64,000 bases of DNA, taken from assembly GCA_964372045.1 (NCBI GenBank), contig CAYJPO010000012.1, positions 517-64,516 of the forward strand, in the 5' to 3' direction. The notes beneath the pieces are model-generated. The model ran no database searches and was not told where the DNA came from. It saw only the letters and a program-made list of their open reading frames with translations. Shown piece after piece: positions 1 to 64,000 of this stretch; positions within the stretch are counted from its first letter, which is position 1, and each line of letters starts with the position of its first letter. This DNA is from an uncultured Anaerolinea sp. Lineage in GTDB: Bacteria > Chloroflexota > Anaerolineae > Anaerolineales > Villigracilaceae. The position numbers and the translations under genes were made by a program.

Positions 1-2
1 CC

Positions 3-830
3 ACCATTGCTCGCGGTGACGGGCGCTCACGTCCGCTGGCGGATGTCATCGCGGATATCAATTCCGCGTTGGCGGGTGAGTCGAAGGAGATCGTCCTTAC
101 CGGTGTGCATCTTGGCTCATGGGGGCAGGAGATGAATGTTCATCTGCGCGATCTGGTCAAAGCCATTCTGCGCGAAACGGATGTCAAGCGTCTGCGATTA
201 TCCTCCCTTGAGCCGTGGGATCTGGATGCAGACTTTTTTTCTCTTTGGGCGGATAAGCGGCTCATGCCGCACCTACACCTGCCGCTTCAGTCTGGAAGCG
301 AATCTACCCTCAAACGGATGGCGCGCAAGACCACGCCGGAATCCTTCCGCGAGTTGGTGCAAGCCGCCCGCGCCGCCATGCCTGATGTTGCCATCACCAC
401 GGATATCATTGCCGGTTTTCCAGGTGAGACCGAAGATGAGTTTGCAGAGACACTCGCCTTCGTCAAAGAGATGGATTTCTCCAGCGGGCATGTCTTCTCG
501 TATTCGCCGCGTCCCGGTACCGGGGCGGCAAAGATGAGGGGACAGGTCAAGCCAGAGGTGCGCAAGATGCGCAACCACATGTTGCAGGATGTCATTGAAG
601 AGTCAGGTGCGGCGTATCGCGCGCGTTTCGTCGGACTGTCGATGCCCGTCTTGTGGGAATCCACCACCGAGTACGGCGAATACGGTTGGCGCATGGAAGG
701 CTGGACGGGTAATTATCTCCGGGTCAGCGCAGTCGCCCCGTCGCCCCGCTGGAATCAAGTGGATGAAGTCAAGTTGGTTCAGGTTAAAAATGGGGTGTTT
801 AATGGAGAATTGACCGGCGTCAACCAGTGA
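3..830 (+). CDS. mtaB: tRNA methylthiotransferase MtaB (radical SAM), 5'-truncated by the window edge
   Basis: Frame is open from base 3 (TIARGDGRSR). Motifs EIVLTGVHLG, RLRLSSLEP, HLPLQSGS, DIIAGFPGET and HVFSYSPRPGT are typical of MtaB/MiaB; HVFxYS favours MtaB. Confidence 0.85.
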   Translation, partial: TIARGDGRSRPLADVIADINSALAGESKEIVLTGVHLGSWGQEMNVHLRDLVKAILRETDVKRLRLSSLEPWDLDADFFSLWADKRLMPHLHLPLQSGSESTLKRMARKTTPESFRELVQAARAAMPDVAITTDIIAGFPGETEDEFAETLAFVKEMDFSSGHVFSYSPRPGTGAAKMRGQVKPEVRKMRNHMLQDVIEESGAAYRARFVGLSMPVLWESTTEYGEYGWRMEGWTGNYLRVSAVAPSPRWNQVDEVKLVQVKNGVFNGELTGVNQ

Positions 831-1001
831 TAAAGTGAATTGCTTTCGCGCATTTGGGGGAAAGTTGTTCAAACAGGTGGTGAGTTTGGCTGAGAACGGT
901 CTCCTTCGTTACAAATGTCACTTTTTGAAAGAGAAGAGGTGATTGTATAATTTCGATGTTGCAATTCATCGGAGCGATTCCAAAAAAATAAGGAGCAAGC
1001 C

Positions 1002-1913
1002 ATGACGGCTCAATTGATCGACGGTACTGCGATCGCGCAAAAAGTTCGTGACGGTGTTAAAGAGAAAGTTGCCAAAAGACTCGCGGAGGGAAAGTCCCAG
1101 CCGGGGTTGGCGACCGTATTGGTTGGAGCCCGTATCGACTCTGCCGCCTATGTCAGCATGAAGCAGAAGGCATGCGCCGAATTGGGGATGACATCTTTCC
1201 ATCACCCTGTGGCTGCGGATATTACCCAGGAAGACCTTGAAAAACTGATCAAAGAATTGAACGCCGATCCCAAAGTGAACGGCATCCTCGTTCAATTGCC
1301 CCTGCCCGATCACCTGGATGAAGAGCGTGTCTTACAGCTCATCAGCATCGAGAAGGATGTGGATGGGTTCTCGCCGATCAACCTCGGTCGTTTGGCGCAA
1401 AAGGGACGTGAACCTTTATTCGTGCCGTGTACACCGTATGGATGCATTTACCTGCTCAAGGAAGCAGGCGTGAAGATCGCAGGTGCGAATGCTGTGGTAT
1501 TGGGTCGCTCGAATATTGTGGGCATGCCTGCCGCATTGTTGCTCATCAAGGAGAACGCCACGGTGACCGTTGTCCACTCGAAGACGAAGGATATCCCCGC
1601 GGTCATGCGCGACGCGGACATTATCATCGCTGCCATCGGTCGCGCCGAAATGGTGCGCGGCAGTTGGATTAAGCCCGGCGCGGCGGTCATTGATGTTGGC
1701 ATCAACGGCATCCCAATGTTGAACGAGGACGGCACACCTGTCATCAGCCAGAAGACCGGCAAGCCGCGCCAGAAACTGGTAGGCGATGTCAACTTTGAGG
1801 AAGCCAAAGAGGTTGCCGGGTTCATCACCCCCGTCCCCGGAGGTGTGGGTCCGATGACCATTGCAATGCTTATGGCGAACACCCTGAGAGCGGCAGAGAT
1901 CCAGGATAAATAG
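1002..1913 (+). CDS. folD: Bifunctional methylenetetrahydrofolate dehydrogenase/cyclohydrolase
   Basis: GILVQLPLP, EKDVDG, PCTP, GRSNIVG, DVGIN and ITPVPGGVGPMT motifs; SD AAGGAG upstream. Confidence 0.97.
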   Translation: MTAQLIDGTAIAQKVRDGVKEKVAKRLAEGKSQPGLATVLVGARIDSAAYVSMKQKACAELGMTSFHHPVAADITQEDLEKLIKELNADPKVNGILVQLPLPDHLDEERVLQLISIEKDVDGFSPINLGRLAQKGREPLFVPCTPYGCIYLLKEAGVKIAGANAVVLGRSNIVGMPAALLLIKENATVTVVHSKTKDIPAVMRDADIIIAAIGRAEMVRGSWIKPGAAVIDVGINGIPMLNEDGTPVISQKTGKPRQKLVGDVNFEEAKEVAGFITPVPGGVGPMTIAMLMANTLRAAEIQDK

Positions 1914-1933
1914 CCAGAACCCGAAAGGCAAAC

Positions 1934-1966
1934 AAATCAGTCCCGTCGTGAGGCGGGATTGATTTT
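1934..1966 (+). terminator. Intrinsic terminator after folD
   Basis: Hairpin aaatcagtcccg/cgggattgattt followed by a T-run. Confidence 0.75.
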
Positions 1967-2001
1967 CTATATCATCCAGTTGAAAAAAAGAGGAGAGCAA
2001 A

Positions 2002-2913
2002 ATGAAGAAGGTTCTGAAATGGGTGGGAATCTTGTTCGGCGTGCTGGTGGGGGTGATCGTCATTGCGTCCATCGCTATTTATGTTCTCAGCCAATCGAGA
2101 CTGACGCGCGTGTATGAGCTTCCAGAAGAGTCGGTCGCCATTCCATCCGATTTGGCGTCGATCGCGAACGGAAAGCATATCTTTCAGTTCCGCGGGTGCG
2201 AAGCCTGCCACGGAGAAAACTTGGAAGGCAAGGTGTATCTCGATGACCCAGCGATCGGGAAGGTCATCTCAACGAATCTCACCACCGGCAAAGGCGGAGT
2301 CGGAGGCGGGCTGACAGACGCCGATTGGGTGCGCGCCATCCGTCATGGTGTCCGCACTGATGGCACGGGTCATCTGTTCATGCCTTCAACCGAGTTCTAT
2401 TACTTGAGCGATGATGATCTGGGTGATGTGATTGCCTACATCAAAAGCGTCCCGCTTGCGGATAATGAATTACCTGCAAGTTCCATTTCATTCACAGGCA
2501 GGATGGTGATGACGTTGGTGAAGGATATAACCTTTATCCCGGCAGAATTGATCCCGCACAACGATGCGCGTCCGATCACGCCCGAAGTTGGGGCTACACC
2601 CGAATATGGTGCCTATCTGACGCAGTCTTGTCATGTCTGTCACGGCATGACAATGTCAGGCGGCGTCATTCCTGGTTTTCCTTCGAGCTGGCCCCCAGCC
2701 CCAAACCTGACGCTTGGCGACGGGTCTGTTCTTCCCACATGGTCTGAGCAGGATTTCATCACTGCCTTGCGGACAGGTATGACCCCGACAGGCGTGGAAC
2801 TTCGTTCCGAGTACATGCCGTGGAATTCGTATAAATTCATGAGCGATGATGAGTTGAAAGCGGTCTGGCTGTATTTGCAAACCCTGCCGAAGGTGGCGTA
2901 TGGGAATCGGTAG
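2002..2913 (+). CDS. Membrane-anchored di-haem cytochrome c
   Basis: N-terminal TM helix; two CxxCH motifs (CEACH, CHVCH); FMPS and YMPW distal Met motifs. Confidence 0.88.
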   Translation: MKKVLKWVGILFGVLVGVIVIASIAIYVLSQSRLTRVYELPEESVAIPSDLASIANGKHIFQFRGCEACHGENLEGKVYLDDPAIGKVISTNLTTGKGGVGGGLTDADWVRAIRHGVRTDGTGHLFMPSTEFYYLSDDDLGDVIAYIKSVPLADNELPASSISFTGRMVMTLVKDITFIPAELIPHNDARPITPEVGATPEYGAYLTQSCHVCHGMTMSGGVIPGFPSSWPPAPNLTLGDGSVLPTWSEQDFITALRTGMTPTGVELRSEYMPWNSYKFMSDDELKAVWLYLQTLPKVAYGNR

Positions 2914-2947
2914 CCGTCGGCTGTAAACCCTGAATATCTCGATTTGC

Positions 2948-2978
2948 GATCAGCCCCATTTTGCGGGGCTGATCTTCT
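2948..2978 (+). terminator. Intrinsic terminator
   Basis: Stem gatcagcccc/ggggctgatc. Confidence 0.65.
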
Positions 2979-2988
2979 ATTAACACCC

Positions 2989-3030
2989 TTGACATACTAA
3001 CAAATCCGTACTAATATTGATTTATTAGTA
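2989..3030 (+). promoter_or_regulatory. Sigma70 promoter with overlapping palindromic operator (probable PadR autoregulation)
   Basis: TTGACA(2989)-N17-TAATAT(3012); inverted repeat TACTAATA-N6-TATTAGTA at 3009-3030 covers the -10. Confidence 0.7.
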
Positions 3031-3062
3031 GTGAAAAATTGATACTACTGAAAGGAGCAAGG

Positions 3063-3419
3063 ATGACTGACCTTTTGGCGCATACAAAAAAATTCCAAAA
3101 AGAACTCAATGCAGGAACCTCCTCGCTGGTGCTTTTGAGTGTTCTAAGCCGCAGCGATGAGCCCATGTACGGGTATCAGATCGCAAAAATGCTTGAAGAT
3201 AGCGGGCCCGAAGTACCCATGATGAAGCAGGGGGCGTTGTATCCTGTGCTGCGTTCTTTGGAAGAGAACGGTTTACTGGAAAGTACCGTGGAGCCCTCGG
3301 TTTCCGGTCCGCCGCGGCGGTATTATAAGATCACAAAAGACGGGAACGCCGCACTGGATGAATGGTCCGATATGTGGAAGCAGACGAAGAAATTCGTCGA
3401 TGCGATTTTGAAAGGATGA
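3063..3419 (+). CDS. PadR-family transcriptional regulator
   Basis: MYGYQI, GALYPVLRSLEENGL and PRRYYKIT motifs; start set at ATG 3063 behind SD AAGGAG. Confidence 0.92.
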   Translation: MTDLLAHTKKFQKELNAGTSSLVLLSVLSRSDEPMYGYQIAKMLEDSGPEVPMMKQGALYPVLRSLEENGLLESTVEPSVSGPPRRYYKITKDGNAALDEWSDMWKQTKKFVDAILKG

Positions 3420-3423
3420 CGAC

Positions 3424-4305
3424 ATGTATAAGACAATCGAAGAATATCTTGACGCTTTGAAAACCGAGATGAAGGATGCCGATTCCGCGCTGGTGCAGGA
3501 TGCGCTGGCGGATGCGCGTGAGCACCTGTCCAATGCCATGGAGACGGCGAGAAATACGCAATCGGGCACGAGTGATGCGGATCTGCTGGGTGCTGTCATC
3601 GAAGAATATGGTACGCCCGAAGAGACCGCCTCCGCATACAAGGAAGTGGAACGCCGCACATCCCCTGTGTTGAAGCAGACGGGTCAATCGGGTTCTGCGC
3701 TCGGTCGTTTCTTTGGCGTGTACGCAGATCCGCGTGCCTGGGGCGCATTGCTTTATATGTTGATCGCTTTCATCACCGGCGTTTTCTATTTCACCTGGGC
3801 AGTGACGGGGATCTCGATCTCGGTCTCGTTCCTGATCTTCATCTTCGGTTTCCCGCTGGCGCTTTTATTCCTGCTCTCCGTACGCGGACTGGCTTTACTC
3901 GAAGGGCGCCTGGTCGAGGCGCTGATCGGTGTGCGGATGCCGCGACGTCCACTGTTCTCTCACCAGGGCATGAAGTGGGTGGACCGCCTCAAGGCGCTTG
4001 TCACCGATAAAGCCACCTGGCTGATGCTGGTCTACATGATCCTGCAATTCGTCCTTGGCACGGCTTATTTTATTGTGCTAGTGGTTGTGTTGAGCTTCTC
4101 GCTTTCGGCTATCGCATTCCCGTTCTTGCAGGAGTTTTTCGACCAGGGGATGTACATTGGAAGTATGCGATATATTTTCCCGGCATGGACGTATCCGATC
4201 TGGATGCTCGGCGGTTTCCTCTTGTGGACGACCTTCATGAACATTGCCCGGGGTGTCGTTCAGTTGCACGGGAAACTGGCGAAGTTCCTGCTGGTATCAG
4301 AGTAG
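3424..4305 (+). CDS. HAAS-like N-terminal domain plus membrane sensor domain protein (PadR partner)
   Basis: N-terminus IEEYLDAL...DAREHL...EEYGTPEETA (DUF1700/HAAS pattern), then four TM segments with LEGRLVEALIG (PF13796-like). Confidence 0.75.
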   Translation: MYKTIEEYLDALKTEMKDADSALVQDALADAREHLSNAMETARNTQSGTSDADLLGAVIEEYGTPEETASAYKEVERRTSPVLKQTGQSGSALGRFFGVYADPRAWGALLYMLIAFITGVFYFTWAVTGISISVSFLIFIFGFPLALLFLLSVRGLALLEGRLVEALIGVRMPRRPLFSHQGMKWVDRLKALVTDKATWLMLVYMILQFVLGTAYFIVLVVVLSFSLSAIAFPFLQEFFDQGMYIGSMRYIFPAWTYPIWMLGGFLLWTTFMNIARGVVQLHGKLAKFLLVSE

Positions 4306-4351
4306 TAAAACGAAAAGCAGCCCGGTTTACACTGGGCTGCTTTTCGTTTTA
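4306..4351. terminator. Bidirectional intrinsic terminator
   Basis: Stem taaaacgaaaagcagcccgg/ctgggctgcttttcgtttta between convergent genes. Confidence 0.9.
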
Positions 4352-4360
4352 ACTGGTTGT

Positions 4361-6799
4361 TTATGGTTTGATAAGCAAGCCTAGGTGATTGGCGACGCGG
4401 CGTTCCTTGCCCGGGCGAGCCAGATCAATGGGGGAATTGAGGACTCGCGCTTCACCATCAAATCCGCGGATCGACATGGCGGATGATCCGCCGCCATCCA
4501 TGTTTGCGCCGGTGTGCGCACCGTAGGAGATGAGCAGTTCTGCCAGTTCGGGGAAGGTCACACCTTCACTGTAACCCGGCTGACGTCCGTCAACGACCAT
4601 CAACGTGAGCCAGCGTCCGTTTCGGTTCAACCCGATGGCGGTGCGGGGATTAGGCGCCTGCGCAGCGAGATTCTTAACTACTTTGCCGTCCACGACCACC
4701 AAGCGATCGCCTGACACGGCATTGAAGATTCTTCCTGATTCCTTGTTGAAGGTCACCTGGTTCTTCTGACCAATATAGATCACCGGCTGAGCGGTCTTCT
4801 TTGGAGAGTAGATCTTTCCACGCGAGGCGGCATAGTCACTGATCCGCACCGGTTCGCCGCCATTTGGACAAAGAGTGTCGGGGTCGTATGATGGGTCGAG
4901 ATAGCTGAAATATCCGCCGTTGATCGCCGCCTGCAATTTGAATTCTTCGAGAAACGAGGAGGTCGTGCGCGTGCAGACGATATCCGTGTTGTTGGGCGAA
5001 GGAGTGACGAGGAATTCCAACTTTGCGGTTTGCAGGTCGATCGCCATTACATGCACCACGATCGGGCGCGGGCTGGTCAGATCCTTCCGCAGGTAGGTCA
5101 CTCCGGTGAACAGGTTCTGTGTGACGGATGTCGGTCTGCTGGCGGTTGTGAGCTTGACCAGATAATCTTTGGTACACCAGCCGGTCAGTCCGTCAAGTTT
5201 TTGGATCTGCGCCCAATGGGAATTTGAAGTATCGTCCACTGCAGGAATTGTGTCGTTCTTGTAGACCTTGGCGATGATCTTACTGGTTGGGTTCGGCGCT
5301 TCACGAACGTTCAAGGTAGTCGTATTGACCCGATACCAGTTCTTATCTGCGTGTTCGGGGACCGGAGTTGTGGCAGGCGGTTCTTCGGGGGCAGGGGAAT
5401 GTACACTGATCAGATATTCGCTGGAACTCCAACCGGAGAGACTCCCATCTTGTTTTTTGATCTTCAGCCACGAACCATCCATGGTCGCGTCGATCTTTTC
5501 CACAAGCTCGCCAAAGTAAACCAGCCCGATCGAGTCAAAATCCAACCCGGGTCCCTCGCGGACTTTTAGGGAGGAAGCTGTGACCCGATACCAATTCTCA
5601 TCCTCGTCCTCAGGCGGCGGGGTTGGCTCAGGCTCGGGTGTTGGGGAGGTGACGGGTTCAAGAAATTCGGCAGTGCTCCATCCGGTCAGGCTTCCATCCG
5701 TTTTGCGAACTTGCAGCCATGACCGGTCCGCATTGGCGCCGATCTCTTCCACGACTTCATTTAGAACGATGCTCCCTATCTGGCTAAAGGTTGTACTCGG
5801 TCCTTCGCGCACACGCAGGGATGCAGTGGTGACGCGATGCAGTTTTCCGGTCGGTGTCGGTTCTGGCTCAGGCTCGGGTTCAGGGTCAGGCGTCGGGTCG
5901 GGTGATGGCGCGCTCAGGCGTTGAAGATAAGCCGCAAAACTCCAGCCGCTCAGGCTGTCATCCTGTTTCTTGATCTTCAGCCAGGTCTTATCAGCGTTGG
6001 AATCTATTTCTTCCACAACTTCATTCAGCAGAATACTGCCGAGTTGAGAATAGGATAACCCTGGTCCTTCGCGGACTTTTAGGGATGGGACGGTCACCCG
6101 CAGGAATTTGCTGGGTGGCAACGGGTCGGGAATTGGGATGTCCTTCAAGCCAAAGCGTTCTCGGAATGCCTCCGGCTTGCCGTTGAAATAGTTCAAGTCG
6201 ATGTTCAGGCTCTCCACGCCGTAAATACTGCCATCGCCGTTGTCGGTGAATTGCCAGAAGGTCCAGGTATCCCACGGTTTTGGGACGAGCGGAGTGGCAA
6301 CGCCGTAGTTGGCGATCCAAAGCGGATATTGTTTGAAATAATTCAGCGAGGCGTTGGAGATCCCGGCAGCGACCGTGTTCTCTTTCCAGTAATAGTATCC
6401 GGTGTAGACGCCGATCTCCTTACCCTGCGGGATGAGTTCTTTGACGCGTTCAAGGAAGTTGTACCAATGTTTCCAGCCTTTATAGGGACCGTTGTAGGCA
6501 TCTTCGAAATCCCCGAACAGTGGCAGTTCGCCGTAGTCGCCTTCGAACATGGATACCCATTTTTCGGCTTGTTTTTTCGGGTCTATCCGGCTGTCGTAAA
6601 ACCAGTAGGAACCGCGCGGCATGCCTGCCAGCTTTGATTCGCGCCAATTGACTTTGAAATCACGGTCTCCCCAAAGGTTTTGACCGGCGCGGACGACCAC
6701 ATACCCCGCATAAGTGCGCATTTTTATGAAGTCAATGCCCTGGGGGGTCTCCGGGTCATCTTGATAAAAACTAACATCGGGTCCGATGACGTTTGCCAT
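4361..6799 (-). CDS. GH25 muramidase + 4 SH3b domains + phosphodiester glycosidase (NAGPA-like) domain
   Basis: GH25 motifs DVSFYQ, DFE, WTFWQFT, IDLN; four repeats of LxVRxGP...W...GW joined by P/E/T linkers; C-terminal AAINGGY, PRTAIG, VVDGRQ, NMDGGGSS. Start at ATG 6799 behind AAGGAG. Confidence 0.85.
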   Translation of the reverse strand: MANVIGPDVSFYQDDPETPQGIDFIKMRTYAGYVVVRAGQNLWGDRDFKVNWRESKLAGMPRGSYWFYDSRIDPKKQAEKWVSMFEGDYGELPLFGDFEDAYNGPYKGWKHWYNFLERVKELIPQGKEIGVYTGYYYWKENTVAAGISNASLNYFKQYPLWIANYGVATPLVPKPWDTWTFWQFTDNGDGSIYGVESLNIDLNYFNGKPEAFRERFGLKDIPIPDPLPPSKFLRVTVPSLKVREGPGLSYSQLGSILLNEVVEEIDSNADKTWLKIKKQDDSLSGWSFAAYLQRLSAPSPDPTPDPEPEPEPEPTPTGKLHRVTTASLRVREGPSTTFSQIGSIVLNEVVEEIGANADRSWLQVRKTDGSLTGWSTAEFLEPVTSPTPEPEPTPPPEDEDENWYRVTASSLKVREGPGLDFDSIGLVYFGELVEKIDATMDGSWLKIKKQDGSLSGWSSSEYLISVHSPAPEEPPATTPVPEHADKNWYRVNTTTLNVREAPNPTSKIIAKVYKNDTIPAVDDTSNSHWAQIQKLDGLTGWCTKDYLVKLTTASRPTSVTQNLFTGVTYLRKDLTSPRPIVVHVMAIDLQTAKLEFLVTPSPNNTDIVCTRTTSSFLEEFKLQAAINGGYFSYLDPSYDPDTLCPNGGEPVRISDYAASRGKIYSPKKTAQPVIYIGQKNQVTFNKESGRIFNAVSGDRLVVVDGKVVKNLAAQAPNPRTAIGLNRNGRWLTLMVVDGRQPGYSEGVTFPELAELLISYGAHTGANMDGGGSSAMSIRGFDGEARVLNSPIDLARPGKERRVANHLGLLIKP

Positions 6800-6912
6800 A
6801 ACTGTCTCCTTGTTGTTACATGGATGTACAGGACTTGTGTCCAAGTCTGTGTTAGTTATTTATGAATGGATTAATTATAAACGAAAGGGCTGTGGTGTGG
6901 ATACGCTGAGAG

Positions 6913-7266
6913 TTACACGGCGTTTTCGAAGTGAGTGACCTGCGGTGTGCCCCCCGGTTTCCCTTCGATGGCAATAACATCGATCTGCCAGCGGTCAATG
7001 GCATGTTCCGCGGCATAGTGCTGGGCGGTATTGAGCATGTGCTCGCGTTTGCGATTGGTGATTTGATGTTCGGGGAGCAGGTTTTTGCTGGATGTGAGGG
7101 TCTTGACTTCGACGAAGACGGTGACTTCTCCCTGACGGGCGATGATATCGATCTCACCATACGGCGTGCGGACGTTGCGGGCGAGGATCTCGTGTCCACG
7201 CTTCGCGAGCCATGCGGCAGCGATCTCTTCGCCCCATGCGCCGATCCTTTGGTTGTGATGGGTCAT
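6913..7266 (-). CDS. yraN: YraN/UPF0102 family protein
   Basis: GAWGEEIAA, GEIDIIA and VFVEVKT motifs; ATG overlaps the upstream stop (ATGA). Confidence 0.9.
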   Translation of the reverse strand: MTHHNQRIGAWGEEIAAAWLAKRGHEILARNVRTPYGEIDIIARQGEVTVFVEVKTLTSSKNLLPEHQITNRKREHMLNTAQHYAAEHAIDRWQIDVIAIEGKPGGTPQVTHFENAV

Positions 7267-8465
7267 GAAAGGAATCGTTCCAGAATGCTGCGCAGACGCG
7301 TTCTCCAACTGCTTTTTTGCAACCGCGAATCGTTGACCAGCATTTCGTAATGCTTGAGCATAATTCCGGTGGTGCGTTCGATGGAGTAGACCGTCGATGC
7401 TGAACGGGCGGAAAGGCTCATTTGCCGGCGCAGGTCCAGGTCAAGGCAGAGGCGGGTAAGTTTGGCTGTGAAGGCAGGCAGATTCTCTGTAGATAAGAAA
7501 CCGGTCACGCCATCTTCGACAGTATCCCCGACCCCGACAGATTCTATTCCCATAATGGGCAGACCTGCGCCCATCGCCTCGATCACGGAAAGCGGGTGGA
7601 CTTCCGTCACAGATGCCGTGACAAAAATATCGCACATGGCAAGGAACGCGGGGAGCTGATCGTATTCGATCCTGCCGGTCATGTGAACACGACTGTTGAG
7701 GTTCATCGTTTCAACAAGCGAGCGGATCTCTTCTTCGAAGGGCTGCACGCCGCCGCCGATGAGAAGCAGGTAAACATTGGGAATGGCTTTTGCGATCCCG
7801 GCGAATGATTCCAATAAGAAGGGAATGTTCTTTTCAAGCGCTATGCGACCCGCGTATATGAGGAGAACGTCATCTGCATGGTATCCGAACTGTTCACGCG
7901 GGAGCGGTTCTGCGGATTGGAAATTCTTAAGGTCTACACCGTTCGGCACGGTCTCGATCCTGGCTTCCACTTTCAGGTCGCGCAAGACACCTTCCATGCC
8001 GTGTGATGGAGTAATGACAAGGTCCACCGCCTTGCAGAACGGCGGCATGTAGGATTGAAGCAGCCCAAGGCTGACCTCCTCCGGCATCATCGGCAGGTAG
8101 GCTTGCGCATACAGATCGTAACGCGAATGATTGGTGTAAACGATCGGAATTCGCAGGGGACGGCAATACCGCAATGCCAGCCGTCCGCTCAGGAAAGGGT
8201 GGTGGACATGGACCAGGTCCATCGTTTGCAGGAGCTTCTTTGCCTGACGCGAATAGCGCATGGAAAGATAAAATCCTGTATCCGCCAGCGGCACGCCGGG
8301 GCTGCGAATGATATTCTTTTCGTTGTCAATGTGGTCAAGGTCGCCGAACGTGAAGACGAAAACATCGTGACCCGCTTTTTCGAGATATTGCTTGTTGGTC
8401 TCGACGTAATTGGTGATCCCGCTGATATACGGTTTGTAGCTGTCGACCATCATACCGATGCGCAT
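7263..8465 (-). CDS. GT4 glycosyltransferase (glycolipid synthase-like)
   Basis: N-terminal YKPYISGI, HVHHPF, GRIALEKNI and EVHPLSVIEAMGAG motifs. Confidence 0.88.
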   Translation of the reverse strand: MRIGMMVDSYKPYISGITNYVETNKQYLEKAGHDVFVFTFGDLDHIDNEKNIIRSPGVPLADTGFYLSMRYSRQAKKLLQTMDLVHVHHPFLSGRLALRYCRPLRIPIVYTNHSRYDLYAQAYLPMMPEEVSLGLLQSYMPPFCKAVDLVITPSHGMEGVLRDLKVEARIETVPNGVDLKNFQSAEPLPREQFGYHADDVLLIYAGRIALEKNIPFLLESFAGIAKAIPNVYLLLIGGGVQPFEEEIRSLVETMNLNSRVHMTGRIEYDQLPAFLAMCDIFVTASVTEVHPLSVIEAMGAGLPIMGIESVGVGDTVEDGVTGFLSTENLPAFTAKLTRLCLDLDLRRQMSLSARSASTVYSIERTTGIMLKHYEMLVNDSRLQKSSWRTRLRSILERFLS

Positions 8466-8524
8466 AAGGATATGCTAAGACAAGCACAGGTGAATGTCAA
8501 GTACGAGAATCTGCGTGGTAGAAT
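8466..8524. promoter_or_regulatory. Back-to-back divergent promoters; leaderless promoter for the GT4 gene
   Basis: Minus strand: TTGACA(8500-8495)-N17-TAGCAT(8477-8472)-N6-ATG. Plus strand: extended -10 TGgTAGAAT at 8516-8524. Confidence 0.7.
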
Positions 8525-8544
8525 AAAAATTCCTTAGGAGTTCC

Positions 8545-8739
8545 ATGACCGCGAAATTGGTCTTACGCAACAAAGAATATGAAGTGAAACCGGGCATGAC
8601 CCTGCTTGATTCGTTGAAGAAATGCGGCATCGTGCCCGAGTCGGTCATCGCCACCCATGACGGTGAGTTGATCACGGAGGATGAGATCCTCAAAGACGGG
8701 GAAACCATCAAGCTGATCGCTGTGATCTCAGGCGGCTGA
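8545..8739 (+). CDS. ttuB: ThiS/MoaD-family sulfur carrier (TtuB-like)
   Basis: 64 aa, ubiquitin-like, ends in ISGG, directly upstream of a TtuA-like gene. Confidence 0.75.
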   Translation: MTAKLVLRNKEYEVKPGMTLLDSLKKCGIVPESVIATHDGELITEDEILKDGETIKLIAVISGG

Positions 8740-8740
8740 T

Positions 8741-9676
8741 ATGAAATGCAGAAAATGTGGCGGCAAAGCCTCCGTCAACATGCGCCAGCACAGGCTGGCA
8801 TTGTGCAAGGAACATTTTCTTGAATGGATCCCCGAACAGACCGAACGCTTCATCAAGAAATATCATATGTTCACCCTCGACGAAAAGATCCTCGTGGCGG
8901 TTTCGGGCGGCAAGGATTCGCTTTCCCTCTGGGATATTCTTGCGCGGCTCGGCTATCAGGCTGACGGTCTCTATCTCGGTCTTGGCATCGATGGGGGCAT
9001 CGAGTACTCTCACGAATCCCAACGCTTGACAGAAAAGTTCGCGCAGGAGCATGGGCTAAAATTGCATGTTGTCGATATCGAAAAGGAATATGGACAGTCC
9101 ATTCCGATGCTGGCGCAGATCAGCCACCGTGGACATGGGAAGCCATGCGCCGTTTGTGGGTTGGCAAAACGCCATGAGATGAACCGCATCGCGCGCGACC
9201 TCGGGTATGACGTTCTCGCCACCGGGCATAATCTCGATGACGAGGCGGCTGTCTTGTTCGGGAACACCATGCAATGGTCCAGTGATTATTTGCTTCGTCA
9301 GGGTCCCGTCCTGCCTGCTTCGGATGGCTTGGCGCGCAAGGTCAAGCCGTTGTGCCGTTTCTATGAACGCGAGATGACCGCCTACGCTCTGGCGCGTGGG
9401 ATCGAATACATCTACGAAGAATGTCCGTTTGCAGAGGGGTCACAGCAGATCTACTATAAGGAAGCGCTGAATCAATTGGAGACATCGCGTCCCGGGACCA
9501 AGCTGACATTTTATGTCAGGTTTTTGGATGCGAAACGCAGCGGGGATCTATTTCTGGAAGAATCACCGGGTAAAGAGCATCTGCATGCCTGTTTGCAATG
9601 CGGACAAGCCACATCCGCGCCGGGGTTGTGTTCATTTTGCAGACTGCTTGAAAAAGCAAAAACCCAAACCGAATAA
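8741..9676 (+). CDS. ttuA: tRNA 2-thiolation enzyme TtuA/Ncs6 family (PP-loop)
   Basis: N- and C-terminal Zn-finger CxxC pairs, SGGKDS PP-loop, CAVC, TGHNLDD and ECPFA motifs. Confidence 0.85.
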   Translation: MKCRKCGGKASVNMRQHRLALCKEHFLEWIPEQTERFIKKYHMFTLDEKILVAVSGGKDSLSLWDILARLGYQADGLYLGLGIDGGIEYSHESQRLTEKFAQEHGLKLHVVDIEKEYGQSIPMLAQISHRGHGKPCAVCGLAKRHEMNRIARDLGYDVLATGHNLDDEAAVLFGNTMQWSSDYLLRQGPVLPASDGLARKVKPLCRFYEREMTAYALARGIEYIYEECPFAEGSQQIYYKEALNQLETSRPGTKLTFYVRFLDAKRSGDLFLEESPGKEHLHACLQCGQATSAPGLCSFCRLLEKAKTQTE

Positions 9677-9679
9677 CAA

Positions 9680-10669
9680 TTATCGCAAAAGGGTTGTGAC
9701 CAGCCCAACCAGGAATAGACCGGCGGCGACGTATCCCGCCACTTGTTCCGGTGTGACGATATTGAACTGCGGCAGTTCGAATCCGAACCGGTCTGCGGGT
9801 GCGATCTGCGGCGTGTCCCTTTTTCCGATCAGCGCGTCGCGGAAGATCATCACGTTGGTGGGGCGGTCATCCGGGTGGAGTGCCATTGCCCATAAGGTCG
9901 CCTTTTCCATCTGAAGGCTGAGGTGTGGATTTATATCCCTGGGCGGCACCAGGCTGCGGGGATTTAAGAAGCGCTTGCGTACTTCTGCAGGCGGCTCATT
10001 CGTCAATAAATGGTAGAGCGTTGCGCCGAAGGAGAAAATATCAGCTCGCGCATCAGTATGGGTGTCATCACCGCCGTATTGTTCCAACGGTGTGTACAGC
10101 GCGGTCCCCTGACCGTGGATGACCGTGATCGTCACTTCATCCGGCGCCATGATCTTTACCAGACCGAAATCCACCAGTTTGACCAGTCCGCTCGGGGTGA
10201 TCTTGATGTTGCTGGGCTTGATATCGCGATGAATGATGGGCGGGTCTTGATGGTGAAGATAATTCAACGCATCGGCAATTTGCATTGCCCAGCGCATGAC
10301 CTCTTTTTCAGAAAGGAAGGTCTGATGCCGGCGGGCGTCTTGCATCAATTGGCGCATATCCTTGCCGGGTACAAAATCCATGACAAGGTAGTCGCGGGTC
10401 AGGATCGAAAAGTAATCGGAGACTTTTGGCAGGTTGGGGTGGTCGAGGCGCGCAAGAACAGAGGCTTCGCGAAAGAATTGTTCGCGCGCCTGATTCAAAA
10501 GTTCATTTGGGAGAACCTGGTTGTGTTCCACTTCCTTGAGCGCGCAAAGGCGTCCCTGCAAGCGGGTATCTTCGGCAAGATAAATATTGCCGGTTCCACC
10601 CTGCCCAATCAGCTCACGGATCTTATAGCGGTCACGCAGGGTCTCCCCGTTCTCTAACGAATGGGGCAA
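9680..10669 (-). CDS. Hanks-type Ser/Thr protein kinase with C-terminal TM helix
   Basis: IGQGGTG, ALKE, HRDIKPSN, KLVDFG, GTALYTPLEQ and DIFSFG motifs; hydrophobic C-terminus; TTG start with SD. Confidence 0.93.
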   Translation of the reverse strand: MPHSLENGETLRDRYKIRELIGQGGTGNIYLAEDTRLQGRLCALKEVEHNQVLPNELLNQAREQFFREASVLARLDHPNLPKVSDYFSILTRDYLVMDFVPGKDMRQLMQDARRHQTFLSEKEVMRWAMQIADALNYLHHQDPPIIHRDIKPSNIKITPSGLVKLVDFGLVKIMAPDEVTITVIHGQGTALYTPLEQYGGDDTHTDARADIFSFGATLYHLLTNEPPAEVRKRFLNPRSLVPPRDINPHLSLQMEKATLWAMALHPDDRPTNVMIFRDALIGKRDTPQIAPADRFGFELPQFNIVTPEQVAGYVAAGLFLVGLVTTLLR

Positions 10670-10710
10670 ATCTTCTCCTATGTTTTCCTGCGGGTGGACC
10701 TCTGTGAAGC

Positions 10711-10755
10711 AGTGATATTTTCGGCGTGTATCACTTTGTAAACAGAGATGTTTAC
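10711..10755. promoter_or_regulatory. Two palindromes in the divergent kinase/FHA-regulator intergenic region
   Basis: AGTGATA-N11-TATCACT (10711-10735) and GTAAACA-N4-TGTTTAC (10738-10755). Confidence 0.4.
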
Positions 10756-10885
10756 TATTACAATTTAATTATGCACAGAAATCCACTTTTCTGCTATATT
10801 ATAAACGCCTTTCGTGCTGTGGAACATGATGTGCGGGACGAGGTTTAGACCCTGAATGATTTCAAAATTGATATTTGAGGAAACT

Positions 10886-11542
10886 ATGGAAAACGACGGT
10901 GATTATCCCATTCTTGTCGCGCAAGAAGGTCCGCTCAAGGGTCAACGTTGGGCGCTGGATCACGCCTTGATGATAGGTCGTGACCCGACTTGTGATATTT
11001 CCCTTCCGGATCGTCAGGTTTCCCGTTTCCATGCGCGGATCATCCCAACCCCCGAAGGTGTGACGATTGAAGACCTTGGAAGCAAGAATGGCACCAACCA
11101 TAACGGCACGGAACTAACGACTCCGATCATGCTGCAAGATGGTGACCTGCTTGGGATCGCGCTTGCACAGCAATTCGTTTTTCTCACATCCGATGCGACC
11201 ATGCCGCTTGCCGAAGGCGGAATCCGCTCGGGTCGTTTGTTGATGGATCAAAAATCGCGTCAGGTGTGGGTCAACCAGCAGCAGCTTGCGCCGCCCTTAT
11301 CCGCCCAGCAGTTCAAACTGCTTTGGATGTTGTATGAGCGTCAGGGTCAGGTCGTGACCCGCAGTGACCTTGTTTCGGTCGTGTGGGGCGAGGAGCAAAT
11401 GGCGGGCGTCTCCGATCAGGCTTTGGATGCCCTGATCCGCCGCCTGCGTGACCGGCTGGCTGTTCTCGATCCGAGCCATCAATACATCAACACAGTGCGT
11501 GGGCATGGATTGCAGTTGGATAATCCAGTGATGGGTGAATGA
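10886..11542 (+). CDS. FHA domain + OmpR/PhoB-type winged-helix DNA-binding regulator
   Basis: FHA motifs IGRD, VSRFHA, DLGSKNGT; C-terminal LSAQQFKLL, LVSVVW, LIRRLRDRL, TVRGHG; start at ATG 10886 behind GAGGA. Confidence 0.88.
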   Translation: MENDGDYPILVAQEGPLKGQRWALDHALMIGRDPTCDISLPDRQVSRFHARIIPTPEGVTIEDLGSKNGTNHNGTELTTPIMLQDGDLLGIALAQQFVFLTSDATMPLAEGGIRSGRLLMDQKSRQVWVNQQQLAPPLSAQQFKLLWMLYERQGQVVTRSDLVSVVWGEEQMAGVSDQALDALIRRLRDRLAVLDPSHQYINTVRGHGLQLDNPVMGE

Positions 11543-12021
11543 CAGGTATGGATGCTCAATCAGAAAAAGTCCTTGCTCAACTGATCCGCAATACGCGCAT
11601 CGCGACCCTCGGAACCATGCGTGACGAGATGCCGCGCGTTTCCATGGTGGCATATATTGCTGCCGATGATTTTTCCGCGTTCTATATTTTTGTCAGCCGC
11701 CTTGCCCAGCACACGTTGGATATGCAAAAGGATAAACGGGTCAGCCTGTTGATCTGTGAGACCGACGATGGACGACCCGATCCGCAAACGCTTGCGCGCG
11801 TATCCATCCGCGGCAATGCGGAGCTGATCGAAACGGGGGAGCCGGGCTATACACCGCTCAAAGCGAGCTATCTGGCGCGTTTCCCTGAATCGGAAAAAGT
11901 ATTCGGGCTTGGCGACTTTAATTTCTGGCGCATTGTCCCCAAAGGCGGACGGTACGTGGCGGGATTTGCCAAAGCGTACAACATTGCACCTGAAACTCTC
12001 AAGAAATCCTCAATTCGATAA
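11539..12021 (+). CDS. Pyridoxamine 5'-phosphate oxidase-like split-barrel protein (HugZ/HutZ-like)
   Basis: ATLGT, PRVSMV, SRLAQHT, RVSLL, RYVAGF motifs. Confidence 0.8.
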   Translation: MTGMDAQSEKVLAQLIRNTRIATLGTMRDEMPRVSMVAYIAADDFSAFYIFVSRLAQHTLDMQKDKRVSLLICETDDGRPDPQTLARVSIRGNAELIETGEPGYTPLKASYLARFPESEKVFGLGDFNFWRIVPKGGRYVAGFAKAYNIAPETLKKSSIR

Positions 12022-12035
12022 TTCCAATTTCCCCG

Positions 12036-12851
12036 ATGCCTATGAAAACGCTGAAACTGCTTGCCGTATTTGCTCACCCGGATGATGAATCCATGGGAAT
12101 GGGTGGGACTCTCGCGAAGTATGCCGCCGATGGAGTGGAGACGCATCTCGTCTGCGCCTCACGCGGGGAGCGGGGCTGGTTCGGTCCCGAGGAAGAGAAT
12201 CCAGGCTTTGAGCGACTCGGCCAGGTCCGCACCGCCGAGTTGGAGAACGCGGTCAGAGAACTAGGCATGACCAGCCTCTCCTTCCTCGGCTACATCGACG
12301 GGGACGTGGATAAAGCCGATCATGCCAACGCCATCGAAAAGATCGTCACTCACATCCGCCGCATTCAACCGCAGGTGGTTGTCACGTTCCCGCACGATGG
12401 GAATTATGGTCATCCCGACCATATCGCCATCGGACAATTCACCAACGCCGCCATCGTCTGCGCCGCGGATGCCGGGTACATCGACCCGGAGAACCTCCCT
12501 TCGCACCGCGTTTCAAAACTTTACTACATGGTGGATAGCGAAACGTTCGTCAATCTCATTACGCCGTTCATGGGCGATATGACCTTCCCGGTGGATGACC
12601 AGATCCGCGGCGAATCTCCGTGGAAAGAGTGGATGATCACCACCCGCATCGACACGGCAGAGCATTGTCCCACTGCCTGGCGGGCGATCATGTGCCACCA
12701 AAGTCAATTACCCACATTGGGTGCGCTCGCCAAAATGCATCCCGACGCTGCATCCGCTGTGCTGGCAATGCAAGGAACGTTTTTCAGGTCGTTTAGTGTA
12801 GTGAATGGGGGCAGGGATTTGGAAACGGACTTGTTTGAAGGACTGAAGTAA
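12036..12851 (+). CDS. PIG-L/LmbE family deacetylase (MshB/Mca/BshB-like)
   Basis: AHPDDE, GERG, YGHPDH and HQSQ motifs. Confidence 0.9.
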   Translation: MPMKTLKLLAVFAHPDDESMGMGGTLAKYAADGVETHLVCASRGERGWFGPEEENPGFERLGQVRTAELENAVRELGMTSLSFLGYIDGDVDKADHANAIEKIVTHIRRIQPQVVVTFPHDGNYGHPDHIAIGQFTNAAIVCAADAGYIDPENLPSHRVSKLYYMVDSETFVNLITPFMGDMTFPVDDQIRGESPWKEWMITTRIDTAEHCPTAWRAIMCHQSQLPTLGALAKMHPDAASAVLAMQGTFFRSFSVVNGGRDLETDLFEGLK

Positions 12852-12888
12852 AAAGAGAAGGTCACTTTTGAGGTGACCTTCTCTTTTT
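12850..12888. terminator. Bidirectional intrinsic terminator
   Basis: Stem aaaaagagaaggtcac/gtgaccttctcttttt. Confidence 0.9.
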
Positions 12889-14239
12889 AGCTCATATTCT
12901 TCTTCATCGAGATCTTTAGCGCCACCTTGTAGATCTCGCCCAATTTCTCGCCCATCGCCTTCGCTTCGGGATTATCTCCCTGCGATTCCATTTGAGTGGT
13001 CAAGCCTGTCAGCGTATCCAGCAATTGCTGGGTAACCATTGCCTCGTTCTGCGTAAGCGCGGACTCGATGGTCGCGGCATCTGGCAGTTGGATCAACTGC
13101 TCGATGAAGCTGATCTCCGGCGGAGCGCTTGCGGCTTGCAGGACCTGCATCATTTTTTGCAGTTTTCCCATACGGGCATAGTCGTTCGTCTCAGAGGCTT
13201 TCCGCAGCAGTTGATTGGCGATATCCACAGAATCCTGGGTGAAGTTTTCGAGGTTGTCGGTCACGGCTTTCTCGATGTCATCCTGTGCCAGCAAAGTTTC
13301 GATGAATTCCTGTGACTGCTTATAACGCGCTTCGAGCTGCTTATCCATCTCATCCACATATTTCAACAGCTTTTCGCGGATGCCTTCCAATCTTGTCTTT
13401 TCGTCTCCGGTCACCTTGTCGATGCGCTCGCTCAAGGTCTGGAAGAAGACGTAGTCCATGCCGCCGCGCGCCAGCGAAACATAAGCGCGGACTCGCGCAT
13501 CGCTTGTTGATTCGAGCACGAAGTCCAGCAGTTTTTCGCGGGTAAGTTCCTTGCCTGCATCCTGGAGGACCTTTTGCGCGGCTTCCAACTCGCCAACGGA
13601 TTCCTTCAATTGACGGCCGTATTCGGTCTCTTCGAGCAGTTGGGTCTGGATGTCGATCAGTACGCGCGCGACCGGTTCCTGTCCGCCGCTCATGGCGCTT
13701 TGCGCGATGCGGCTGAACAACGCGAAGAACTGTTCGTCGATGATCCTGGCGTTCTGCTTGATCAACTCCGAGCGGACATCCTTCGTTGTCACCTGCATCA
13801 AGCGCTCGATGAACTGCACCCGTTCCTGCTGCTGTTTAAGCATTTCAGGCGTGATCCCGTCCTTGCCCAAAATGGTCTCCAGCATCGATTCATACGTCAG
13901 GTTGGCTTGAGGCTTGAGTAAATATGCCTTGCGTTTTTCGGGCGGCAGCCGGTCGGTCACCTGCTTGATGAGCGGACCGATCATCCGTTCCTGTTCGTTC
14001 AGGGGCAATCCCAACTCGGAGGGGAAGAAGGTCAAAAGTAATTCCTTCTCGTTGTCGTGATACACCACCGGCGTGGCGAGCCTGCCTTGATAGCCGCAGT
14101 ACGGACAGCGCGCGTGGTTGGACTGTCCGCTCATCAAGCGTTGCTTGGCTTGCGGGTCAGCCGTCACATCGAACAACTGCTCGACGTTGGCAGGGATCAT
14201 CTGTTTACAGCGTGGACATGCGATTTGAGTTTGAGGCAT
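12887..14239 (-). CDS. CpXC-domain protein with long helical C-terminal region
   Basis: CPRC...CPYCG pairs, then YHDNEKELLL; remainder alpha-helical; start MPQTQ at 14239. Confidence 0.8.
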   Translation of the reverse strand: MPQTQIACPRCKQMIPANVEQLFDVTADPQAKQRLMSGQSNHARCPYCGYQGRLATPVVYHDNEKELLLTFFPSELGLPLNEQERMIGPLIKQVTDRLPPEKRKAYLLKPQANLTYESMLETILGKDGITPEMLKQQQERVQFIERLMQVTTKDVRSELIKQNARIIDEQFFALFSRIAQSAMSGGQEPVARVLIDIQTQLLEETEYGRQLKESVGELEAAQKVLQDAGKELTREKLLDFVLESTSDARVRAYVSLARGGMDYVFFQTLSERIDKVTGDEKTRLEGIREKLLKYVDEMDKQLEARYKQSQEFIETLLAQDDIEKAVTDNLENFTQDSVDIANQLLRKASETNDYARMGKLQKMMQVLQAASAPPEISFIEQLIQLPDAATIESALTQNEAMVTQQLLDTLTGLTTQMESQGDNPEAKAMGEKLGEIYKVALKISMKKNMS

Positions 14240-14249
14240 TTCAATTTCC

Positions 14250-14330
14250 GATTTACGATTTTTTGATTTACGAATTACGCACCACGTTTCACGCAATGCG
14301 CAACTACCTAACTACTAAACTACCTGACTA
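14250..14330. repeat. Intergenic degenerate short tandem repeats
   Basis: GATTTACGA x2-3 (14250-14280) and AACTAC(C)T x3-4 (14302-14330). Confidence 0.6.
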
Positions 14331-14332
14331 AA

Positions 14333-16141
14333 TTACCCGATCAATTCTTCCAACCGGTCGATGTAGCTTTCCATCACAGCAAAGGTTTCTTCCACCGGCT
14401 TCGGGGTGGTGAGGTCGACACCTGCACCCTTCAAAACCTCAAGGGGATATTTCGAAGAACCGGATTTGAGGAAGCCCAGATAATTTTCCGCCGCATTCGG
14501 TTCGCCGCGCAAAACTCGTCCTGCCAGCGCATGCGCACCGGAGATGCCGGTGGCATAGGCATACACGTAGTAATCCTGGAAGAGATGCGAGAATGTTGAC
14601 CAGACCATGCCCACGCGCGGACGATCCACTTTCACCTTGGGACCAAATCCCTCGGTGAACAGATCCGCCATCAGGTCCTGCATTGAATCGGCGGTCAGTG
14701 GTTCTCCGCGTTCGGCGCGTTGATGCGTTTCCAGTTCGAAGCGCGCCAGGGTCGGCATCTGGAAGAAGTAGCGGAAGAAGTTCCCGCCCACGGCTTCTTC
14801 GATCAAAGAGATCAGGAAGTTCTTGTCGGTGATGGTCTTGAGCAGGTGTCCGCGCATCATCGCCTGGTTGAAGTTCGAAGCGACTTCCGCGACGAAGAGC
14901 GAGTACCCGGAGTAGGCGAAGGGCTGATTCTTCCACGTCAGGTATGAGTGCATGGAATGACCGAGTTCATGCGCCAATGTGCTCATGCTGCCGATATCGT
15001 TGGTGAACGACATCATGATGAACGGATGAGTATCCGTCGAGCCGTAGGAGAACGCGCCGTTCATCTTCCCGGCGTTCACTGCCGAATCCACCCAGCGGTC
15101 TTTGAGACAACCCTGACGTAGTGTGCTGACGTACTCCTTGCCGAGCGGGGCGAGGCTGTCGCTGATCAGGTCAACCGCTTTTTCGAAGGAGATGGGGGTC
15201 TTCTTCTTTGCGATCGGCGCCCACATATCGTAGTATTGAATGTCCTTCAACTTCAATGCCTTGCGGCGCAGTTCGAAGTAGCGGTGCCAGACGGGCAGCT
15301 TCTTCTTGAAGGTGTTGATGAGGTTGTGGAATACTTCGACGGGAATGTTGTTGTTGAACATCGACGCCGCAAGTGTGGAATCGAATTTGCGCGCGCGCAT
15401 GTTGAATACGTTCGCGCTGATGGAGGAAGAAAGATTGGTGGCAAGCGTGTTCTTGAACTCGATATGTTTGTCTTGATAGTTATTGAACGCGGTTTGGCGC
15501 ACTTTTCGGTCGGGGTGTTCCAGCAGGGTGGAGTAGAAATTGCCCTGGGTCACATCGATCTTCTTACCTTTGCTGTCTTCCGCGGGGGCAAATTTGAAAT
15601 CCGCGTTGACCAGCATGCTGGTGCTGGTGGAAGGTCCGCCGAACGGGTCTGAAAGCATCCCGAGGATCTCTTCCACTTCTCCCGAGCGGACGTGCGCCTG
15701 CTGGCGGAAGAGGTCATCGATGGTCTGGCGATAGACCGCGAGTTTGGGATTCGCCTTCATCCAGGATTCAAGCTTTTTGTTACCGATCTTCAGCAGTTCG
15801 GGGTTTACGAAGGAGACGGCGGCAAAGACCTGACCGAACATCCCCTGTGCCTTCCCGATCATCGCGGCAGACGCCTGGTTGGTCGTGTCGACCGCGTACT
15901 CGAACTGCGCATACATGAAGATCGTTTGTGCGCGGCGGATCAGGTCTTCCACTGCAGCCATTCCCTTTAATAAGGCGGCAGGGCTTTCTCCCAATTTGCC
16001 TTCATATTTTTTTACCTTGGGAACATCGTTCATGACAGACTGCAGAGCGGCTTCCCATTCTTTCTGGGACTTGAACACGCTTTCGGAATTCCATGTATAT
16101 TTCTTTTCCGCCTTGGTTCGGGGAGGTACGGTGTTGGACAT
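14333..16141 (-). CDS. pepF: Oligoendopeptidase F (M3B)
   Basis: YTWNSESVF, GAFSYG, PFIMMSF, TLAHELGHSMH, YVYAYATG motifs. Confidence 0.95.
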   Translation of the reverse strand: MSNTVPPRTKAEKKYTWNSESVFKSQKEWEAALQSVMNDVPKVKKYEGKLGESPAALLKGMAAVEDLIRRAQTIFMYAQFEYAVDTTNQASAAMIGKAQGMFGQVFAAVSFVNPELLKIGNKKLESWMKANPKLAVYRQTIDDLFRQQAHVRSGEVEEILGMLSDPFGGPSTSTSMLVNADFKFAPAEDSKGKKIDVTQGNFYSTLLEHPDRKVRQTAFNNYQDKHIEFKNTLATNLSSSISANVFNMRARKFDSTLAASMFNNNIPVEVFHNLINTFKKKLPVWHRYFELRRKALKLKDIQYYDMWAPIAKKKTPISFEKAVDLISDSLAPLGKEYVSTLRQGCLKDRWVDSAVNAGKMNGAFSYGSTDTHPFIMMSFTNDIGSMSTLAHELGHSMHSYLTWKNQPFAYSGYSLFVAEVASNFNQAMMRGHLLKTITDKNFLISLIEEAVGGNFFRYFFQMPTLARFELETHQRAERGEPLTADSMQDLMADLFTEGFGPKVKVDRPRVGMVWSTFSHLFQDYYVYAYATGISGAHALAGRVLRGEPNAAENYLGFLKSGSSKYPLEVLKGAGVDLTTPKPVEETFAVMESYIDRLEELIG

Positions 16142-16279
16142 TGAATTTTCCTTTTATATGTAGAAATTATCTTGCATGGAGTATTTGCAGGATAACGCCT
16201 GCCGGTTGATGTTTGACTTCCAAAATAATGAAGAGATTTTACCTGTACATCCCCCGCTTTGGGAGACCCCAAAGGAGGA

Positions 16280-17830
16280 TCATCGCGGAAGGGAGAAACA
16301 GATCCGGGCGCCAGAATCAGGTACCGGGTCCGCCCAGATGCGACCGCCGTGCGCTTCCACGATGGCGCGCGCGAGGTAGAGTCCCAGTCCGGCTCCCTTC
16401 GTCTGTTTGACGGCATTGGTCGAGCGGTAAAAGCGGTCAAAGATGTGCGGCAGGTCCTTGGCTTCGATGCCGGGTCCTTCGTCGCTCACGCACAGGACGA
16501 CCTGATCGGATCGGACACTGCCGCTGATCTTGATCTCGCCCTTGGGCGTGTACTTCAACGCATTGGAAACGAGATTGGAAAGCACCTGCTCCAGGCGGTT
16601 TTCATCGCCGAGGATGATCGGAAAATTATGCGGGAACTCGGCGAGGAGATGATGCTTGGGCGCCTGGGATGCGAACCGTTCGATCACTCTCGACGCAAGG
16701 TTGGGCAATGAGACATCAGCCTGATTCAAGCTGAGACCTCCCGCTTGCAGCCGCGAAGCGTCGAGCAGGTCATCGATCATCTTGGACAGGCGGTCCGCCT
16801 CTTCTTCGATGACGGCGAGTGAATCGCTCATGGTGCGTTTGTCCCAGCGGGCATCGTCGCGCCGCAATGTGGAAGCGTATCCTTTGATCAGCGCGACCGG
16901 TGTGCGAAGTTCATGGCTGACGATGGAAATGAAGGTCGCTTTGATCTCATCGGCAGTTCGGAAGTGGGTGATGTCGCGCACGCTGACGATGACGTTGCGG
17001 AGTTTGCCTTCTTCCGAAAGCAGCGGCGCATACGTGATGCCGACAGGAATGGGCGGCGGGAGGGGTCTGTTGAGGTCGCCTTCCACATACAGGCTTGCAT
17101 TGGGTGTAAGGGGCCAGCCGTTCGCGAAGGATTCTTCGAGGGTGTTGCCTTGCGGTTCCTTCTTCCAGGCGATGACCTCTTCATGACTTCGCCCCGCGAT
17201 CTCCTCACGCGATTGCCCGAAGAGTTTGCTGAAGGCTTCGTTGCAGCGCTCGATGTTCAACTGCGAATCGAGGATCAGAATGCCGTCCGCGGCGGAGTCG
17301 AGCAACGCATCGAGCCGCTTCTTTTCGTATGTGACCTGACCATATAACTGCGCGTTGAAAACGGCGATGGCAGCCTGGTCTGCGAAGGATTGCAGGAGGA
17401 TACGGTCGTTGGGGGTGAAGAGGTCGGGATAATTACGGAAGATGAAAATAACGCCGATGACTTGTCCGTGTGCGGCGAGGGGCAGACCCGTGCCGTTGAG
17501 GATTCCCCGGCTGGCGGTGTAGGTCATCTCTTTTAACATGCGGTTGAGTTCGAGCACATCCAACTCGCGGACTTTCTCTTCGGCGAGCAGCGGGGTCAGG
17601 TAGGAGAGAAACGCCGGGGCAATGCCGTGTGCCGCAACAACCCGCCAGCCATCCGCGTGTTTAAGCGCAATAAGCCCAGCCTGCCCCGCCAGCATCTCGA
17701 TGGAGATGCGCAAAATGCGCGCCAGCAATTTTTCCAGGTCTAGTTCCTGGGTGAGCGCGCGCGAGATCTCAAGCAGATAATCGCGTTGACGGACGCGAAA
17801 ATCGGGGAGCATGGAGGGAATGATGGACAT
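16280..17830 (-). CDS. Cytoplasmic sensor histidine kinase (GAF-PAS-HisKA-HATPase)
   Basis: SHELRTP H-box, NLVSNALKY, DEGPGI, GAGLGL; GAF and PAS upstream; TGaTAAAAT-N7-ATG supports a leaderless start at 17830. Confidence 0.92.
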   Translation of the reverse strand: MSIIPSMLPDFRVRQRDYLLEISRALTQELDLEKLLARILRISIEMLAGQAGLIALKHADGWRVVAAHGIAPAFLSYLTPLLAEEKVRELDVLELNRMLKEMTYTASRGILNGTGLPLAAHGQVIGVIFIFRNYPDLFTPNDRILLQSFADQAAIAVFNAQLYGQVTYEKKRLDALLDSAADGILILDSQLNIERCNEAFSKLFGQSREEIAGRSHEEVIAWKKEPQGNTLEESFANGWPLTPNASLYVEGDLNRPLPPPIPVGITYAPLLSEEGKLRNVIVSVRDITHFRTADEIKATFISIVSHELRTPVALIKGYASTLRRDDARWDKRTMSDSLAVIEEEADRLSKMIDDLLDASRLQAGGLSLNQADVSLPNLASRVIERFASQAPKHHLLAEFPHNFPIILGDENRLEQVLSNLVSNALKYTPKGEIKISGSVRSDQVVLCVSDEGPGIEAKDLPHIFDRFYRSTNAVKQTKGAGLGLYLARAIVEAHGGRIWADPVPDSGARICFSLPR

Positions 17831-17932
17831 TTTAAGAATTTTATCACTGGAAATTTATTCGATTGTTTTAAAGTTGTAAGAATTTACCCCGATCTACGTG
17901 GGCGTTATAATCAAAGCAGCAGGAGAAGAGTG

Positions 17933-19303
17933 ATGAGGAAATTATTTCTTTTAACATTTGTGTCGATATTGTTATTAGCGTCGTGTGGTCCCGCTGTTTT
18001 GCCTGAAGATGTCTATTTGGCGACACCAGTGGTCAATCCTGAGCCAAGCCATCTTCTTGCCTTGGTGACATTGGATGATCCCGGACTTCGGTTTGATCTG
18101 GACCAACTCGTCGAGATGACCGAGGATCGGACGAGCAAGGAAATTTTAAATCTGAAAGAATGGCATACCCAGCCAGTGATCCGGTGGAATGAGGAATCCC
18201 GATATTGGGTCATGTATTACGCAGTGGATCCCGTTGTGGCATCTCGAATTTATGCCCTGGTGAGTGTTTCCCAACAGCGCGCTCTGGATGAGCTTGAAAA
18301 ATTGAACATCGATTACGAGTCTCGTCTGCCCGTTAATCTCGAAGAGGGGATTACCCCGCTGGAGCCGGGTTGTCAGCCGTTCGAATGTGCGGTCTTAGTG
18401 GGCGCCGTTGAACCAGTTCTTTTATATTTATTTCCCGACCAGCAGGAGACCATCCTTGCTACGATCCTGGATGCGCGGACCTCTCTGCTCGCATCGGGGA
18501 CCATCCTTCCCTCAGACCTTGATGCGGCAGAAGAATTCGGCAGAGTGATCGGATCTGAGTTGGTTGCCGAGCGTATGAATGATGGATCAGCAGATGCGAA
18601 GACCATTGAATCCATGCCGGAAGGGGAAGGAATCTGGAAAATTGACCCCATCCGCACCAGACCTGAACAGCCTGGGTGGAGCAAGGTCACACCCTGGGTT
18701 CTCGTTTCTTCAGATCAATTTCGCGCGCCGCCTCCGCCGGAGTTTGGTTCGCCTGAGTTTGATGCCGCGGTCAATGAAGTGCGCCAGACTGTTCTGAATA
18801 GTACGCCGGGTCAAAAGGAGATCGCGATTTTCTGGTCAGATAAACGCGGCACGTACACGCCTGCGGGGCATTGGAATGCGACCACCGCAGAGATTATCAC
18901 TGAGTATCATTTGTCAGAACGGGATGCGAGCCATGTTTATGCGGCGTTGAATATGACGATGATGGATGCAGGCATAGCTTGTTGGGATAGCAAGTTCCAT
19001 TATTACGTTGTGCGCCCCTGGCAGGCAGACCCGTCGATCACGTCCCTGATCGGATATCCGAATCATCCATCCTATCCTTCCGGTCATAGTTGTTTCTCCG
19101 GCGCGGCAGCGGAGATCCTTGCCTATTTCTTCCCTTCGGAACGCGAATCCCTTTGGGCGATGGCGGAAGAAGCTTCGATTTCAAGGTTGTACGGCGGAAT
19201 CCATTATCGCTTTGACCTCATCGCCGGGAAAGAGCTCGGGCGTCAGGTGGCTTTACTTGTCCAGTCCAGTTTAACCCCATTGGCGTGGAGTGTGTTCCCA
19301 TAA
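17933..19303 (+). CDS. Vanadium haloperoxidase/PAP2-superfamily lipoprotein
   Basis: Lipobox LLASC; motifs KFHYYVVRP, HPSYPSGHS, SRLYGGIHYRFD; SD AGGAG. Confidence 0.85.
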   Translation: MRKLFLLTFVSILLLASCGPAVLPEDVYLATPVVNPEPSHLLALVTLDDPGLRFDLDQLVEMTEDRTSKEILNLKEWHTQPVIRWNEESRYWVMYYAVDPVVASRIYALVSVSQQRALDELEKLNIDYESRLPVNLEEGITPLEPGCQPFECAVLVGAVEPVLLYLFPDQQETILATILDARTSLLASGTILPSDLDAAEEFGRVIGSELVAERMNDGSADAKTIESMPEGEGIWKIDPIRTRPEQPGWSKVTPWVLVSSDQFRAPPPPEFGSPEFDAAVNEVRQTVLNSTPGQKEIAIFWSDKRGTYTPAGHWNATTAEIITEYHLSERDASHVYAALNMTMMDAGIACWDSKFHYYVVRPWQADPSITSLIGYPNHPSYPSGHSCFSGAAAEILAYFFPSERESLWAMAEEASISRLYGGIHYRFDLIAGKELGRQVALLVQSSLTPLAWSVFP

Positions 19304-19561
19304 GCAATATCGGATAATTTGGGTGATATAATCTTTAGTTATCTTATTATTCTATCCCTGTCATTCCAGCCCCATTGCTTCCATCAACAACAAGAATCAG
19401 GCGCCTTCGTCGTAGCTGCTGGTTCAAACCCTGGCATGGGATTTTTTTTTTACCTTTTGAAAAGTCCCTCATGAAGCGAAGGTAATCGAAAATGATACCT
19501 TCCAAGTCCAATGCCTCTTGTGCAAAAGGTTTATTCTCAAAGATCAACGATTGAGGTTCAG

Positions 19562-22500
19562 ATGCGATTTGTTTCGAAGATATTTTCATTGTTATTCATC
19601 GCAGTCCTGCTGGCGGGGATGGTGGGAATTCCAAATATGATCGGGAGGGCGCTTTCCACTTCCATTGACGATATTCCCGGTGCGTCGATCGCATTGGCGG
19701 ATAACAGTTGCGCGGCTCCGATCACCCGCAACATTGTCGTCGCTTCGAGTTTTATCATCGCTGATCTGAATGTGGGCGTCAATGTGGCTCACGACCGGCG
19801 CAGTGATGTGCGTGTCACATTGGAGTCCCCCTCGGGTACTCTCGTTGTGCTTATTTCAGGCGGCGGGCTTGGTTCGCCTGCGCTTGCCAGCCCGGACACA
19901 TATGAAAGTTATGATGTCCTTCTTGATGACACGAGCATTAACTCGCTCTATGATAATGACGCCGATGCCACCATCGCGCCGTTTTATGATCGAAACGCAC
20001 GCCCGTTCGAATTGTTGAATACGTTCAAGGGGGAGGATGCTCAAGGGACCTGGATCCTGCGCATTTGCGATACCCTGGCGGGCGGTGCGGGTGGTGCGAT
20101 CGTGGAGCAATATAATCGCACTCAGTTGAATTTTACAAGCGCAGACCCGAACACGATCTCCGGCACTGTCTTTACCGATTACAACGATAATGGACTGCGC
20201 GGGACTGGCGATCTTCCGGTGCAAGGGGTGACGGCGACAGCATATGATGATACAGGCGCGGTAGTCGGGACGGATGTCACCGATGCGAATGGCGCATATT
20301 CCCTGAACATTCCTGATGGAACGCAGGTCCGCATCGAGTTCTCGACCCTCCCGGCAGACCTGCGACCCGGCGCGTTCGGCAGGGACTCCGGGACGACCGT
20401 CCAATTTGTAACCAGCCCGGCGGCAGGTGTGGATATGGGCTTGGTAAACCCGGAAGAGTATTGCCAGAACAATCCTTTCCTTGTCATGCCATGTTATATC
20501 AATGGGGATCCGCTTGGCGGCGGCTCCGCTGGTACGTTGGATGTAGTCGTATCCATTCCAAATGATGCTTATGGTCGCACTGATGCCACAATTGAAAGAA
20601 CACTGGCGACTGGCGGACAGGTTGGTACAACATGGGGACTTGCCTATCAGCGGTCAACTCATACTGTTTACGCTGGTGCGTTGGCAAAACGGCATTCGGG
20701 GTTGGGAACTCTCGGATCTGGCGGTATCTATCGGATCGTAGTGGATCCGCAGACCGGTCTTTCAACTTCAGTATCATCTTTTATCGATATCACAACGCTC
20801 GGTATTCCGGTGGGAAGTCTGCCTTCGAATGCCGCGCGCGGACTTCCCGCTATTGCCAACACACCGAATACCGACCCGGTCTGGAATGAGATCGGAAAAG
20901 CCGCGCTCGGTGACCTGGACATCGGCGCGGATGACGATACGTTGTGGCTCGTCAATCTGGCGGATCAGTCTTTATACAGGCTCAATGACATCACTGCGGG
21001 TCCTGTCACAGCCGACGGACCGTATTCGGTCGCATCGGCATTATCTGGAGCAGGGTCTGTCAGCCCGAATGCGTGTCCCGCCGCATCGGATGTGCGTCCG
21101 TGGGCGGTCGAGGTCTACAAAGGGGAAGTGTATGTGGGCGTGGTCTGTACTGCCGAGACAACGCAAAACGTTTCGGACCTGCGTGCTTACATTATTAAGA
21201 CAAGTGAAGCAACGCCTGGGACGTTCACGTTGGCGTTCGAGTTCGCTTTGAACTATCCGCGTGGAGTGGTGAGCGATACAGACGGCGGGTACCCGGCGGA
21301 ATGGCGCCCGTGGTCACCGACCATAACTTCGCTGTGCGCGAATCCGTGTGCTACGACCAATGACCTCGCATTTGACGGTCAGATCATTTATCCCCAACCG
21401 ATCCTCTCCGATATCGAATTCGATACAAGCGGCGACCTGATTCTTGGGTTGATGGATCGCACGGGTCACCAGACCGGTAATAACAACTATGCCACCACGG
21501 TCCCCTGGGGTACCGTGACACTCTACAACAAGGATACTGGATATACCCCAACGGTCGTGAATTTCGCAGTCGACCCGGCGGGTTTGTACGAAGGCGCAGT
21601 GGCGGGCGATATTTTACGGGCATGTCTATCTGGTGGTGTCTTTGTTCTCGAAAATAATGCTACCTGCGGTAGTATCACCACCGGAGGCAACAACAGCGCG
21701 CCGGGACAGGGTCCGGGTAATGGTGAATATTATTGGCAGGATATGTACCCCGTCACAACTGACAAGGATGGTGGCAGTCATGATGAAGTGACTCTTGGTG
21801 GTTTGGTGCTTTTCCCCGGAACGGATGAGATCGCAGTATCCATGTATGACCCATTTGCCGTCCGTTCAGGCGGTATATCATGGTTCAGCAACACAACAGG
21901 CGTGCGGACGCGTGCCTATGAAATATTCGGCGTGGATTCCGGAGGCGGCTCGACCACATTCGGGAAAGCCGCAGGTATCGGCGATATAGAAGGCTTTTGC
22001 TACGGCGCACCGATCGAGATCGGAAACCGCGTCTGGAGCGATACGAACAACAATGGCATCCAGGAACCGAGCGAACTTCCCATCGCCGGTGTGGATGTGG
22101 AATTGCTTGATTCGGGTGGCAACGTGATTGCCACAGTGACCACCGACGCGAATGGCAACTATTTCTTTAGCTCCGGTCCCGGTACGGATTCTGGCAATCA
22201 GGAGTATTTGATCCCCGATCTGCTGCCAAACTCAAACTATACGGTTCGAATACCGAATATCTCTGGCGGAAGTCAGCAGCCTGCGCTTGCCGGGTTGTCC
22301 TTATCGCCGAACGATACGGACGCCGACCAACGCGACTCTGATGCCACGGTCAGCGGGACGAATGCGGTGATTCCGATCACAACGGGCAACCCGGGTGAAA
22401 ATAATCATACGTATGATTTTGGTTTTGGAAATGAAACGTACAGCCTGGGCAACCGGGTGTGGTATGACACAGACAACGACGGGCTGATCGACATTGGCAC

Positions 22501-25500
22501 GGAGCAGGGCGTGACCGGAGTGCGGGTCGAGTTGTACCTGGATGCGAATACCAACGGCGTCTTCGACGGAGGCGACACGTTCCAATCGTTCGACACGACC
22601 GATGCGAACGGCTACTACCGCTTCGACAACCTGCCCGCAGGCGAATACGTGGTGGTCATCCCGACCACACAGTTCGGAACGGGCGGCGCATTGGACGGCT
22701 ATTGGAGCAGCGGCACGCAGATCTCGAACACCGGAACGGTGAGCGACAGTACCGCCAACGACGCGGACGCGGATCTGGACGACAGCGACGAGAACGGCAT
22801 CAGCACATTGACCGGCAACAGCTTGAACTATGTCTCTTCGGCAGCGGTCACGCTCGGACCGGGCAGCCTTGAACCGCTGAACGAACCGGATGCGCCGAAC
22901 GGACAGGGCGCAGTGGACGGACGCGGGAATATGACCGTGGACTTCGGGTTCTACCGTGTGGAAGTGGGCGACCTGGTGTTCGTGGACTCGAACGACGACG
23001 GCGATTACGACGCGGGCACCGACACCCCCTTGGCAGGCGCGTTGGTGCAGTTGTACGCTGGCGATGGAACGACCGAGATCATCACCGGCGCGGACGGCAT
23101 CCCTGGCACAGCCGATGACAGTTTTGGACCGGATGGCATCTCGGGCAATGCGGACGATAACACGGGCGGTGTCTTGACCCCAGCCAATGGCTTATATGAA
23201 TTCAGCGGGCTGCCCGCAGGCGACTATGTGGTGAAGGTCACCCCGCCGACGGGCTACGCCAGCACGCGCGACACGTCGGATGCGACCGACACGGGCAACC
23301 CGAACACGAACACGGACAACAACGACAACGGCGTTGGCACGGGACCGGGACAGGTCACGAGCAACGTGGTGACGCTGACCCCGGGCAGTACCGGAGCGCA
23401 GAACAACAACACAGTAAGCCAACCGACCGGCACGACCACCAATCCCACCGTGGACTTCGGGTTCACACCGCTCAACTATAGCCTGGGCAACCGGGTGTGG
23501 TACGACACGGACAACGACGGGCTGATCGACATCGGCACGGAGCAGGGCGTGACCGGAGTGCGGGTCGAGTTGTATCTGGATGCGAATACCAACGGCGTCT
23601 TCGACGGAGGCGACACGTTCCAATCGTTCGACACGACCGATGCGAACGGCTACTACCGCTTCGACAACCTGCCCGCAGGCGAATACGTGGTGGTCATCCC
23701 GACCACACAGTTCGGAACGGGCGGCGCATTGGACGGCTATTGGAGCAGCGGCACGCAGATCTCGAACACCGGAACGGTGAGCGACAGTACCGCCAACGAC
23801 GCGGACGCGGATCTGGACGACAGCGACGAGAACGGCATCAGCACATTGACCGGCAACAGCTTGAACTATGTCTCTTCGGCAGCGGTCACGCTCGGACCGG
23901 GCAGCCTTGAACCGCTGAACGAACCGGATGCGCCGAACGGACAGGGCGCAGTGGACGGACGCGGGAATATGACCGTGGACTTCGGGTTCTACCGTGTGGA
24001 AGTGGGCGACCTGGTGTTCGTGGACTCGAACGACGACGGCGATTACGACGCGGGCACCGACACCCCCTTGGCAGGCGCGTTGGTGCAGTTGTACGCTGGC
24101 GATGGAACGACCGAGATCATCACCGGCGCGGACGGCATCCCTGGCACAGCCGATGACAGTTTTGGACCGGATGGCATCTCGGGCAATGCGGACGATAACA
24201 CGGGCGGTGTCTTGACCCCAGCCAATGGCTTATATGAATTCAGCGGGCTGCCCGCAGGCGACTATGTGGTGAAGGTCACCCCGCCGACGGGCTACGCCAG
24301 CACGCGCGACACGTCGGATGCGACCGACACGGGCAACCCGAACACGAACACGGACAACAACGACAACGGCGTTGGCACGGGACCGGGACAGGTCACGAGC
24401 AACGTGGTGACGCTGACCCCGGGCAGTACCGGAGCGCAGAACAACAACACAGTAAGCCAACCGACCGGCACGACCACCAATCCCACCGTGGACTTCGGGT
24501 TTAGGACCAGCACCGGCTTGAGCAAGTCGATCATTGATACCTCTGAGACGTTCACGAGTGGTTATAACCTGGCGATCGGAGAGATCGTCACCTATGAAGT
24601 TGCTTTTGATCTGCCGGTGGGTGTCCCACTGAATAATGTTACGGTGACCGACCGCATGGACAGAGGTCTGGCATACGTCGATTGTTTGTTGGTGCAAGTT
24701 GCTGGAGTGAATCAGACCGGGACCGTTTGTCCGACGGCTGTGGTTTCATCGATCACCAACCCCGGCGATTCAGTATCCAATCCCGCCAACCCCGGCAGAC
24801 AGGTTCTATTCAACCTCGGGAATATTCCGGCTCAGGGCGGGGTGTCGGCGGTCATCATCCGCTATCGCGCCATCGTGCTGGATGTCATCGAGAATCAAGC
24901 TGGCGGAACGTTGAACAATGATGTCGTTTTTGCGTGGGACGCCGGTTCGTTCTCCACAAGTGCGCCGGATGTAACCATCGTTGAAGCGGAAATGAACATC
25001 GCAAAAACCGTAACACCTTCGACCAATGTTGCGATCGGTACGCCGGTTCAGTTCACGCTGACGATCGGGCACAGTGCCCAAAGCGGTACAGACGCATTTG
25101 ATGTTGTGGTCACGGATATCGTGCCGCCCAGCTTGCAATATATTCCCTGTACTATTCAATACAGTGGATTGGCTCCCACGACTCCGCCGGTGGGTTCTGC
25201 TTTTTGCCCTGGAGCGGCAACAGACCTGACCTTCGAGTGGGATGTGTTCCCGCGCGGTCAGACTGCCACCATTACCTTCAATGCCTATTTGTTGGTTTCT
25301 CCGGCGACGAATGTCGGCTCGGTGGCGTGGACTTCTCTGCCGATCAACCTGGATCAGAATGGGCTTCCGCAGCTGCTCTCGCTCCACAACGCCGAATCGA
25401 CCGAGCGTTGGTATGACCCAGGTGACCCGGTCAATGTGTACGGCATATCTGCCAGCGCGGCGATCAATGCGGTTCCAGGGGTCTCTGATGAGGAAGTTGA

Positions 25501-26053
25501 ATTGCCCGACGAACTTCCAGACACGGGCTTTGTTCCCGGGTCATCGATTTCCCTTCCCAGGAATCCCGAGGAAGCGGCATACAAACAGACCGGGGTATGG
25601 TTGGAGATCCCCAAACTTGGCGTGAACACTCCCATCGTCGGTGTGCCTTTATTAGATGATGACTGGGATGTTTCCTGGTTGGGGAATAGCACTGGCTGGC
25701 TGGAAGGTACTGCCTTCCCGTCCTGGCAGGGGAACAGTGTTGTGACCGGGCATGTGACCCTGCCCGCTGGGAATGATGGTCCGTTTGCGGCATTGGGCAC
25801 CCTTGGCTGGGGAGACCGGGTCATCGTCCATGCTTATGGAAGTGAGTACATTTATGAAGTGCGCCAGACCCGCACGGTCAGTCCGTTCAATACGACCGTC
25901 TTGCAGCATGAAGATGAAGCCTGGCTGACCTTACTCACGTGCAAGACTTACATCAAGTCAGCGGACACCTATCTCAGCCGCATCGCAGTCCGGGCTGTGC
26001 TGATCGATGTTCGGGAGGATGAAGCGCCGACTCCATCCGGCAGCATCCGTTAG
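19562..26053 (+). CDS. Giant secreted adhesin-like protein 1: signal peptide, proprotein-convertase P domain, SdrD-B domains, propeller-like region, DUF11/isopeptide domains, LPDTG, C-terminal sortase domain
   Basis: Hydrophobic N-terminus; DLNVGVNVAH..SD..VTLESP / GTWILRICD (P domain); about 6 GNRVW/GDLVF...DFGF SdrD-B repeats; LPDTG at 25514-25528; sortase His 25751, TLLTC Cys 25940, Arg 25979. Confidence 0.88.
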   Translation: MRFVSKIFSLLFIAVLLAGMVGIPNMIGRALSTSIDDIPGASIALADNSCAAPITRNIVVASSFIIADLNVGVNVAHDRRSDVRVTLESPSGTLVVLISGGGLGSPALASPDTYESYDVLLDDTSINSLYDNDADATIAPFYDRNARPFELLNTFKGEDAQGTWILRICDTLAGGAGGAIVEQYNRTQLNFTSADPNTISGTVFTDYNDNGLRGTGDLPVQGVTATAYDDTGAVVGTDVTDANGAYSLNIPDGTQVRIEFSTLPADLRPGAFGRDSGTTVQFVTSPAAGVDMGLVNPEEYCQNNPFLVMPCYINGDPLGGGSAGTLDVVVSIPNDAYGRTDATIERTLATGGQVGTTWGLAYQRSTHTVYAGALAKRHSGLGTLGSGGIYRIVVDPQTGLSTSVSSFIDITTLGIPVGSLPSNAARGLPAIANTPNTDPVWNEIGKAALGDLDIGADDDTLWLVNLADQSLYRLNDITAGPVTADGPYSVASALSGAGSVSPNACPAASDVRPWAVEVYKGEVYVGVVCTAETTQNVSDLRAYIIKTSEATPGTFTLAFEFALNYPRGVVSDTDGGYPAEWRPWSPTITSLCANPCATTNDLAFDGQIIYPQPILSDIEFDTSGDLILGLMDRTGHQTGNNNYATTVPWGTVTLYNKDTGYTPTVVNFAVDPAGLYEGAVAGDILRACLSGGVFVLENNATCGSITTGGNNSAPGQGPGNGEYYWQDMYPVTTDKDGGSHDEVTLGGLVLFPGTDEIAVSMYDPFAVRSGGISWFSNTTGVRTRAYEIFGVDSGGGSTTFGKAAGIGDIEGFCYGAPIEIGNRVWSDTNNNGIQEPSELPIAGVDVELLDSGGNVIATVTTDANGNYFFSSGPGTDSGNQEYLIPDLLPNSNYTVRIPNISGGSQQPALAGLSLSPNDTDADQRDSDATVSGTNAVIPITTGNPGENNHTYDFGFGNETYSLGNRVWYDTDNDGLIDIGTEQGVTGVRVELYLDANTNGVFDGGDTFQSFDTTDANGYYRFDNLPAGEYVVVIPTTQFGTGGALDGYWSSGTQISNTGTVSDSTANDADADLDDSDENGISTLTGNSLNYVSSAAVTLGPGSLEPLNEPDAPNGQGAVDGRGNMTVDFGFYRVEVGDLVFVDSNDDGDYDAGTDTPLAGALVQLYAGDGTTEIITGADGIPGTADDSFGPDGISGNADDNTGGVLTPANGLYEFSGLPAGDYVVKVTPPTGYASTRDTSDATDTGNPNTNTDNNDNGVGTGPGQVTSNVVTLTPGSTGAQNNNTVSQPTGTTTNPTVDFGFTPLNYSLGNRVWYDTDNDGLIDIGTEQGVTGVRVELYLDANTNGVFDGGDTFQSFDTTDANGYYRFDNLPAGEYVVVIPTTQFGTGGALDGYWSSGTQISNTGTVSDSTANDADADLDDSDENGISTLTGNSLNYVSSAAVTLGPGSLEPLNEPDAPNGQGAVDGRGNMTVDFGFYRVEVGDLVFVDSNDDGDYDAGTDTPLAGALVQLYAGDGTTEIITGADGIPGTADDSFGPDGISGNADDNTGGVLTPANGLYEFSGLPAGDYVVKVTPPTGYASTRDTSDATDTGNPNTNTDNNDNGVGTGPGQVTSNVVTLTPGSTGAQNNNTVSQPTGTTTNPTVDFGFRTSTGLSKSIIDTSETFTSGYNLAIGEIVTYEVAFDLPVGVPLNNVTVTDRMDRGLAYVDCLLVQVAGVNQTGTVCPTAVVSSITNPGDSVSNPANPGRQVLFNLGNIPAQGGVSAVIIRYRAIVLDVIENQAGGTLNNDVVFAWDAGSFSTSAPDVTIVEAEMNIAKTVTPSTNVAIGTPVQFTLTIGHSAQSGTDAFDVVVTDIVPPSLQYIPCTIQYSGLAPTTPPVGSAFCPGAATDLTFEWDVFPRGQTATITFNAYLLVSPATNVGSVAWTSLPINLDQNGLPQLLSLHNAESTERWYDPGDPVNVYGISASAAINAVPGVSDEEVELPDELPDTGFVPGSSISLPRNPEEAAYKQTGVWLEIPKLGVNTPIVGVPLLDDDWDVSWLGNSTGWLEGTAFPSWQGNSVVTGHVTLPAGNDGPFAALGTLGWGDRVIVHAYGSEYIYEVRQTRTVSPFNTTVLQHEDEAWLTLLTCKTYIKSADTYLSRIAVRAVLIDVREDEAPTPSGSIR
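22442..24501 (+). repeat. Near-perfect intragenic tandem duplication, period 1038 bp (346 aa, two SdrD-B domains)
   Basis: 22442-23463 versus 23480-24501; four synonymous differences seen in the first ~100 bp; alternate-frame ORFs in the track recur at +1038. Confidence 0.95.
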
Positions 26054-26087
26054 AGATTAGCAGATCCCTTTCATCTTTAACAAAATT

Positions 26088-26117
26088 AGGAGCGACCGAT
26101 CTCGGTCGCTCCTTTTG
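26088..26117 (+). terminator. Intrinsic terminator after adhesin 1
   Basis: 11-bp stem aggagcgaccg/cggtcgctcct followed by tttt. Confidence 0.9.
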
Positions 26118-26194
26118 ATTTCAAACAGGAAAGAAGCAGAATTTTTCGAGGCTGTGTAGACAATATTGCCTTTCATAACTGTGATTTTCATCTG

Positions 26195-26223
26195 TTGACC
26201 CTAGTACTAATTAGCTATAAAAT
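26195..26223 (+). promoter_or_regulatory. Sigma70 promoter of adhesin 2
   Basis: TTGACC(26195)-N17-TAAAAT(26218), about 20 nt upstream of the riboswitch aptamer. Confidence 0.7.
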
Positions 26224-26242
26224 ATATTAATAATCATCTTAA

Positions 26243-26336
26243 CTTACGGATGCACAGACCCAATGCGGGAATTGGTCGCATATCCAACTCAATTTGGATA
26301 CGCATTGGCGAGCAAAACAGCGAAACCGGCCGTAAG
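26243..26336 (+). ncRNA. c-di-GMP-II riboswitch aptamer
   Basis: P1 cttacgg/ccgtaag; kink-turn tgc-aca-GA / GA-gca; P3 ccaatgcg/cgcattgg; pseudoknot GG-TCGC (26274-26279) pairing GCGA-AA-CC (26320-26327), the same geometry as GG-GCAC/GUGC-AA-CC of known class II aptamers. Confidence 0.82.
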
Positions 26337-26360
26337 CCGTTATTGCTGTTTTATTTTCTT
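26314..26360 (+). terminator. Riboswitch expression-platform terminator overlapping the aptamer 3' half
   Basis: aaaacagcga..cggc-cgtaa-gccg..ttgctgtttt followed by attttctt; mutually exclusive with P1 and the pseudoknot. Confidence 0.75.
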
Positions 26361-26455
26361 AGTGACCCGGTGTGGAAAATTATATATTAGTGGTACCAGT
26401 GTAAAAAATTTATTCCAAAAAATTTATAGCTGAGATTCGGGCAGCCCATTTTTTT

Positions 26456-29400
26456 ATGAGGACTATCATGACTTCATTCTATTCATCACGTTCGCTCTCT
26501 CCGTATCACTTTTTTGTTACACTCCTATTCATTCTGACACAGGTGTTCGTATTTTCTCCGGCACAGGCATCGCCTGCGCCGGAACCGGTTGAACGACGAC
26601 CGTTATTTATGCCTGTGGCAGGAGTTGCCTTGGGAGTCCCAAGTGAAGTGTTCATCGGTCAGGAATTCACCTTTACAGCTTCGTTTTCCAACAATGCCAA
26701 TACTTCAGACGCTGATCCTGCCGACACCGGGTATGGTCCTTTCATTGACCTTGTCTTCCCGGTTACCGGCGTGGACGGCGACGATGGTATCGATTTTGTG
26801 AGTGCCAGTTATGGCGGTGCAGCGCTGCTTGGCTCACAGGTCTATGAAAACATTTTTCCGGATGACGATGGCATCGGACTCGGTACCACTGGATGTGTGC
26901 AACATCCCATTGCCGTTCTGGGCGCCAATGTGCCGCCTGTTCCGAGTGACGTGACACAGCCGCGCTACATGACGGTCTGTGGAACTGCGGGCGATAAACT
27001 GGTGACACTGGTCTTGCCCTTTGGTTCTTTCGTGCCGGGGCAACCCACCGCCGAAGTGACAGTTACCGCACAATTGAGTGACCTGGCGGATGTCAGCACT
27101 CCCTTGAACATCCAAGCGGCAGGTGGTTTCCAATATGGCGCGACCCCCACGAACGACTTTTGTTGTTCCCCGTTCGATGCGACCCTTTATAACGTTCCCA
27201 ACCCGGGCGATACTACCACCTGGCCCGGGAGTTCCGTTGAACCGATCATCATGACCCTTGCAAAGACATATGTCGGTCCAGAGAACGAAACCGCCACCGG
27301 ACCTAACTTCCCGCGCCAGTATCGGATCAGCGTGGATATTGCCGATGGGCAGACGGTAAGCAATTTGAACTTTGTGGATATCCTGCCGGATAATATTCAA
27401 TTCATCGGCATCGATTCGGTCACCGGCGGCAGTTATGCGGTCAACGGCAGTTTGCCATCCACATCCACCCCTGGCGGGACGCTTGACATCACCCTCGACA
27501 ATCCGGTCACGGGTACTTCGGGCAGTTCGGATGCGATTTTGTTATTTAGCTTCTACGTTGACCGGCTGGATGCAAGCAGTAACCCGGTTATAGACGCAAG
27601 CACGGGTGAACAAATCAACCCCACCAATAACAGCTCTTCTGCCAGCGGACCATGGGATCCGATCGATCCGCGTGATGATACCCTCCCTTTGCCGACCGCA
27701 TCAGGGGCATGTGCGCCCCCCTGTGTCGGCATTCAGGATGAATCCATTGCCGTGCAGAAAAGTGTGAGAAATATCACCGATGGCAGCAACAGCCCCGGTG
27801 ATGTTCTGGAATATACGCTTGAATTTCAGGTCTCGGATTTCTTTGGTTTTGAGGATGTCGTTCTGACCGATGTGATCTCGGATGGACAACGCTTCGACAC
27901 AGGATTCGCGCCCACGTTGGATTTTTCCGCCAACCCGGCTTCCAATGATTTCAGCGGCAACTTTGTACTGAATACCAATTACACAGTGGATAGTACAGAT
28001 ATAGGTAACACCGGTCCTGGTTGGCCTGCATCTGATGGAACAGACGGAACACAAACGATTACTTTCAATGTTTCAGGTTTGTTGGGAGAACAACTCCTGG
28101 GCGGGTGTGTGAATCCCACGGCAGCGAACAACCCGCCGGTCTGCACTGGAAGCGGTCCGTATGGAAATGACTCCACAGTCGGCACGATCCGCTTCCAAAC
28201 AATTATCCAGGATGAGTTCAGCGATGAATACCCATCCGGTGATGAATCTGTGGATCATGGCGATACCCTCGATAATAACGTGGATATTACCGGCACCGTG
28301 CTCGACCTGACGGATTACAGTCCGGTAACCGGTTTTGATACAGCCGCCGGTACGCCTGTGGACGACAGCGGCGCGGGTGTGACGATTGCCTTTGGCGGTT
28401 TGGTTAAATCCATTTACGCGGTTAATGGCAGCACCACCATTCCCGAGTATTTGACTCCAGGCGACGAGGTCACGTATTCCCTGACCTATACCCAGCCTGC
28501 CAGCGATTTTGAAGAGACTGTATTTACTGATTACCTGCCCCTGCCGGTCTATGATGCGAGTGAGATTACTGTGTTGAGTAATGCCGCCTGTGGTGGGACA
28601 TATCCGGCGGGCACGATCTGCCTTGGAAGTGGCGATACATTCCATACGACCTTCGCATCTGTCTGGGGGACGACCTACATCCCAACCCTGAGCGTTTCCC
28701 CCGCCGGAAACTCGTTCACGGTGACGTACCCAGAGTTTGACGACCTCAGCAATCGGAACACAATCATTGAATTAATGGTTACGGTCACGGTTCAGAATGA
28801 CCCCTTTGCTGACGGACTTTTCCTGACCAATCAGGCTGCCGCGCTAGAGGGCACCACCAATGCCGGCGATCAGAATGTTGATTCCATTATTCAGATCAGA
28901 TTAGGCGAGCCTGACCTGAGCACGTCGAAGACGGCGGTTTCCACCAGCCATACACCGGTGGCAGATGTTACCTTTGCGTCTGATGACCCGCTGGTCCCGG
29001 CTTCAAATTTGATCGTGGGACAATTTGCGTCGCCTGCCAACGCAGGTGTTCCATTCACGACCCCGCTTGGGTCGGACGATCTGAGCACCGATCCGGATGA
29101 TTTGACTCTTGCATTCAATCGTTTCAACAGCACCATGTTCGGCGTGGATGATCAAGATCTGGTCAAATATGCCATCCTGATCGAGAACCGCGGTCATAGC
29201 GCAAATGGCGGTTATGACATTGTCGTCTCGGATATTATGCCGCCGCAAATGGACTTTCCCGGCGGCGCTTCAGCCAACCTAAACCTCCAGCTTTATCGCG
29301 GCGATGGAGAACCATTGACATTTGCGGTCATCTATTTTGGCGGTGACGGCGAATACGGCGGCGGTGATGATATTGTCACGCCCGGCGATTCGACAAATGC

Positions 29401-32400
29401 TCACCTCATCTTCACATCCGGATACGCCATTCGTGTCAATGACCCGACTTCCGGCATTGATGCGGGCAAGGGTGCCTGTCAGGTGCATGAAGCCACCAGC
29501 GGCAGGAACGTCATCGTCATCACATATGACCTGCAAGTGGATGGCGACTACGACCCCAATACTATCATTGAGAATACGACCACGTTCCACAACTACGGTG
29601 GGACGGAGGGCGGACCCAATCACCTGCCCAAGCCTGAAGATGAGGATGCCAATATCGTTGTTGGAACACCATCCTTTGCACAAGGTGAAGGCAAGACCCT
29701 GCTCAGCACCGAATTGGACAGCGTGCTCACACCGGCAACTGTGACCGGCAATACCCGCACTCAGGCGGTGATCGGAGAACTCGCCACCTATGAGTTGGAG
29801 GTCAACCTGCATGAAGGCAGACTGCCCGCCGCGCAACTAGTGGACACGCTCGACGCCGGTCTTTCGTTTGTTCGGATCGATAGTGTTACTGTTTCTCCAG
29901 GTGTTACTGTACAAACGACTCCCGGCACTGGCACAATCCCCACAAATGTAACGATTGCCAGCGCCAATGGCGGGGTTGCCAATCAGTTGACCTACAATTT
30001 CGGGGATATCGTCAATGCCAATACCGATGACGCCGTGAACGAGACGATCACCATCGTCTATACAGCTGTGGTGAATAATGTTGGCACAAATCAGAGCGGT
30101 ACAGGTCTCAATAACAGTGCCCAATTGACTTGGGGTGGCGGTGGTTCCCTGCCTGCCATTACGTCCGAAGAAGTGATCGTCCTCGAACCTGTGATGACCA
30201 TTAACAAAGATACGGTTCCCTCCACCATTACCAGCCTGGATGCGGGCGATACCCTCGACTACAGAATTATCATCACAAACAGTGGCGCCACTGAAGCCTA
30301 CGATGTGACCTTCAGCGATCCGCTGCCGCAGTATTACGAATCTATTTCGATCACAGGTGTCAGCGGTACAGGCGGGGCGGCGCTCTCCGATTTTGAGATC
30401 GTCGGTTCGGGCACTTTCCCTGCTGATCCGTATATTCTCCAAACCACTGTCGCAGCCAACCTGGACTTGAATCCCGGCGAGACCATCATCGTCGATCTGC
30501 AAGGTACTCTTTCTAATTCCATTCCGCCAAGTTCAACATTGAGTAACACCGGCACCGTCATGTGGACGAGTTTGAATGGTAATGTTGTTGATCGTTCCAC
30601 GCACAACCCGGGAGAATCCGACGAACGCACGGGAACGAATCCGGTTGTGCAGCCCAATGATTACACAGCCAGCAGTTCTGTGGTGATCGATATCAGCAAT
30701 CCGCTGCTTCTGACCAAGTCCCTGATCGCTACATCTGAAAGCCACACGACCTTGAACGGCGGTACTGGTCTTGAAGATGTCGCCATCGGTGAGATCGTGC
30801 GCTATCGTCTGGCGGTGCGAATTCCAGAAGGCACCAGCCGCAACCTGCAATTCCAGGATCGTCTGCCCGCGGGCATGACCTTCCTCGATGATGGTACAGC
30901 ACGCCTATCCTTCGTCTCCGATGCCGCTGTTTTGGGAAGCGTCAGTTCAGCCGCATCTGGCGGCATTCCTGCCATTGTCTGCGCGAACGATGACGGTAGC
31001 TCTGCGGCAGCTGCCAGCATGACTTGTACCTTTGCAGACGATAATATATCCAATTCACTGGCGGGTTTTGACGATACATTCACATCCGGCAGAAACGTTT
31101 ACTTTAAGTTCGGTGATGTGACCAACAGCGAAAATGACCTGAACGACGAGTTCATCGTCGTGGAATTCAATGCCATCGTCGATAATGCAATTATCACCGG
31201 ACTGCCTTCCAGCCAGAACGATAATGGCGACACCCTGATCAATGATTTCGTTGCACACGAAAACGGTTCACCCTCACCTGTAGGTGTGAATTCGGACGAT
31301 ATCAACGTTACGGTACGCGAGCCGGTCATCAATAATGTGGATAAAGTGCTTACCGCGCCGATTCCCACCAGCTTTGACGCGGGCGATACCGTTTCCTTCA
31401 CCGTTGCCTTTTCAAATACCGGCTCGGTCGACGCCTTTGATGTGGTCTTGCGCGATACGCTTCATCCCGCCCTCGACCTGACCTCGGTTTCCGCTCCAAC
31501 GTATACATCCTGCTCCATCGTACCCACTGGGACGAATAACTCTGATACGGGTGCGGGCAATCTCGTTCAATACACCTTTGACCGGGTAGCTTCGAACTGC
31601 CAGATCAGCCTGACATACACTGCCAATATTTTGTATAGTGTTACCCCCGCTCAGGTTCTTACGAACACCGGCGTGGTGACCTATACCAGCCTTCCCGGAA
31701 CAAATGGCACCACCAGCAATCCCACTGGTTCCAGCGTCCCTGGCGCCAGCGGCACAGAGACTGGTGAACGCAATGGGACATACCCAACAATCATCGAGCC
31801 GAATGATTACATGCATTCGGACAATGCCCAGCTCACAATTGACAATGTTGTACCGACAAAATCCATTATCGCCACATCTGAAACTCATACCAGCGATGCA
31901 ACGGCAGATACAATTGTGGATCCGCGCCCCGTTGCTATTGGTGAGATCATGCGCTACCGCCTGGTGGTTCAAGTTCCCGAAGGCTCCAATACAGACTTGA
32001 CATTGACCGATCAGCTATCCACTGGCGTCACGTCTATTTTCGATACAACTACCGAGATCAGCACGTTGAACTTTGGGGCAGGCAATTTTGGCAGCCTCGA
32101 TTTCGGGGCTGCTTTGGAAGCCGCCAATGGGGTGACGGTTGACCTGTACAATGCGGGCGGGGCACCGCAATTTACCGCGCCGTTCAATTTAGTGACTCTC
32201 AACGGTTCGAACTTGCTGACCTTCAACCTTGGCGATATCGTCAACAACGACAACGATGCCAATGCGGAATACATCATCATCGATTTCAATGTCCTTGTGG
32301 ATAATGAGGGCGGTATTGATAATGGTGATGTCTTTGCGAATAATTTTGGTGTTTCAGTTAATTCGCGCCCCGTGGTTACCTCCAATACGGTTTATGCGCG

Positions 32401-35400
32401 GGTGAATGAACCGGCTATCACCAATCTCGACAAAACGGTCACGTCTGCGGGTCCGTATGATGCGGGCGATACGGTCAGCTATTCTGTGACATATACCAAT
32501 TCAGGCACATCCGACGCCTTTGAAGTGCAAGTCCTCGACGCCTTGAATTCGACCTACTTTACGATCAATACCGGCTCTGTCTCAGTGACTTCGGTTTGCG
32601 CAACCCTCCCGGCGACTGTGGTGACCTCGAGTAACACCGTCGATGTGACGGTCAGCCGTGTGCCGGTCGGTTGTGTGGTCACGATCACCTACTCGGCTGT
32701 CCTGACCACCTCGGTCAACCCAAGCACAAATTACCTCAACACTGCCAATATCACATACACCTCTCTGCCCGGCACGGGTACGACCGGCAACCCGACCGGT
32801 TCGAACACTCCCGGCGGGAGCGGCGCGGCGAATGGCGAACGTAATGGCGTAGGTGGTGTGAACGACCAAAACGATACCGATACCGCCCAGATCACCATCG
32901 CGGCGATCCAGCCGGAGAAGCGTATCATCGCAACCTCTGAGACGCACACCATCGACCCGGCGAATCCCACCAACATCCTCGTGGATGATATTTTAACAAA
33001 TCCGCGCCCGGTTGTGGTCGGCGAAGTGATGCGTTATCAGTTGGCGATGACTGTGCCCGAAGGCACCAGCACTGACTTTGTAATCTCCGACCAGCTTTCC
33101 ACTGGCGTCACACCGATCTTTGACGCGACCACTGAAATCCGCACGTTGAATTTCGGCGTACCATTCACGAGCGTTGATTTTGGCGCGCCATTGGCGGCAG
33201 CCAGCACCGGCACAGTTGACCTGTATAACGCTGGTGGGACTCCACAGTTCACCGCGCCGTTCAACCTGGTGACGCTCAACGGTTCGAACCTGCTGACCTT
33301 CAACCTCGGCGACATCGTCAACAACGACCTCAACGACGGCAACGCGGAATACATCATCGTCGAGTTCAATGTGCTGGTGGATAATGAAGCCGGTAACCAA
33401 AACCTGACCGTCTTCGACAACGACTTCACGGTTTCGATCAACGGTGCGACCAGCGGGACTTCCAACACGGTCTACCATCGCGTTGTCGAGCCGGTCCTTG
33501 CCACCACCAAGAACGATAACGACCCCGACGGCTGGGCGTACGGTCAGACCGTTACCTATACGGTTCAAGTTGCCCATGTCAGCGGCGATCCCACCCCAGC
33601 GGACAACAGCGCGGCAGATGCCTTCGATCTCGTCGTCACAGACACCATCCCTGCCGGGTTGACGTACGTGACCAATACAATGACCGCCCCTGCCGGTTGG
33701 ACGTTGGATCAATCCGCTGCTCCCATCCTGATCTGGCGCTGTACTTCACCCGTCTGTGCCATGACCTTGGCGGGCGGAGCTGTCAACCTGACTTATCAAG
33801 TGGTTGTCAATGATGTGACAGTCACCCCGCATATTGACGGAAACACAACCGTGACCAACACCGCCGTCACTACCTGGACTTCCCAGCCCGGCGCGGGCAC
33901 GACCGGCAATTCCACCGGCTCGAATACCCCTGGCGTCAGCGGCGCGACGGACGGTGAGCGCAATGGTTCAGGTGGTGTGAACGACTACACAGTGACCGTC
34001 AACCACACTGATGGTCTGGCTCCTTACTATGCGCTCGGCAATCGCGTCTGGTTCGATACGGACAACAGCGCCGACATCAATGGCGCGGAAGTAGGCGTTG
34101 GCGGCGTCCAAGTCCGCTTATATGAATCCGACGGCGTTACTCCCGTCTATGAACCGAATAGCGTCATTCCGCGTGTGACCACCACCAACGCCACCGGGTA
34201 TTACCTGTTCGATTATCTCGAACCGCGTGACTACATCGTGGTCATTCCAGCGGCAAACTTTGACAACACAGGTGTTGGCGATACCACCACCGCTTTAGTG
34301 GGTTATTGGTCTTCTCAAACATCCAGAGACGCCGCCGGAGCCATCATCGAAACTGCCGCGCCTGGTCCCAATAACGATACCGACTCGGACGATAACGGCA
34401 CTCGACAGGCAAGCGGCGATGTCGTCTCGCTTCCGATCACCATCGGTCCGGGCGAACCGACCGGGGAAGTTGCCCCAGGCGGACAGGGTGCCCAGCCCGA
34501 TGACCGCGCCAACATGACCGTGGACTTCGGCTTCTACAAGGTCGCCATTGGCAATCTTGTCTATGAAGACATCAATGCCAACGGAACCTATGACAACGGA
34601 ATCGACACCCCGCTCAATAACGTGCCTGTCGAGTTATTGTCCTCAACCGGTGTGCTCATCGAGTCGACGAGTACGAACGGAAGCGGGCTTTACTCCTTCG
34701 TGAACCACCCTGACGGCGATTACATCGTGCGCGTCACCACCCCGACGGGTATGGTCAGCACCATTGATACGTTTGCCGCCACCGATAACGCCAACCCGGA
34801 TAACGAACCCACCGGTGAAGTGGATGACAACGACAACGGCATCGGCATTGGCGCGGATACGCTCATCAATGTGTCCTCCGGCGTCCTGACTATGGACTCG
34901 GGTGAAAGCGGCAGTACTCCCGCCGTCATCACGGTGGATGACAACACCGGTACGACCACCGACACCGGGCTGGACTTCGGCTTTGTCTACCCGTACGCGC
35001 TCGGCAATCGCGTCTGGTTCGATACGGACAACAGCGCCGATATCAACGGCGTGGAAGTCGGCGTGGATGGTGTGCTCGTCACGCTCTATCACGCTGATGC
35101 ACTTGGCGTTGCCACCACACCGGTCACGGTCGGTGGCTTGCCTGTCAGCGATACGACTACGAACGGCGGCTATTACCTCTTTGACTATCTCAACCCAGGC
35201 AACTATGTTGTAGTTCTTCCGGCATCCAACTTTGCTGTTGGCGCTGTTCTCGAAGGCTACTGGTCATCGCAGACGTTTCGCAATGACACCACCGGAGCCA
35301 TCACCGAAACCCCCGCGCCCAATCCCGACCTCGGAGTCGATGGCGCAGTCGGCGGCGGCGATGACGATGAAGACTCGGATGACAACGGCACGCTCCAAAC

Positions 35401-38400
35401 CGGCGGCACGTTCAACGGAGCCGTGATCGCTCAGTCGGCCACACTCGGACCGAGCGGCAATACCGAGCCGACGAATGACAACGACCTTGAGACTGGCGTC
35501 AACCACGGCGATCAGCCCGATGGACGCTCGAACCTGAGCGTGGACTTCGGCTTCTACAAGGTCAGCGTGGGTAACCTTGTCTGGGCAGATGCCGACAAAG
35601 ATGGCGTCTATGATGCTGGCGAGCCGCTCTTCCAAAATGCGACAGTCTATCTCTATGCCGCGAATCCTACTACGAATGCAGTCATCGGCGCGGCGCTTGC
35701 TTCCACGACAACAGACATCAACGGCGTCTATAACTTCGATACCCTGCCCGAAGGCAATTACATTGTCGCTGTGGATGCGCCGGTTGGTACATTCAGCACC
35801 ATCGACTCGGCGGATACGATCACCCCGAACACCAATACCGATGATGCGGATAACGGCATCGGCGAGACTGGCGGAACGGTGTACTCGAACGCGGTCTTCC
35901 TCGAAGCAGGCAATGCCGGGATCAACAACGTTGTGGATGACGGCGCAGGTCCGCTGACGATCGACTTCGGCGCGACCTACAATCCCACCATGGACTTTGG
36001 CTTCACGCCGGTCTACTCGCTTGGCAACCGCGTCTGGTTCGATACCAACAACAACCGCATCATCGATAACTTCGAAGTTGGGGTGGATGATGTAGCCGTT
36101 CTACTTTACGATATTTCCGGCAATCAGATCCTTATTGGCGCGGACGGTATCCTTGGAAGTGCCGACGATGGCACGACCAACCCGGTGCTCACCGACAACG
36201 GCGGCTATTACCTCTTCAACGGACTTGAAGCGGGCGATTATGTGGTTGTCATTGCTGCGTCCAATTTTGTCAGCGGCGGTGAACTCGAAGGCTATTGGTC
36301 TTCTGAAACCCGCCGCGATACAACTACGGGTCTGGTCACCGAACCTCTGGCGCACTCGCCTGAAACGAGTCAGGACTCGGACGATAACGGCACGCTCCAG
36401 ACCAGCGGCGCATTCAACAATGCAGTTATTGCGCAGACAGTCACGCTGGGTCCAACCTTCAATGAACCTCAAAACGAAGGCAGCGTCGCTGGGGCACTCG
36501 ATGCAACCCTGCCCGGCAATCAGCAAGGTCAACCCGACGCGCAGGCGAACATGACCGTGGACTTCGGTTTCTACACCATCACCCTCGGTGACCTGGTCTG
36601 GATCGACACTGATAACAGCGGCACCGTCACAGGTGCAGAGGCTGGTATCGACGGCGTGACCGTTCATCTTTACCCGGTGAATGGTATTGGTGCGCCAGTC
36701 GGCTCACCTGTCATTGCCACCACTGCTGGCGGCGGACTCTATTCCTTCACCGGTCTGCCGCAGGGCAACTACATTGTCCACCTGCCCGATACTAACTTCA
36801 TGGGGGCGGCTGCCCTCCGCGATTACTATTCCAGCACCGGCGCGGGCAATCTCTACGAAGTACCGGCTGCTCCCAACCCCGATATTGTCACCGTCGATTC
36901 GGATGACAATGGCACGGAAGTCGGCACTCTCGGCTTCACTGGCGGTTATATCCAAAGCGGCATCTTTGCGCTCACGCCGACTTTTGAAGGTTCGTATGAC
37001 AATACCATCGGAACAACCAACGAACCGCGCGTAGACTTTGGTGTATATCGCAGTCCGCAGGTTAATCTCTCCATTGTCAAGACCGAAACGCCTGACAAGG
37101 GCTATTACCTGCAAGGTGAAACGACCACCTACTCCATCCTGGTCACCAACCACGGTCCGGCAGACGTGATCAACGCGGTCATTGACGACGCCATACCGCT
37201 CGATGGTTCCTCCAACCCGATGTTCACCGAATGGGACTGGGTATGCACTACCACTGGCGGCGCGACCTGCAATCCGCAGCTCAATTTGACCGGCGACTTT
37301 ATCGACACGGTCGATATGCCCTACGGCTCGACCATCACCTACACGGTCTCAGTGACCGTAGCCGGCACTGCCACGGGCACATTGGTCAACACTGCCACTG
37401 TCACAGCTCCTGCGAGCGTCACGGAAGGCAACCTGACGGATAATAGTTTCAGCGATACGAACAACCCCGCATCCATCACCATCACGAAGACAGATGGCTT
37501 GACCGTTGTTGCGCCGAACTCACCGCTGACATATACCATCACGGTCACAAACAATGGCGCGGTTGACCTTACCAGCCTCACAGTCACAGATACCCTGCCG
37601 GGTGAGGTGATCTTCCAAAGCGCGAATCCTGTACCCGCGACTGCCCCGGCTCCCAACACGCCGGGTGGAACGCTCACCTGGACGGGACTCAGCCTGCTCT
37701 CTGGCGCATCGACGGACATCTCGGTCACGGTTCTGGTCATCCCGACGGCGATCGGACCGAACCTCCTCAACTCTGTCACCGTCACCGATGCGAACACGAA
37801 TGCCACCGCCTCAGCGACAGATTCAGATGTCGTCGCCTGGGATAAGACCAAGGTTTTGGCTGGGACGAGCGAAGCCTTCACACCTGAGACGATCACACCG
37901 CCTTCTACACTTCGTCCGGTCGCCATTGGTGAGGTCCTTACTTACCAGATCAGCGTGGAAGTGCCTGCGAACTCGACCCTAACCAATCTCCGGGCGTTGG
38001 ATATCATGGATGCAGGCTTGGCATTCGTGCGCTGTGTCAGCATTGCGCCAGATGCGAATCTCACAACTGACCTGACGGGTGGGTTTGCGGCGGCTTGTAA
38101 TGCTCCATTTAGCCTGCTTGTCGGTCCAATCCCGAATCCGGTTATCTCGCGTGAACCGGTGGGTGATCCCAGCACGTACAATGACGGACGCCGGGTTGAT
38201 TTCAACCTCGGTAATGTCACCAACACGGATCTGGCGAACGTCCAAACCCTCACCATCACCTACGAAGCCATCGTGCTTGATATTCCGTCCAATGTGCAGG
38301 GCACCCCGGGTCTTGATAACGGGGTGACATGGTCGTGGCTGGGAGGCTCGCTTTCTGCTTCTGCCAACGCGGTCGAGATCAAAGAGCCTAAATTGAGCAT

Positions 38401-39406
38401 CTCCAAGACCGCCGACCCGCTCATTGCTGCGATCGGTTCGACAATTACGTTCACGGTGTCGATCGCACATACCCCTGATAGCGCTTTGGATGCCTTCGAC
38501 GTGGTCGTCACAGATGACCTACCCGAAGGGCTCACGTTGATCCCCGGCACGATCAGCTTTACCGGTCTGCCTGCGGATATCACCGACTTTGATACTGCAA
38601 CCGGCGTGCTCACATTCACCTGGCACACCTTCCCGTTGAGTGCGTCCAGCGTTATCACCTTCCAGACGACCTTCGTTGGACCGGCCCCGGTGACGAACGC
38701 CGCCAACGTTGCGTGGACAAGCCTGCCCATCGACCCGCAACCGCAACCGAGCGGTCCGCCGGTGTTACTTTCCACCTTCAATGACTTTGCCACCGAGCGT
38801 TGGTATGACCCGACAGACCTTACCGGTGTGAACGATTACGGTGTGAGTGCTTCCGTTGTCGTGAATGCACCGTCCGGCGGGAAGTGGCTGCCAAAGACCG
38901 GTTTTGCGCCGGATGTCATCACCGAACTCCCGCCCATGCCTGCGGACTTTGCCTACGCCCAAACCGACGTCTGGATCGAGATTCCAAAGCTCGATCAGAA
39001 ACTGACGTTGGTGGGTGTGCCGTTCAACAACGAGACCGGCGAGTGGGATCTGCGCTGGCTTGGAAGTGAAGCCGGCTGGCTGGAGTACACTGCCTTCCCG
39101 ACGTACTCCGGTAATTCTGCCATCACTGCCCACGCCACCCTGCCTACCGGCGAGGATGGTCCCTTCGCGCAACTGGACAGCCTCAGTTATGGCGACCAGA
39201 TCATTGTCCATATCAACGGTCAGCGCTACATTTATGAAGTGCGCGCGAAGCTCCAGGTACTGCCTGAGGCAGTCCGCTCCGTCCTCAAGCATGAAGAAAT
39301 TTCGTGGCTGACCCTCATCACGTGTAAATCCTATAACGAGAGGACAGGCGAGTACAAATATCGCAGTGTTGTGCGCGCCGTGTTGCTCACGGTTGAGGAT
39401 GAGTAA
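26456..39406 (+). CDS. Giant secreted adhesin-like protein 2 (4316 aa): signal peptide, many DUF11/isopeptide pilin-D2-like domains, 3 SdrD-B pairs, LPKTG, C-terminal sortase domain
   Basis: Signal ending in AQA; repeated xKS/xKT...IGE..xY...D.LP.G domains; YALGNRVWFDT at 34028, 34994 and 36014; LPKTG 38888-38902; sortase His 39131, TLITC Cys 39323, Arg 39362. Confidence 0.9.
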   Translation: MRTIMTSFYSSRSLSPYHFFVTLLFILTQVFVFSPAQASPAPEPVERRPLFMPVAGVALGVPSEVFIGQEFTFTASFSNNANTSDADPADTGYGPFIDLVFPVTGVDGDDGIDFVSASYGGAALLGSQVYENIFPDDDGIGLGTTGCVQHPIAVLGANVPPVPSDVTQPRYMTVCGTAGDKLVTLVLPFGSFVPGQPTAEVTVTAQLSDLADVSTPLNIQAAGGFQYGATPTNDFCCSPFDATLYNVPNPGDTTTWPGSSVEPIIMTLAKTYVGPENETATGPNFPRQYRISVDIADGQTVSNLNFVDILPDNIQFIGIDSVTGGSYAVNGSLPSTSTPGGTLDITLDNPVTGTSGSSDAILLFSFYVDRLDASSNPVIDASTGEQINPTNNSSSASGPWDPIDPRDDTLPLPTASGACAPPCVGIQDESIAVQKSVRNITDGSNSPGDVLEYTLEFQVSDFFGFEDVVLTDVISDGQRFDTGFAPTLDFSANPASNDFSGNFVLNTNYTVDSTDIGNTGPGWPASDGTDGTQTITFNVSGLLGEQLLGGCVNPTAANNPPVCTGSGPYGNDSTVGTIRFQTIIQDEFSDEYPSGDESVDHGDTLDNNVDITGTVLDLTDYSPVTGFDTAAGTPVDDSGAGVTIAFGGLVKSIYAVNGSTTIPEYLTPGDEVTYSLTYTQPASDFEETVFTDYLPLPVYDASEITVLSNAACGGTYPAGTICLGSGDTFHTTFASVWGTTYIPTLSVSPAGNSFTVTYPEFDDLSNRNTIIELMVTVTVQNDPFADGLFLTNQAAALEGTTNAGDQNVDSIIQIRLGEPDLSTSKTAVSTSHTPVADVTFASDDPLVPASNLIVGQFASPANAGVPFTTPLGSDDLSTDPDDLTLAFNRFNSTMFGVDDQDLVKYAILIENRGHSANGGYDIVVSDIMPPQMDFPGGASANLNLQLYRGDGEPLTFAVIYFGGDGEYGGGDDIVTPGDSTNAHLIFTSGYAIRVNDPTSGIDAGKGACQVHEATSGRNVIVITYDLQVDGDYDPNTIIENTTTFHNYGGTEGGPNHLPKPEDEDANIVVGTPSFAQGEGKTLLSTELDSVLTPATVTGNTRTQAVIGELATYELEVNLHEGRLPAAQLVDTLDAGLSFVRIDSVTVSPGVTVQTTPGTGTIPTNVTIASANGGVANQLTYNFGDIVNANTDDAVNETITIVYTAVVNNVGTNQSGTGLNNSAQLTWGGGGSLPAITSEEVIVLEPVMTINKDTVPSTITSLDAGDTLDYRIIITNSGATEAYDVTFSDPLPQYYESISITGVSGTGGAALSDFEIVGSGTFPADPYILQTTVAANLDLNPGETIIVDLQGTLSNSIPPSSTLSNTGTVMWTSLNGNVVDRSTHNPGESDERTGTNPVVQPNDYTASSSVVIDISNPLLLTKSLIATSESHTTLNGGTGLEDVAIGEIVRYRLAVRIPEGTSRNLQFQDRLPAGMTFLDDGTARLSFVSDAAVLGSVSSAASGGIPAIVCANDDGSSAAAASMTCTFADDNISNSLAGFDDTFTSGRNVYFKFGDVTNSENDLNDEFIVVEFNAIVDNAIITGLPSSQNDNGDTLINDFVAHENGSPSPVGVNSDDINVTVREPVINNVDKVLTAPIPTSFDAGDTVSFTVAFSNTGSVDAFDVVLRDTLHPALDLTSVSAPTYTSCSIVPTGTNNSDTGAGNLVQYTFDRVASNCQISLTYTANILYSVTPAQVLTNTGVVTYTSLPGTNGTTSNPTGSSVPGASGTETGERNGTYPTIIEPNDYMHSDNAQLTIDNVVPTKSIIATSETHTSDATADTIVDPRPVAIGEIMRYRLVVQVPEGSNTDLTLTDQLSTGVTSIFDTTTEISTLNFGAGNFGSLDFGAALEAANGVTVDLYNAGGAPQFTAPFNLVTLNGSNLLTFNLGDIVNNDNDANAEYIIIDFNVLVDNEGGIDNGDVFANNFGVSVNSRPVVTSNTVYARVNEPAITNLDKTVTSAGPYDAGDTVSYSVTYTNSGTSDAFEVQVLDALNSTYFTINTGSVSVTSVCATLPATVVTSSNTVDVTVSRVPVGCVVTITYSAVLTTSVNPSTNYLNTANITYTSLPGTGTTGNPTGSNTPGGSGAANGERNGVGGVNDQNDTDTAQITIAAIQPEKRIIATSETHTIDPANPTNILVDDILTNPRPVVVGEVMRYQLAMTVPEGTSTDFVISDQLSTGVTPIFDATTEIRTLNFGVPFTSVDFGAPLAAASTGTVDLYNAGGTPQFTAPFNLVTLNGSNLLTFNLGDIVNNDLNDGNAEYIIVEFNVLVDNEAGNQNLTVFDNDFTVSINGATSGTSNTVYHRVVEPVLATTKNDNDPDGWAYGQTVTYTVQVAHVSGDPTPADNSAADAFDLVVTDTIPAGLTYVTNTMTAPAGWTLDQSAAPILIWRCTSPVCAMTLAGGAVNLTYQVVVNDVTVTPHIDGNTTVTNTAVTTWTSQPGAGTTGNSTGSNTPGVSGATDGERNGSGGVNDYTVTVNHTDGLAPYYALGNRVWFDTDNSADINGAEVGVGGVQVRLYESDGVTPVYEPNSVIPRVTTTNATGYYLFDYLEPRDYIVVIPAANFDNTGVGDTTTALVGYWSSQTSRDAAGAIIETAAPGPNNDTDSDDNGTRQASGDVVSLPITIGPGEPTGEVAPGGQGAQPDDRANMTVDFGFYKVAIGNLVYEDINANGTYDNGIDTPLNNVPVELLSSTGVLIESTSTNGSGLYSFVNHPDGDYIVRVTTPTGMVSTIDTFAATDNANPDNEPTGEVDDNDNGIGIGADTLINVSSGVLTMDSGESGSTPAVITVDDNTGTTTDTGLDFGFVYPYALGNRVWFDTDNSADINGVEVGVDGVLVTLYHADALGVATTPVTVGGLPVSDTTTNGGYYLFDYLNPGNYVVVLPASNFAVGAVLEGYWSSQTFRNDTTGAITETPAPNPDLGVDGAVGGGDDDEDSDDNGTLQTGGTFNGAVIAQSATLGPSGNTEPTNDNDLETGVNHGDQPDGRSNLSVDFGFYKVSVGNLVWADADKDGVYDAGEPLFQNATVYLYAANPTTNAVIGAALASTTTDINGVYNFDTLPEGNYIVAVDAPVGTFSTIDSADTITPNTNTDDADNGIGETGGTVYSNAVFLEAGNAGINNVVDDGAGPLTIDFGATYNPTMDFGFTPVYSLGNRVWFDTNNNRIIDNFEVGVDDVAVLLYDISGNQILIGADGILGSADDGTTNPVLTDNGGYYLFNGLEAGDYVVVIAASNFVSGGELEGYWSSETRRDTTTGLVTEPLAHSPETSQDSDDNGTLQTSGAFNNAVIAQTVTLGPTFNEPQNEGSVAGALDATLPGNQQGQPDAQANMTVDFGFYTITLGDLVWIDTDNSGTVTGAEAGIDGVTVHLYPVNGIGAPVGSPVIATTAGGGLYSFTGLPQGNYIVHLPDTNFMGAAALRDYYSSTGAGNLYEVPAAPNPDIVTVDSDDNGTEVGTLGFTGGYIQSGIFALTPTFEGSYDNTIGTTNEPRVDFGVYRSPQVNLSIVKTETPDKGYYLQGETTTYSILVTNHGPADVINAVIDDAIPLDGSSNPMFTEWDWVCTTTGGATCNPQLNLTGDFIDTVDMPYGSTITYTVSVTVAGTATGTLVNTATVTAPASVTEGNLTDNSFSDTNNPASITITKTDGLTVVAPNSPLTYTITVTNNGAVDLTSLTVTDTLPGEVIFQSANPVPATAPAPNTPGGTLTWTGLSLLSGASTDISVTVLVIPTAIGPNLLNSVTVTDANTNATASATDSDVVAWDKTKVLAGTSEAFTPETITPPSTLRPVAIGEVLTYQISVEVPANSTLTNLRALDIMDAGLAFVRCVSIAPDANLTTDLTGGFAAACNAPFSLLVGPIPNPVISREPVGDPSTYNDGRRVDFNLGNVTNTDLANVQTLTITYEAIVLDIPSNVQGTPGLDNGVTWSWLGGSLSASANAVEIKEPKLSISKTADPLIAAIGSTITFTVSIAHTPDSALDAFDVVVTDDLPEGLTLIPGTISFTGLPADITDFDTATGVLTFTWHTFPLSASSVITFQTTFVGPAPVTNAANVAWTSLPIDPQPQPSGPPVLLSTFNDFATERWYDPTDLTGVNDYGVSASVVVNAPSGGKWLPKTGFAPDVITELPPMPADFAYAQTDVWIEIPKLDQKLTLVGVPFNNETGEWDLRWLGSEAGWLEYTAFPTYSGNSAITAHATLPTGEDGPFAQLDSLSYGDQIIVHINGQRYIYEVRAKLQVLPEAVRSVLKHEEISWLTLITCKSYNERTGEYKYRSVVRAVLLTVEDE

Positions 39407-39419
39407 AAACTGGTAGTGT

Positions 39420-39459
39420 AGAGTGCGGAGTTGCCAAAAACAATTCCGCACTCTCTTTA
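39420..39459 (+). terminator. Intrinsic terminator after adhesin 2
   Basis: Stem agagtgcggagttg/caattccgcactct followed by ctttat. Confidence 0.8.
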
Positions 39460-39475
39460 TAAGCATGCGGTGATT

Positions 39476-39636
39476 ATGGCTGTAGCAAAGTCAGTTGACG
39501 AACTTTTGGTTTTATGGCACAGGCTTAACGCGAAAAGCGCGAAGTGAGCGAATGTTCGCGAAATCTATTAAAAATTCGCGTTATTCGCCTTTTTGCGAAA
39601 TTCGCGTTAAGGTTTTGCCGACTTTGCTACAGCCAT
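39476..39636. mobile_element. MITE-like element (161 bp) with 17-bp terminal inverted repeats and an internal REP-like palindrome
   Basis: ATGGCTGTAGCAAAGTC (39476-39492) and its reverse complement (39620-39636); internal TTAACGCGAA (39525) ... TTCGCGTTAA (39601) with repeated GCGAA/TTCGC; no ORF. Confidence 0.7.
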
Positions 39637-39691
39637 GATACGGTGACAAGTCCCACTATTTTATTGTGACCGCGCTGGGTATAATTGGCTC

Positions 39692-40279
39692 ATGACACCC
39701 CGTTCCCTCAAAGTTTTCCTCTGCCACGCTTCGGTCGATAAACCTGAAGTTGGGAAGTTATACGCCTTTCTCCGCAGTCAAGGCGCAGACCCCTGGCTTG
39801 ATTCAGAGAATCTTCTCCCCGGTCAGGATTGGAATTTCGAGATCCGCAAATCGCTGGATGATTCGGATGTCATCCTGATCTGCCTCTCGAAGAAATCGGT
39901 CAGCAAAGAGGGGTATGTTCAGAAAGAACTCCGCATCGCTCTGGACCTTGCGCTTGAGATGCCGGAGGAACGCATTTTCCTCATCCCAGCCAGGCTCGAA
40001 GATTGCGACCTGCCCTATAGTCTGAAGCCCTATCACTGGGTCGACCTGTACACCCCAAGCGGCATGGAGAAATTGGTCAAAAGCCTCAACCTGCGCGCCA
40101 GGCAGGTCGGTGCGAGATCGCTGTCAGAGGACGGCGCACCTGCCCCTGAGATCAAGAAAACCACCCCGAAGAAAAAACCTCGCGCGAAACCTTCCTCCGG
40201 ACCCACCATCAACATTCACGGAAATGTCACCGGCTCGACGATCGTCGTCGGCGACGATAATCAAGTGGATACCGATTGA
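39692..40279 (+). CDS. TIR_2 domain protein with RHIM-like C-terminal tail
   Basis: KVFLCHAS, DPWLD, LPGQDW, VQKEL (catalytic Glu), IPARLEDC; K/P-rich linker; tail INIHGNVTGSTIVVGDDNQV; leaderless TATAAT-N6-ATG. Confidence 0.88.
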   Translation: MTPRSLKVFLCHASVDKPEVGKLYAFLRSQGADPWLDSENLLPGQDWNFEIRKSLDDSDVILICLSKKSVSKEGYVQKELRIALDLALEMPEERIFLIPARLEDCDLPYSLKPYHWVDLYTPSGMEKLVKSLNLRARQVGARSLSEDGAPAPEIKKTTPKKKPRAKPSSGPTINIHGNVTGSTIVVGDDNQVDTD

Positions 40280-40292
40280 TCTCTTTTGTAAA

Positions 40293-40326
40293 AAACTCCC
40301 CGCGCCATTCACGACGCGGGGAGTTT
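40293..40326. terminator. Bidirectional terminator between TIR and NYN genes
   Basis: Stem aaactccccgcg/cgcggggagttt. Confidence 0.8.
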
Positions 40327-40328
40327 GC

Positions 40329-41078
40329 TTATTCTTTGAGCTTCACAAAGAACAGGGTGGAGCCGTCCATCTCCTGCGCTCGGATGTCGAAGCGGTCTTT
40401 GTATTTGCTGAGCATTTTGGAGAGCTGCTTGTGTCCGTACGTCCGCGGATCGAAGGCGGGGTCGAGTTGGTAAAGCGCATTGCCCATGGTTGCCAATGAT
40501 GCCCAGCCATCCTGTTGGACCGCCATCTCGAACGCCTGTGTCAGCAGGGGAGTGGGGTCTGATTCGTCCCTCTTTTTTGTGCCGCTTTTTTGAGAGCGTT
40601 GTTGCGCCGCTTCTTTCTTGGCGGTGACAAGGTTCTCCGTGTAGACGAATACATCGCAGGCGTTGACAAAAGGCTTCGGCGTTTTCTTCTCCCCAATGCC
40701 CATCACAAAGATACCGGTTTCGCGGATGCGCGTAGCCAATCTGGTGTAGTCGCTGTCACTGGAGACCAGGCAAAAGCCATCCACCACGCCTGTGTGCAAA
40801 ATATCCATTGCATCGATGATCATGGCGCTGTCGGTGGCATTTTTCCCGATCGTATACCGGAATTGTTGAATGGGTTGGAAGGCATGGAAGTTGAGCGTTT
40901 CCTTCCATGAATTCATGTTGTTCGTTGTCCAATCGCCATAGATGCGGCGGACGGTGACCTGTCCATGCCGACCGGATTCAACCAGCATTTGCGGCAGCAG
41001 TCCCGCCTGTGCGTTATCGCCGTCGATGAGCATTGCGATCTTGTTCCTGGAGAGGGATTTTATCTTTTCATCAGCCAT
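40329..41078 (-). CDS. NYN (LabA/DUF88) domain protein with C-terminal OST-HTH/LOTUS domain
   Basis: LIDGDNA, RRIYGDW, GKNATD, VSSDSDY, and PAFDPRTYGHKQL motifs; leaderless TATAAT-N6-ATG at 41078. Confidence 0.9.
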   Translation of the reverse strand: MADEKIKSLSRNKIAMLIDGDNAQAGLLPQMLVESGRHGQVTVRRIYGDWTTNNMNSWKETLNFHAFQPIQQFRYTIGKNATDSAMIIDAMDILHTGVVDGFCLVSSDSDYTRLATRIRETGIFVMGIGEKKTPKPFVNACDVFVYTENLVTAKKEAAQQRSQKSGTKKRDESDPTPLLTQAFEMAVQQDGWASLATMGNALYQLDPAFDPRTYGHKQLSKMLSKYKDRFDIRAQEMDGSTLFFVKLKE

Positions 41079-41207
41079 GACGCCATTATACCTGCTGGTA
41101 TGGCTTTTGATGGGTTCTAAAGGGACGGAATTCCCCCAACGTAATCGGTTATACTCATGCGAGTTTCGTAATGATTCTCTAACCAATCATCTCAAGAGGC
41201 AAAAGGT

Positions 41208-42551
41208 ATGCAGGAACGATTCAATCGGTGGATTCCGATCCGTTCAGGGGAGTCGGGGTTGGTGCTTGCCCTCGGCTTTATTTTGTTCGCGAATTACGCT
41301 GCAATGGGCATCACCAAAGTAGTTTCGGTCAGCGGATTTCTGAGCGAAGTCAAGGATCATTACATCCTTCTCGTTTGGGCAGTGGATATGGTTCTGTTGA
41401 TCCTGGCGACGGGAGTCCAGTCCCTCATTGTGGATCGGTTCGACCGGATCAAACTTGTGGCGGGGGTGTTGTTGGTTTTTGCGCTCTTGTATGCAATTCT
41501 TCCCCTGGCTTTCATCATCAAAGGAATTCCCGGTTCAGTCGGTTATACCCTGATCTATCTACTGAACGACCAGCAATGGCGTTTCTTTCCGGTCATTTTT
41601 TGGATCCTCGTCACAGATATTTATGATCCCGGAACCGGGCGTAGGGTGATGCCGGTTATCGGCACCTTCGCCTTTTTAGGTACGATCATTGGCTTGGGAG
41701 TGGCGGCTCTCGATGCAAAACTTCAGTTTGGTCCTGCCCGGTTGTTGTTCTTGAATGCCGCGATCTTTTTTATCGCCTTTCTGATCTCTCGATTCGGTGT
41801 TCGGAATCTTAATGTCCCGCCTCCCATCAAAACCTCGGATTCCATGAAGGAAACCCTCACGGAAGGCTGGGAATTCATCAAAACGGTTCCCGCCTTTGCC
41901 TATCTCGCGTTGGGAATGCTTGCGGCTGGAAGTGTCATGACCATTCTCCTCTATGATGCGCTTTCAGACGCGAAGCTCGACCTTGGCAGTGGGTTTCAAT
42001 CGTTTTATGCCAGCTACAACCTGATCATTGCCGTCGTTTCCATTTTTGTGCAGGGAATTGCAAGCAAGGTTATCGAACGGATATCGCTTAAACGCAGCTT
42101 TTTGATCCAGCCGATCATGATGCTGGGATCCGTGATCGCCAATTTCTTCATCCCTGGGTATATGGGCAGCGGGTTTGCACAAGGCGCCTCCCGGGTCACG
42201 TATGATACCGTTGACCTCTCTGCGCGGAAGTCTTTCCAGGCGATGGTCCCAAATGAAAAACGCGGACGTGTCAGCATGTTTATCGATAGTTACCTGCCCT
42301 CCGGCGGTACGATCCTTGGAAGTCTCATCACTTTTGCGCTTATAGTCACTGGGATGCGCTTTGGGCTGGCGCGGGAGCAATATTCCGAGGCATATCTTGT
42401 TCTGGGTATCGGGCTTGCCCTGATCGCCTTATTTGCAGCCTACAAAGTTCGCACGACCTACGAACAAAGCATGTTGAATTGGCAACTGAAACGCCGCACG
42501 CGCGGTGCCAGTGTCTTGGACAAGCTGGACTTTGGAGATGGGGGCAAATAA
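41208..42551 (+). CDS. MFS-like membrane transporter, Npt1/Npt2 (TLC-like) family
   Basis: About 12 TM segments; FWILVTDIYD..TGRRVMPVIG and RKSFQAMVPNEKRGRV patterns. Confidence 0.65.
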   Translation: MQERFNRWIPIRSGESGLVLALGFILFANYAAMGITKVVSVSGFLSEVKDHYILLVWAVDMVLLILATGVQSLIVDRFDRIKLVAGVLLVFALLYAILPLAFIIKGIPGSVGYTLIYLLNDQQWRFFPVIFWILVTDIYDPGTGRRVMPVIGTFAFLGTIIGLGVAALDAKLQFGPARLLFLNAAIFFIAFLISRFGVRNLNVPPPIKTSDSMKETLTEGWEFIKTVPAFAYLALGMLAAGSVMTILLYDALSDAKLDLGSGFQSFYASYNLIIAVVSIFVQGIASKVIERISLKRSFLIQPIMMLGSVIANFFIPGYMGSGFAQGASRVTYDTVDLSARKSFQAMVPNEKRGRVSMFIDSYLPSGGTILGSLITFALIVTGMRFGLAREQYSEAYLVLGIGLALIALFAAYKVRTTYEQSMLNWQLKRRTRGASVLDKLDFGDGGK

Positions 42552-43267
42552 TGTCTGCAAACGAGGTGGTTACAGAAGGGAATGTAACGATCTACGAATT
42601 GCTCGGCTCCGGCGATACCGACCGGATCGAAGTCATGCTCGGTTTGTACGCAAAGCTTTTTCCGCAATACCAGCATTACGTTCCACGAATGAGGCGCAGG
42701 GCTCAATTTGGGAACGAGCATCGCACGGGTCATATTCTTCATTATTGGCTGGTTGAAGTGGGCGGTCAACCAGCCGGTCTGCGCACATTTCGGTATGTCC
42801 GCGGGCGCAGGTGCGGCTTGGCTCACGCCCTCGCCGTTGACCCGGCATTTCGTGATGTGCTTGTCCGGGATAAAAAGCTGGCGGTGTTTGTCATCTACGA
42901 ATGTCTTGCGCGGGTCATCTGCGATGCGCATGATCGGGGTGACGCGCCCCTGCTGGGCATGGTCAATGAAGTGGAACCGGATCGATTGATGGAACATTAC
43001 GCGCGTAACGGTCTGGTGAAATTGCCGGTAAAATATGTGGAACCGATCTTCCCACCGGAGTTGAACGGCAGGAGCCGTGAAGAGGAAGTGTCTATGATCC
43101 GATTTTCTCCCATGCATATGGGATTCCTGCCGAATCCAGATGCTGGAATAACGGCATATACTCATGCCATGATATCGGATTTTGCGCTCGCATTTCTCGT
43201 GGATCATTATGGACTGCCGGAAACACATCCTGCAGTTCAGGAAGTTCTTAAAACCATCGAAGGATAG
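42551..43267 (+). CDS. Hypothetical protein, probable GNAT-like fold
   Basis: ATG overlaps upstream TAA; ALAVDPAFR strand-helix pattern; YARNG. Confidence 0.5.
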   Translation: MSANEVVTEGNVTIYELLGSGDTDRIEVMLGLYAKLFPQYQHYVPRMRRRAQFGNEHRTGHILHYWLVEVGGQPAGLRTFRYVRGRRCGLAHALAVDPAFRDVLVRDKKLAVFVIYECLARVICDAHDRGDAPLLGMVNEVEPDRLMEHYARNGLVKLPVKYVEPIFPPELNGRSREEEVSMIRFSPMHMGFLPNPDAGITAYTHAMISDFALAFLVDHYGLPETHPAVQEVLKTIEG

Positions 43268-43275
43268 GATGACTT

Positions 43276-44352
43276 ATGAGCGAACAAAAAATTGACCTAG
43301 CCAGATCGACGGGACGTTTTTTCAGTCTTCGTCTCAAAATGTGGATCGGCTTTATTCTGATCTTTACCCCTGTTTTCGTCGCCAGTTATTACTGGTTTTA
43401 TCAATACACAGTCGACCGGGTTTTGCAGACCGTAACCGATGACCTTCAGGAAACTCTGACGGGAGCGATCCAGGGTATGGATAAAGAAGGCTTCGTCCAA
43501 CTCTATGAAGAAGAGAGTGCGAACAACCCGATGTGTCCGCCTGAAAAACCAACCTCCGATACTCCGCCTGAGGAAAATGGGTATTACCCTGATGACAATC
43601 CGCTCTACATTGCTCATGAGAACTGGCTGCTCGCTGTCCAACGGCTCGAGCCGCAGACCAAGATATATACCTACATCAAAGGACCGGATGCGGGCGAGAT
43701 CATTGCCATCGGAAGCACCGGCTACTTCCGCGAGCCGCGCGGCGGGTTCCGATTCTGCCAGCGTTATACTTCCACGACCAGCCGAATTTATGATGGGCTG
43801 ACTTCTCAGGTCAACGTCTGGGATCCCTACGATGACGGGAATTTTGGTGTCTGGATCACTTCTTATGCGCCGATCAATGATGCCAATGGAAACATCATCG
43901 GTGCGATCGGTGTCGACATTTCGGCGCTGTATGTAGAGGAAGTCCGCAGTGAGATCCTCCGAAATGGGGCGATCGCTTTTGTTGCCAGCTACGTTTTGAT
44001 CTTCATCCTGGTTTATTGGTTGTCCGGCTTCCTTACGCGCCCCATTATCGGGCTTGCCGGTTCTGCCAAAAAGATCGGTGAAGGAGATTATGACCAGGAG
44101 ATCAATGTCACCCGACCGGATGAAAAAGGTTTCCATGATGAGATCGATACACTGACCGACGTTTTCAAGGTCATGGTGGATAAAGTTGCCCAGCGTGAAA
44201 AATCCCTGCGAGCGCGCGTCCAGCAATTGGAGATCATGATCGACAAATCCAAGCTGGTCAAGCAGGTCAGCGAGATCGTGGAAAGTGATTTCTTCCAGGA
44301 ACTCCAATCCAAAGTAAAAGGGATGAGAGATCGTTTCAACAAGGATGAGTAA
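43276..44352 (+). CDS. Two-TM sensor with extracytoplasmic Cache-like domain, HAMP and coiled-coil tail; no output domain
   Basis: TM1; WITSYAPINDANGNIIGAIGVD; TM2; RPII.L...A..IG.G.Y...DEI..L HAMP; tail LEIMIDKSK..QVSEIVESDFFQELQ. Confidence 0.75.
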   Translation: MSEQKIDLARSTGRFFSLRLKMWIGFILIFTPVFVASYYWFYQYTVDRVLQTVTDDLQETLTGAIQGMDKEGFVQLYEEESANNPMCPPEKPTSDTPPEENGYYPDDNPLYIAHENWLLAVQRLEPQTKIYTYIKGPDAGEIIAIGSTGYFREPRGGFRFCQRYTSTTSRIYDGLTSQVNVWDPYDDGNFGVWITSYAPINDANGNIIGAIGVDISALYVEEVRSEILRNGAIAFVASYVLIFILVYWLSGFLTRPIIGLAGSAKKIGEGDYDQEINVTRPDEKGFHDEIDTLTDVFKVMVDKVAQREKSLRARVQQLEIMIDKSKLVKQVSEIVESDFFQELQSKVKGMRDRFNKDE

Positions 44353-44393
44353 ACAAAAAGTCCGCAACCTGATACGTTGCGGACTTTTTGTTT
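44351..44393. terminator. Bidirectional terminator
   Basis: 18-bp stem aaacaaaaagtccgcaac/gttgcggactttttgttt. Confidence 0.9.
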
Positions 44394-44457
44394 AACCTTC
44401 TCGCATCATCTGGACCTGAAACTGACTCGCTCCATTTGAATTTTTCGCCCCGTTGCC

Positions 44458-45123
44458 TTACGGCTGGATCGGCTTGACCACGCCGACATCCGAAGGAACC
44501 CCTCCGAACAGGCTGATATCGCGGCAGGATTGTTTGTCCACACGCATCAGGATGGCGTCATTCGATGTTACGTCGACCTGGATGATCGTGTCCTTTTGGT
44601 ATGTGGAATCCACGGTCAGCTTTAGCGTCACTTGATTTTGGGCGGGGAGATTCGTTGCGCACACTTTCTTGTCTGGGTGTTCCCGTCCTTCGTCGATCGC
44701 ACGCAGTAACCCGCATGTATTTGGCAGGTCAACTGTGCCGGTATTCTTGATCAGAACGTAGGCATTGGTAACTTCCCCCATTCCATTTCGAATATCGATG
44801 CTCGTATTGCACCCCAGGATATCCACGGTGACAGATTGTATGGGGGCAAACGTGACCGTTTCTGAAGGGGTGGGGGGCGTGAATGTAAAGGTCGGGCTTG
44901 GTAGATTTGTGTTGGTGGGCGTGACCGGCGTGAGAATGATGACCCCGGGAGTCAGCGTCGCCTCGAAAGTTGGCGGCGGGATGATCAAAGGGGTGGCGGT
45001 GACGATACTCGGCGTATTCGTGGAGACCGGCGTCCAGACTGGGAAGGGCTGCGGAGGGACTCCCCATGTATCGCAGGCAGAAATGAAAAGCGCAAAGAAC
45101 AGTATGACTCGATGCAGTTTCAT
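44458..45123 (-). CDS. Lipoprotein with P/T-rich linker and small C-terminal beta domain
   Basis: Lipobox FISAC; long P/T stretch; leaderless TATAAT-N7-ATG. Confidence 0.75.
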   Translation of the reverse strand: MKLHRVILFFALFISACDTWGVPPQPFPVWTPVSTNTPSIVTATPLIIPPPTFEATLTPGVIILTPVTPTNTNLPSPTFTFTPPTPSETVTFAPIQSVTVDILGCNTSIDIRNGMGEVTNAYVLIKNTGTVDLPNTCGLLRAIDEGREHPDKKVCATNLPAQNQVTLKLTVDSTYQKDTIIQVDVTSNDAILMRVDKQSCRDISLFGGVPSDVGVVKPIQP

Positions 45124-45287
45124 GTTTCTGATTATACCTCCGGTGATTCGGTTCCCGGACTAGAGCTTTGCCTTCGAGTCTTGAGAATGTGAGGATGTCT
45201 CTACGAAAATTCGTGATTTTTGATAAAATTTAGTGTTATGATATATGTTGGAAATAGTTTTCATTAAAATCTTTTTGGGCAGACCTC

Positions 45288-46154
45288 ATGAGCGAATTGA
45301 AATTATCGATAACAATACTTGTATCCTATGTGATCACCGTACTCGGCATCGCAAATATTGAGCGCTTTCAGGAAAGTGTCATCGACTTTAGCCCGGTCTT
45401 TTTCATCCTCATAGCGATTGTGGTTTTTTCTGAATTATTGATCACCAGTTCCCTCGTGAAGATCGGGGTTCGGCTGTCTTACTATGCAGTGATTTCATTC
45501 TGGCTGGTGGTTTATGTTCTGTTCTGGGCATTCTACCTCAAGGATAGCAAACCGATCGAAGTTCATCTGATCCAGCTTTTGTTGGTCTTGCTCTCCGCGG
45601 TGCTTGCCTATGATGTGGGGCGCAGGATCGATCAATTGGACATCACTCTGGATGGGTTATCCGCCAGTGCGTACCCGAACCGTGCCCAGGAGATACAAGC
45701 AGCGCGGGGAACCATCGCCGCCGAGATAACTCGCAGTCGTAGATATCATCATCCTTTGTCGGTTCTGGCGATCCGCCTGGGCGTACCCGAAACGGATGAT
45801 GGTTATCGAAATCTGGAGCCGATCGCGAAGGACATGTTGGAGCGTTTTGCGGTCGCAAAAACGAGTCAAATACTAAGCGACCTTGCTCGAAGCACGGATC
45901 TGGTTCTCCTCGATAAGGATCGGCAATTTGTCCTCCTTTGCCCGGAGACAAACCCTAATTCCCTGCATATCCTTGCGGAACGAATTGCAGACGCGGTCGA
46001 TCAACAACTCAAGACGAATATCGAGTGGGGAAGCGCGTCTTTCCCTGATGAAGCGCTTACATTCGATGATTTGCTGGAGACAGCTCAAAAACGGCTTTCG
46101 CCATTTGCTGTCAGCGAAGTTGCCGATAAGGTTGTAGCCAGCGATAATGGATAG
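45288..46154 (+). CDS. Membrane protein with degenerate GGDEF domain (I-site RSTD retained)
   Basis: Four TM helices; RSRRYHHPLSVL, RSTD..LDKDRQFVLLCPET, GSASFPDEA fold pattern; no GG(D/E)EF. Confidence 0.75.
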   Translation: MSELKLSITILVSYVITVLGIANIERFQESVIDFSPVFFILIAIVVFSELLITSSLVKIGVRLSYYAVISFWLVVYVLFWAFYLKDSKPIEVHLIQLLLVLLSAVLAYDVGRRIDQLDITLDGLSASAYPNRAQEIQAARGTIAAEITRSRRYHHPLSVLAIRLGVPETDDGYRNLEPIAKDMLERFAVAKTSQILSDLARSTDLVLLDKDRQFVLLCPETNPNSLHILAERIADAVDQQLKTNIEWGSASFPDEALTFDDLLETAQKRLSPFAVSEVADKVVASDNG

Positions 46155-46192
46155 GGTTTTATTTTTATTGATGGAGAGAAGAGAATCTCGGC

Positions 46193-46882
46193 ATGGTGAA
46201 TTTATTATTGGGTCGAACAATGAGAGATGATTGGGTGAAAAGATTTAACCCGGAGAAACGCCTCCTTACCGGACGGGCGTATTTATTTGTCAAGCGTATG
46301 ATGGATTTGGTAATTGTATTTGCTTCTGCGATATTTTGGCTGCCGTTGATGGGCTTGATTGCCCTGATCATCAGGGTTACGTCGCCGGGAGGTCCGGTCT
46401 TTTTTGTTCAAGATAGAACTGGAAAAGACGGGCATCGTTTCCGGATGTTGAAATTCAGGTCAATGGTTCCCGATGCAGATAAATTAAAGGGTACTCTGGC
46501 TAAGCTGAATTCAAAGGGGGAGCTGGCAGGACCCTTGAAATTAAAAGATGACCCGCGTATTACCCACATTGGACATATCCTTCGCAAGACCAGTCTCGAT
46601 GAACTCCCTCAAGTGATAAACGTGTTGAAGGGTGAGATGAGTCTGGTGGGTCCCCGCCCTACGTCTTGGAGTCCTACATCCTATAAACTGTGGCATACCG
46701 AACGATTGGATGTCCTCCCAGGTATCACGGGGTTATGGCAGTTGTATGGTCGTGGTGGAGAGGATTTTGATGAATGGCTTCGCTGGGACATCTTGTATAT
46801 TGAAAAGAGATCGGTGGCTTTTGATCTCATCATTTTATTTAAGACAGCGACAATTTTCTTGAAACAAAAGGGAGCCCGTTGA
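46193..46882 (+). CDS. Priming sugar-phosphate transferase (Bac_transf, WcaJ/CpsE-like)
   Basis: KRMMD, KFRSM, DDPRIT, RKTSLDELPQ, MSLVGPRP, PGITGLWQ motifs. Confidence 0.95.
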   Translation: MVNLLLGRTMRDDWVKRFNPEKRLLTGRAYLFVKRMMDLVIVFASAIFWLPLMGLIALIIRVTSPGGPVFFVQDRTGKDGHRFRMLKFRSMVPDADKLKGTLAKLNSKGELAGPLKLKDDPRITHIGHILRKTSLDELPQVINVLKGEMSLVGPRPTSWSPTSYKLWHTERLDVLPGITGLWQLYGRGGEDFDEWLRWDILYIEKRSVAFDLIILFKTATIFLKQKGAR

Positions 46883-46924
46883 ACTGATTTTCATGGCGTA
46901 GAAGGACTGATCAATATATATGCT

Positions 46925-46961
46925 TGAAAGACATCACTTCCAACAGAAGTGATGTCTTTCA
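46925..46961. terminator. Perfect 16-bp stem-loop after the sugar transferase
   Basis: tgaaagacatcacttc-caaca-gaagtgatgtctttca; U-tract weak. Confidence 0.55.
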
Positions 46962-47025
46962 CAATACGGATTGGATCGAAAGGATTAAGTTGCAGATGAA
47001 GATGAACTTGTGGTTTAATTAATAA

Positions 47026-47748
47026 ATGCGATGGATATACATATCACCTCATCTGGATGATGCAATTCTTTCGGCAGGTGGGCTTATTTACGATCAAGCG
47101 CGCGCCGGAAATGAGGTTGAGATCTGGACGATGGTTTGCGGCTACCCTAACGACCAAGAAGCAAGTCCGTTTGCGAGGGAGTTACACGAAAAATGGGGAT
47201 TCCATTCCATTGAAGAGACGATCCGCTCGCGAAGGGAAGAGAACCGGCTGGCAGCCAAAATCGTTGGCGCGCGAGATGTTTATTTCGATTTTATCGATTG
47301 CATCTATCGCCGCGGTCGGGATGGAAAATGGCTGTATGAAGCGAATACATTTGTCCCTCCGCAGCCGGATGATGACGGCATTCCAACTCGAATGACCCAA
47401 TCTCTGCTTGAAAGATTAAAGCCCGATGACGTGATTGTGTGTCCGCTGGCGATTGGCGGACACACCGACCATGTTATTGTGAGGCGCGCAGTCGAGAATT
47501 TGAACCGCCTCCTTTTTTATTATGCTGATATCCCTTATTTGCTTGATAATGCATCAGCGTTGGATCCGATCAAAAACATGATGCGTTCTAAACGCCAATG
47601 GATAAGCGCAAAAGGCTTGTCTGCCTGGCAGGATGGCTCTGCCGCTTATGCTTCCCAGATCACGTTGGAGTTCGAGAGCCAGAAAAAAATGCGAAGGGCG
47701 ATCGCGAGATATGGTCGTTGGAGTTTCCGGCTGTGGACCTTGCCATAG
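47026..47748 (+). CDS. PIG-L family deacetylase
   Basis: SPHLDDAILSAGG, GGHTDH, YASQI motifs. Confidence 0.88.
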   Translation: MRWIYISPHLDDAILSAGGLIYDQARAGNEVEIWTMVCGYPNDQEASPFARELHEKWGFHSIEETIRSRREENRLAAKIVGARDVYFDFIDCIYRRGRDGKWLYEANTFVPPQPDDDGIPTRMTQSLLERLKPDDVIVCPLAIGGHTDHVIVRRAVENLNRLLFYYADIPYLLDNASALDPIKNMMRSKRQWISAKGLSAWQDGSAAYASQITLEFESQKKMRRAIARYGRWSFRLWTLP

Positions 47749-47848
47749 TGCAATTCTCGGAAGCCATTTTTATCCCTGGTGCTGTGTCCATTTTGTGCAA
47801 TATAAAGAAAATGATTACTTCCCAGTCTTAATGTAAAATAAAATTCTC

Positions 47849-49042
47849 ATGACGAAAAATTTCCCGGTCGATCTTATGCTCGAACAACCAGCCGGGTGGT
47901 TGCGCGCCAGTTTGCCAAAGATACAATCGGCAACCGGCTCTGTTGGTGAGTTGATCTCGCAGAGAAGTGTATCGCTGTCCGAAGCTCAAGCGGAGTACCA
48001 CAAGCGGCGATGGTTCGAACTGACCGGAACGGAACTATCGGATACGCATTTTTCCATTATTATTCCAATTCATAATGAGCGGCGTTCGCTCCCATCATTT
48101 CTTGGCGCGCTTTTATCGTCGGAACTGCCTTCGAGTGCCGATATCCAGATTGTTTTTGTTGTAAATGCGTCAAGCGATCAAAGTGCGGAATTGATCATGA
48201 ACCGGCTGGCATGTATTCATCCTCCGGCGGAAATGACTTTGCCACAATCTGTTTTCGATAAAAATTGTGAAAGGGCGGCTTTTGAGGTTTGCCATGCGAA
48301 TATCAGGTTCCTTGTTGTTGAAACACCAACTGCTGGGAAGGCAAATGCGCTCAATCTTGGAAACGAAATTGCACGGCAGCGATTTCATGCGATTGCAATA
48401 AATATCGACGCGAACAATTGGGTCGAACCTGATTCGATTGCATTAATGTTTCGTAAGGCAAAACAAAGCTTTGTGGATTCCGCTGATTCGACCGCCGTGA
48501 TCATCAATGCCAGTGAATACTGTCAACCGCGGAATACTCAGATGCAAGTTTCGGTAAAAATTAAGACTCAAAAAGCTGAAGTATCGGGGTGTATGTTCGC
48601 GTGGTCAACACAATGGATTCACGAAAATAATGGGTTTATTCAGCAGGCAATTGAAGATTATGGCATGGGGCTCCTCGCCTTATCGCAGCGAAAGCAGATT
48701 CTGGAAAGTGAAGCAAGTATTTGGGTTTACACTGCCGGGACCCCCTCTGACGAGAACAGAGAATTAGTCCGCTTCCTTTACGGTGCCATGCAATTAACCC
48801 GGCGATTTGAAAATGATCCTATTGCGATGCAGATTCTTCTCGATGATTTTCCTCACCTTCGCCCATTGCGGGGCCGAATGGAAGTTTTTCTCTCCAGCAG
48901 ACTGAAAGCAAATCAGCCATTATTAATAGCTCGTGGAATTTTGAAATGGCTGTTCAATGAGTTCCTGATCTTTAAAGCCCGCAAAATGTTAAGGAAAAAT
49001 CCGGATGGACAGACCTGGGAGCCCATCAAGAGCACTAAATAA
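47849..49042 (+). CDS. GT2/GT-A fold glycosyltransferase (divergent)
   Basis: IIIPIHNE, GKANALNLG, IDAN motifs. Confidence 0.7.
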   Translation: MTKNFPVDLMLEQPAGWLRASLPKIQSATGSVGELISQRSVSLSEAQAEYHKRRWFELTGTELSDTHFSIIIPIHNERRSLPSFLGALLSSELPSSADIQIVFVVNASSDQSAELIMNRLACIHPPAEMTLPQSVFDKNCERAAFEVCHANIRFLVVETPTAGKANALNLGNEIARQRFHAIAINIDANNWVEPDSIALMFRKAKQSFVDSADSTAVIINASEYCQPRNTQMQVSVKIKTQKAEVSGCMFAWSTQWIHENNGFIQQAIEDYGMGLLALSQRKQILESEASIWVYTAGTPSDENRELVRFLYGAMQLTRRFENDPIAMQILLDDFPHLRPLRGRMEVFLSSRLKANQPLLIARGILKWLFNEFLIFKARKMLRKNPDGQTWEPIKSTK

Positions 49043-49283
49043 CAGGTGGGTTTCCTTTGTTTTTGCGAGGCGTGAGTGCAGATATTTTCACTGCATGGAT
49101 ATTGCAATGTTCCCCAAAAGCCCTTTTTTGTACATTTAAACCACTCAAGAGAAGAGTTTTTATGAAAAACTATTAAATTTCTACTTATTAGGGAATCATA
49201 CCAATGTATTATTTCTATTTTTACCAGTTTAGTCATAAAGACTGTTATACTTCTTTTTTTAATGCCCATAGATTTGAGTAAAT

Positions 49284-50756
49284 ATGAAAATCAATAAAAC
49301 GGATAATATCTACATACTTATGGGAATAGCCTTTGCTGCCGCCAGCGCGGTAGTCACTGCCAACCCAAATGCCAAAGTTTGGTTATTAAGCGCGGCAGCA
49401 TTGCTCGCGGTTGGATTGGTCATAGCGATTTATATTAATCCTCATCTTGGTGCGTCAGTCTTGATTGTTGCGGTTTTTACCAATATATCCACGACTTTTA
49501 CCGATAATGGTTTGCCTAGCATCAACAAACCGCTTGTTGCAATGGTAGCCGCCGCCATTCTCGTCCGGTATTATAATGCTTCCCGTTTACCTGGTGGACG
49601 CGAAAAAACTGGCGGGATCGAAGCGTTCCTGTTTGTATACTTTATGGTGATAGCCCTTTCCTATGTTGCGGCAGATAATAAGGAACGCACTCTTGATGCG
49701 ATCGTAGACCTTGGAAAGGATATTGTAATTATTTACTGCTTTCTGTTTGCATTGCGGAAGCCGGAAACGTGGAAACAATCTGCCTGGATCATTATTTTCG
49801 TCACTGCATTTTTATGCCTCCTTGGAAGTTTTCAGGTGCTCACAGGTAATTATGACCAGAAATTCTTTGGTATGGCAGGTGTGGCTGCGGATGTCGGTGA
49901 ATTTTCGACCACCCAACGTATCGCCGGTCCGATCACGGAGCCGAACATTTGGGCGCAGGTTGTTGTTGCGGTCGTACCGCTGGTCATCTACAGGATCATT
50001 TATGAAAAACGCCTGCGTATGAAGTTGTTAGCTGCCGGGATCTTGGGAGTTCTCTTATTCGAGATATTAAATACATATAGCCGCGGAGCCTACCTTGGGT
50101 TGGGCGTGATCGTATTTATTATATTATTGGGGCAGCGTCCGCGCTTGCAAACCTGGTTTGGAATCGGGGCGGCAGCGGTCCTGATGTTAGTCATGCTTCC
50201 GGCTAGTTACGCCGAACGTTTTCAGACGTTGTCCCTTCTAACGCCAAGCACTGAAAATGGAATATATCAGGAGGGGTCGTTCCGTGGGCGTGCCAGTAAA
50301 ATGCTTACTGGGTTGACTATGTTCGCTCGCAATCCAATTCTGGGTGTTGGAGCATATAATTACCCTAACAATTACGAACTATACACTCAGGAAATTGGAT
50401 TGGAAACAGAGACGGGCGAACGTGACCCTCATTCTTTGTATGTTCAAATCCTGGCTGAAACTGGAATTTTAGGTGCGATCGCATTTATGGGGTTCTCGAT
50501 ATTGCTTCTGGTTACACTTTCCCGCACAAGGAAATCGATTGAACATATTGTCAAATACCAAAGTTGGGTGCCGTGGATCACGGCTATCCAGTTATCGATC
50601 GTATCATATATGGTCACCAGTACTTTTCTACATGGTGGTTACATAAGATATTTTTGGATTCTTGTCGCGCTTGCGCTGTCCGCCATTCAACTTACGGAGG
50701 AATTAGTGCTCGAGACTCATCAACATTCATCTACCGAACTGCCTTCCGCCTTATGA
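49284..50756 (+). CDS. O-antigen ligase/Wzy polymerase family membrane protein
   Basis: Multi-TM; EPNIWA, TYSRGAYL, NPILGVG, PHSLYVQILAETGILG motifs. Confidence 0.88.
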   Translation: MKINKTDNIYILMGIAFAAASAVVTANPNAKVWLLSAAALLAVGLVIAIYINPHLGASVLIVAVFTNISTTFTDNGLPSINKPLVAMVAAAILVRYYNASRLPGGREKTGGIEAFLFVYFMVIALSYVAADNKERTLDAIVDLGKDIVIIYCFLFALRKPETWKQSAWIIIFVTAFLCLLGSFQVLTGNYDQKFFGMAGVAADVGEFSTTQRIAGPITEPNIWAQVVVAVVPLVIYRIIYEKRLRMKLLAAGILGVLLFEILNTYSRGAYLGLGVIVFIILLGQRPRLQTWFGIGAAAVLMLVMLPASYAERFQTLSLLTPSTENGIYQEGSFRGRASKMLTGLTMFARNPILGVGAYNYPNNYELYTQEIGLETETGERDPHSLYVQILAETGILGAIAFMGFSILLLVTLSRTRKSIEHIVKYQSWVPWITAIQLSIVSYMVTSTFLHGGYIRYFWILVALALSAIQLTEELVLETHQHSSTELPSAL

Positions 50757-52222
50757 CCGATATTCCGATCACTGAAGATAAGGGACGACGAGTCCTGCAA
50801 AAAACGGTCCGCGGCATATTTTGGAATTTTATTGCATACGGATTGAGCAAAGTTGTCGTTTTGGTGACGACATCCATCCTCGCCAGATTGTTAAGCAAGG
50901 ATGACTTTGGTCTCGTTGCCCTGGCTGTGGTGGCGATCAATTATCTTGCGGTCATAAAAGATCTTGGTTTGGGCGTTGCTCTGATCCAAAGGCGGGAGGA
51001 TGTCAACGAAGCTGCCAATACGGTGTTTACGATCAACATCATTTTTGGCATATTCCTGTCATTGGTTTTGATTCCAATTGCTCCCCTGGTGGCAGACTAT
51101 TTTAATAATCCCATGGTCACCTCTGTATTGAGGTGGCTCGGGTTGTCGTTTTTCCTGAGTGCCATAGGATCTGTGCATGTTGTTTGGCTGATGAGGGAAT
51201 TGGATTACCGGCGAAAATTGATCCCGGATATGGGCAGTGCGTTGATCAAAGGTGCAGTCTCCATTGGACTTGCGCTGGCTGGGTATGGTGTTTGGGCGCT
51301 GGTTTTTGGGCAGCTAAGCGGCGTGTTGAGTTCCATCATCCTCTATTGGATCATTGTGCCTTGGCGGCCTCGCTTCGCATTGGACCCGAAAATCACTCGT
51401 GCTCTTATGAAATTCGGCTCCTCGATTTTTACCAGTGATATCGTTAATGTTTCGATCGACAATCTGGGCTACATCATCATTGGCAGGGTGTTTGGCGCCG
51501 TTCAACTAGGCGTCTATACATTGGCTTTTCGTCTTCCTGAGATGCTCGTCCTGGGAAATCTTTGGATCATGGCAAGTGTAACGTATCCGGCATTCGCAAA
51601 TATCCAGGATGACCTGACAAATATGCGTCGCGGTTTCTTGGGATCGATCCGTATAGTCGGGTTGATTGTAGTACCGATCTGCCTGGGATTGATCATTGCC
51701 GCTGATCCGGTCATCCGTGTTGTGTTTGGTGAGCAGTGGGCAGATGCCATCCCCATTCTTCGTATTTTGGCGTTATACACACTTATCGCGTCAGTCGGCT
51801 ATCACGTAGGGGATGTATATAAAGCAATTGGTCGCCCCGGCATTTTGTTAAATATGACGATCCTGACGTTGGTGTTAATGGGAATATCCCTGTCAATTGG
51901 TTCGCGTTTTGGGTTGGAAGGGATAGCTTGGGGATATGTTACAGCCATGTTCATCGAGCGTGTATTAAGCCTCTTTCTCGCAGCGCACTATATCAAATTA
52001 TCGCTTCGTGAGATTCTGTCACAATTGATTCCATCTACGGTGGGAGGGGCGGTCATGGCGGTTGTCACATTGGGCGTCCTTTTTTTGACGAAGGAATTTC
52101 CGGTATTTGTACAACTTGTACTGGTCGTTCTTTCGGGTGCTGTAAGTTATCTTGGTGTCTTATGGCGGACCGAACGGGAAAATCTTATCCACTTAATAGG
52201 TGTAATTCGGAGCACTGATTGA
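50753..52222 (+). CDS. wzx: Wzx flippase (PST family)
   Basis: LARLLSKDDFG, DLGLGVALIQ, GVYTLAFR, VVFGEQW motifs; ATG overlaps the upstream stop. Confidence 0.9.
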   Translation: MTDIPITEDKGRRVLQKTVRGIFWNFIAYGLSKVVVLVTTSILARLLSKDDFGLVALAVVAINYLAVIKDLGLGVALIQRREDVNEAANTVFTINIIFGIFLSLVLIPIAPLVADYFNNPMVTSVLRWLGLSFFLSAIGSVHVVWLMRELDYRRKLIPDMGSALIKGAVSIGLALAGYGVWALVFGQLSGVLSSIILYWIIVPWRPRFALDPKITRALMKFGSSIFTSDIVNVSIDNLGYIIIGRVFGAVQLGVYTLAFRLPEMLVLGNLWIMASVTYPAFANIQDDLTNMRRGFLGSIRIVGLIVVPICLGLIIAADPVIRVVFGEQWADAIPILRILALYTLIASVGYHVGDVYKAIGRPGILLNMTILTLVLMGISLSIGSRFGLEGIAWGYVTAMFIERVLSLFLAAHYIKLSLREILSQLIPSTVGGAVMAVVTLGVLFLTKEFPVFVQLVLVVLSGAVSYLGVLWRTERENLIHLIGVIRSTD

Positions 52223-52509
52223 ATAGGTTATGAAAGCTGTTTTTCCCAAATTACCCACGGATACTTCGTGTATCCATTTGATTACATCAAAATTTGTTCG
52301 GACGGACTTTCATTATAAATACTTTACAAAATCTATTTTAGATATCCAATTAAAAAAACGACATTATAATTGGTATACATTGCAAAATTGAAAGGTGAGT
52401 TAGCGCATAAAATAAATTAAAGTTTTCTGAATGTTATTATTGGTTAGCTGTTATAAAACCCTTGGTAGTTTTTTATTCCTACCTGTATTTAAGAGAAAAT
52501 GAGGCGAAT

Positions 52510-53652
52510 ATGGAATTAAATCTGTACCTTCAGACTTTAAGAAGGGGATGGTGGCTGATCTTATTGACCGTTTTAGTATCGGCGAGTGTTTCGCTCCTGA
52601 TTTCCTACTTCACGCCACCTGTATATCAGACCAGTATGCGGTTTGTCGTAGCGCCCAACCCCGATATATTTTCGAGCAGCTGGGACCTTGTTTCCAGCCT
52701 TGATACTCTGGACCGCCGTTCCATTGTAAATACCTATAAGGAACTCCTGGCAAGCCCGACTGTTTACAGACGGGATCCGGAAATTAATGCCATGGGTGTG
52801 GAGATGGAGAATTATATAATTCTCGCTGTCGTTGTGCCGGAAACAAATATCATTGAGTTGACAGTTGAAGGACCGGATGCTCCCCGGGTTGCACTTGTCG
52901 CAAATGCGGTTGGAGAACAAGCCATCAGCTACATCAATCAGTTATATCCTGTATACATTTTTAATGTTCTGGATAGACCCGCTATACCGACCACACCCAT
53001 CCGTCCATTGCCGCTTCAAAGTGCCGGGTTGGCGGTTATCTTTGGCGGCGTGATCGGTATGGCGCTTGCATTTACCAAGGAACAGTTCCAAAATACGATC
53101 GATAAGATCCGCGAACGAAGCATTATTGACGTGGTTACATCTTCTTACACGCGGGCATATTTTGAACGCAGGCTGCTCGAGGATATAACCCAACACCCGG
53201 ATGGCAGTCTTTGCATCGGGATCATCAACTTCCGCGGATTGCGCGACATGGCAGATGTGTTGCCGCAGCCCATCCACGATCGATTGCTTCATCAATTGAC
53301 CCAGATGTTGAAGGAAGAATTGCGTGGACGTGATATTGTCGGGCGCTGGGGCGCTTCGCAGTTGGCTGTATTGCTTCCATCGACTCCAAGCTCCGCTTTG
53401 GAAGCCACCTTTAATCGCATCAAGAACCACCTCTCCGATGCGATCGCTCTTGATACGACCGGTGAGATGACGGTTCGTCCTGATCCCTGTATCGGTGTGG
53501 CTTCCCATGTCCAGTTTGAATCAGACAAGGAATTGATCAAGCGCGCGGAACTCGCAGTGGAGAAAGCGTCAGCAATGAACGCGTCTGCGGTCACTATTCT
53601 TGCGAGACCCTTCGTGTTTGTGGAAGACGAATCGTTGAAGGATCTTTCGTAG
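52510..53652 (+). CDS. Wzz/CpsC-type co-polymerase fused to a degenerate GGDEF domain
   Basis: N-terminal LRRGWWLI, PPVYQTS, P..P..P.P + TM2; C-terminal D.VTSSYTR.YF..RL, RGRD-IVGRW-GASQL, IGVA. Confidence 0.8.
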   Translation: MELNLYLQTLRRGWWLILLTVLVSASVSLLISYFTPPVYQTSMRFVVAPNPDIFSSSWDLVSSLDTLDRRSIVNTYKELLASPTVYRRDPEINAMGVEMENYIILAVVVPETNIIELTVEGPDAPRVALVANAVGEQAISYINQLYPVYIFNVLDRPAIPTTPIRPLPLQSAGLAVIFGGVIGMALAFTKEQFQNTIDKIRERSIIDVVTSSYTRAYFERRLLEDITQHPDGSLCIGIINFRGLRDMADVLPQPIHDRLLHQLTQMLKEELRGRDIVGRWGASQLAVLLPSTPSSALEATFNRIKNHLSDAIALDTTGEMTVRPDPCIGVASHVQFESDKELIKRAELAVEKASAMNASAVTILARPFVFVEDESLKDLS

Positions 53653-53691
53653 ATTTTGTGGTTGATAAGTACATTGCAAAGGATGGCTTGT

Positions 53692-55950
53692 ATGCGCAAG
53701 AATATTTATAAATTTTTTGTTTTGTCCCAAATTATCCTTTTGCTGTTTACCGGTATCGGTACGGTTTCTGCAAAAGACCTCCTACAACAAACCGAGCAGG
53801 ATTCTATCTACACCTTCAAGGAGCTAGGTTATACCGAGCGGGTCATGATGGGACCTTACGACTCAGCCCGCTTGATCATCAGCCTCCCGCCGACCTGGGA
53901 ATTGACCACGAACTCGAAGATAACCCTTCGATACAAATTTAATTCCACCAATACAATTACCGGAACTGCCTTTCAGGACGGGCGTGTGGGTGGGTTCTTG
54001 ACGGTTAGATTCAATGGCGTTGTAATTGATACGATCGTACTCGATCAATACCTTCCCGTTGTCAGGGAACTCTCGATCCCGGCTGAAGCGTTAACTCCAG
54101 TTACCGAGGATGGTCGTCATGTGCTCTCGATCTTCATGGATGCCAGTTTCGATTGTGATAAGGGTAGCCAGTCTACCTTTGTCCTGTCAGCCGATTCGGC
54201 GATTGACCTGCAGCATACGGAGGTTCCGCCGGTCATTGACCTTGCTCAATTTCCGAATTCGATCTACCGTCCCGATCCGCTTATTCCGATCAATACTGTG
54301 ATGGTGATCCCCGACCAGCCCTCTGAGGTTGAGTTGCAGGCTGCGATGGCAGCCTCGTCCGGCATCGGCTCTGTGACGAATGGTGAAATGGTAATCCCTT
54401 TGATCACCGTAGGGAGCCTCAACCAGGATGTTCTGTCGACAAGCAATCTTATCTTTGTGGGTTCCCCAACCAAATTCCCTGTGCTCGGGTCTGTGGAGTT
54501 TCCCATTCAGGTGGCAAATAACAAGCTTTCTATTAATGGCGCACAAGATGACGATGGGATCATTCAGATGGCTCCTTCGCCGTGGAATCCTGCCAGGGTT
54601 GCTTATTTCATCAGCGGAAATACGGATGTAGGTATTCTGAAGGCCGGGCAAACAATAGGAACAGGATATATCGTTACCAGCGGCAGGCCGGATATTTCCG
54701 TCATTCGAAGTGTTACCCCGCAATCCAACCAGGGGGTCATTGCTGAAAATCAGACTTTTGCGGACCTTGGCTATGGAAACAGGTTGATGGGTATCGATTA
54801 TGAGCAGGAAGTAACGTATAGCTTCTTCGCATCTGCTGAACAAGCCGCTTCCACGGATGGATATTTGGATCTCATCGTCTCACGCACAAGCCTGATCGAC
54901 AAAGAAAAAAGCGGTGTTTCCGTTTTGCTTAATGGTGATTTAATCGGTACCATTGGCTTTACTGAGACGACTGAAGATCAGATCGTAATCACCCGATTTA
55001 AGTTTTTTGCAGGTCTCTTGAATCGCGGTGAAAACTACATTGATATCATCAGTAATCTTGTCCCGCTCGATGTGTGCTCGACCCAGGCTGTTTCCGGGGC
55101 AACTATTACCATTGCCGAATCTTCATTGATCCATTTGCCAACGACTTCACCTGTTGCCGGATTAGGGAATGAAGTTTTCTTGAACAGCTTCCCGGCGATG
55201 TTCCTGACGCAAAAAGATTTAAGCGACCTTTCCATTATTGTTCCATCGAATGATCCGGTTTCATGGAATTACGCCTCCCGGATCGCCTATTACGTTGGCG
55301 ACCGAGGTGGAGTGACCATTTCTGATATTAGCGTTGCATTTGGCGAAAATGTCAGTGATGAAGTTCGAAGTACAAAGAACATGATCCTCGTCGGTCGGGC
55401 GAGCATTTTGCCGGTTGTTAGTGAGATGGGCAGTGCGATGCCTGCTCCATTCGAGGCTGGCAGTGATGAGGCGATTCAGCCGTCCATGATGGTTAATTAT
55501 CGCCTTTTACCCGGTGTGAACGTCGGTTATCTTCAATTGTTCACATCGCCGTGGAATACTGATAAGGTTATCCTGGCGGTCATGGCGAATTCTCCCGAAG
55601 GGCTTCCGCTAGCCGGGGATATGATGGTTACGGATACATCGATTGAAAAACTGGGCGGGAACTTCTCAATTATCTATGGTGCCCAGGTATTGAATACGGA
55701 TACCCGTCTTGGTGTTGGCAGCGGCGGCTTAGTGAGCGAATTGCCGGTGGCTGTAACGGTTACGCCTTCCGGGATTAGCCAGGATTCACAGAATACCCCC
55801 GCAACCCCTGAGATTGAAGGACGACCAACCTGGATCATGCCGGTCTTGCTTGTCCTCCTGTTTGCAAGTTTGGTTGTTGTCGGGATCGCCATTCGCCGCA
55901 GTTTTGCAGGTTCCGCGAAAAAGATGAATGTTGAACAGGATAAAAAGTAA
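53692..55950 (+). CDS. BcsB-like (cellulose synthase subunit B family) extracytoplasmic protein with C-terminal TM
   Basis: Signal peptide; two-fold repeat TFKELGY/TFADLGY; VR(F/L)NG, SPWN motifs; single C-terminal TM helix. Confidence 0.75.
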   Translation: MRKNIYKFFVLSQIILLLFTGIGTVSAKDLLQQTEQDSIYTFKELGYTERVMMGPYDSARLIISLPPTWELTTNSKITLRYKFNSTNTITGTAFQDGRVGGFLTVRFNGVVIDTIVLDQYLPVVRELSIPAEALTPVTEDGRHVLSIFMDASFDCDKGSQSTFVLSADSAIDLQHTEVPPVIDLAQFPNSIYRPDPLIPINTVMVIPDQPSEVELQAAMAASSGIGSVTNGEMVIPLITVGSLNQDVLSTSNLIFVGSPTKFPVLGSVEFPIQVANNKLSINGAQDDDGIIQMAPSPWNPARVAYFISGNTDVGILKAGQTIGTGYIVTSGRPDISVIRSVTPQSNQGVIAENQTFADLGYGNRLMGIDYEQEVTYSFFASAEQAASTDGYLDLIVSRTSLIDKEKSGVSVLLNGDLIGTIGFTETTEDQIVITRFKFFAGLLNRGENYIDIISNLVPLDVCSTQAVSGATITIAESSLIHLPTTSPVAGLGNEVFLNSFPAMFLTQKDLSDLSIIVPSNDPVSWNYASRIAYYVGDRGGVTISDISVAFGENVSDEVRSTKNMILVGRASILPVVSEMGSAMPAPFEAGSDEAIQPSMMVNYRLLPGVNVGYLQLFTSPWNTDKVILAVMANSPEGLPLAGDMMVTDTSIEKLGGNFSIIYGAQVLNTDTRLGVGSGGLVSELPVAVTVTPSGISQDSQNTPATPEIEGRPTWIMPVLLVLLFASLVVVGIAIRRSFAGSAKKMNVEQDKK

Positions 55951-55955
55951 TAATA

Positions 55956-57137
55956 ATGGCATTTCTATTCGCGCTGATTTTTTGGTTGTCTGTTGGGTTT
56001 GTGCTCTATACCTACTTTGGCTATCCGCTGCTCATTGACCTGATGGCTCGCTTTCGCCCGAAGCCCAGTTGGTCAAGGGAGAACAAACCCACAGTAACCT
56101 TCCTGATCGCCGCATATGATGAAGAAAAACATATGCGCGAAAAGATCGAAAACACCCTCGCCCTCGATTATCCACCGGAGAAGCTGCAGATCATCGTAGC
56201 CGCTGATGGTTCGTCGGATCGAACGGTTGAAATTGCGCGTGGTTTTTCCGATCAGGGAGTTGAAGTGAGCTTTGTCCCAGAACGCGGCGGGAAGATGGCA
56301 GCCATTAAGCGCGCCATGCTTGTTGCGCGCGGAGATGTCGTTGTATTTTCAGATGCGAATAACATGTATGATAAGGAAGCAGTCGGTTATCTGGCTGCTC
56401 CTTTTGTTGATGAGAACATCGGCGCGGCAATTGGGGCGAAGCTGATCGTGGAAGATGGCAGGAGCCTCAGTTCGGCGGAAGGTCTTTATTGGAAGTACGA
56501 GTCGTGGATAAAGAAAAATGAGACCGCCGTTGGCTCATGTACTGCTGCTGCGGGGGAGATCCTCGCAATTCGCCGCTCGTTGTTTAAGGCACCCGAGGCG
56601 AATATTATCAATGACGATCGCTATATGGTTTTTGACCTCCTCCGCAGGGGATTCCGCGTGGTGTATATACCGGCAGCACGGTCCTATGAATTCGTATCGC
56701 AGTCTGCGCAGGATGAACTGACCAGGCGCTCACGCATGACGGCTGGTGCTATCCAGACGATTGCCATGTCTGCGAGCCTGCTGCCCTTCAATCGTCCCTT
56801 GGTGGCGTGGCAGATGATCTCACACAAATACTTTAGGGCATTTGTGCCTTATGCCATGATCCTCGCCCTTTTTGCTAATATTGCACTGGTGTTGCTTCAA
56901 AGCCAGACGGCCCTGCCCTTGTTGTTGCAGATGCCGGTCGCTCAGGTACTGCTTGGGCTTCAGGTCGTCTTTTATGGTATGGCAATTGTCGGTAATCTTT
57001 TCCAATTTAAGGGGCTTCTCGGAAAGTTGCTCTACCTGCCAACGTTTCTAGTGAACTCGAACTTTGCTTTGGTCTTGGGGATGCACAAATTCCTAACCAA
57101 AAAACAAACACATATCTGGAAGCGGGTCCAACGCTGA
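55956..57137 (+). CDS. Membrane GT2 glycosyltransferase (PgaC/IcaA-like)
   Basis: LIAAYDEE, DGSSD, GGKMAA, SDAN, INDD, RRSRMTAG motifs; N- and C-terminal TMs. Confidence 0.88.
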   Translation: MAFLFALIFWLSVGFVLYTYFGYPLLIDLMARFRPKPSWSRENKPTVTFLIAAYDEEKHMREKIENTLALDYPPEKLQIIVAADGSSDRTVEIARGFSDQGVEVSFVPERGGKMAAIKRAMLVARGDVVVFSDANNMYDKEAVGYLAAPFVDENIGAAIGAKLIVEDGRSLSSAEGLYWKYESWIKKNETAVGSCTAAAGEILAIRRSLFKAPEANIINDDRYMVFDLLRRGFRVVYIPAARSYEFVSQSAQDELTRRSRMTAGAIQTIAMSASLLPFNRPLVAWQMISHKYFRAFVPYAMILALFANIALVLLQSQTALPLLLQMPVAQVLLGLQVVFYGMAIVGNLFQFKGLLGKLLYLPTFLVNSNFALVLGMHKFLTKKQTHIWKRVQR

Positions 57138-57141
57138 ATCT

Positions 57142-58176
57142 ATGCCTTCATTTTTCAAACAGATCGCAAGCCCTGCAATTGGGTTGCTAATTAAGCTCGG
57201 AATATTTGATGCGGCGCGGGTTCTTTCCCCGCAGTTCCTGACCGTATTGAACTACCATCGCATTAATGATCCGGATGCGGCGGATTTTGATACCTTTGTC
57301 CCTAATGTGAGTGCAACGCCTGCAGATTTTGCCGTTCAGATGGATTACGTGAAGGAAAAATATAATGTTATCTCTTGCCAGCAACTGATTTCCTTCTTGC
57401 GAGGCAAGGCGCCCCTGCCGCCCCATGCCGCAATGATCACCTTTGATGACGGCTATTTCGATAATCTGTCCAATGCCTTTCCCATCCTCAAGGAACGAAA
57501 TCTCCCCGCGATTATCTTCCTGACCACCGGCTTTATGGGTGCCACTGCACCTTTTTACTGGGACTATATCGCTTATTGCTTTCACCATACGCAGAAAAAG
57601 TCTGCGAATTTCCCATTGGTCGGGGAACTTAGCTGGAGCGATGCGGGTTCCCGTTATCTGGCAATGATCCGCTGGATAGAAACTCTTAAGCGGATACCTG
57701 AAGCTGAAAAGCAGGAATTAATAAGTCAGGCTGGCGATATCCTTGGGGTAAATCCTCCGCCTGATGCGTTCGCCAACTTATATCTGACCTGGGATCAGGT
57801 CAGGGAAATGAGCCGCAGCGGCATCATTGAGTTTGGTTCACACACCGTTACACATCCGATCCTGACGCGTGTCGATCCTGAACAAGCCCAATACGAGATC
57901 GAAGCCTCGAAGAAACGCATCGAGCAGGAGACAGGGAAACCGGTCCTGAGCGTGGCGTACCCCAACGGCGGTGCAGCGGACTTCTCTACGGAAGTGATCT
58001 ATGCGGCTAAGGCTGTGGGGATTGAGGCAGGATTTACGTTATTACCGGGTCCCAGCCGATATGGAACTGTCGAAAGATCACCTTTCGCGATACGAAGGGT
58101 TTTCATAACGCATATCGACACCTTCCAGAGATTTGTTTTGAAGTTAAGTACGATGACAAGATTAGTTAGATCGTAA
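57142..58176 (+). CDS. Polysaccharide deacetylase (CE4/NodB)
   Basis: LNYHRI, ITFDDGY, FGSHTVTHP, AYPNG motifs. Confidence 0.92.
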   Translation: MPSFFKQIASPAIGLLIKLGIFDAARVLSPQFLTVLNYHRINDPDAADFDTFVPNVSATPADFAVQMDYVKEKYNVISCQQLISFLRGKAPLPPHAAMITFDDGYFDNLSNAFPILKERNLPAIIFLTTGFMGATAPFYWDYIAYCFHHTQKKSANFPLVGELSWSDAGSRYLAMIRWIETLKRIPEAEKQELISQAGDILGVNPPPDAFANLYLTWDQVREMSRSGIIEFGSHTVTHPILTRVDPEQAQYEIEASKKRIEQETGKPVLSVAYPNGGAADFSTEVIYAAKAVGIEAGFTLLPGPSRYGTVERSPFAIRRVFITHIDTFQRFVLKLSTMTRLVRS

Positions 58177-59451
58177 GCGTTCTGCAGGGGGAGTTGTGAC
58201 TTTAAACTGACGCAAATTCTCATACGCCTTCAAGATATCCCTTGCAATAGGCTCCCATGCAAATTGGGTGTCCGAAAGGTGTTTTGATTGTTCCCCCATT
58301 TTTTTCGCCAGATCGTCATCGCTGATGATGCGCAGGATTGCGCCTGCCAATTCGTCCGGCGCATCTGCCGGGACGAGATACCCATTTTTTCCATCCTCGA
58401 CCGCTTCCGGGAAGCCGCCAACGTTAGTCGTCACAACGGGTTTTCCAAATGCGTACGCGACCTGAAGCGCACCGCTTTGGGTGATGTTTCGATAGGGGTA
58501 CACCATGACCGTGGCAAGCTTCATCAACGGACCGATCTCTTCGATCTCCAGATACCTGCTGTCAAATACTACCCGCGCCCCCAGGTGTAGCTCTTTCACA
58601 AGTTGGTGAACTGCCGCCATATCCATTTGTTTTGTGGGCATGCCTGCTATGAGAAGTTTTGCCCGTTTGTCGCGCTCTGAGATGATCGAAAACGCCTTGA
58701 TCAGATCCGGCACACCTTTGCTTGGGGTGAGATTTCCGAAGAATGCTATCACCCGGTCGTCGGATTGGATCTCATATTTGCTTTTCAACGATTCGAGGAT
58801 TGCATCTGCGTTTTCAGGGTTTGGAAATATCTGTTCATTACCATGCCTGATGGTTAACAGCCTGTTTTCAGGGATATCGAAAAGGGATAAGAACCGCTTC
58901 TTGTTTGCTTCTCCATGAAAAAATAGAACCGAGAAATTATTGAATACCATTCCCAGGATACTGTCACTTAGACGTACCCAAAGGTTCTTTTCCGCCTCGC
59001 GGGTTTCAAACTCATGGCAGATTTGACTTAACACAAGTCCATTGCGTTTCAGCACTGAATAAAAAAAAGCTTCGAATTGGAATTGTGTTTCGCCAAATTG
59101 GGTGATATCCGGTCGGGTTTTGAGGAGATAAGCTGTTAACTGAACCCAGCCTGTAAAGAATCTGATGGCGCGAAATCCCCGACGGATCTGCCAGAAAGCT
59201 TTTATCCAGATCGCCTCAAATTTGTTCCGAGGCGGTCGCATGAGAAGCCGGTCGCCCTTCCGTGAGGGGAGATTCATTAACCGCACGACCTTAAAGTTGT
59301 GCGGAAAGTTTTCAAGCTCGTATTCGCGTGCGGTAATAAGCGAAACTTCAGCGCCTTCGTTTGCCATTGCTGTGCATAATTGGTAGGCATAATGGATCAT
59401 ACCGCCTGTGCCGCGATGTTCCACCACCGAAACTCTTATCGGATTACTCAT
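58162..59451 (-). CDS. GT4 glycosyltransferase
   Basis: FFGNLTPSKG, YPYRNITQSGALQVA, VGGFPEAV motifs. Confidence 0.9.
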   Translation of the reverse strand: MSNPIRVSVVEHRGTGGMIHYAYQLCTAMANEGAEVSLITAREYELENFPHNFKVVRLMNLPSRKGDRLLMRPPRNKFEAIWIKAFWQIRRGFRAIRFFTGWVQLTAYLLKTRPDITQFGETQFQFEAFFYSVLKRNGLVLSQICHEFETREAEKNLWVRLSDSILGMVFNNFSVLFFHGEANKKRFLSLFDIPENRLLTIRHGNEQIFPNPENADAILESLKSKYEIQSDDRVIAFFGNLTPSKGVPDLIKAFSIISERDKRAKLLIAGMPTKQMDMAAVHQLVKELHLGARVVFDSRYLEIEEIGPLMKLATVMVYPYRNITQSGALQVAYAFGKPVVTTNVGGFPEAVEDGKNGYLVPADAPDELAGAILRIISDDDLAKKMGEQSKHLSDTQFAWEPIARDILKAYENLRQFKVTTPPAERLRSN

Positions 59452-60571
59452 GTTTCACCAGTTTTGTATAAAGTTGACCGAGCGTTATCACTTGTGTGTG
59501 AATGTTGAATTTTTCTTGTGCGATCCTGAGCCCAGCGGATTCCATTGCTGCTCTCATTGCCTGATCCTGGGCGAGCAAGAGACATGCTTTCTCCAGTTGG
59601 GCTGGGTCACCCGGCTGGACTAGGAGTCCATTAACTTCATTTTCTACGATCTCCGGCACGCCGCCCACATTGGATGCAACGATGGATTTTCCGGCAGCGG
59701 TGGCTTCGATCAACACCGTTGGCAGTGCGTCGATCAGTGTTGGCAATACAAATAGATCGCTGATTGAAAGAATCTCAGGGATGTCTGGGCGTTGCCCTGC
59801 AAATGTAACCTGGTGTTCGAGGTGCGATGTTTCCACTTCATTTTTCAGCGCGGATTCGTAATCGCCCGTACCGACAATAAGGTAGTGCGCGTTGGGCAGC
59901 GAGCGGATAATGTTCGTCATTGCCTTGAGCATGAATTGGATTCCTTTTGCTTCGCGTAGGACGGCAACGGTCAAAATCAGGAACGCGTTATCGGGGATCC
60001 CTAATTCTTTTCGTTTTGCATCCCGAATATCCCCACTAACAGGTTTGAAATTGGAAGGATCGATCCCGTTATACATGGTAATTATTTTTTGCGGTTGAAT
60101 ACGACCATACTTGATGAGGTGGTCGCGAGTGCTATTGGAGACCGCGATCAATTTGGTTGAGAACAGGCGCATGCAAGCCCAGCTCAACTCATTACGCCAG
60201 TGTGAAGTTCCCTTTTGAGGGTTGTCGAGAGTATGAAGTGTGGCCGTGTTTGGAATCCGAAGCAGCCATGAACCGACACTTCCAAGCACGGTTGCAAATT
60301 CCAGTTGAGTGTGAACGAGGTCCGGTTTTTGTTGGCGAAGATACCGTAGAATTTTCGGCAAGTTGGCGGGGTGGCGCAGGTTTGGGATGGGGACAAGGTC
60401 AACGGGTATTCCGATGCGCGTCAATTCCTTCGCGATGGGATTTCCCTGTTTTATCTGGAGAGCGCACACGCGTACGTCAAATTGACTCCGGTCCATTTGT
60501 TCGAGGATCGAAAAGGTCATTTTTTCAGCCCCTCCATGACCCAATCCATCTATGATCCAAATCACACGCAT
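59444..60571 (-). CDS. GT4 glycosyltransferase
   Basis: GGAEK, AVLREAKG, DALPTVLIEA, VGGVPEIV motifs. Confidence 0.9.
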   Translation of the reverse strand: MRVIWIIDGLGHGGAEKMTFSILEQMDRSQFDVRVCALQIKQGNPIAKELTRIGIPVDLVPIPNLRHPANLPKILRYLRQQKPDLVHTQLEFATVLGSVGSWLLRIPNTATLHTLDNPQKGTSHWRNELSWACMRLFSTKLIAVSNSTRDHLIKYGRIQPQKIITMYNGIDPSNFKPVSGDIRDAKRKELGIPDNAFLILTVAVLREAKGIQFMLKAMTNIIRSLPNAHYLIVGTGDYESALKNEVETSHLEHQVTFAGQRPDIPEILSISDLFVLPTLIDALPTVLIEATAAGKSIVASNVGGVPEIVENEVNGLLVQPGDPAQLEKACLLLAQDQAMRAAMESAGLRIAQEKFNIHTQVITLGQLYTKLVKHE

Positions 60572-60572
60572 G

Positions 60573-61817
60573 TTAGTTTGCTTCCATCGTTTCTGAATGT
60601 GTTTGAACAGCTGCCGCAGACTTCATGGTATTAAATAATCCAGCAAGCTTATTCGCGTTCTTGTTCAAATTGAATTCTTGAATGACCCATTCGTGCCCAT
60701 TCCTCCCCAGTTGACTTGCTCTTTCGGGGTTTTCCTTGACTCGCATGATCGCTTCCGCCAGGGCGTTTGCGTCGGCGGGGGGAACTAGGAATCCGGTCTG
60801 GTCATCGATAACGAGTTCAGGGATACCAGTGATGCGAGTGGCGACAACCGGTAACTCACATGCCAATGCTTCCATCAATGCCACCGGTATTCCTTCGCTT
60901 ACGCTGGATTGAACGTAACAGTCCGCAGTGGGGAGCAGTTGTGCAACTTCCGTCTGGGTCTTTGCTCCCATCAATTCAACCACATCGCCGACGTTAAGGC
61001 GCATGATCTCGGCTTCGATCTTTGGACGTTCCTTGCCCTCACCAATTATTCTTAATCGGAAGGGGAAGTTCTTTTCCTTTAGCTTGGCAATCGCTTGGAT
61101 CAGATACAATTGTCCTTTTTTCCAGTGCAGCGAACCGATTTGCAGAATTTCAAATTTTTCGCCCGTGTCATTTGATTTCTTTGAAAATGGAGTGTAGTTG
61201 TTGCTGTCCACGCCGCAGCGGACGACAGTACATTTCTCGCGGACGTGATCTCCAACCAACTTTGCCATATAGTCGATATTGTAATGGGATATCGGAGTGA
61301 GAAAACTTGCGCCATCTAGTTTTGTCTTGAGCATTGCCTGACGGTCATAAATATCGTGAGAGTGTATGGTAATGCTGTATTGGATCCCCGTTAATTGGTT
61401 GATGATCCAGGCTTCGAGACCCGGGTGTGTAGCGTAATGAGCGTGGATGTGCTCAATGCCCTCGTTCGATATTTGACCTGCCGTGTAAACAGCCTTGGGG
61501 AACATATAGATCGCTCTGATAAAAAAATTGGGCGATGATAGATTTTCTTTAAAGACCTGCCAAAACAATCGCATATAGGTTCCCGGTTTTTTGGAAAATA
61601 CACGCAGGTTTTCACGGATTACATTTGCTGAAACGAATGGAATGCATTTTACGCGCGTAAGCCATCCCCGCGCTTCCTCATGGATGACGGGTTGCTTTTG
61701 GCAAATAATTGGATAAACAACGATCTCATGACCGAGCTTTTCGATCTCGATCATTTCCCTGAGAATGAATGTTTCAGACAGCAATGGGAAGCGGGATATA
61801 ATGTATGCAATTTTCAT
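60573..61817 (-). CDS. GT4 glycosyltransferase (WcaL-like)
   Basis: FPLLSETFI, HIHAHY, KKGQLYL, EGIPVALMEA motifs; start MKIAY at 61817. Confidence 0.9.
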   Translation of the reverse strand: MKIAYIISRFPLLSETFILREMIEIEKLGHEIVVYPIICQKQPVIHEEARGWLTRVKCIPFVSANVIRENLRVFSKKPGTYMRLFWQVFKENLSSPNFFIRAIYMFPKAVYTAGQISNEGIEHIHAHYATHPGLEAWIINQLTGIQYSITIHSHDIYDRQAMLKTKLDGASFLTPISHYNIDYMAKLVGDHVREKCTVVRCGVDSNNYTPFSKKSNDTGEKFEILQIGSLHWKKGQLYLIQAIAKLKEKNFPFRLRIIGEGKERPKIEAEIMRLNVGDVVELMGAKTQTEVAQLLPTADCYVQSSVSEGIPVALMEALACELPVVATRITGIPELVIDDQTGFLVPPADANALAEAIMRVKENPERASQLGRNGHEWVIQEFNLNKNANKLAGLFNTMKSAAAVQTHSETMEAN

Positions 61818-61830
61818 AAAAATAGTACCC

Positions 61831-61849
61831 TTATCATTTACAATGATAA
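61831..61849. promoter_or_regulatory. Palindrome in 57-bp divergent intergenic gap, overlapping a TACAAT -10
   Basis: TTATCATT-TAC-AATGATAA. Confidence 0.45.
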
Positions 61850-61874
61850 CCCAAAATAACACATCAGAGGAAGT

Positions 61875-63380
61875 ATGTCAGGTTTTTACAATAAAAGAAT
61901 TTTCATTACAAGTGTTTTTCTCATCGTCATTGCTATTTCTGGTTGCGTTCAGGCAACTCCGGAAAATAATAAACCTGAAGATGCGACTATAACAGAATCT
62001 CCACTCAATGAGACGGCGACGGGCACAGTGATCCCTGACCCTGTTAGCGTTTTTGCTCCTGACATGGAAACGTATCTGCCAAACCCGGGAGTTGGCTGGC
62101 AAAATGACCACGCCCATGAGGAAATATTTCCGTTTTTCCCAGAGACCATTTATTACCCGGTCAGACATCAAATCGCCTGGGACGTTCTGAATCCGGCGAA
62201 AGGTGTATATGATTGGACGGCGCTGGATGCAGAATATAACCGGGCGATTCAGGAAGGAAAACAATTTTCCTTCCGGGTCTATACAATGACCTACGCGGAG
62301 TACGGAGATAGGATCCCTGACTGGGTGGAAGCAGAAGGTGTCCTTTTTACCGAATTAGGTGACCCGGATTATACGAGTTGTGTATATCAACAGGAATGGG
62401 GGACATTTGTCGACGCCATGTTGGCGCGGTACGATGGCGACCCAAATGTCGCCTTCATCGACATTTCTGGTTATGGAGATTTCAATGAGTGGCCCTGGTT
62501 GGACCATCAAACTGCATGGGATGACGAGTGGGCGGAAGCTTACGAATCTGGGGAAGCGTCTCCGGCGACCATGAAGGAACTGGACGCTCAGGCAAGAAGA
62601 AGATTGGCGGATATGTTCATTGGCGGCTCGTTTGATGTGCACCTTTGCCGTGATGCTTCCGGGCAGATCCTTCAGACGAGCTATTCATACAAAGGCGCCG
62701 AGCGCACGCAGCTAATAATGCCGTATGCCGGCCTTCGCCAGTCGATTCAATATGTTTTCACGCAGCGATCGGACGTCGGGTTTCGATACGATTGCCTCGG
62801 TCGCCCGGGGACGCTTGATTACATGCCCGACATGATCGGAGAGCGCTGGATGTATGCACCGGTCGTCTTTGAATTGTGCAGCGATACAATTGACTTGCAG
62901 GATATGAAGGCGTTGCTCGAACAAACGCATGGCTCGGTTGTTCACAATAATGACTTCCATGATCTGCCTTCTTTGCAAGACATTATCTTGCCGATCGGGT
63001 ATCGCTTCCATTTGGCGTCTGCGGGCGTTGAGCCTTCTGATATCCCCGGCGATGTCTTTTTAGCGATGACATGGGAGAACATTGGGTCGGCTCCCAATTA
63101 CCCCAAGATGGGACAGGAATTCGAACTCCATGTTTATTTATTGGATGAGAACGACAAAATTCTCGTCGATGAAATTGCCTCCGATCAAACCTCTACCTGG
63201 ATGCCGGATGTGCCTCAAACCATTCACGTCATTCTTGAGATGCCCGAAAATGCGGTTCCCGGTCATTACACTATCAAAGTGTCCATTATTGATAAGCGTA
63301 CGGGGAAACCTATCTACCTGGCATTAGGTGATGAAGATCAATATGGCGGATATTTTGCTACTTCATTTGAATTTCGGTGA
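61875..63380 (+). CDS. Lipoprotein, putative glycoside hydrolase (TIM barrel + DUF4832-like C-terminus)
   Basis: Lipobox ISGC; NPGVGW, W..LNPAKGVYDW, G.RYDGDP, GYRF, WENIGSAP motifs. Confidence 0.7.
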   Translation: MSGFYNKRIFITSVFLIVIAISGCVQATPENNKPEDATITESPLNETATGTVIPDPVSVFAPDMETYLPNPGVGWQNDHAHEEIFPFFPETIYYPVRHQIAWDVLNPAKGVYDWTALDAEYNRAIQEGKQFSFRVYTMTYAEYGDRIPDWVEAEGVLFTELGDPDYTSCVYQQEWGTFVDAMLARYDGDPNVAFIDISGYGDFNEWPWLDHQTAWDDEWAEAYESGEASPATMKELDAQARRRLADMFIGGSFDVHLCRDASGQILQTSYSYKGAERTQLIMPYAGLRQSIQYVFTQRSDVGFRYDCLGRPGTLDYMPDMIGERWMYAPVVFELCSDTIDLQDMKALLEQTHGSVVHNNDFHDLPSLQDIILPIGYRFHLASAGVEPSDIPGDVFLAMTWENIGSAPNYPKMGQEFELHVYLLDENDKILVDEIASDQTSTWMPDVPQTIHVILEMPENAVPGHYTIKVSIIDKRTGKPIYLALGDEDQYGGYFATSFEFR

Positions 63381-63504
63381 ATAATTTCGGTGTTCCTGCC
63401 TGATAACTTTTGTGTTTAAATTCACAATCTTATGAAACTGTATTGTTTTTGAAGTTTCAATATGGTAATATAAAAGTGTTATTGTTTTAAAATTGGAGTA
63501 AGTC

Positions 63505-64000
63505 ATGAAAAAAATTATGAAGTTTAATTTTTTATTAGTAGCGCTATGTATTGCAATTATTCTGTCCTTGTTTATGACGGTCTCAGTCGTCGCAGACGAT
63601 GGTACTCCCACACCGGGAGCAGGGGAAGAGCAGACGCCAATTTCCACAGAAGAACCGCCACAGGACGGGACCGAAGAAGCTGCTACTGAGATACCCGAAG
63701 ATTTCCCCACCCCTGAAGGGGATAATTTGCTTGCTCCAACCCCAGAACCTGTTGAATTAGATGGTGATGCTCCAGCTGAAAATTCCTTGTCGCTTCCTGA
63801 AGTTCAAGAGGAATTGCCACAGGATGCCGCCTTTGTCGTCCTTATTGATGGGGAGGTGGAACCGCTTGTGACACAGGCAGCGGCGGATGCTATCGTTATT
63901 GGTGACCCGATATGGTGCCCTGCAACGGTCGCGCCCGATGCAGGGATGAACGGTTGTACGCCCACCCAGCCGGACTTGTATACCTTGATCGACGGAATTC
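63505..64000 (+). CDS. Secreted protein with acidic P/T/E-rich linker, 3'-truncated (absent from ORF track)
   Basis: Open to the window end: MKKIMKFNFLLVALC...VVADDGTPTP...GDPIWCPAT...GCTP; SD GGAG. Confidence 0.8.
   Translation, partial: MKKIMKFNFLLVALCIAIILSLFMTVSVVADDGTPTPGAGEEQTPISTEEPPQDGTEEAATEIPEDFPTPEGDNLLAPTPEPVELDGDAPAENSLSLPEVQEELPQDAAFVVLIDGEVEPLVTQAAADAIVIGDPIWCPATVAPDAGMNGCTPTQPDLYTLIDGI

Follow-up and report, generated by a model that had tools for sequence, protein, structure and literature searches.

The co-polymerases (PCPs) E. coli Wzc, S. pneumoniae CpsC/CpsD and S. aureus CapA/CapB share with the protein analysed here two transmembrane helices (TMs), a short α/β ectodomain and a Pro/Gly-containing TM2; they also share a cytoplasmic regulatory domain after TM2 and a location in a Wzx/Wzy cluster. 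In Wzc, tyrosine phosphorylation changes the oligomeric state of the kinase ring. A different mode of control is found in Pseudomonas aeruginosa PelD, an inner-membrane protein of the synthase-type Pel pathway composed of four TMs, a GAF and a GGDEF domain, whose degenerate GGDEF domain binds c-di-GMP through an RxxD motif and a further arginine and licenses polysaccharide production. PelD resembles our protein in having such a domain, but differs from it in the GAF domain, the four TMs and the lack of a PCP module. Post-translational control by c-di-GMP also occurs in a Wzy-type pathway, that of the Caulobacter holdfast, through the c-di-GMP-binding glycosyltransferase HfsJ; this receptor differs from our protein in being a soluble glycosyltransferase, not a co-polymerase, and in having no GGDEF fold.

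Two further operons invite comparison. PssE of Listeria monocytogenes is an RxxD receptor with a degenerate GGDEF domain and a Kd of 0.8 µM that activates exopolysaccharide production; its operon, pssA-E, also encodes a GT2 similar to IcaA and a BcsB orthologue (PMC4125290). YdaK of Bacillus subtilis likewise activates an exopolysaccharide machine through a degenerate GGDEF domain, for which R202 and D205 are required (PMC5422440). Both resemble our protein in having a degenerate A-site with RxxD, a membrane anchor and adjoining genes for BcsB-like and IcaA/PgaC-like GT2 proteins. Their anchors, however, are plain TM helices (four in YdaK) rather than a PCP module, and their operons are described as synthase-type, with no mention of Wzx or Wzy (PMC4125290, PMC5422440).

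The window, that is, the whole 64,000-nt stretch of DNA that was analysed, contains a predicted exopolysaccharide cluster with the following genes.

45288-46154, forward strand: second candidate receptor, 288 aa, four TMs and a degenerate GGDEF domain (4TM-GGDEF*), of YdaK-like architecture (weak Pfam GGDEF match)
46193-46882, forward strand: short polyprenyl-phosphate glycosylphosphotransferase (PGT), the priming enzyme, 229 aa (Pfam Bac_transf, E 5e-61)
47026-47748, forward strand: PIG-L-family deacetylase (Pfam)
47849-49042, forward strand: GT2 of the cluster (Pfam)
49284-50756, forward strand: Wzy-type polymerase, O-antigen ligase-like (Pfam Wzy_C, E 1.7e-22)
50756-52222, forward strand: Wzx-type flippase (Pfam Polysacc_synt_3, E 2.8e-82)
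52510-53652, forward strand: fusion of a Wzz/CpsC-like PCP to a degenerate GGDEF domain (PCP-GGDEF), 380 aa (ORF, Pfam Wzz and GGDEF, homologues, AlphaFold2)
53656-55950, forward strand: BcsB-like protein, 764 aa (Pfam BcsB, E 1.6e-26, profile positions 5-605 of 606)
55956-57137, forward strand: membrane GT2 of the PgaC/IcaA/NodC type, 393 aa (Pfam Glyco_tranf_2_3)
57142-58176, forward strand: PgaB/IcaB-like polysaccharide deacetylase (Pfam Polysacc_deac_1)
58162-61862, reverse strand: three GT4 glycosyltransferases, convergent with the PCP-GGDEF operon (Pfam)

Judged from its sequence, the product of the gene at 52510-53652 is a CpsC/Wzz-type PCP module followed by a GGDEF fold. We consider it probable that this protein acts as the PCP of an Anaerolineales Wzx/Wzy exopolysaccharide cluster and that its dead GGDEF domain is an I-site receptor for c-di-GMP. 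The ATG at 52510 is backed as the start by M1-E2, which are invariant among orthologues, and the stop codon ends at 53652. The features within the gene, all on the forward strand, are these.

52546-52611: TM1 of the PCP module, about residues 13-34, hydrophobic GWWLILLTVLVSASVSLLISYF within a predicted helix spanning residues 2-34
52978-53079: Pro-rich motif and Gly-rich TM2, residues 157-190, PAIPTTPIRPLP...GLAVIFGGVIGMALAF
53122-53571: catalytically degenerate GGDEF domain, residues 205-354 (Pfam, DgcR in PDB 6zxm, Foldseek)
53221-53238: IINFRG, residues 238-243, where cyclases have the metal-binding segment D-I-D-x-F-K (DgcR and PleD alignments)
53323-53334: RGRD, residues 272-275, the RxxD primary I-site, aligned with PleD R359-D362 and DgcR RKSD
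53350-53364: GASQL, residues 281-285, in place of the GG(D/E)EF A-site (PleD and DgcR alignments)
53416-53418: R303, the second I-site arginine, equivalent to PleD R390, at D275+28 (PleD alignment)

Pfam assigned residues 5-85 to Wzz (PF02706; 40.7 bits, cut-off 25.5) and residues 205-354 to GGDEF (PF00990; 52.4 bits, cut-off 23.8, E 6.6e-14), with a weak, sub-threshold GNVR match at residues 153-191. The CpsC-family model of NCBIfam, TIGR01006, aligned residues 5-199 with positions 12-205 of its 226, at a score of 51.5 bits that lies far under the cut-off of 296. At TM1, residues R12, G13, W14 and W15 are invariant among orthologues. In the TM2 region the same holds for P163, P166, A172, L174, A175, G179 and G183, while P160, P168 and N171 are nearly invariant; the G179xxxG183 spacing thus follows downstream of P160/P163/P166/P168, and residues 373-456 of Wzc, comprising the end of the periplasmic domain and TM2, align weakly with this region. 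In the AlphaFold2 model (pLDDT 80), TM1 leads into an α/β ectodomain, after which a single unbroken helix (168-205) forms TM2 and the stalk, and a GGDEF fold follows. Its helices 2-34 and 168-205, both hydrophobic in sequence, flank the β/α elements, giving the two-TM topology of a PCP. The top Foldseek matches of the full-length model are GGDEF domains of diguanylate cyclases, all of which fall on the GGDEF half and are uninformative for the PCP half; the PCP assignment is made because of the Pfam and NCBIfam matches, the motifs and the weak Wzc alignment. The protein therefore has what is expected of a PCP, namely a Wzz domain over threshold, two TMs, a Pro/Gly TM2 and co-encoded Wzy and Wzx. 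This agrees with the first-pass annotation, which had described a CpsC/Wzz-like two-TM N-terminus followed by GGDEF, as do Pfam, NCBIfam, AlphaFold2 and Foldseek taken together.

At least 194 close homologues were found to share this architecture and its motifs, a recurrence that places the fusion far beyond chance. We conclude that the fusion defines an uncharacterised family. No description of a PCP or Wzz protein fused to GGDEF, or controlled by c-di-GMP, was found in the open-access literature, in keeping with the earlier statement that the architecture was not known from published work. Among the 149 nearest representatives at 50% identity, 71 carry the PCP-GGDEF fusion, and the named carriers belong solely to the Anaerolineales/Chloroflexota; a cultured carrier is Leptolinea sp. 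HRD-7 (gene hrd7_33270, AP024711.1). A further 63 of the 149 are PCPs of less than 270 aa without GGDEF, some of them possibly fragments; there are hence clusters in which the PCP works with no cytoplasmic domain, a point that weighs against the reading favoured here. Metatranscriptome contigs cover the fusion gene in four wastewater runs, which were picked for holding the gene and have a depth of ∼1-5; at most, they show that the gene is transcribed.

The principal difference from Wzc, CpsC/CpsD and CapA/CapB is that the fusion has no P-loop kinase, no tyrosine cluster and no nearby kinase gene, and that it is presumed to respond to a second messenger that diffuses in the cell, not to autophosphorylation. 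A phmmer search with the kinase domain of P0248, an Anaerolineales PCP-BY-kinase, covered six-frame ORFs of at least 80 aa from the window and 35 related loci; its only match was P0248 itself, and no BY-kinase homologue was found in the window or the other 34 loci. This search replaced a Walker A/A' regular-expression scan, which was dropped as too strict because it missed P0248, a genuine BY-kinase. Likewise, CbiA, AAA_31 and ParA domains were absent from the Pfam-scanned ORFs (those of at least 150-170 aa). The claim that the window holds no BY-kinase is thus upheld and, within the loci searched, the fusion lacks the fused or adjacent P-loop kinase with a tyrosine cluster that marks a BY-kinase-coupled PCP-2. 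P0248 is a direct homologue of the fusion: it is 33% identical over residues 1-197, up to TM2 (E 2e-30). Past TM2 it continues as a BY-kinase with Walker A, A' and B motifs and a tyrosine cluster, so that the kinase sits precisely where the fusion has its GGDEF domain; this domain swap is a single comparison, P0248 being the one PCP-BY-kinase relative examined. The gene order at that locus is 4TM-GGDEF-like, short PGT, PCP-BY-kinase, Wzx and Wzy, with the PCP in the same slot.

The genes for PCP-GGDEF, the BcsB-like protein, the membrane GT2 and the deacetylase are stacked with spacers of 3-5 nt, the BcsB-like gene starting 3 nt past the fusion stop, whereas 287 nt separate Wzx from the fusion gene. 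The BcsB-like protein begins with a signal/TM and ends in a TM anchor. The membrane GT2 has one N-terminal TM and further C-terminal TMs; its best NCBIfam match, PgaC_IcaA (E 6e-25), is under the cut-off, as are the PgaB (E 7e-30) and IcaB (E 2.5e-17) matches of the deacetylase. The short priming transferase matches only the C-terminal domain of the NCBIfam models EPS_sugtrans and WbaP. Directly upstream of it in all loci examined is the gene for the 4TM-GGDEF* protein, which has 256 homologues with invariant R201-x-x-D204 and R232 (D+28); AlphaFold2 predicts four helices and a GGDEF fold, and Foldseek matches it to GGDEF domains. By architecture, not by sequence comparison, this protein is a closer match to YdaK than is the fusion. 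Neither the stacking of the BcsB-like, GT2 and deacetylase genes nor the 4TM-GGDEF* gene had figured in the first-pass annotation. No meaningful Rfam matches to a c-di-GMP riboswitch or other RNA element were obtained in the 287-nt upstream gap or across 43-64 kb, and a promoter and terminator scan gave no more matches than chance.

This arrangement raises the alternative that the fusion is a receptor of the PssE/YdaK type that activates the PgaC-like GT2 synthase module when it binds c-di-GMP, as PssE does for PssC/PssD in Listeria, its Wzz part being a mere anchor and Wzx and Wzy making a separate polymer. The contrast between the short spacers and the gap to Wzx, the conservation of the four-gene order in ∼17 loci and the match of the parts to pssA-E (PMC4125290) and ydaJ-N (PMC5422440) all favour such a reading; in all loci of the window's subclade that extend past the gene, the BcsB-like gene lies directly 3' of the fusion. 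The wider comparison points the other way. Every related locus with enough flank has Wzy and/or Wzx, and GT4a and GT4b keep their synteny in most related loci. In the distant loci L029/L030, L031, L033, L034 and that of P0149, the PCP immediately precedes Wzy-Wzx, the classical PCP position, and these PCPs carry the degenerate GGDEF domain except in L033 and L034. In L031 and the P0149 locus no BcsB was seen in the stretch read; in Leptolinea the cluster has PCP-GGDEF and two BcsB-like genes but no membrane GT2, so that neither BcsB nor the membrane GT2 is obligately coupled to the fusion. The GT2 itself reads RRSRM at the position of the synthase motif Q(R/Q)xRW, with R257-R258-x-R260 invariant, no tryptophan and a variable next residue, and among known structures its sequence comes closest to PDB 6yv7, a membrane GT2. 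Moreover, a plain anchor would not be expected to have kept the Pro/Gly motif and the ectodomain, as this family has, and the cluster already holds a YdaK-like protein in 4TM-GGDEF*. We therefore regard this alternative as rather unlikely. A pure PssE analogue serving a BcsA/BcsB-like synthase was the first idea considered, and was downgraded in the light of the distant loci and Leptolinea. The BcsB-like, GT2 and deacetylase genes with which the fusion is stacked are nevertheless parts of the Pss and Yda synthase-type systems, the kind of system with which the first-pass annotation had contrasted this locus.

That the GGDEF domain of the proposed co-polymerase is catalytically dead follows from comparison with known cyclases. 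DgcR matches the domain with E 2e-11 (2e-15 with the family profile), while PelD was absent from the PDB sequence-search matches of the fusion. The positions given earlier for GASQL (53350), RGRD (53323) and IINFRG are exact, and alignment with both PleD and DgcR confirms that RGRD is the I-site and that GASQL occupies the signature position. S283 and Q284 take the place of the two acidic residues of GG(D/E)EF; N240 aligns with the metal-binding D327 of PleD and is Asn in 113 of 121 orthologues; A248 aligns with the guanine-binding N335, at a position that is Ala or variable. With these catalytic, metal and guanine residues replaced, the sequence bears out the earlier prediction of a dead cyclase. 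The A-site varies among orthologues around a consensus of W-[D/G/S]-x-x-Q-L, and neither GGDEF nor GGEEF was found in any of 71 distant representatives, most of which keep RxxD.

In contrast to the A-site, the motifs expected of a degenerate I-site receptor are present: five residues separate D275 of the RxxD from the A-site, R272 and D275 occur in each of the 121 orthologues (R274 does so in 120), and the second arginine, R303, is likewise invariant in all 121. Conservation of RxxD, on which the first-pass annotation had staked its proposal, is thus complete in this set. The GGDEF part, with a mean identity to the query of 56% against 61% for the ectodomain, is about as conserved as the latter and hence is not decaying. 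On these comparisons we conclude that the A-site is dead and that the I-site residues are selectively conserved across the family. There are precedents for degenerate GGDEF domains serving in protein interaction, and with its A-site dead this one could be a structural relic that binds no nucleotide and serves in dimerisation or docking (for example, of the priming transferase or the GT4s) with no signal input. Invariance, however, falls on R272, D275 and R303, residues that contact c-di-GMP in PleD, and the five-residue and +28 spacings are kept in the 121 orthologues and in most of the distant representatives; preservation of these residues and spacings is hard to reconcile with a ligand-free relic, which we consider quite improbable. 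An active or moonlighting cyclase, making c-di-GMP or another cyclic dinucleotide, was rejected as hardly credible, since the intact GGDEF fold and a mostly retained D257 (PleD D344) are set against loss of the signature, the metal-binding Asp and the guanine-binding Asn, and against free variation of the A-site among orthologues.

How might an I-site receptor control a co-polymerase? c-di-GMP cross-links the GGDEF domains of PleD and WspR, changing their pairing or oligomeric state, although binding fails in certain degenerate GGDEF domains that carry RxxD-like motifs. In the mechanism that we favour, intercalated c-di-GMP dimers would bind R272, D275 and R303 and alter how the PCP cytoplasmic domains pair or oligomerise. 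By way of the TM2 stalk, this change would be relayed to the parts of the PCP in and outside the membrane, so that only a high c-di-GMP level would permit polymerisation by Wzy and hand-over. In the subclade to which the window belongs, the signal probably acts in addition on the co-transcribed BcsB-like scaffold, PgaC-like membrane GT2 and deacetylase; because of the 287-nt gap to Wzx and the spacers of 3-5 nt, this module, not Wzy, is possibly the direct client. The earlier suggestion that c-di-GMP binding replaces tyrosine phosphorylation gains comparative support from the invariant I-site, the Wzx/Wzy context, the lack of BY-kinases in the loci and the swap in P0248.

The 4TM-GGDEF* protein encoded upstream of the short priming transferase may form a second c-di-GMP checkpoint, at initiation. 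More tentatively, it is possible that in the Anaerolineales the BY-kinase/phosphatase cycle by which Wzx/Wzy-type assembly is governed in other bacteria has been replaced by c-di-GMP licensing at two checkpoints, 4TM-GGDEF* gating the short PGT, in the role that the N-terminal membrane/regulatory half plays in WbaP-type enzymes, and PCP-GGDEF* gating polymerisation and hand-over to the BcsB-like scaffold. Were this so, the fusion would be the first co-polymerase with an oligomeric switch driven by a second messenger, and its partner the first BcsB homologue in a Wzy-type pathway.

How PCPs control Wzy polymerisation, and why a tyrosine-kinase cycle is required by so many of them, are still debated. 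Within one order there is a natural series in which the PCP is accompanied by a BY-kinase, by a GGDEF domain predicted to sense c-di-GMP, or by nothing, and which could allow a direct test of what the cytoplasmic domain does. If our reading is correct, direct post-translational control by c-di-GMP, familiar from the synthase-type systems for cellulose, Pel, alginate, PNAG and Pss, extends to a Wzx/Wzy co-polymerase, and a BcsB homologue is placed outside the cellulose-like synthases. The fusion is carried by filamentous Chloroflexota that abound in activated sludge and sediments and whose exopolymers matter to floc formation and bulking; the findings suggest a previously undescribed way of turning on slime production in these common bacteria.

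The open reading frame encoding PCP-GGDEF, a polysaccharide co-polymerase (PCP) with a degenerate GGDEF domain, runs from 52462 to 53652 on the forward strand. The ATG at 52510 was taken as its start because M1-E2 is invariant among orthologues, and from this conserved start the protein has 380 aa. As the first-pass annotation had read it, Wzz and GGDEF are joined in one protein, and both exceed their Pfam cut-offs: Wzz (PF02706, residues 5–85) scores 40.7 bits against 25.5 and GGDEF (PF00990, residues 205–354) 52.4 bits against 23.8. A GNVR match at residues 153–191 (Pfam) is sub-threshold, and the CpsC-family model TIGR01006 (NCBIfam) matches residues 5–199 below its cut-off. The motifs lie exactly where that annotation placed them (IINFRG at 53221–53238, RGRD at nt 53323–53334 and GASQL at 53350–53364). 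In an AlphaFold2 model (32-sequence alignment, mean pLDDT 80), TM1 (helix 2–34) is followed by a small alpha/beta ectodomain and then by a single unbroken helix, 168–205, which forms TM2 and a cytoplasmic stalk and leads into a canonical GGDEF fold; its PDB matches (Foldseek) are GGDEF domains of diguanylate cyclases, e.g. PleD, DgcR, DgcB and WspR. No RNA element was detected near the gene, and the metatranscriptome signal for its expression was weak and biased by the choice of runs.

The gene lies in an EPS cluster, and its surroundings in the window are as follows.

45288–46154 (+): 4TM-GGDEF, four TM helices and a degenerate GGDEF domain
46193–46882 (+): short priming phosphoglycosyl transferase (PGT), 229 aa
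47026–47748 (+): PIG-L deacetylase
47849–49042 (+): GT2
49284–50756 (+): Wzy
50756–52222 (+): Wzx, then a 287-nt gap
52510–53652 (+): PCP-GGDEF
53656–55950 (+): BcsB-like protein
55956–57137 (+): PgaC/IcaA-like membrane GT2
57142–58176 (+): PgaB/IcaB-like deacetylase
58162–61862 (-): three GT4 genes
61875–63380 (+): DUF4832/GH42-like protein

Spacers of 3–5 nt join the PCP-GGDEF, BcsB-like, membrane GT2 and deacetylase genes, which look like one transcription unit. This block resembles Listeria pssA-E, with an IcaA-like GT2 (PssC), a BcsB orthologue (PssD) and the degenerate-GGDEF I-site receptor PssE, Kd 0.79 uM (PMC4125290), and also B. subtilis ydaJ-N, where YdaK combines four TM helices with a degenerate GGDEF domain and needs R202 and D205 (PMC5422440). 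These likenesses gave our first working idea, that PCP-GGDEF is simply a PssE analogue, activating the GT2/BcsB-like pair. We now think this unlikely, despite the tight spacing and the shared parts.

Gene order in 24 family loci from reference genomes and seven from metagenome assemblies, with ORFs classified by tblastn and HMMs built from window proteins, argues against a PssE-type activator. The window subclade keeps the order PCP-GGDEF, BcsB-like, GT2, deacetylase, then GT4, GT4, Wzy/Wzx on the opposite strand. In more distant members PCP-GGDEF lies directly 5' of Wzy-Wzx, the classical PCP position. Loci L029/L030 read 4TM-GGDEF, PGT, PCP-GGDEF, Wzy, Wzx, GT2 and a 1583-aa BcsB-like protein; L031 reads 4TM-GGDEF, PGT, GT4, GT4, PCP-GGDEF, Wzy, Wzx, GT4, GT4, GT2 and onward, and BcsB was not found in it; the locus of the PCP relative P0149 reads WbaP-type PGT, GT4, PCP-GGDEF, Wzy, Wzx, GT4, GT4, with no BcsB within the stretch read. 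PCP-GGDEF is accompanied by two BcsB-like paralogues in Leptolinea sp. HRD-7 (AP024711.1, hrd7_33270) and its relatives, and the membrane GT2 is absent from their cluster. Since some loci lack BcsB and others the membrane GT2, each is dispensable and the two are uncoupled; all loci with sufficient flank have Wzy and/or Wzx.

The membrane GT2 itself may also speak against that activator role. At the position of Q(R/Q)xRW, the motif of processive synthases, it has an invariant R257-R258-x-R260 and then a position that varies (Met in the window), which leaves it without the acceptor-stacking Trp; among solved structures, the membrane GT2 of PDB 6yv7 is nearest to it in sequence. Furthermore, orthologues of PCP-GGDEF keep all PCP hallmarks, the Pro-rich motif and the GxxxG of TM2, which a mere membrane anchor would not need. 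A role with Wzx/Wzy is thus the better reading.

To our knowledge, BcsB is otherwise tied to cellulose-type synthases. Wzx/Wzy-type clusters here carry one BcsB-like copy in the window (53656–55950, +), two paralogues in L028 (AP024711.1, 41922–46399) and the giant version in the distant L029 (15285–20036). In L005 (JADJNA010000027.1, Ca. Villigracilis saccharophilus) the BcsB-like, Wzx, GT4a, PGT and 4TM-GGDEF genes each seem to be broken into at least two ORF pieces, probably frameshift errors of long-read assembly and not real pseudogenes.

Site equivalences were taken from HMMER alignments to DgcR (6zxm) and PleD (1w25). In PCP-GGDEF, N240 corresponds to PleD D327, A248 to N335, D257 to D344, R272 to R359, D275 to D362, R279-W280 to R366-Y367, G281-A-S-Q-L285 to G368-G-E-E-F372 and R303 to R390. 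Both acidic residues of the GG(D/E)EF active site (A-site) are lost, as are the metal-binding Asp and the guanine-binding Asn, which bears out the earlier description of the domain as catalytically dead. The same annotation had described an intact I-site, the RxxD c-di-GMP site, and had made its conservation in orthologues a condition beforehand. The spacing is kept (five residues between D275 and the A-site, +28 to R303), and in an alignment of the protein with 120 homologues R272, D275 and R303 are each present in 121/121 sequences and R274 in 120/121; the A-site is freely variable (consensus W-[D/G/S]-x-x-Q-L). Mean identity to PCP-GGDEF is 56% in the GGDEF half versus 61% in the ectodomain; being conserved about as well, the GGDEF half is therefore under selection and no decaying remnant. 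With its I-site residues invariant, we find it quite improbable that this half is a ligand-free structural domain; with its catalytic residues gone, it is almost certainly not an active cyclase.

At least 194 homologues came up in a word-indexed search. Those listed are about 360–415 aa long, and all of them but one have both Wzz and GGDEF. Where a source is named, it is an Anaerolineales/Chloroflexota MAG, and the annotation goes no further than ‘diguanylate cyclase’, ‘capsular polysaccharide biosynthesis protein’ or hypothetical; metagenomes from sediment, activated sludge and wastewater contain the window DNA. When the PCP module by itself (residues 1–200) was run in an exhaustive phmmer search of 1.84 billion representatives clustered at 50% identity, 3291 matches had E up to 1e-3. 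A family-type GGDEF domain is found in 71 of the best 149 of these; R-G-x-D is kept in most of the 71, GGDEF or GGEEF occurs in none, and the metal Asp is absent there too. Distant members with recovered names are again Anaerolineales or Chloroflexota. In other variants of the module, TM2 is followed either by LysM or by nothing.

One of the nearest PCP relatives, P0248 (514 aa, Anaerolineales), has Wzz, GNVR and CbiA/ParA/AAA_31 and is called ‘polysaccharide biosynthesis tyrosine autokinase’ in one source. Its kinase motifs are complete (Walker A SSDGKSS, A' VVLLDADLRRP, B VVILDSAP, SDYYSGY tail), and it is 33% identical to PCP-GGDEF from Met1 through TM2 (residues 1–197, E 2e-30), with no similarity beyond. 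Its gene (L035, 9921–11465) stands in the order 4TM-GGDEF-like, short PGT, PCP-BY-kinase, Wzx, Wzy, methyltransferase, GT4, deacetylase, the same layout as in PCP-GGDEF clusters, except that the kinase version fills the PCP-GGDEF slot. The proposal that the degenerate GGDEF domain occupies the place of the kinase thus gains direct comparative support, at the level of loci, from one kinase-bearing relative. The window itself, as first stated, has no BY-kinase gene: Pfam found no P-loop BY-kinase in its larger ORFs, and phmmer with the P0248 kinase domain against all six-frame ORFs of at least 80 aa from the window and 35 loci returned the self match only. A motif regex scan was void, being so strict that it failed on a true BY-kinase.

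We propose that R272, D275 and R303 would bind c-di-GMP, probably in the intercalated dimeric form of PleD and PssE. Binding would change how the cytoplasmic domains of the oligomeric PCP pair or assemble into a ring, and the rigid TM2-stalk helix would relay this change to the membrane and ecto parts. High c-di-GMP would then license Wzy-dependent polymerisation and hand-over; in the window subclade, the BcsB-like scaffold would receive the polymer and the PgaB-like enzyme would deacetylate it. Binding and effect being inferred, we judge this mechanism as a whole to be somewhat probable.

A second candidate receptor, 4TM-GGDEF, has 288 aa, with four predicted TM helices and a GGDEF fold (AF2, pLDDT 78.5) whose model matches GGDEF domains (Foldseek). 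It has 256 homologues; R201-x-x-D204 and R232 (D+28, as in PCP-GGDEF) do not vary among them, and the A-site is R-D-R-D-G-Q-F. Its likeness to YdaK (four TM helices, R202/D205) is one of architecture and I-site position, not a claim of homology. A short PGT (about 225–245 aa) always lies directly 3' of it, and it was undetected in both cluster types with a full-length WbaP-type PGT, those of Leptolinea (489 aa) and the P0149 locus (496 aa). Given this distribution, it may stand in for the membrane/regulatory half that WbaP-type enzymes have at their N-terminus, and initiation may be gated through it by c-di-GMP. In the kinase-type cluster L035 the corresponding RxxD reads EDCD, with Arg lost (a single case).

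Just upstream of the EPS cluster, 43276–44352 (+) encodes a 358-aa protein with a weak Cache-like match and HAMP (248–283), in which no output domain was recognisable; a strong hairpin at 44336–44444, to which Thr_leader matches spuriously on either strand, resembles a terminator acting in both directions. Two giant ORFs, 19511–26053 (+) and 26456–39406 (+), encode 2180 and 4316 aa of SdrD-B, Cna-B, DUF11 and prealbumin-like repeats, and both end in a fused Sortase domain, an unusual arrangement for an adhesin-like protein. Between them and the EPS cluster, a small TIR-domain protein (TIR_2, E 2e-26; 39692–40279, +) adjoins an NYN-nuclease/OST-HTH (LOTUS) protein (40329–41186, -); this could be a defence-type pair. 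A Hanks-type Ser/Thr kinase (9680–10669, -) adjoins an FHA and Trans_reg_C (OmpR-type DNA-binding) protein (10856–11542, +) about 40 kb from PCP-GGDEF, and nothing ties this pair to the EPS cluster. The 827-aa product of 4361–6844 (-) has a GH25 muramidase, four SH3_3 repeats and a NAGPA phosphodiester glycosidase domain.

PCPs, degenerate-GGDEF I-site receptors and BcsB are known kinds. Searches of open-access full texts did not find them combined as here: a co-polymerase with a candidate c-di-GMP receptor as its cytoplasmic regulatory domain, encoded in a Wzx/Wzy cluster to which a BcsB homologue and, at the priming step, a second degenerate GGDEF protein are recruited. PCP-GGDEF represents a family that is large, conserved and uncharacterised, and the hypothesis on it is clear and testable.
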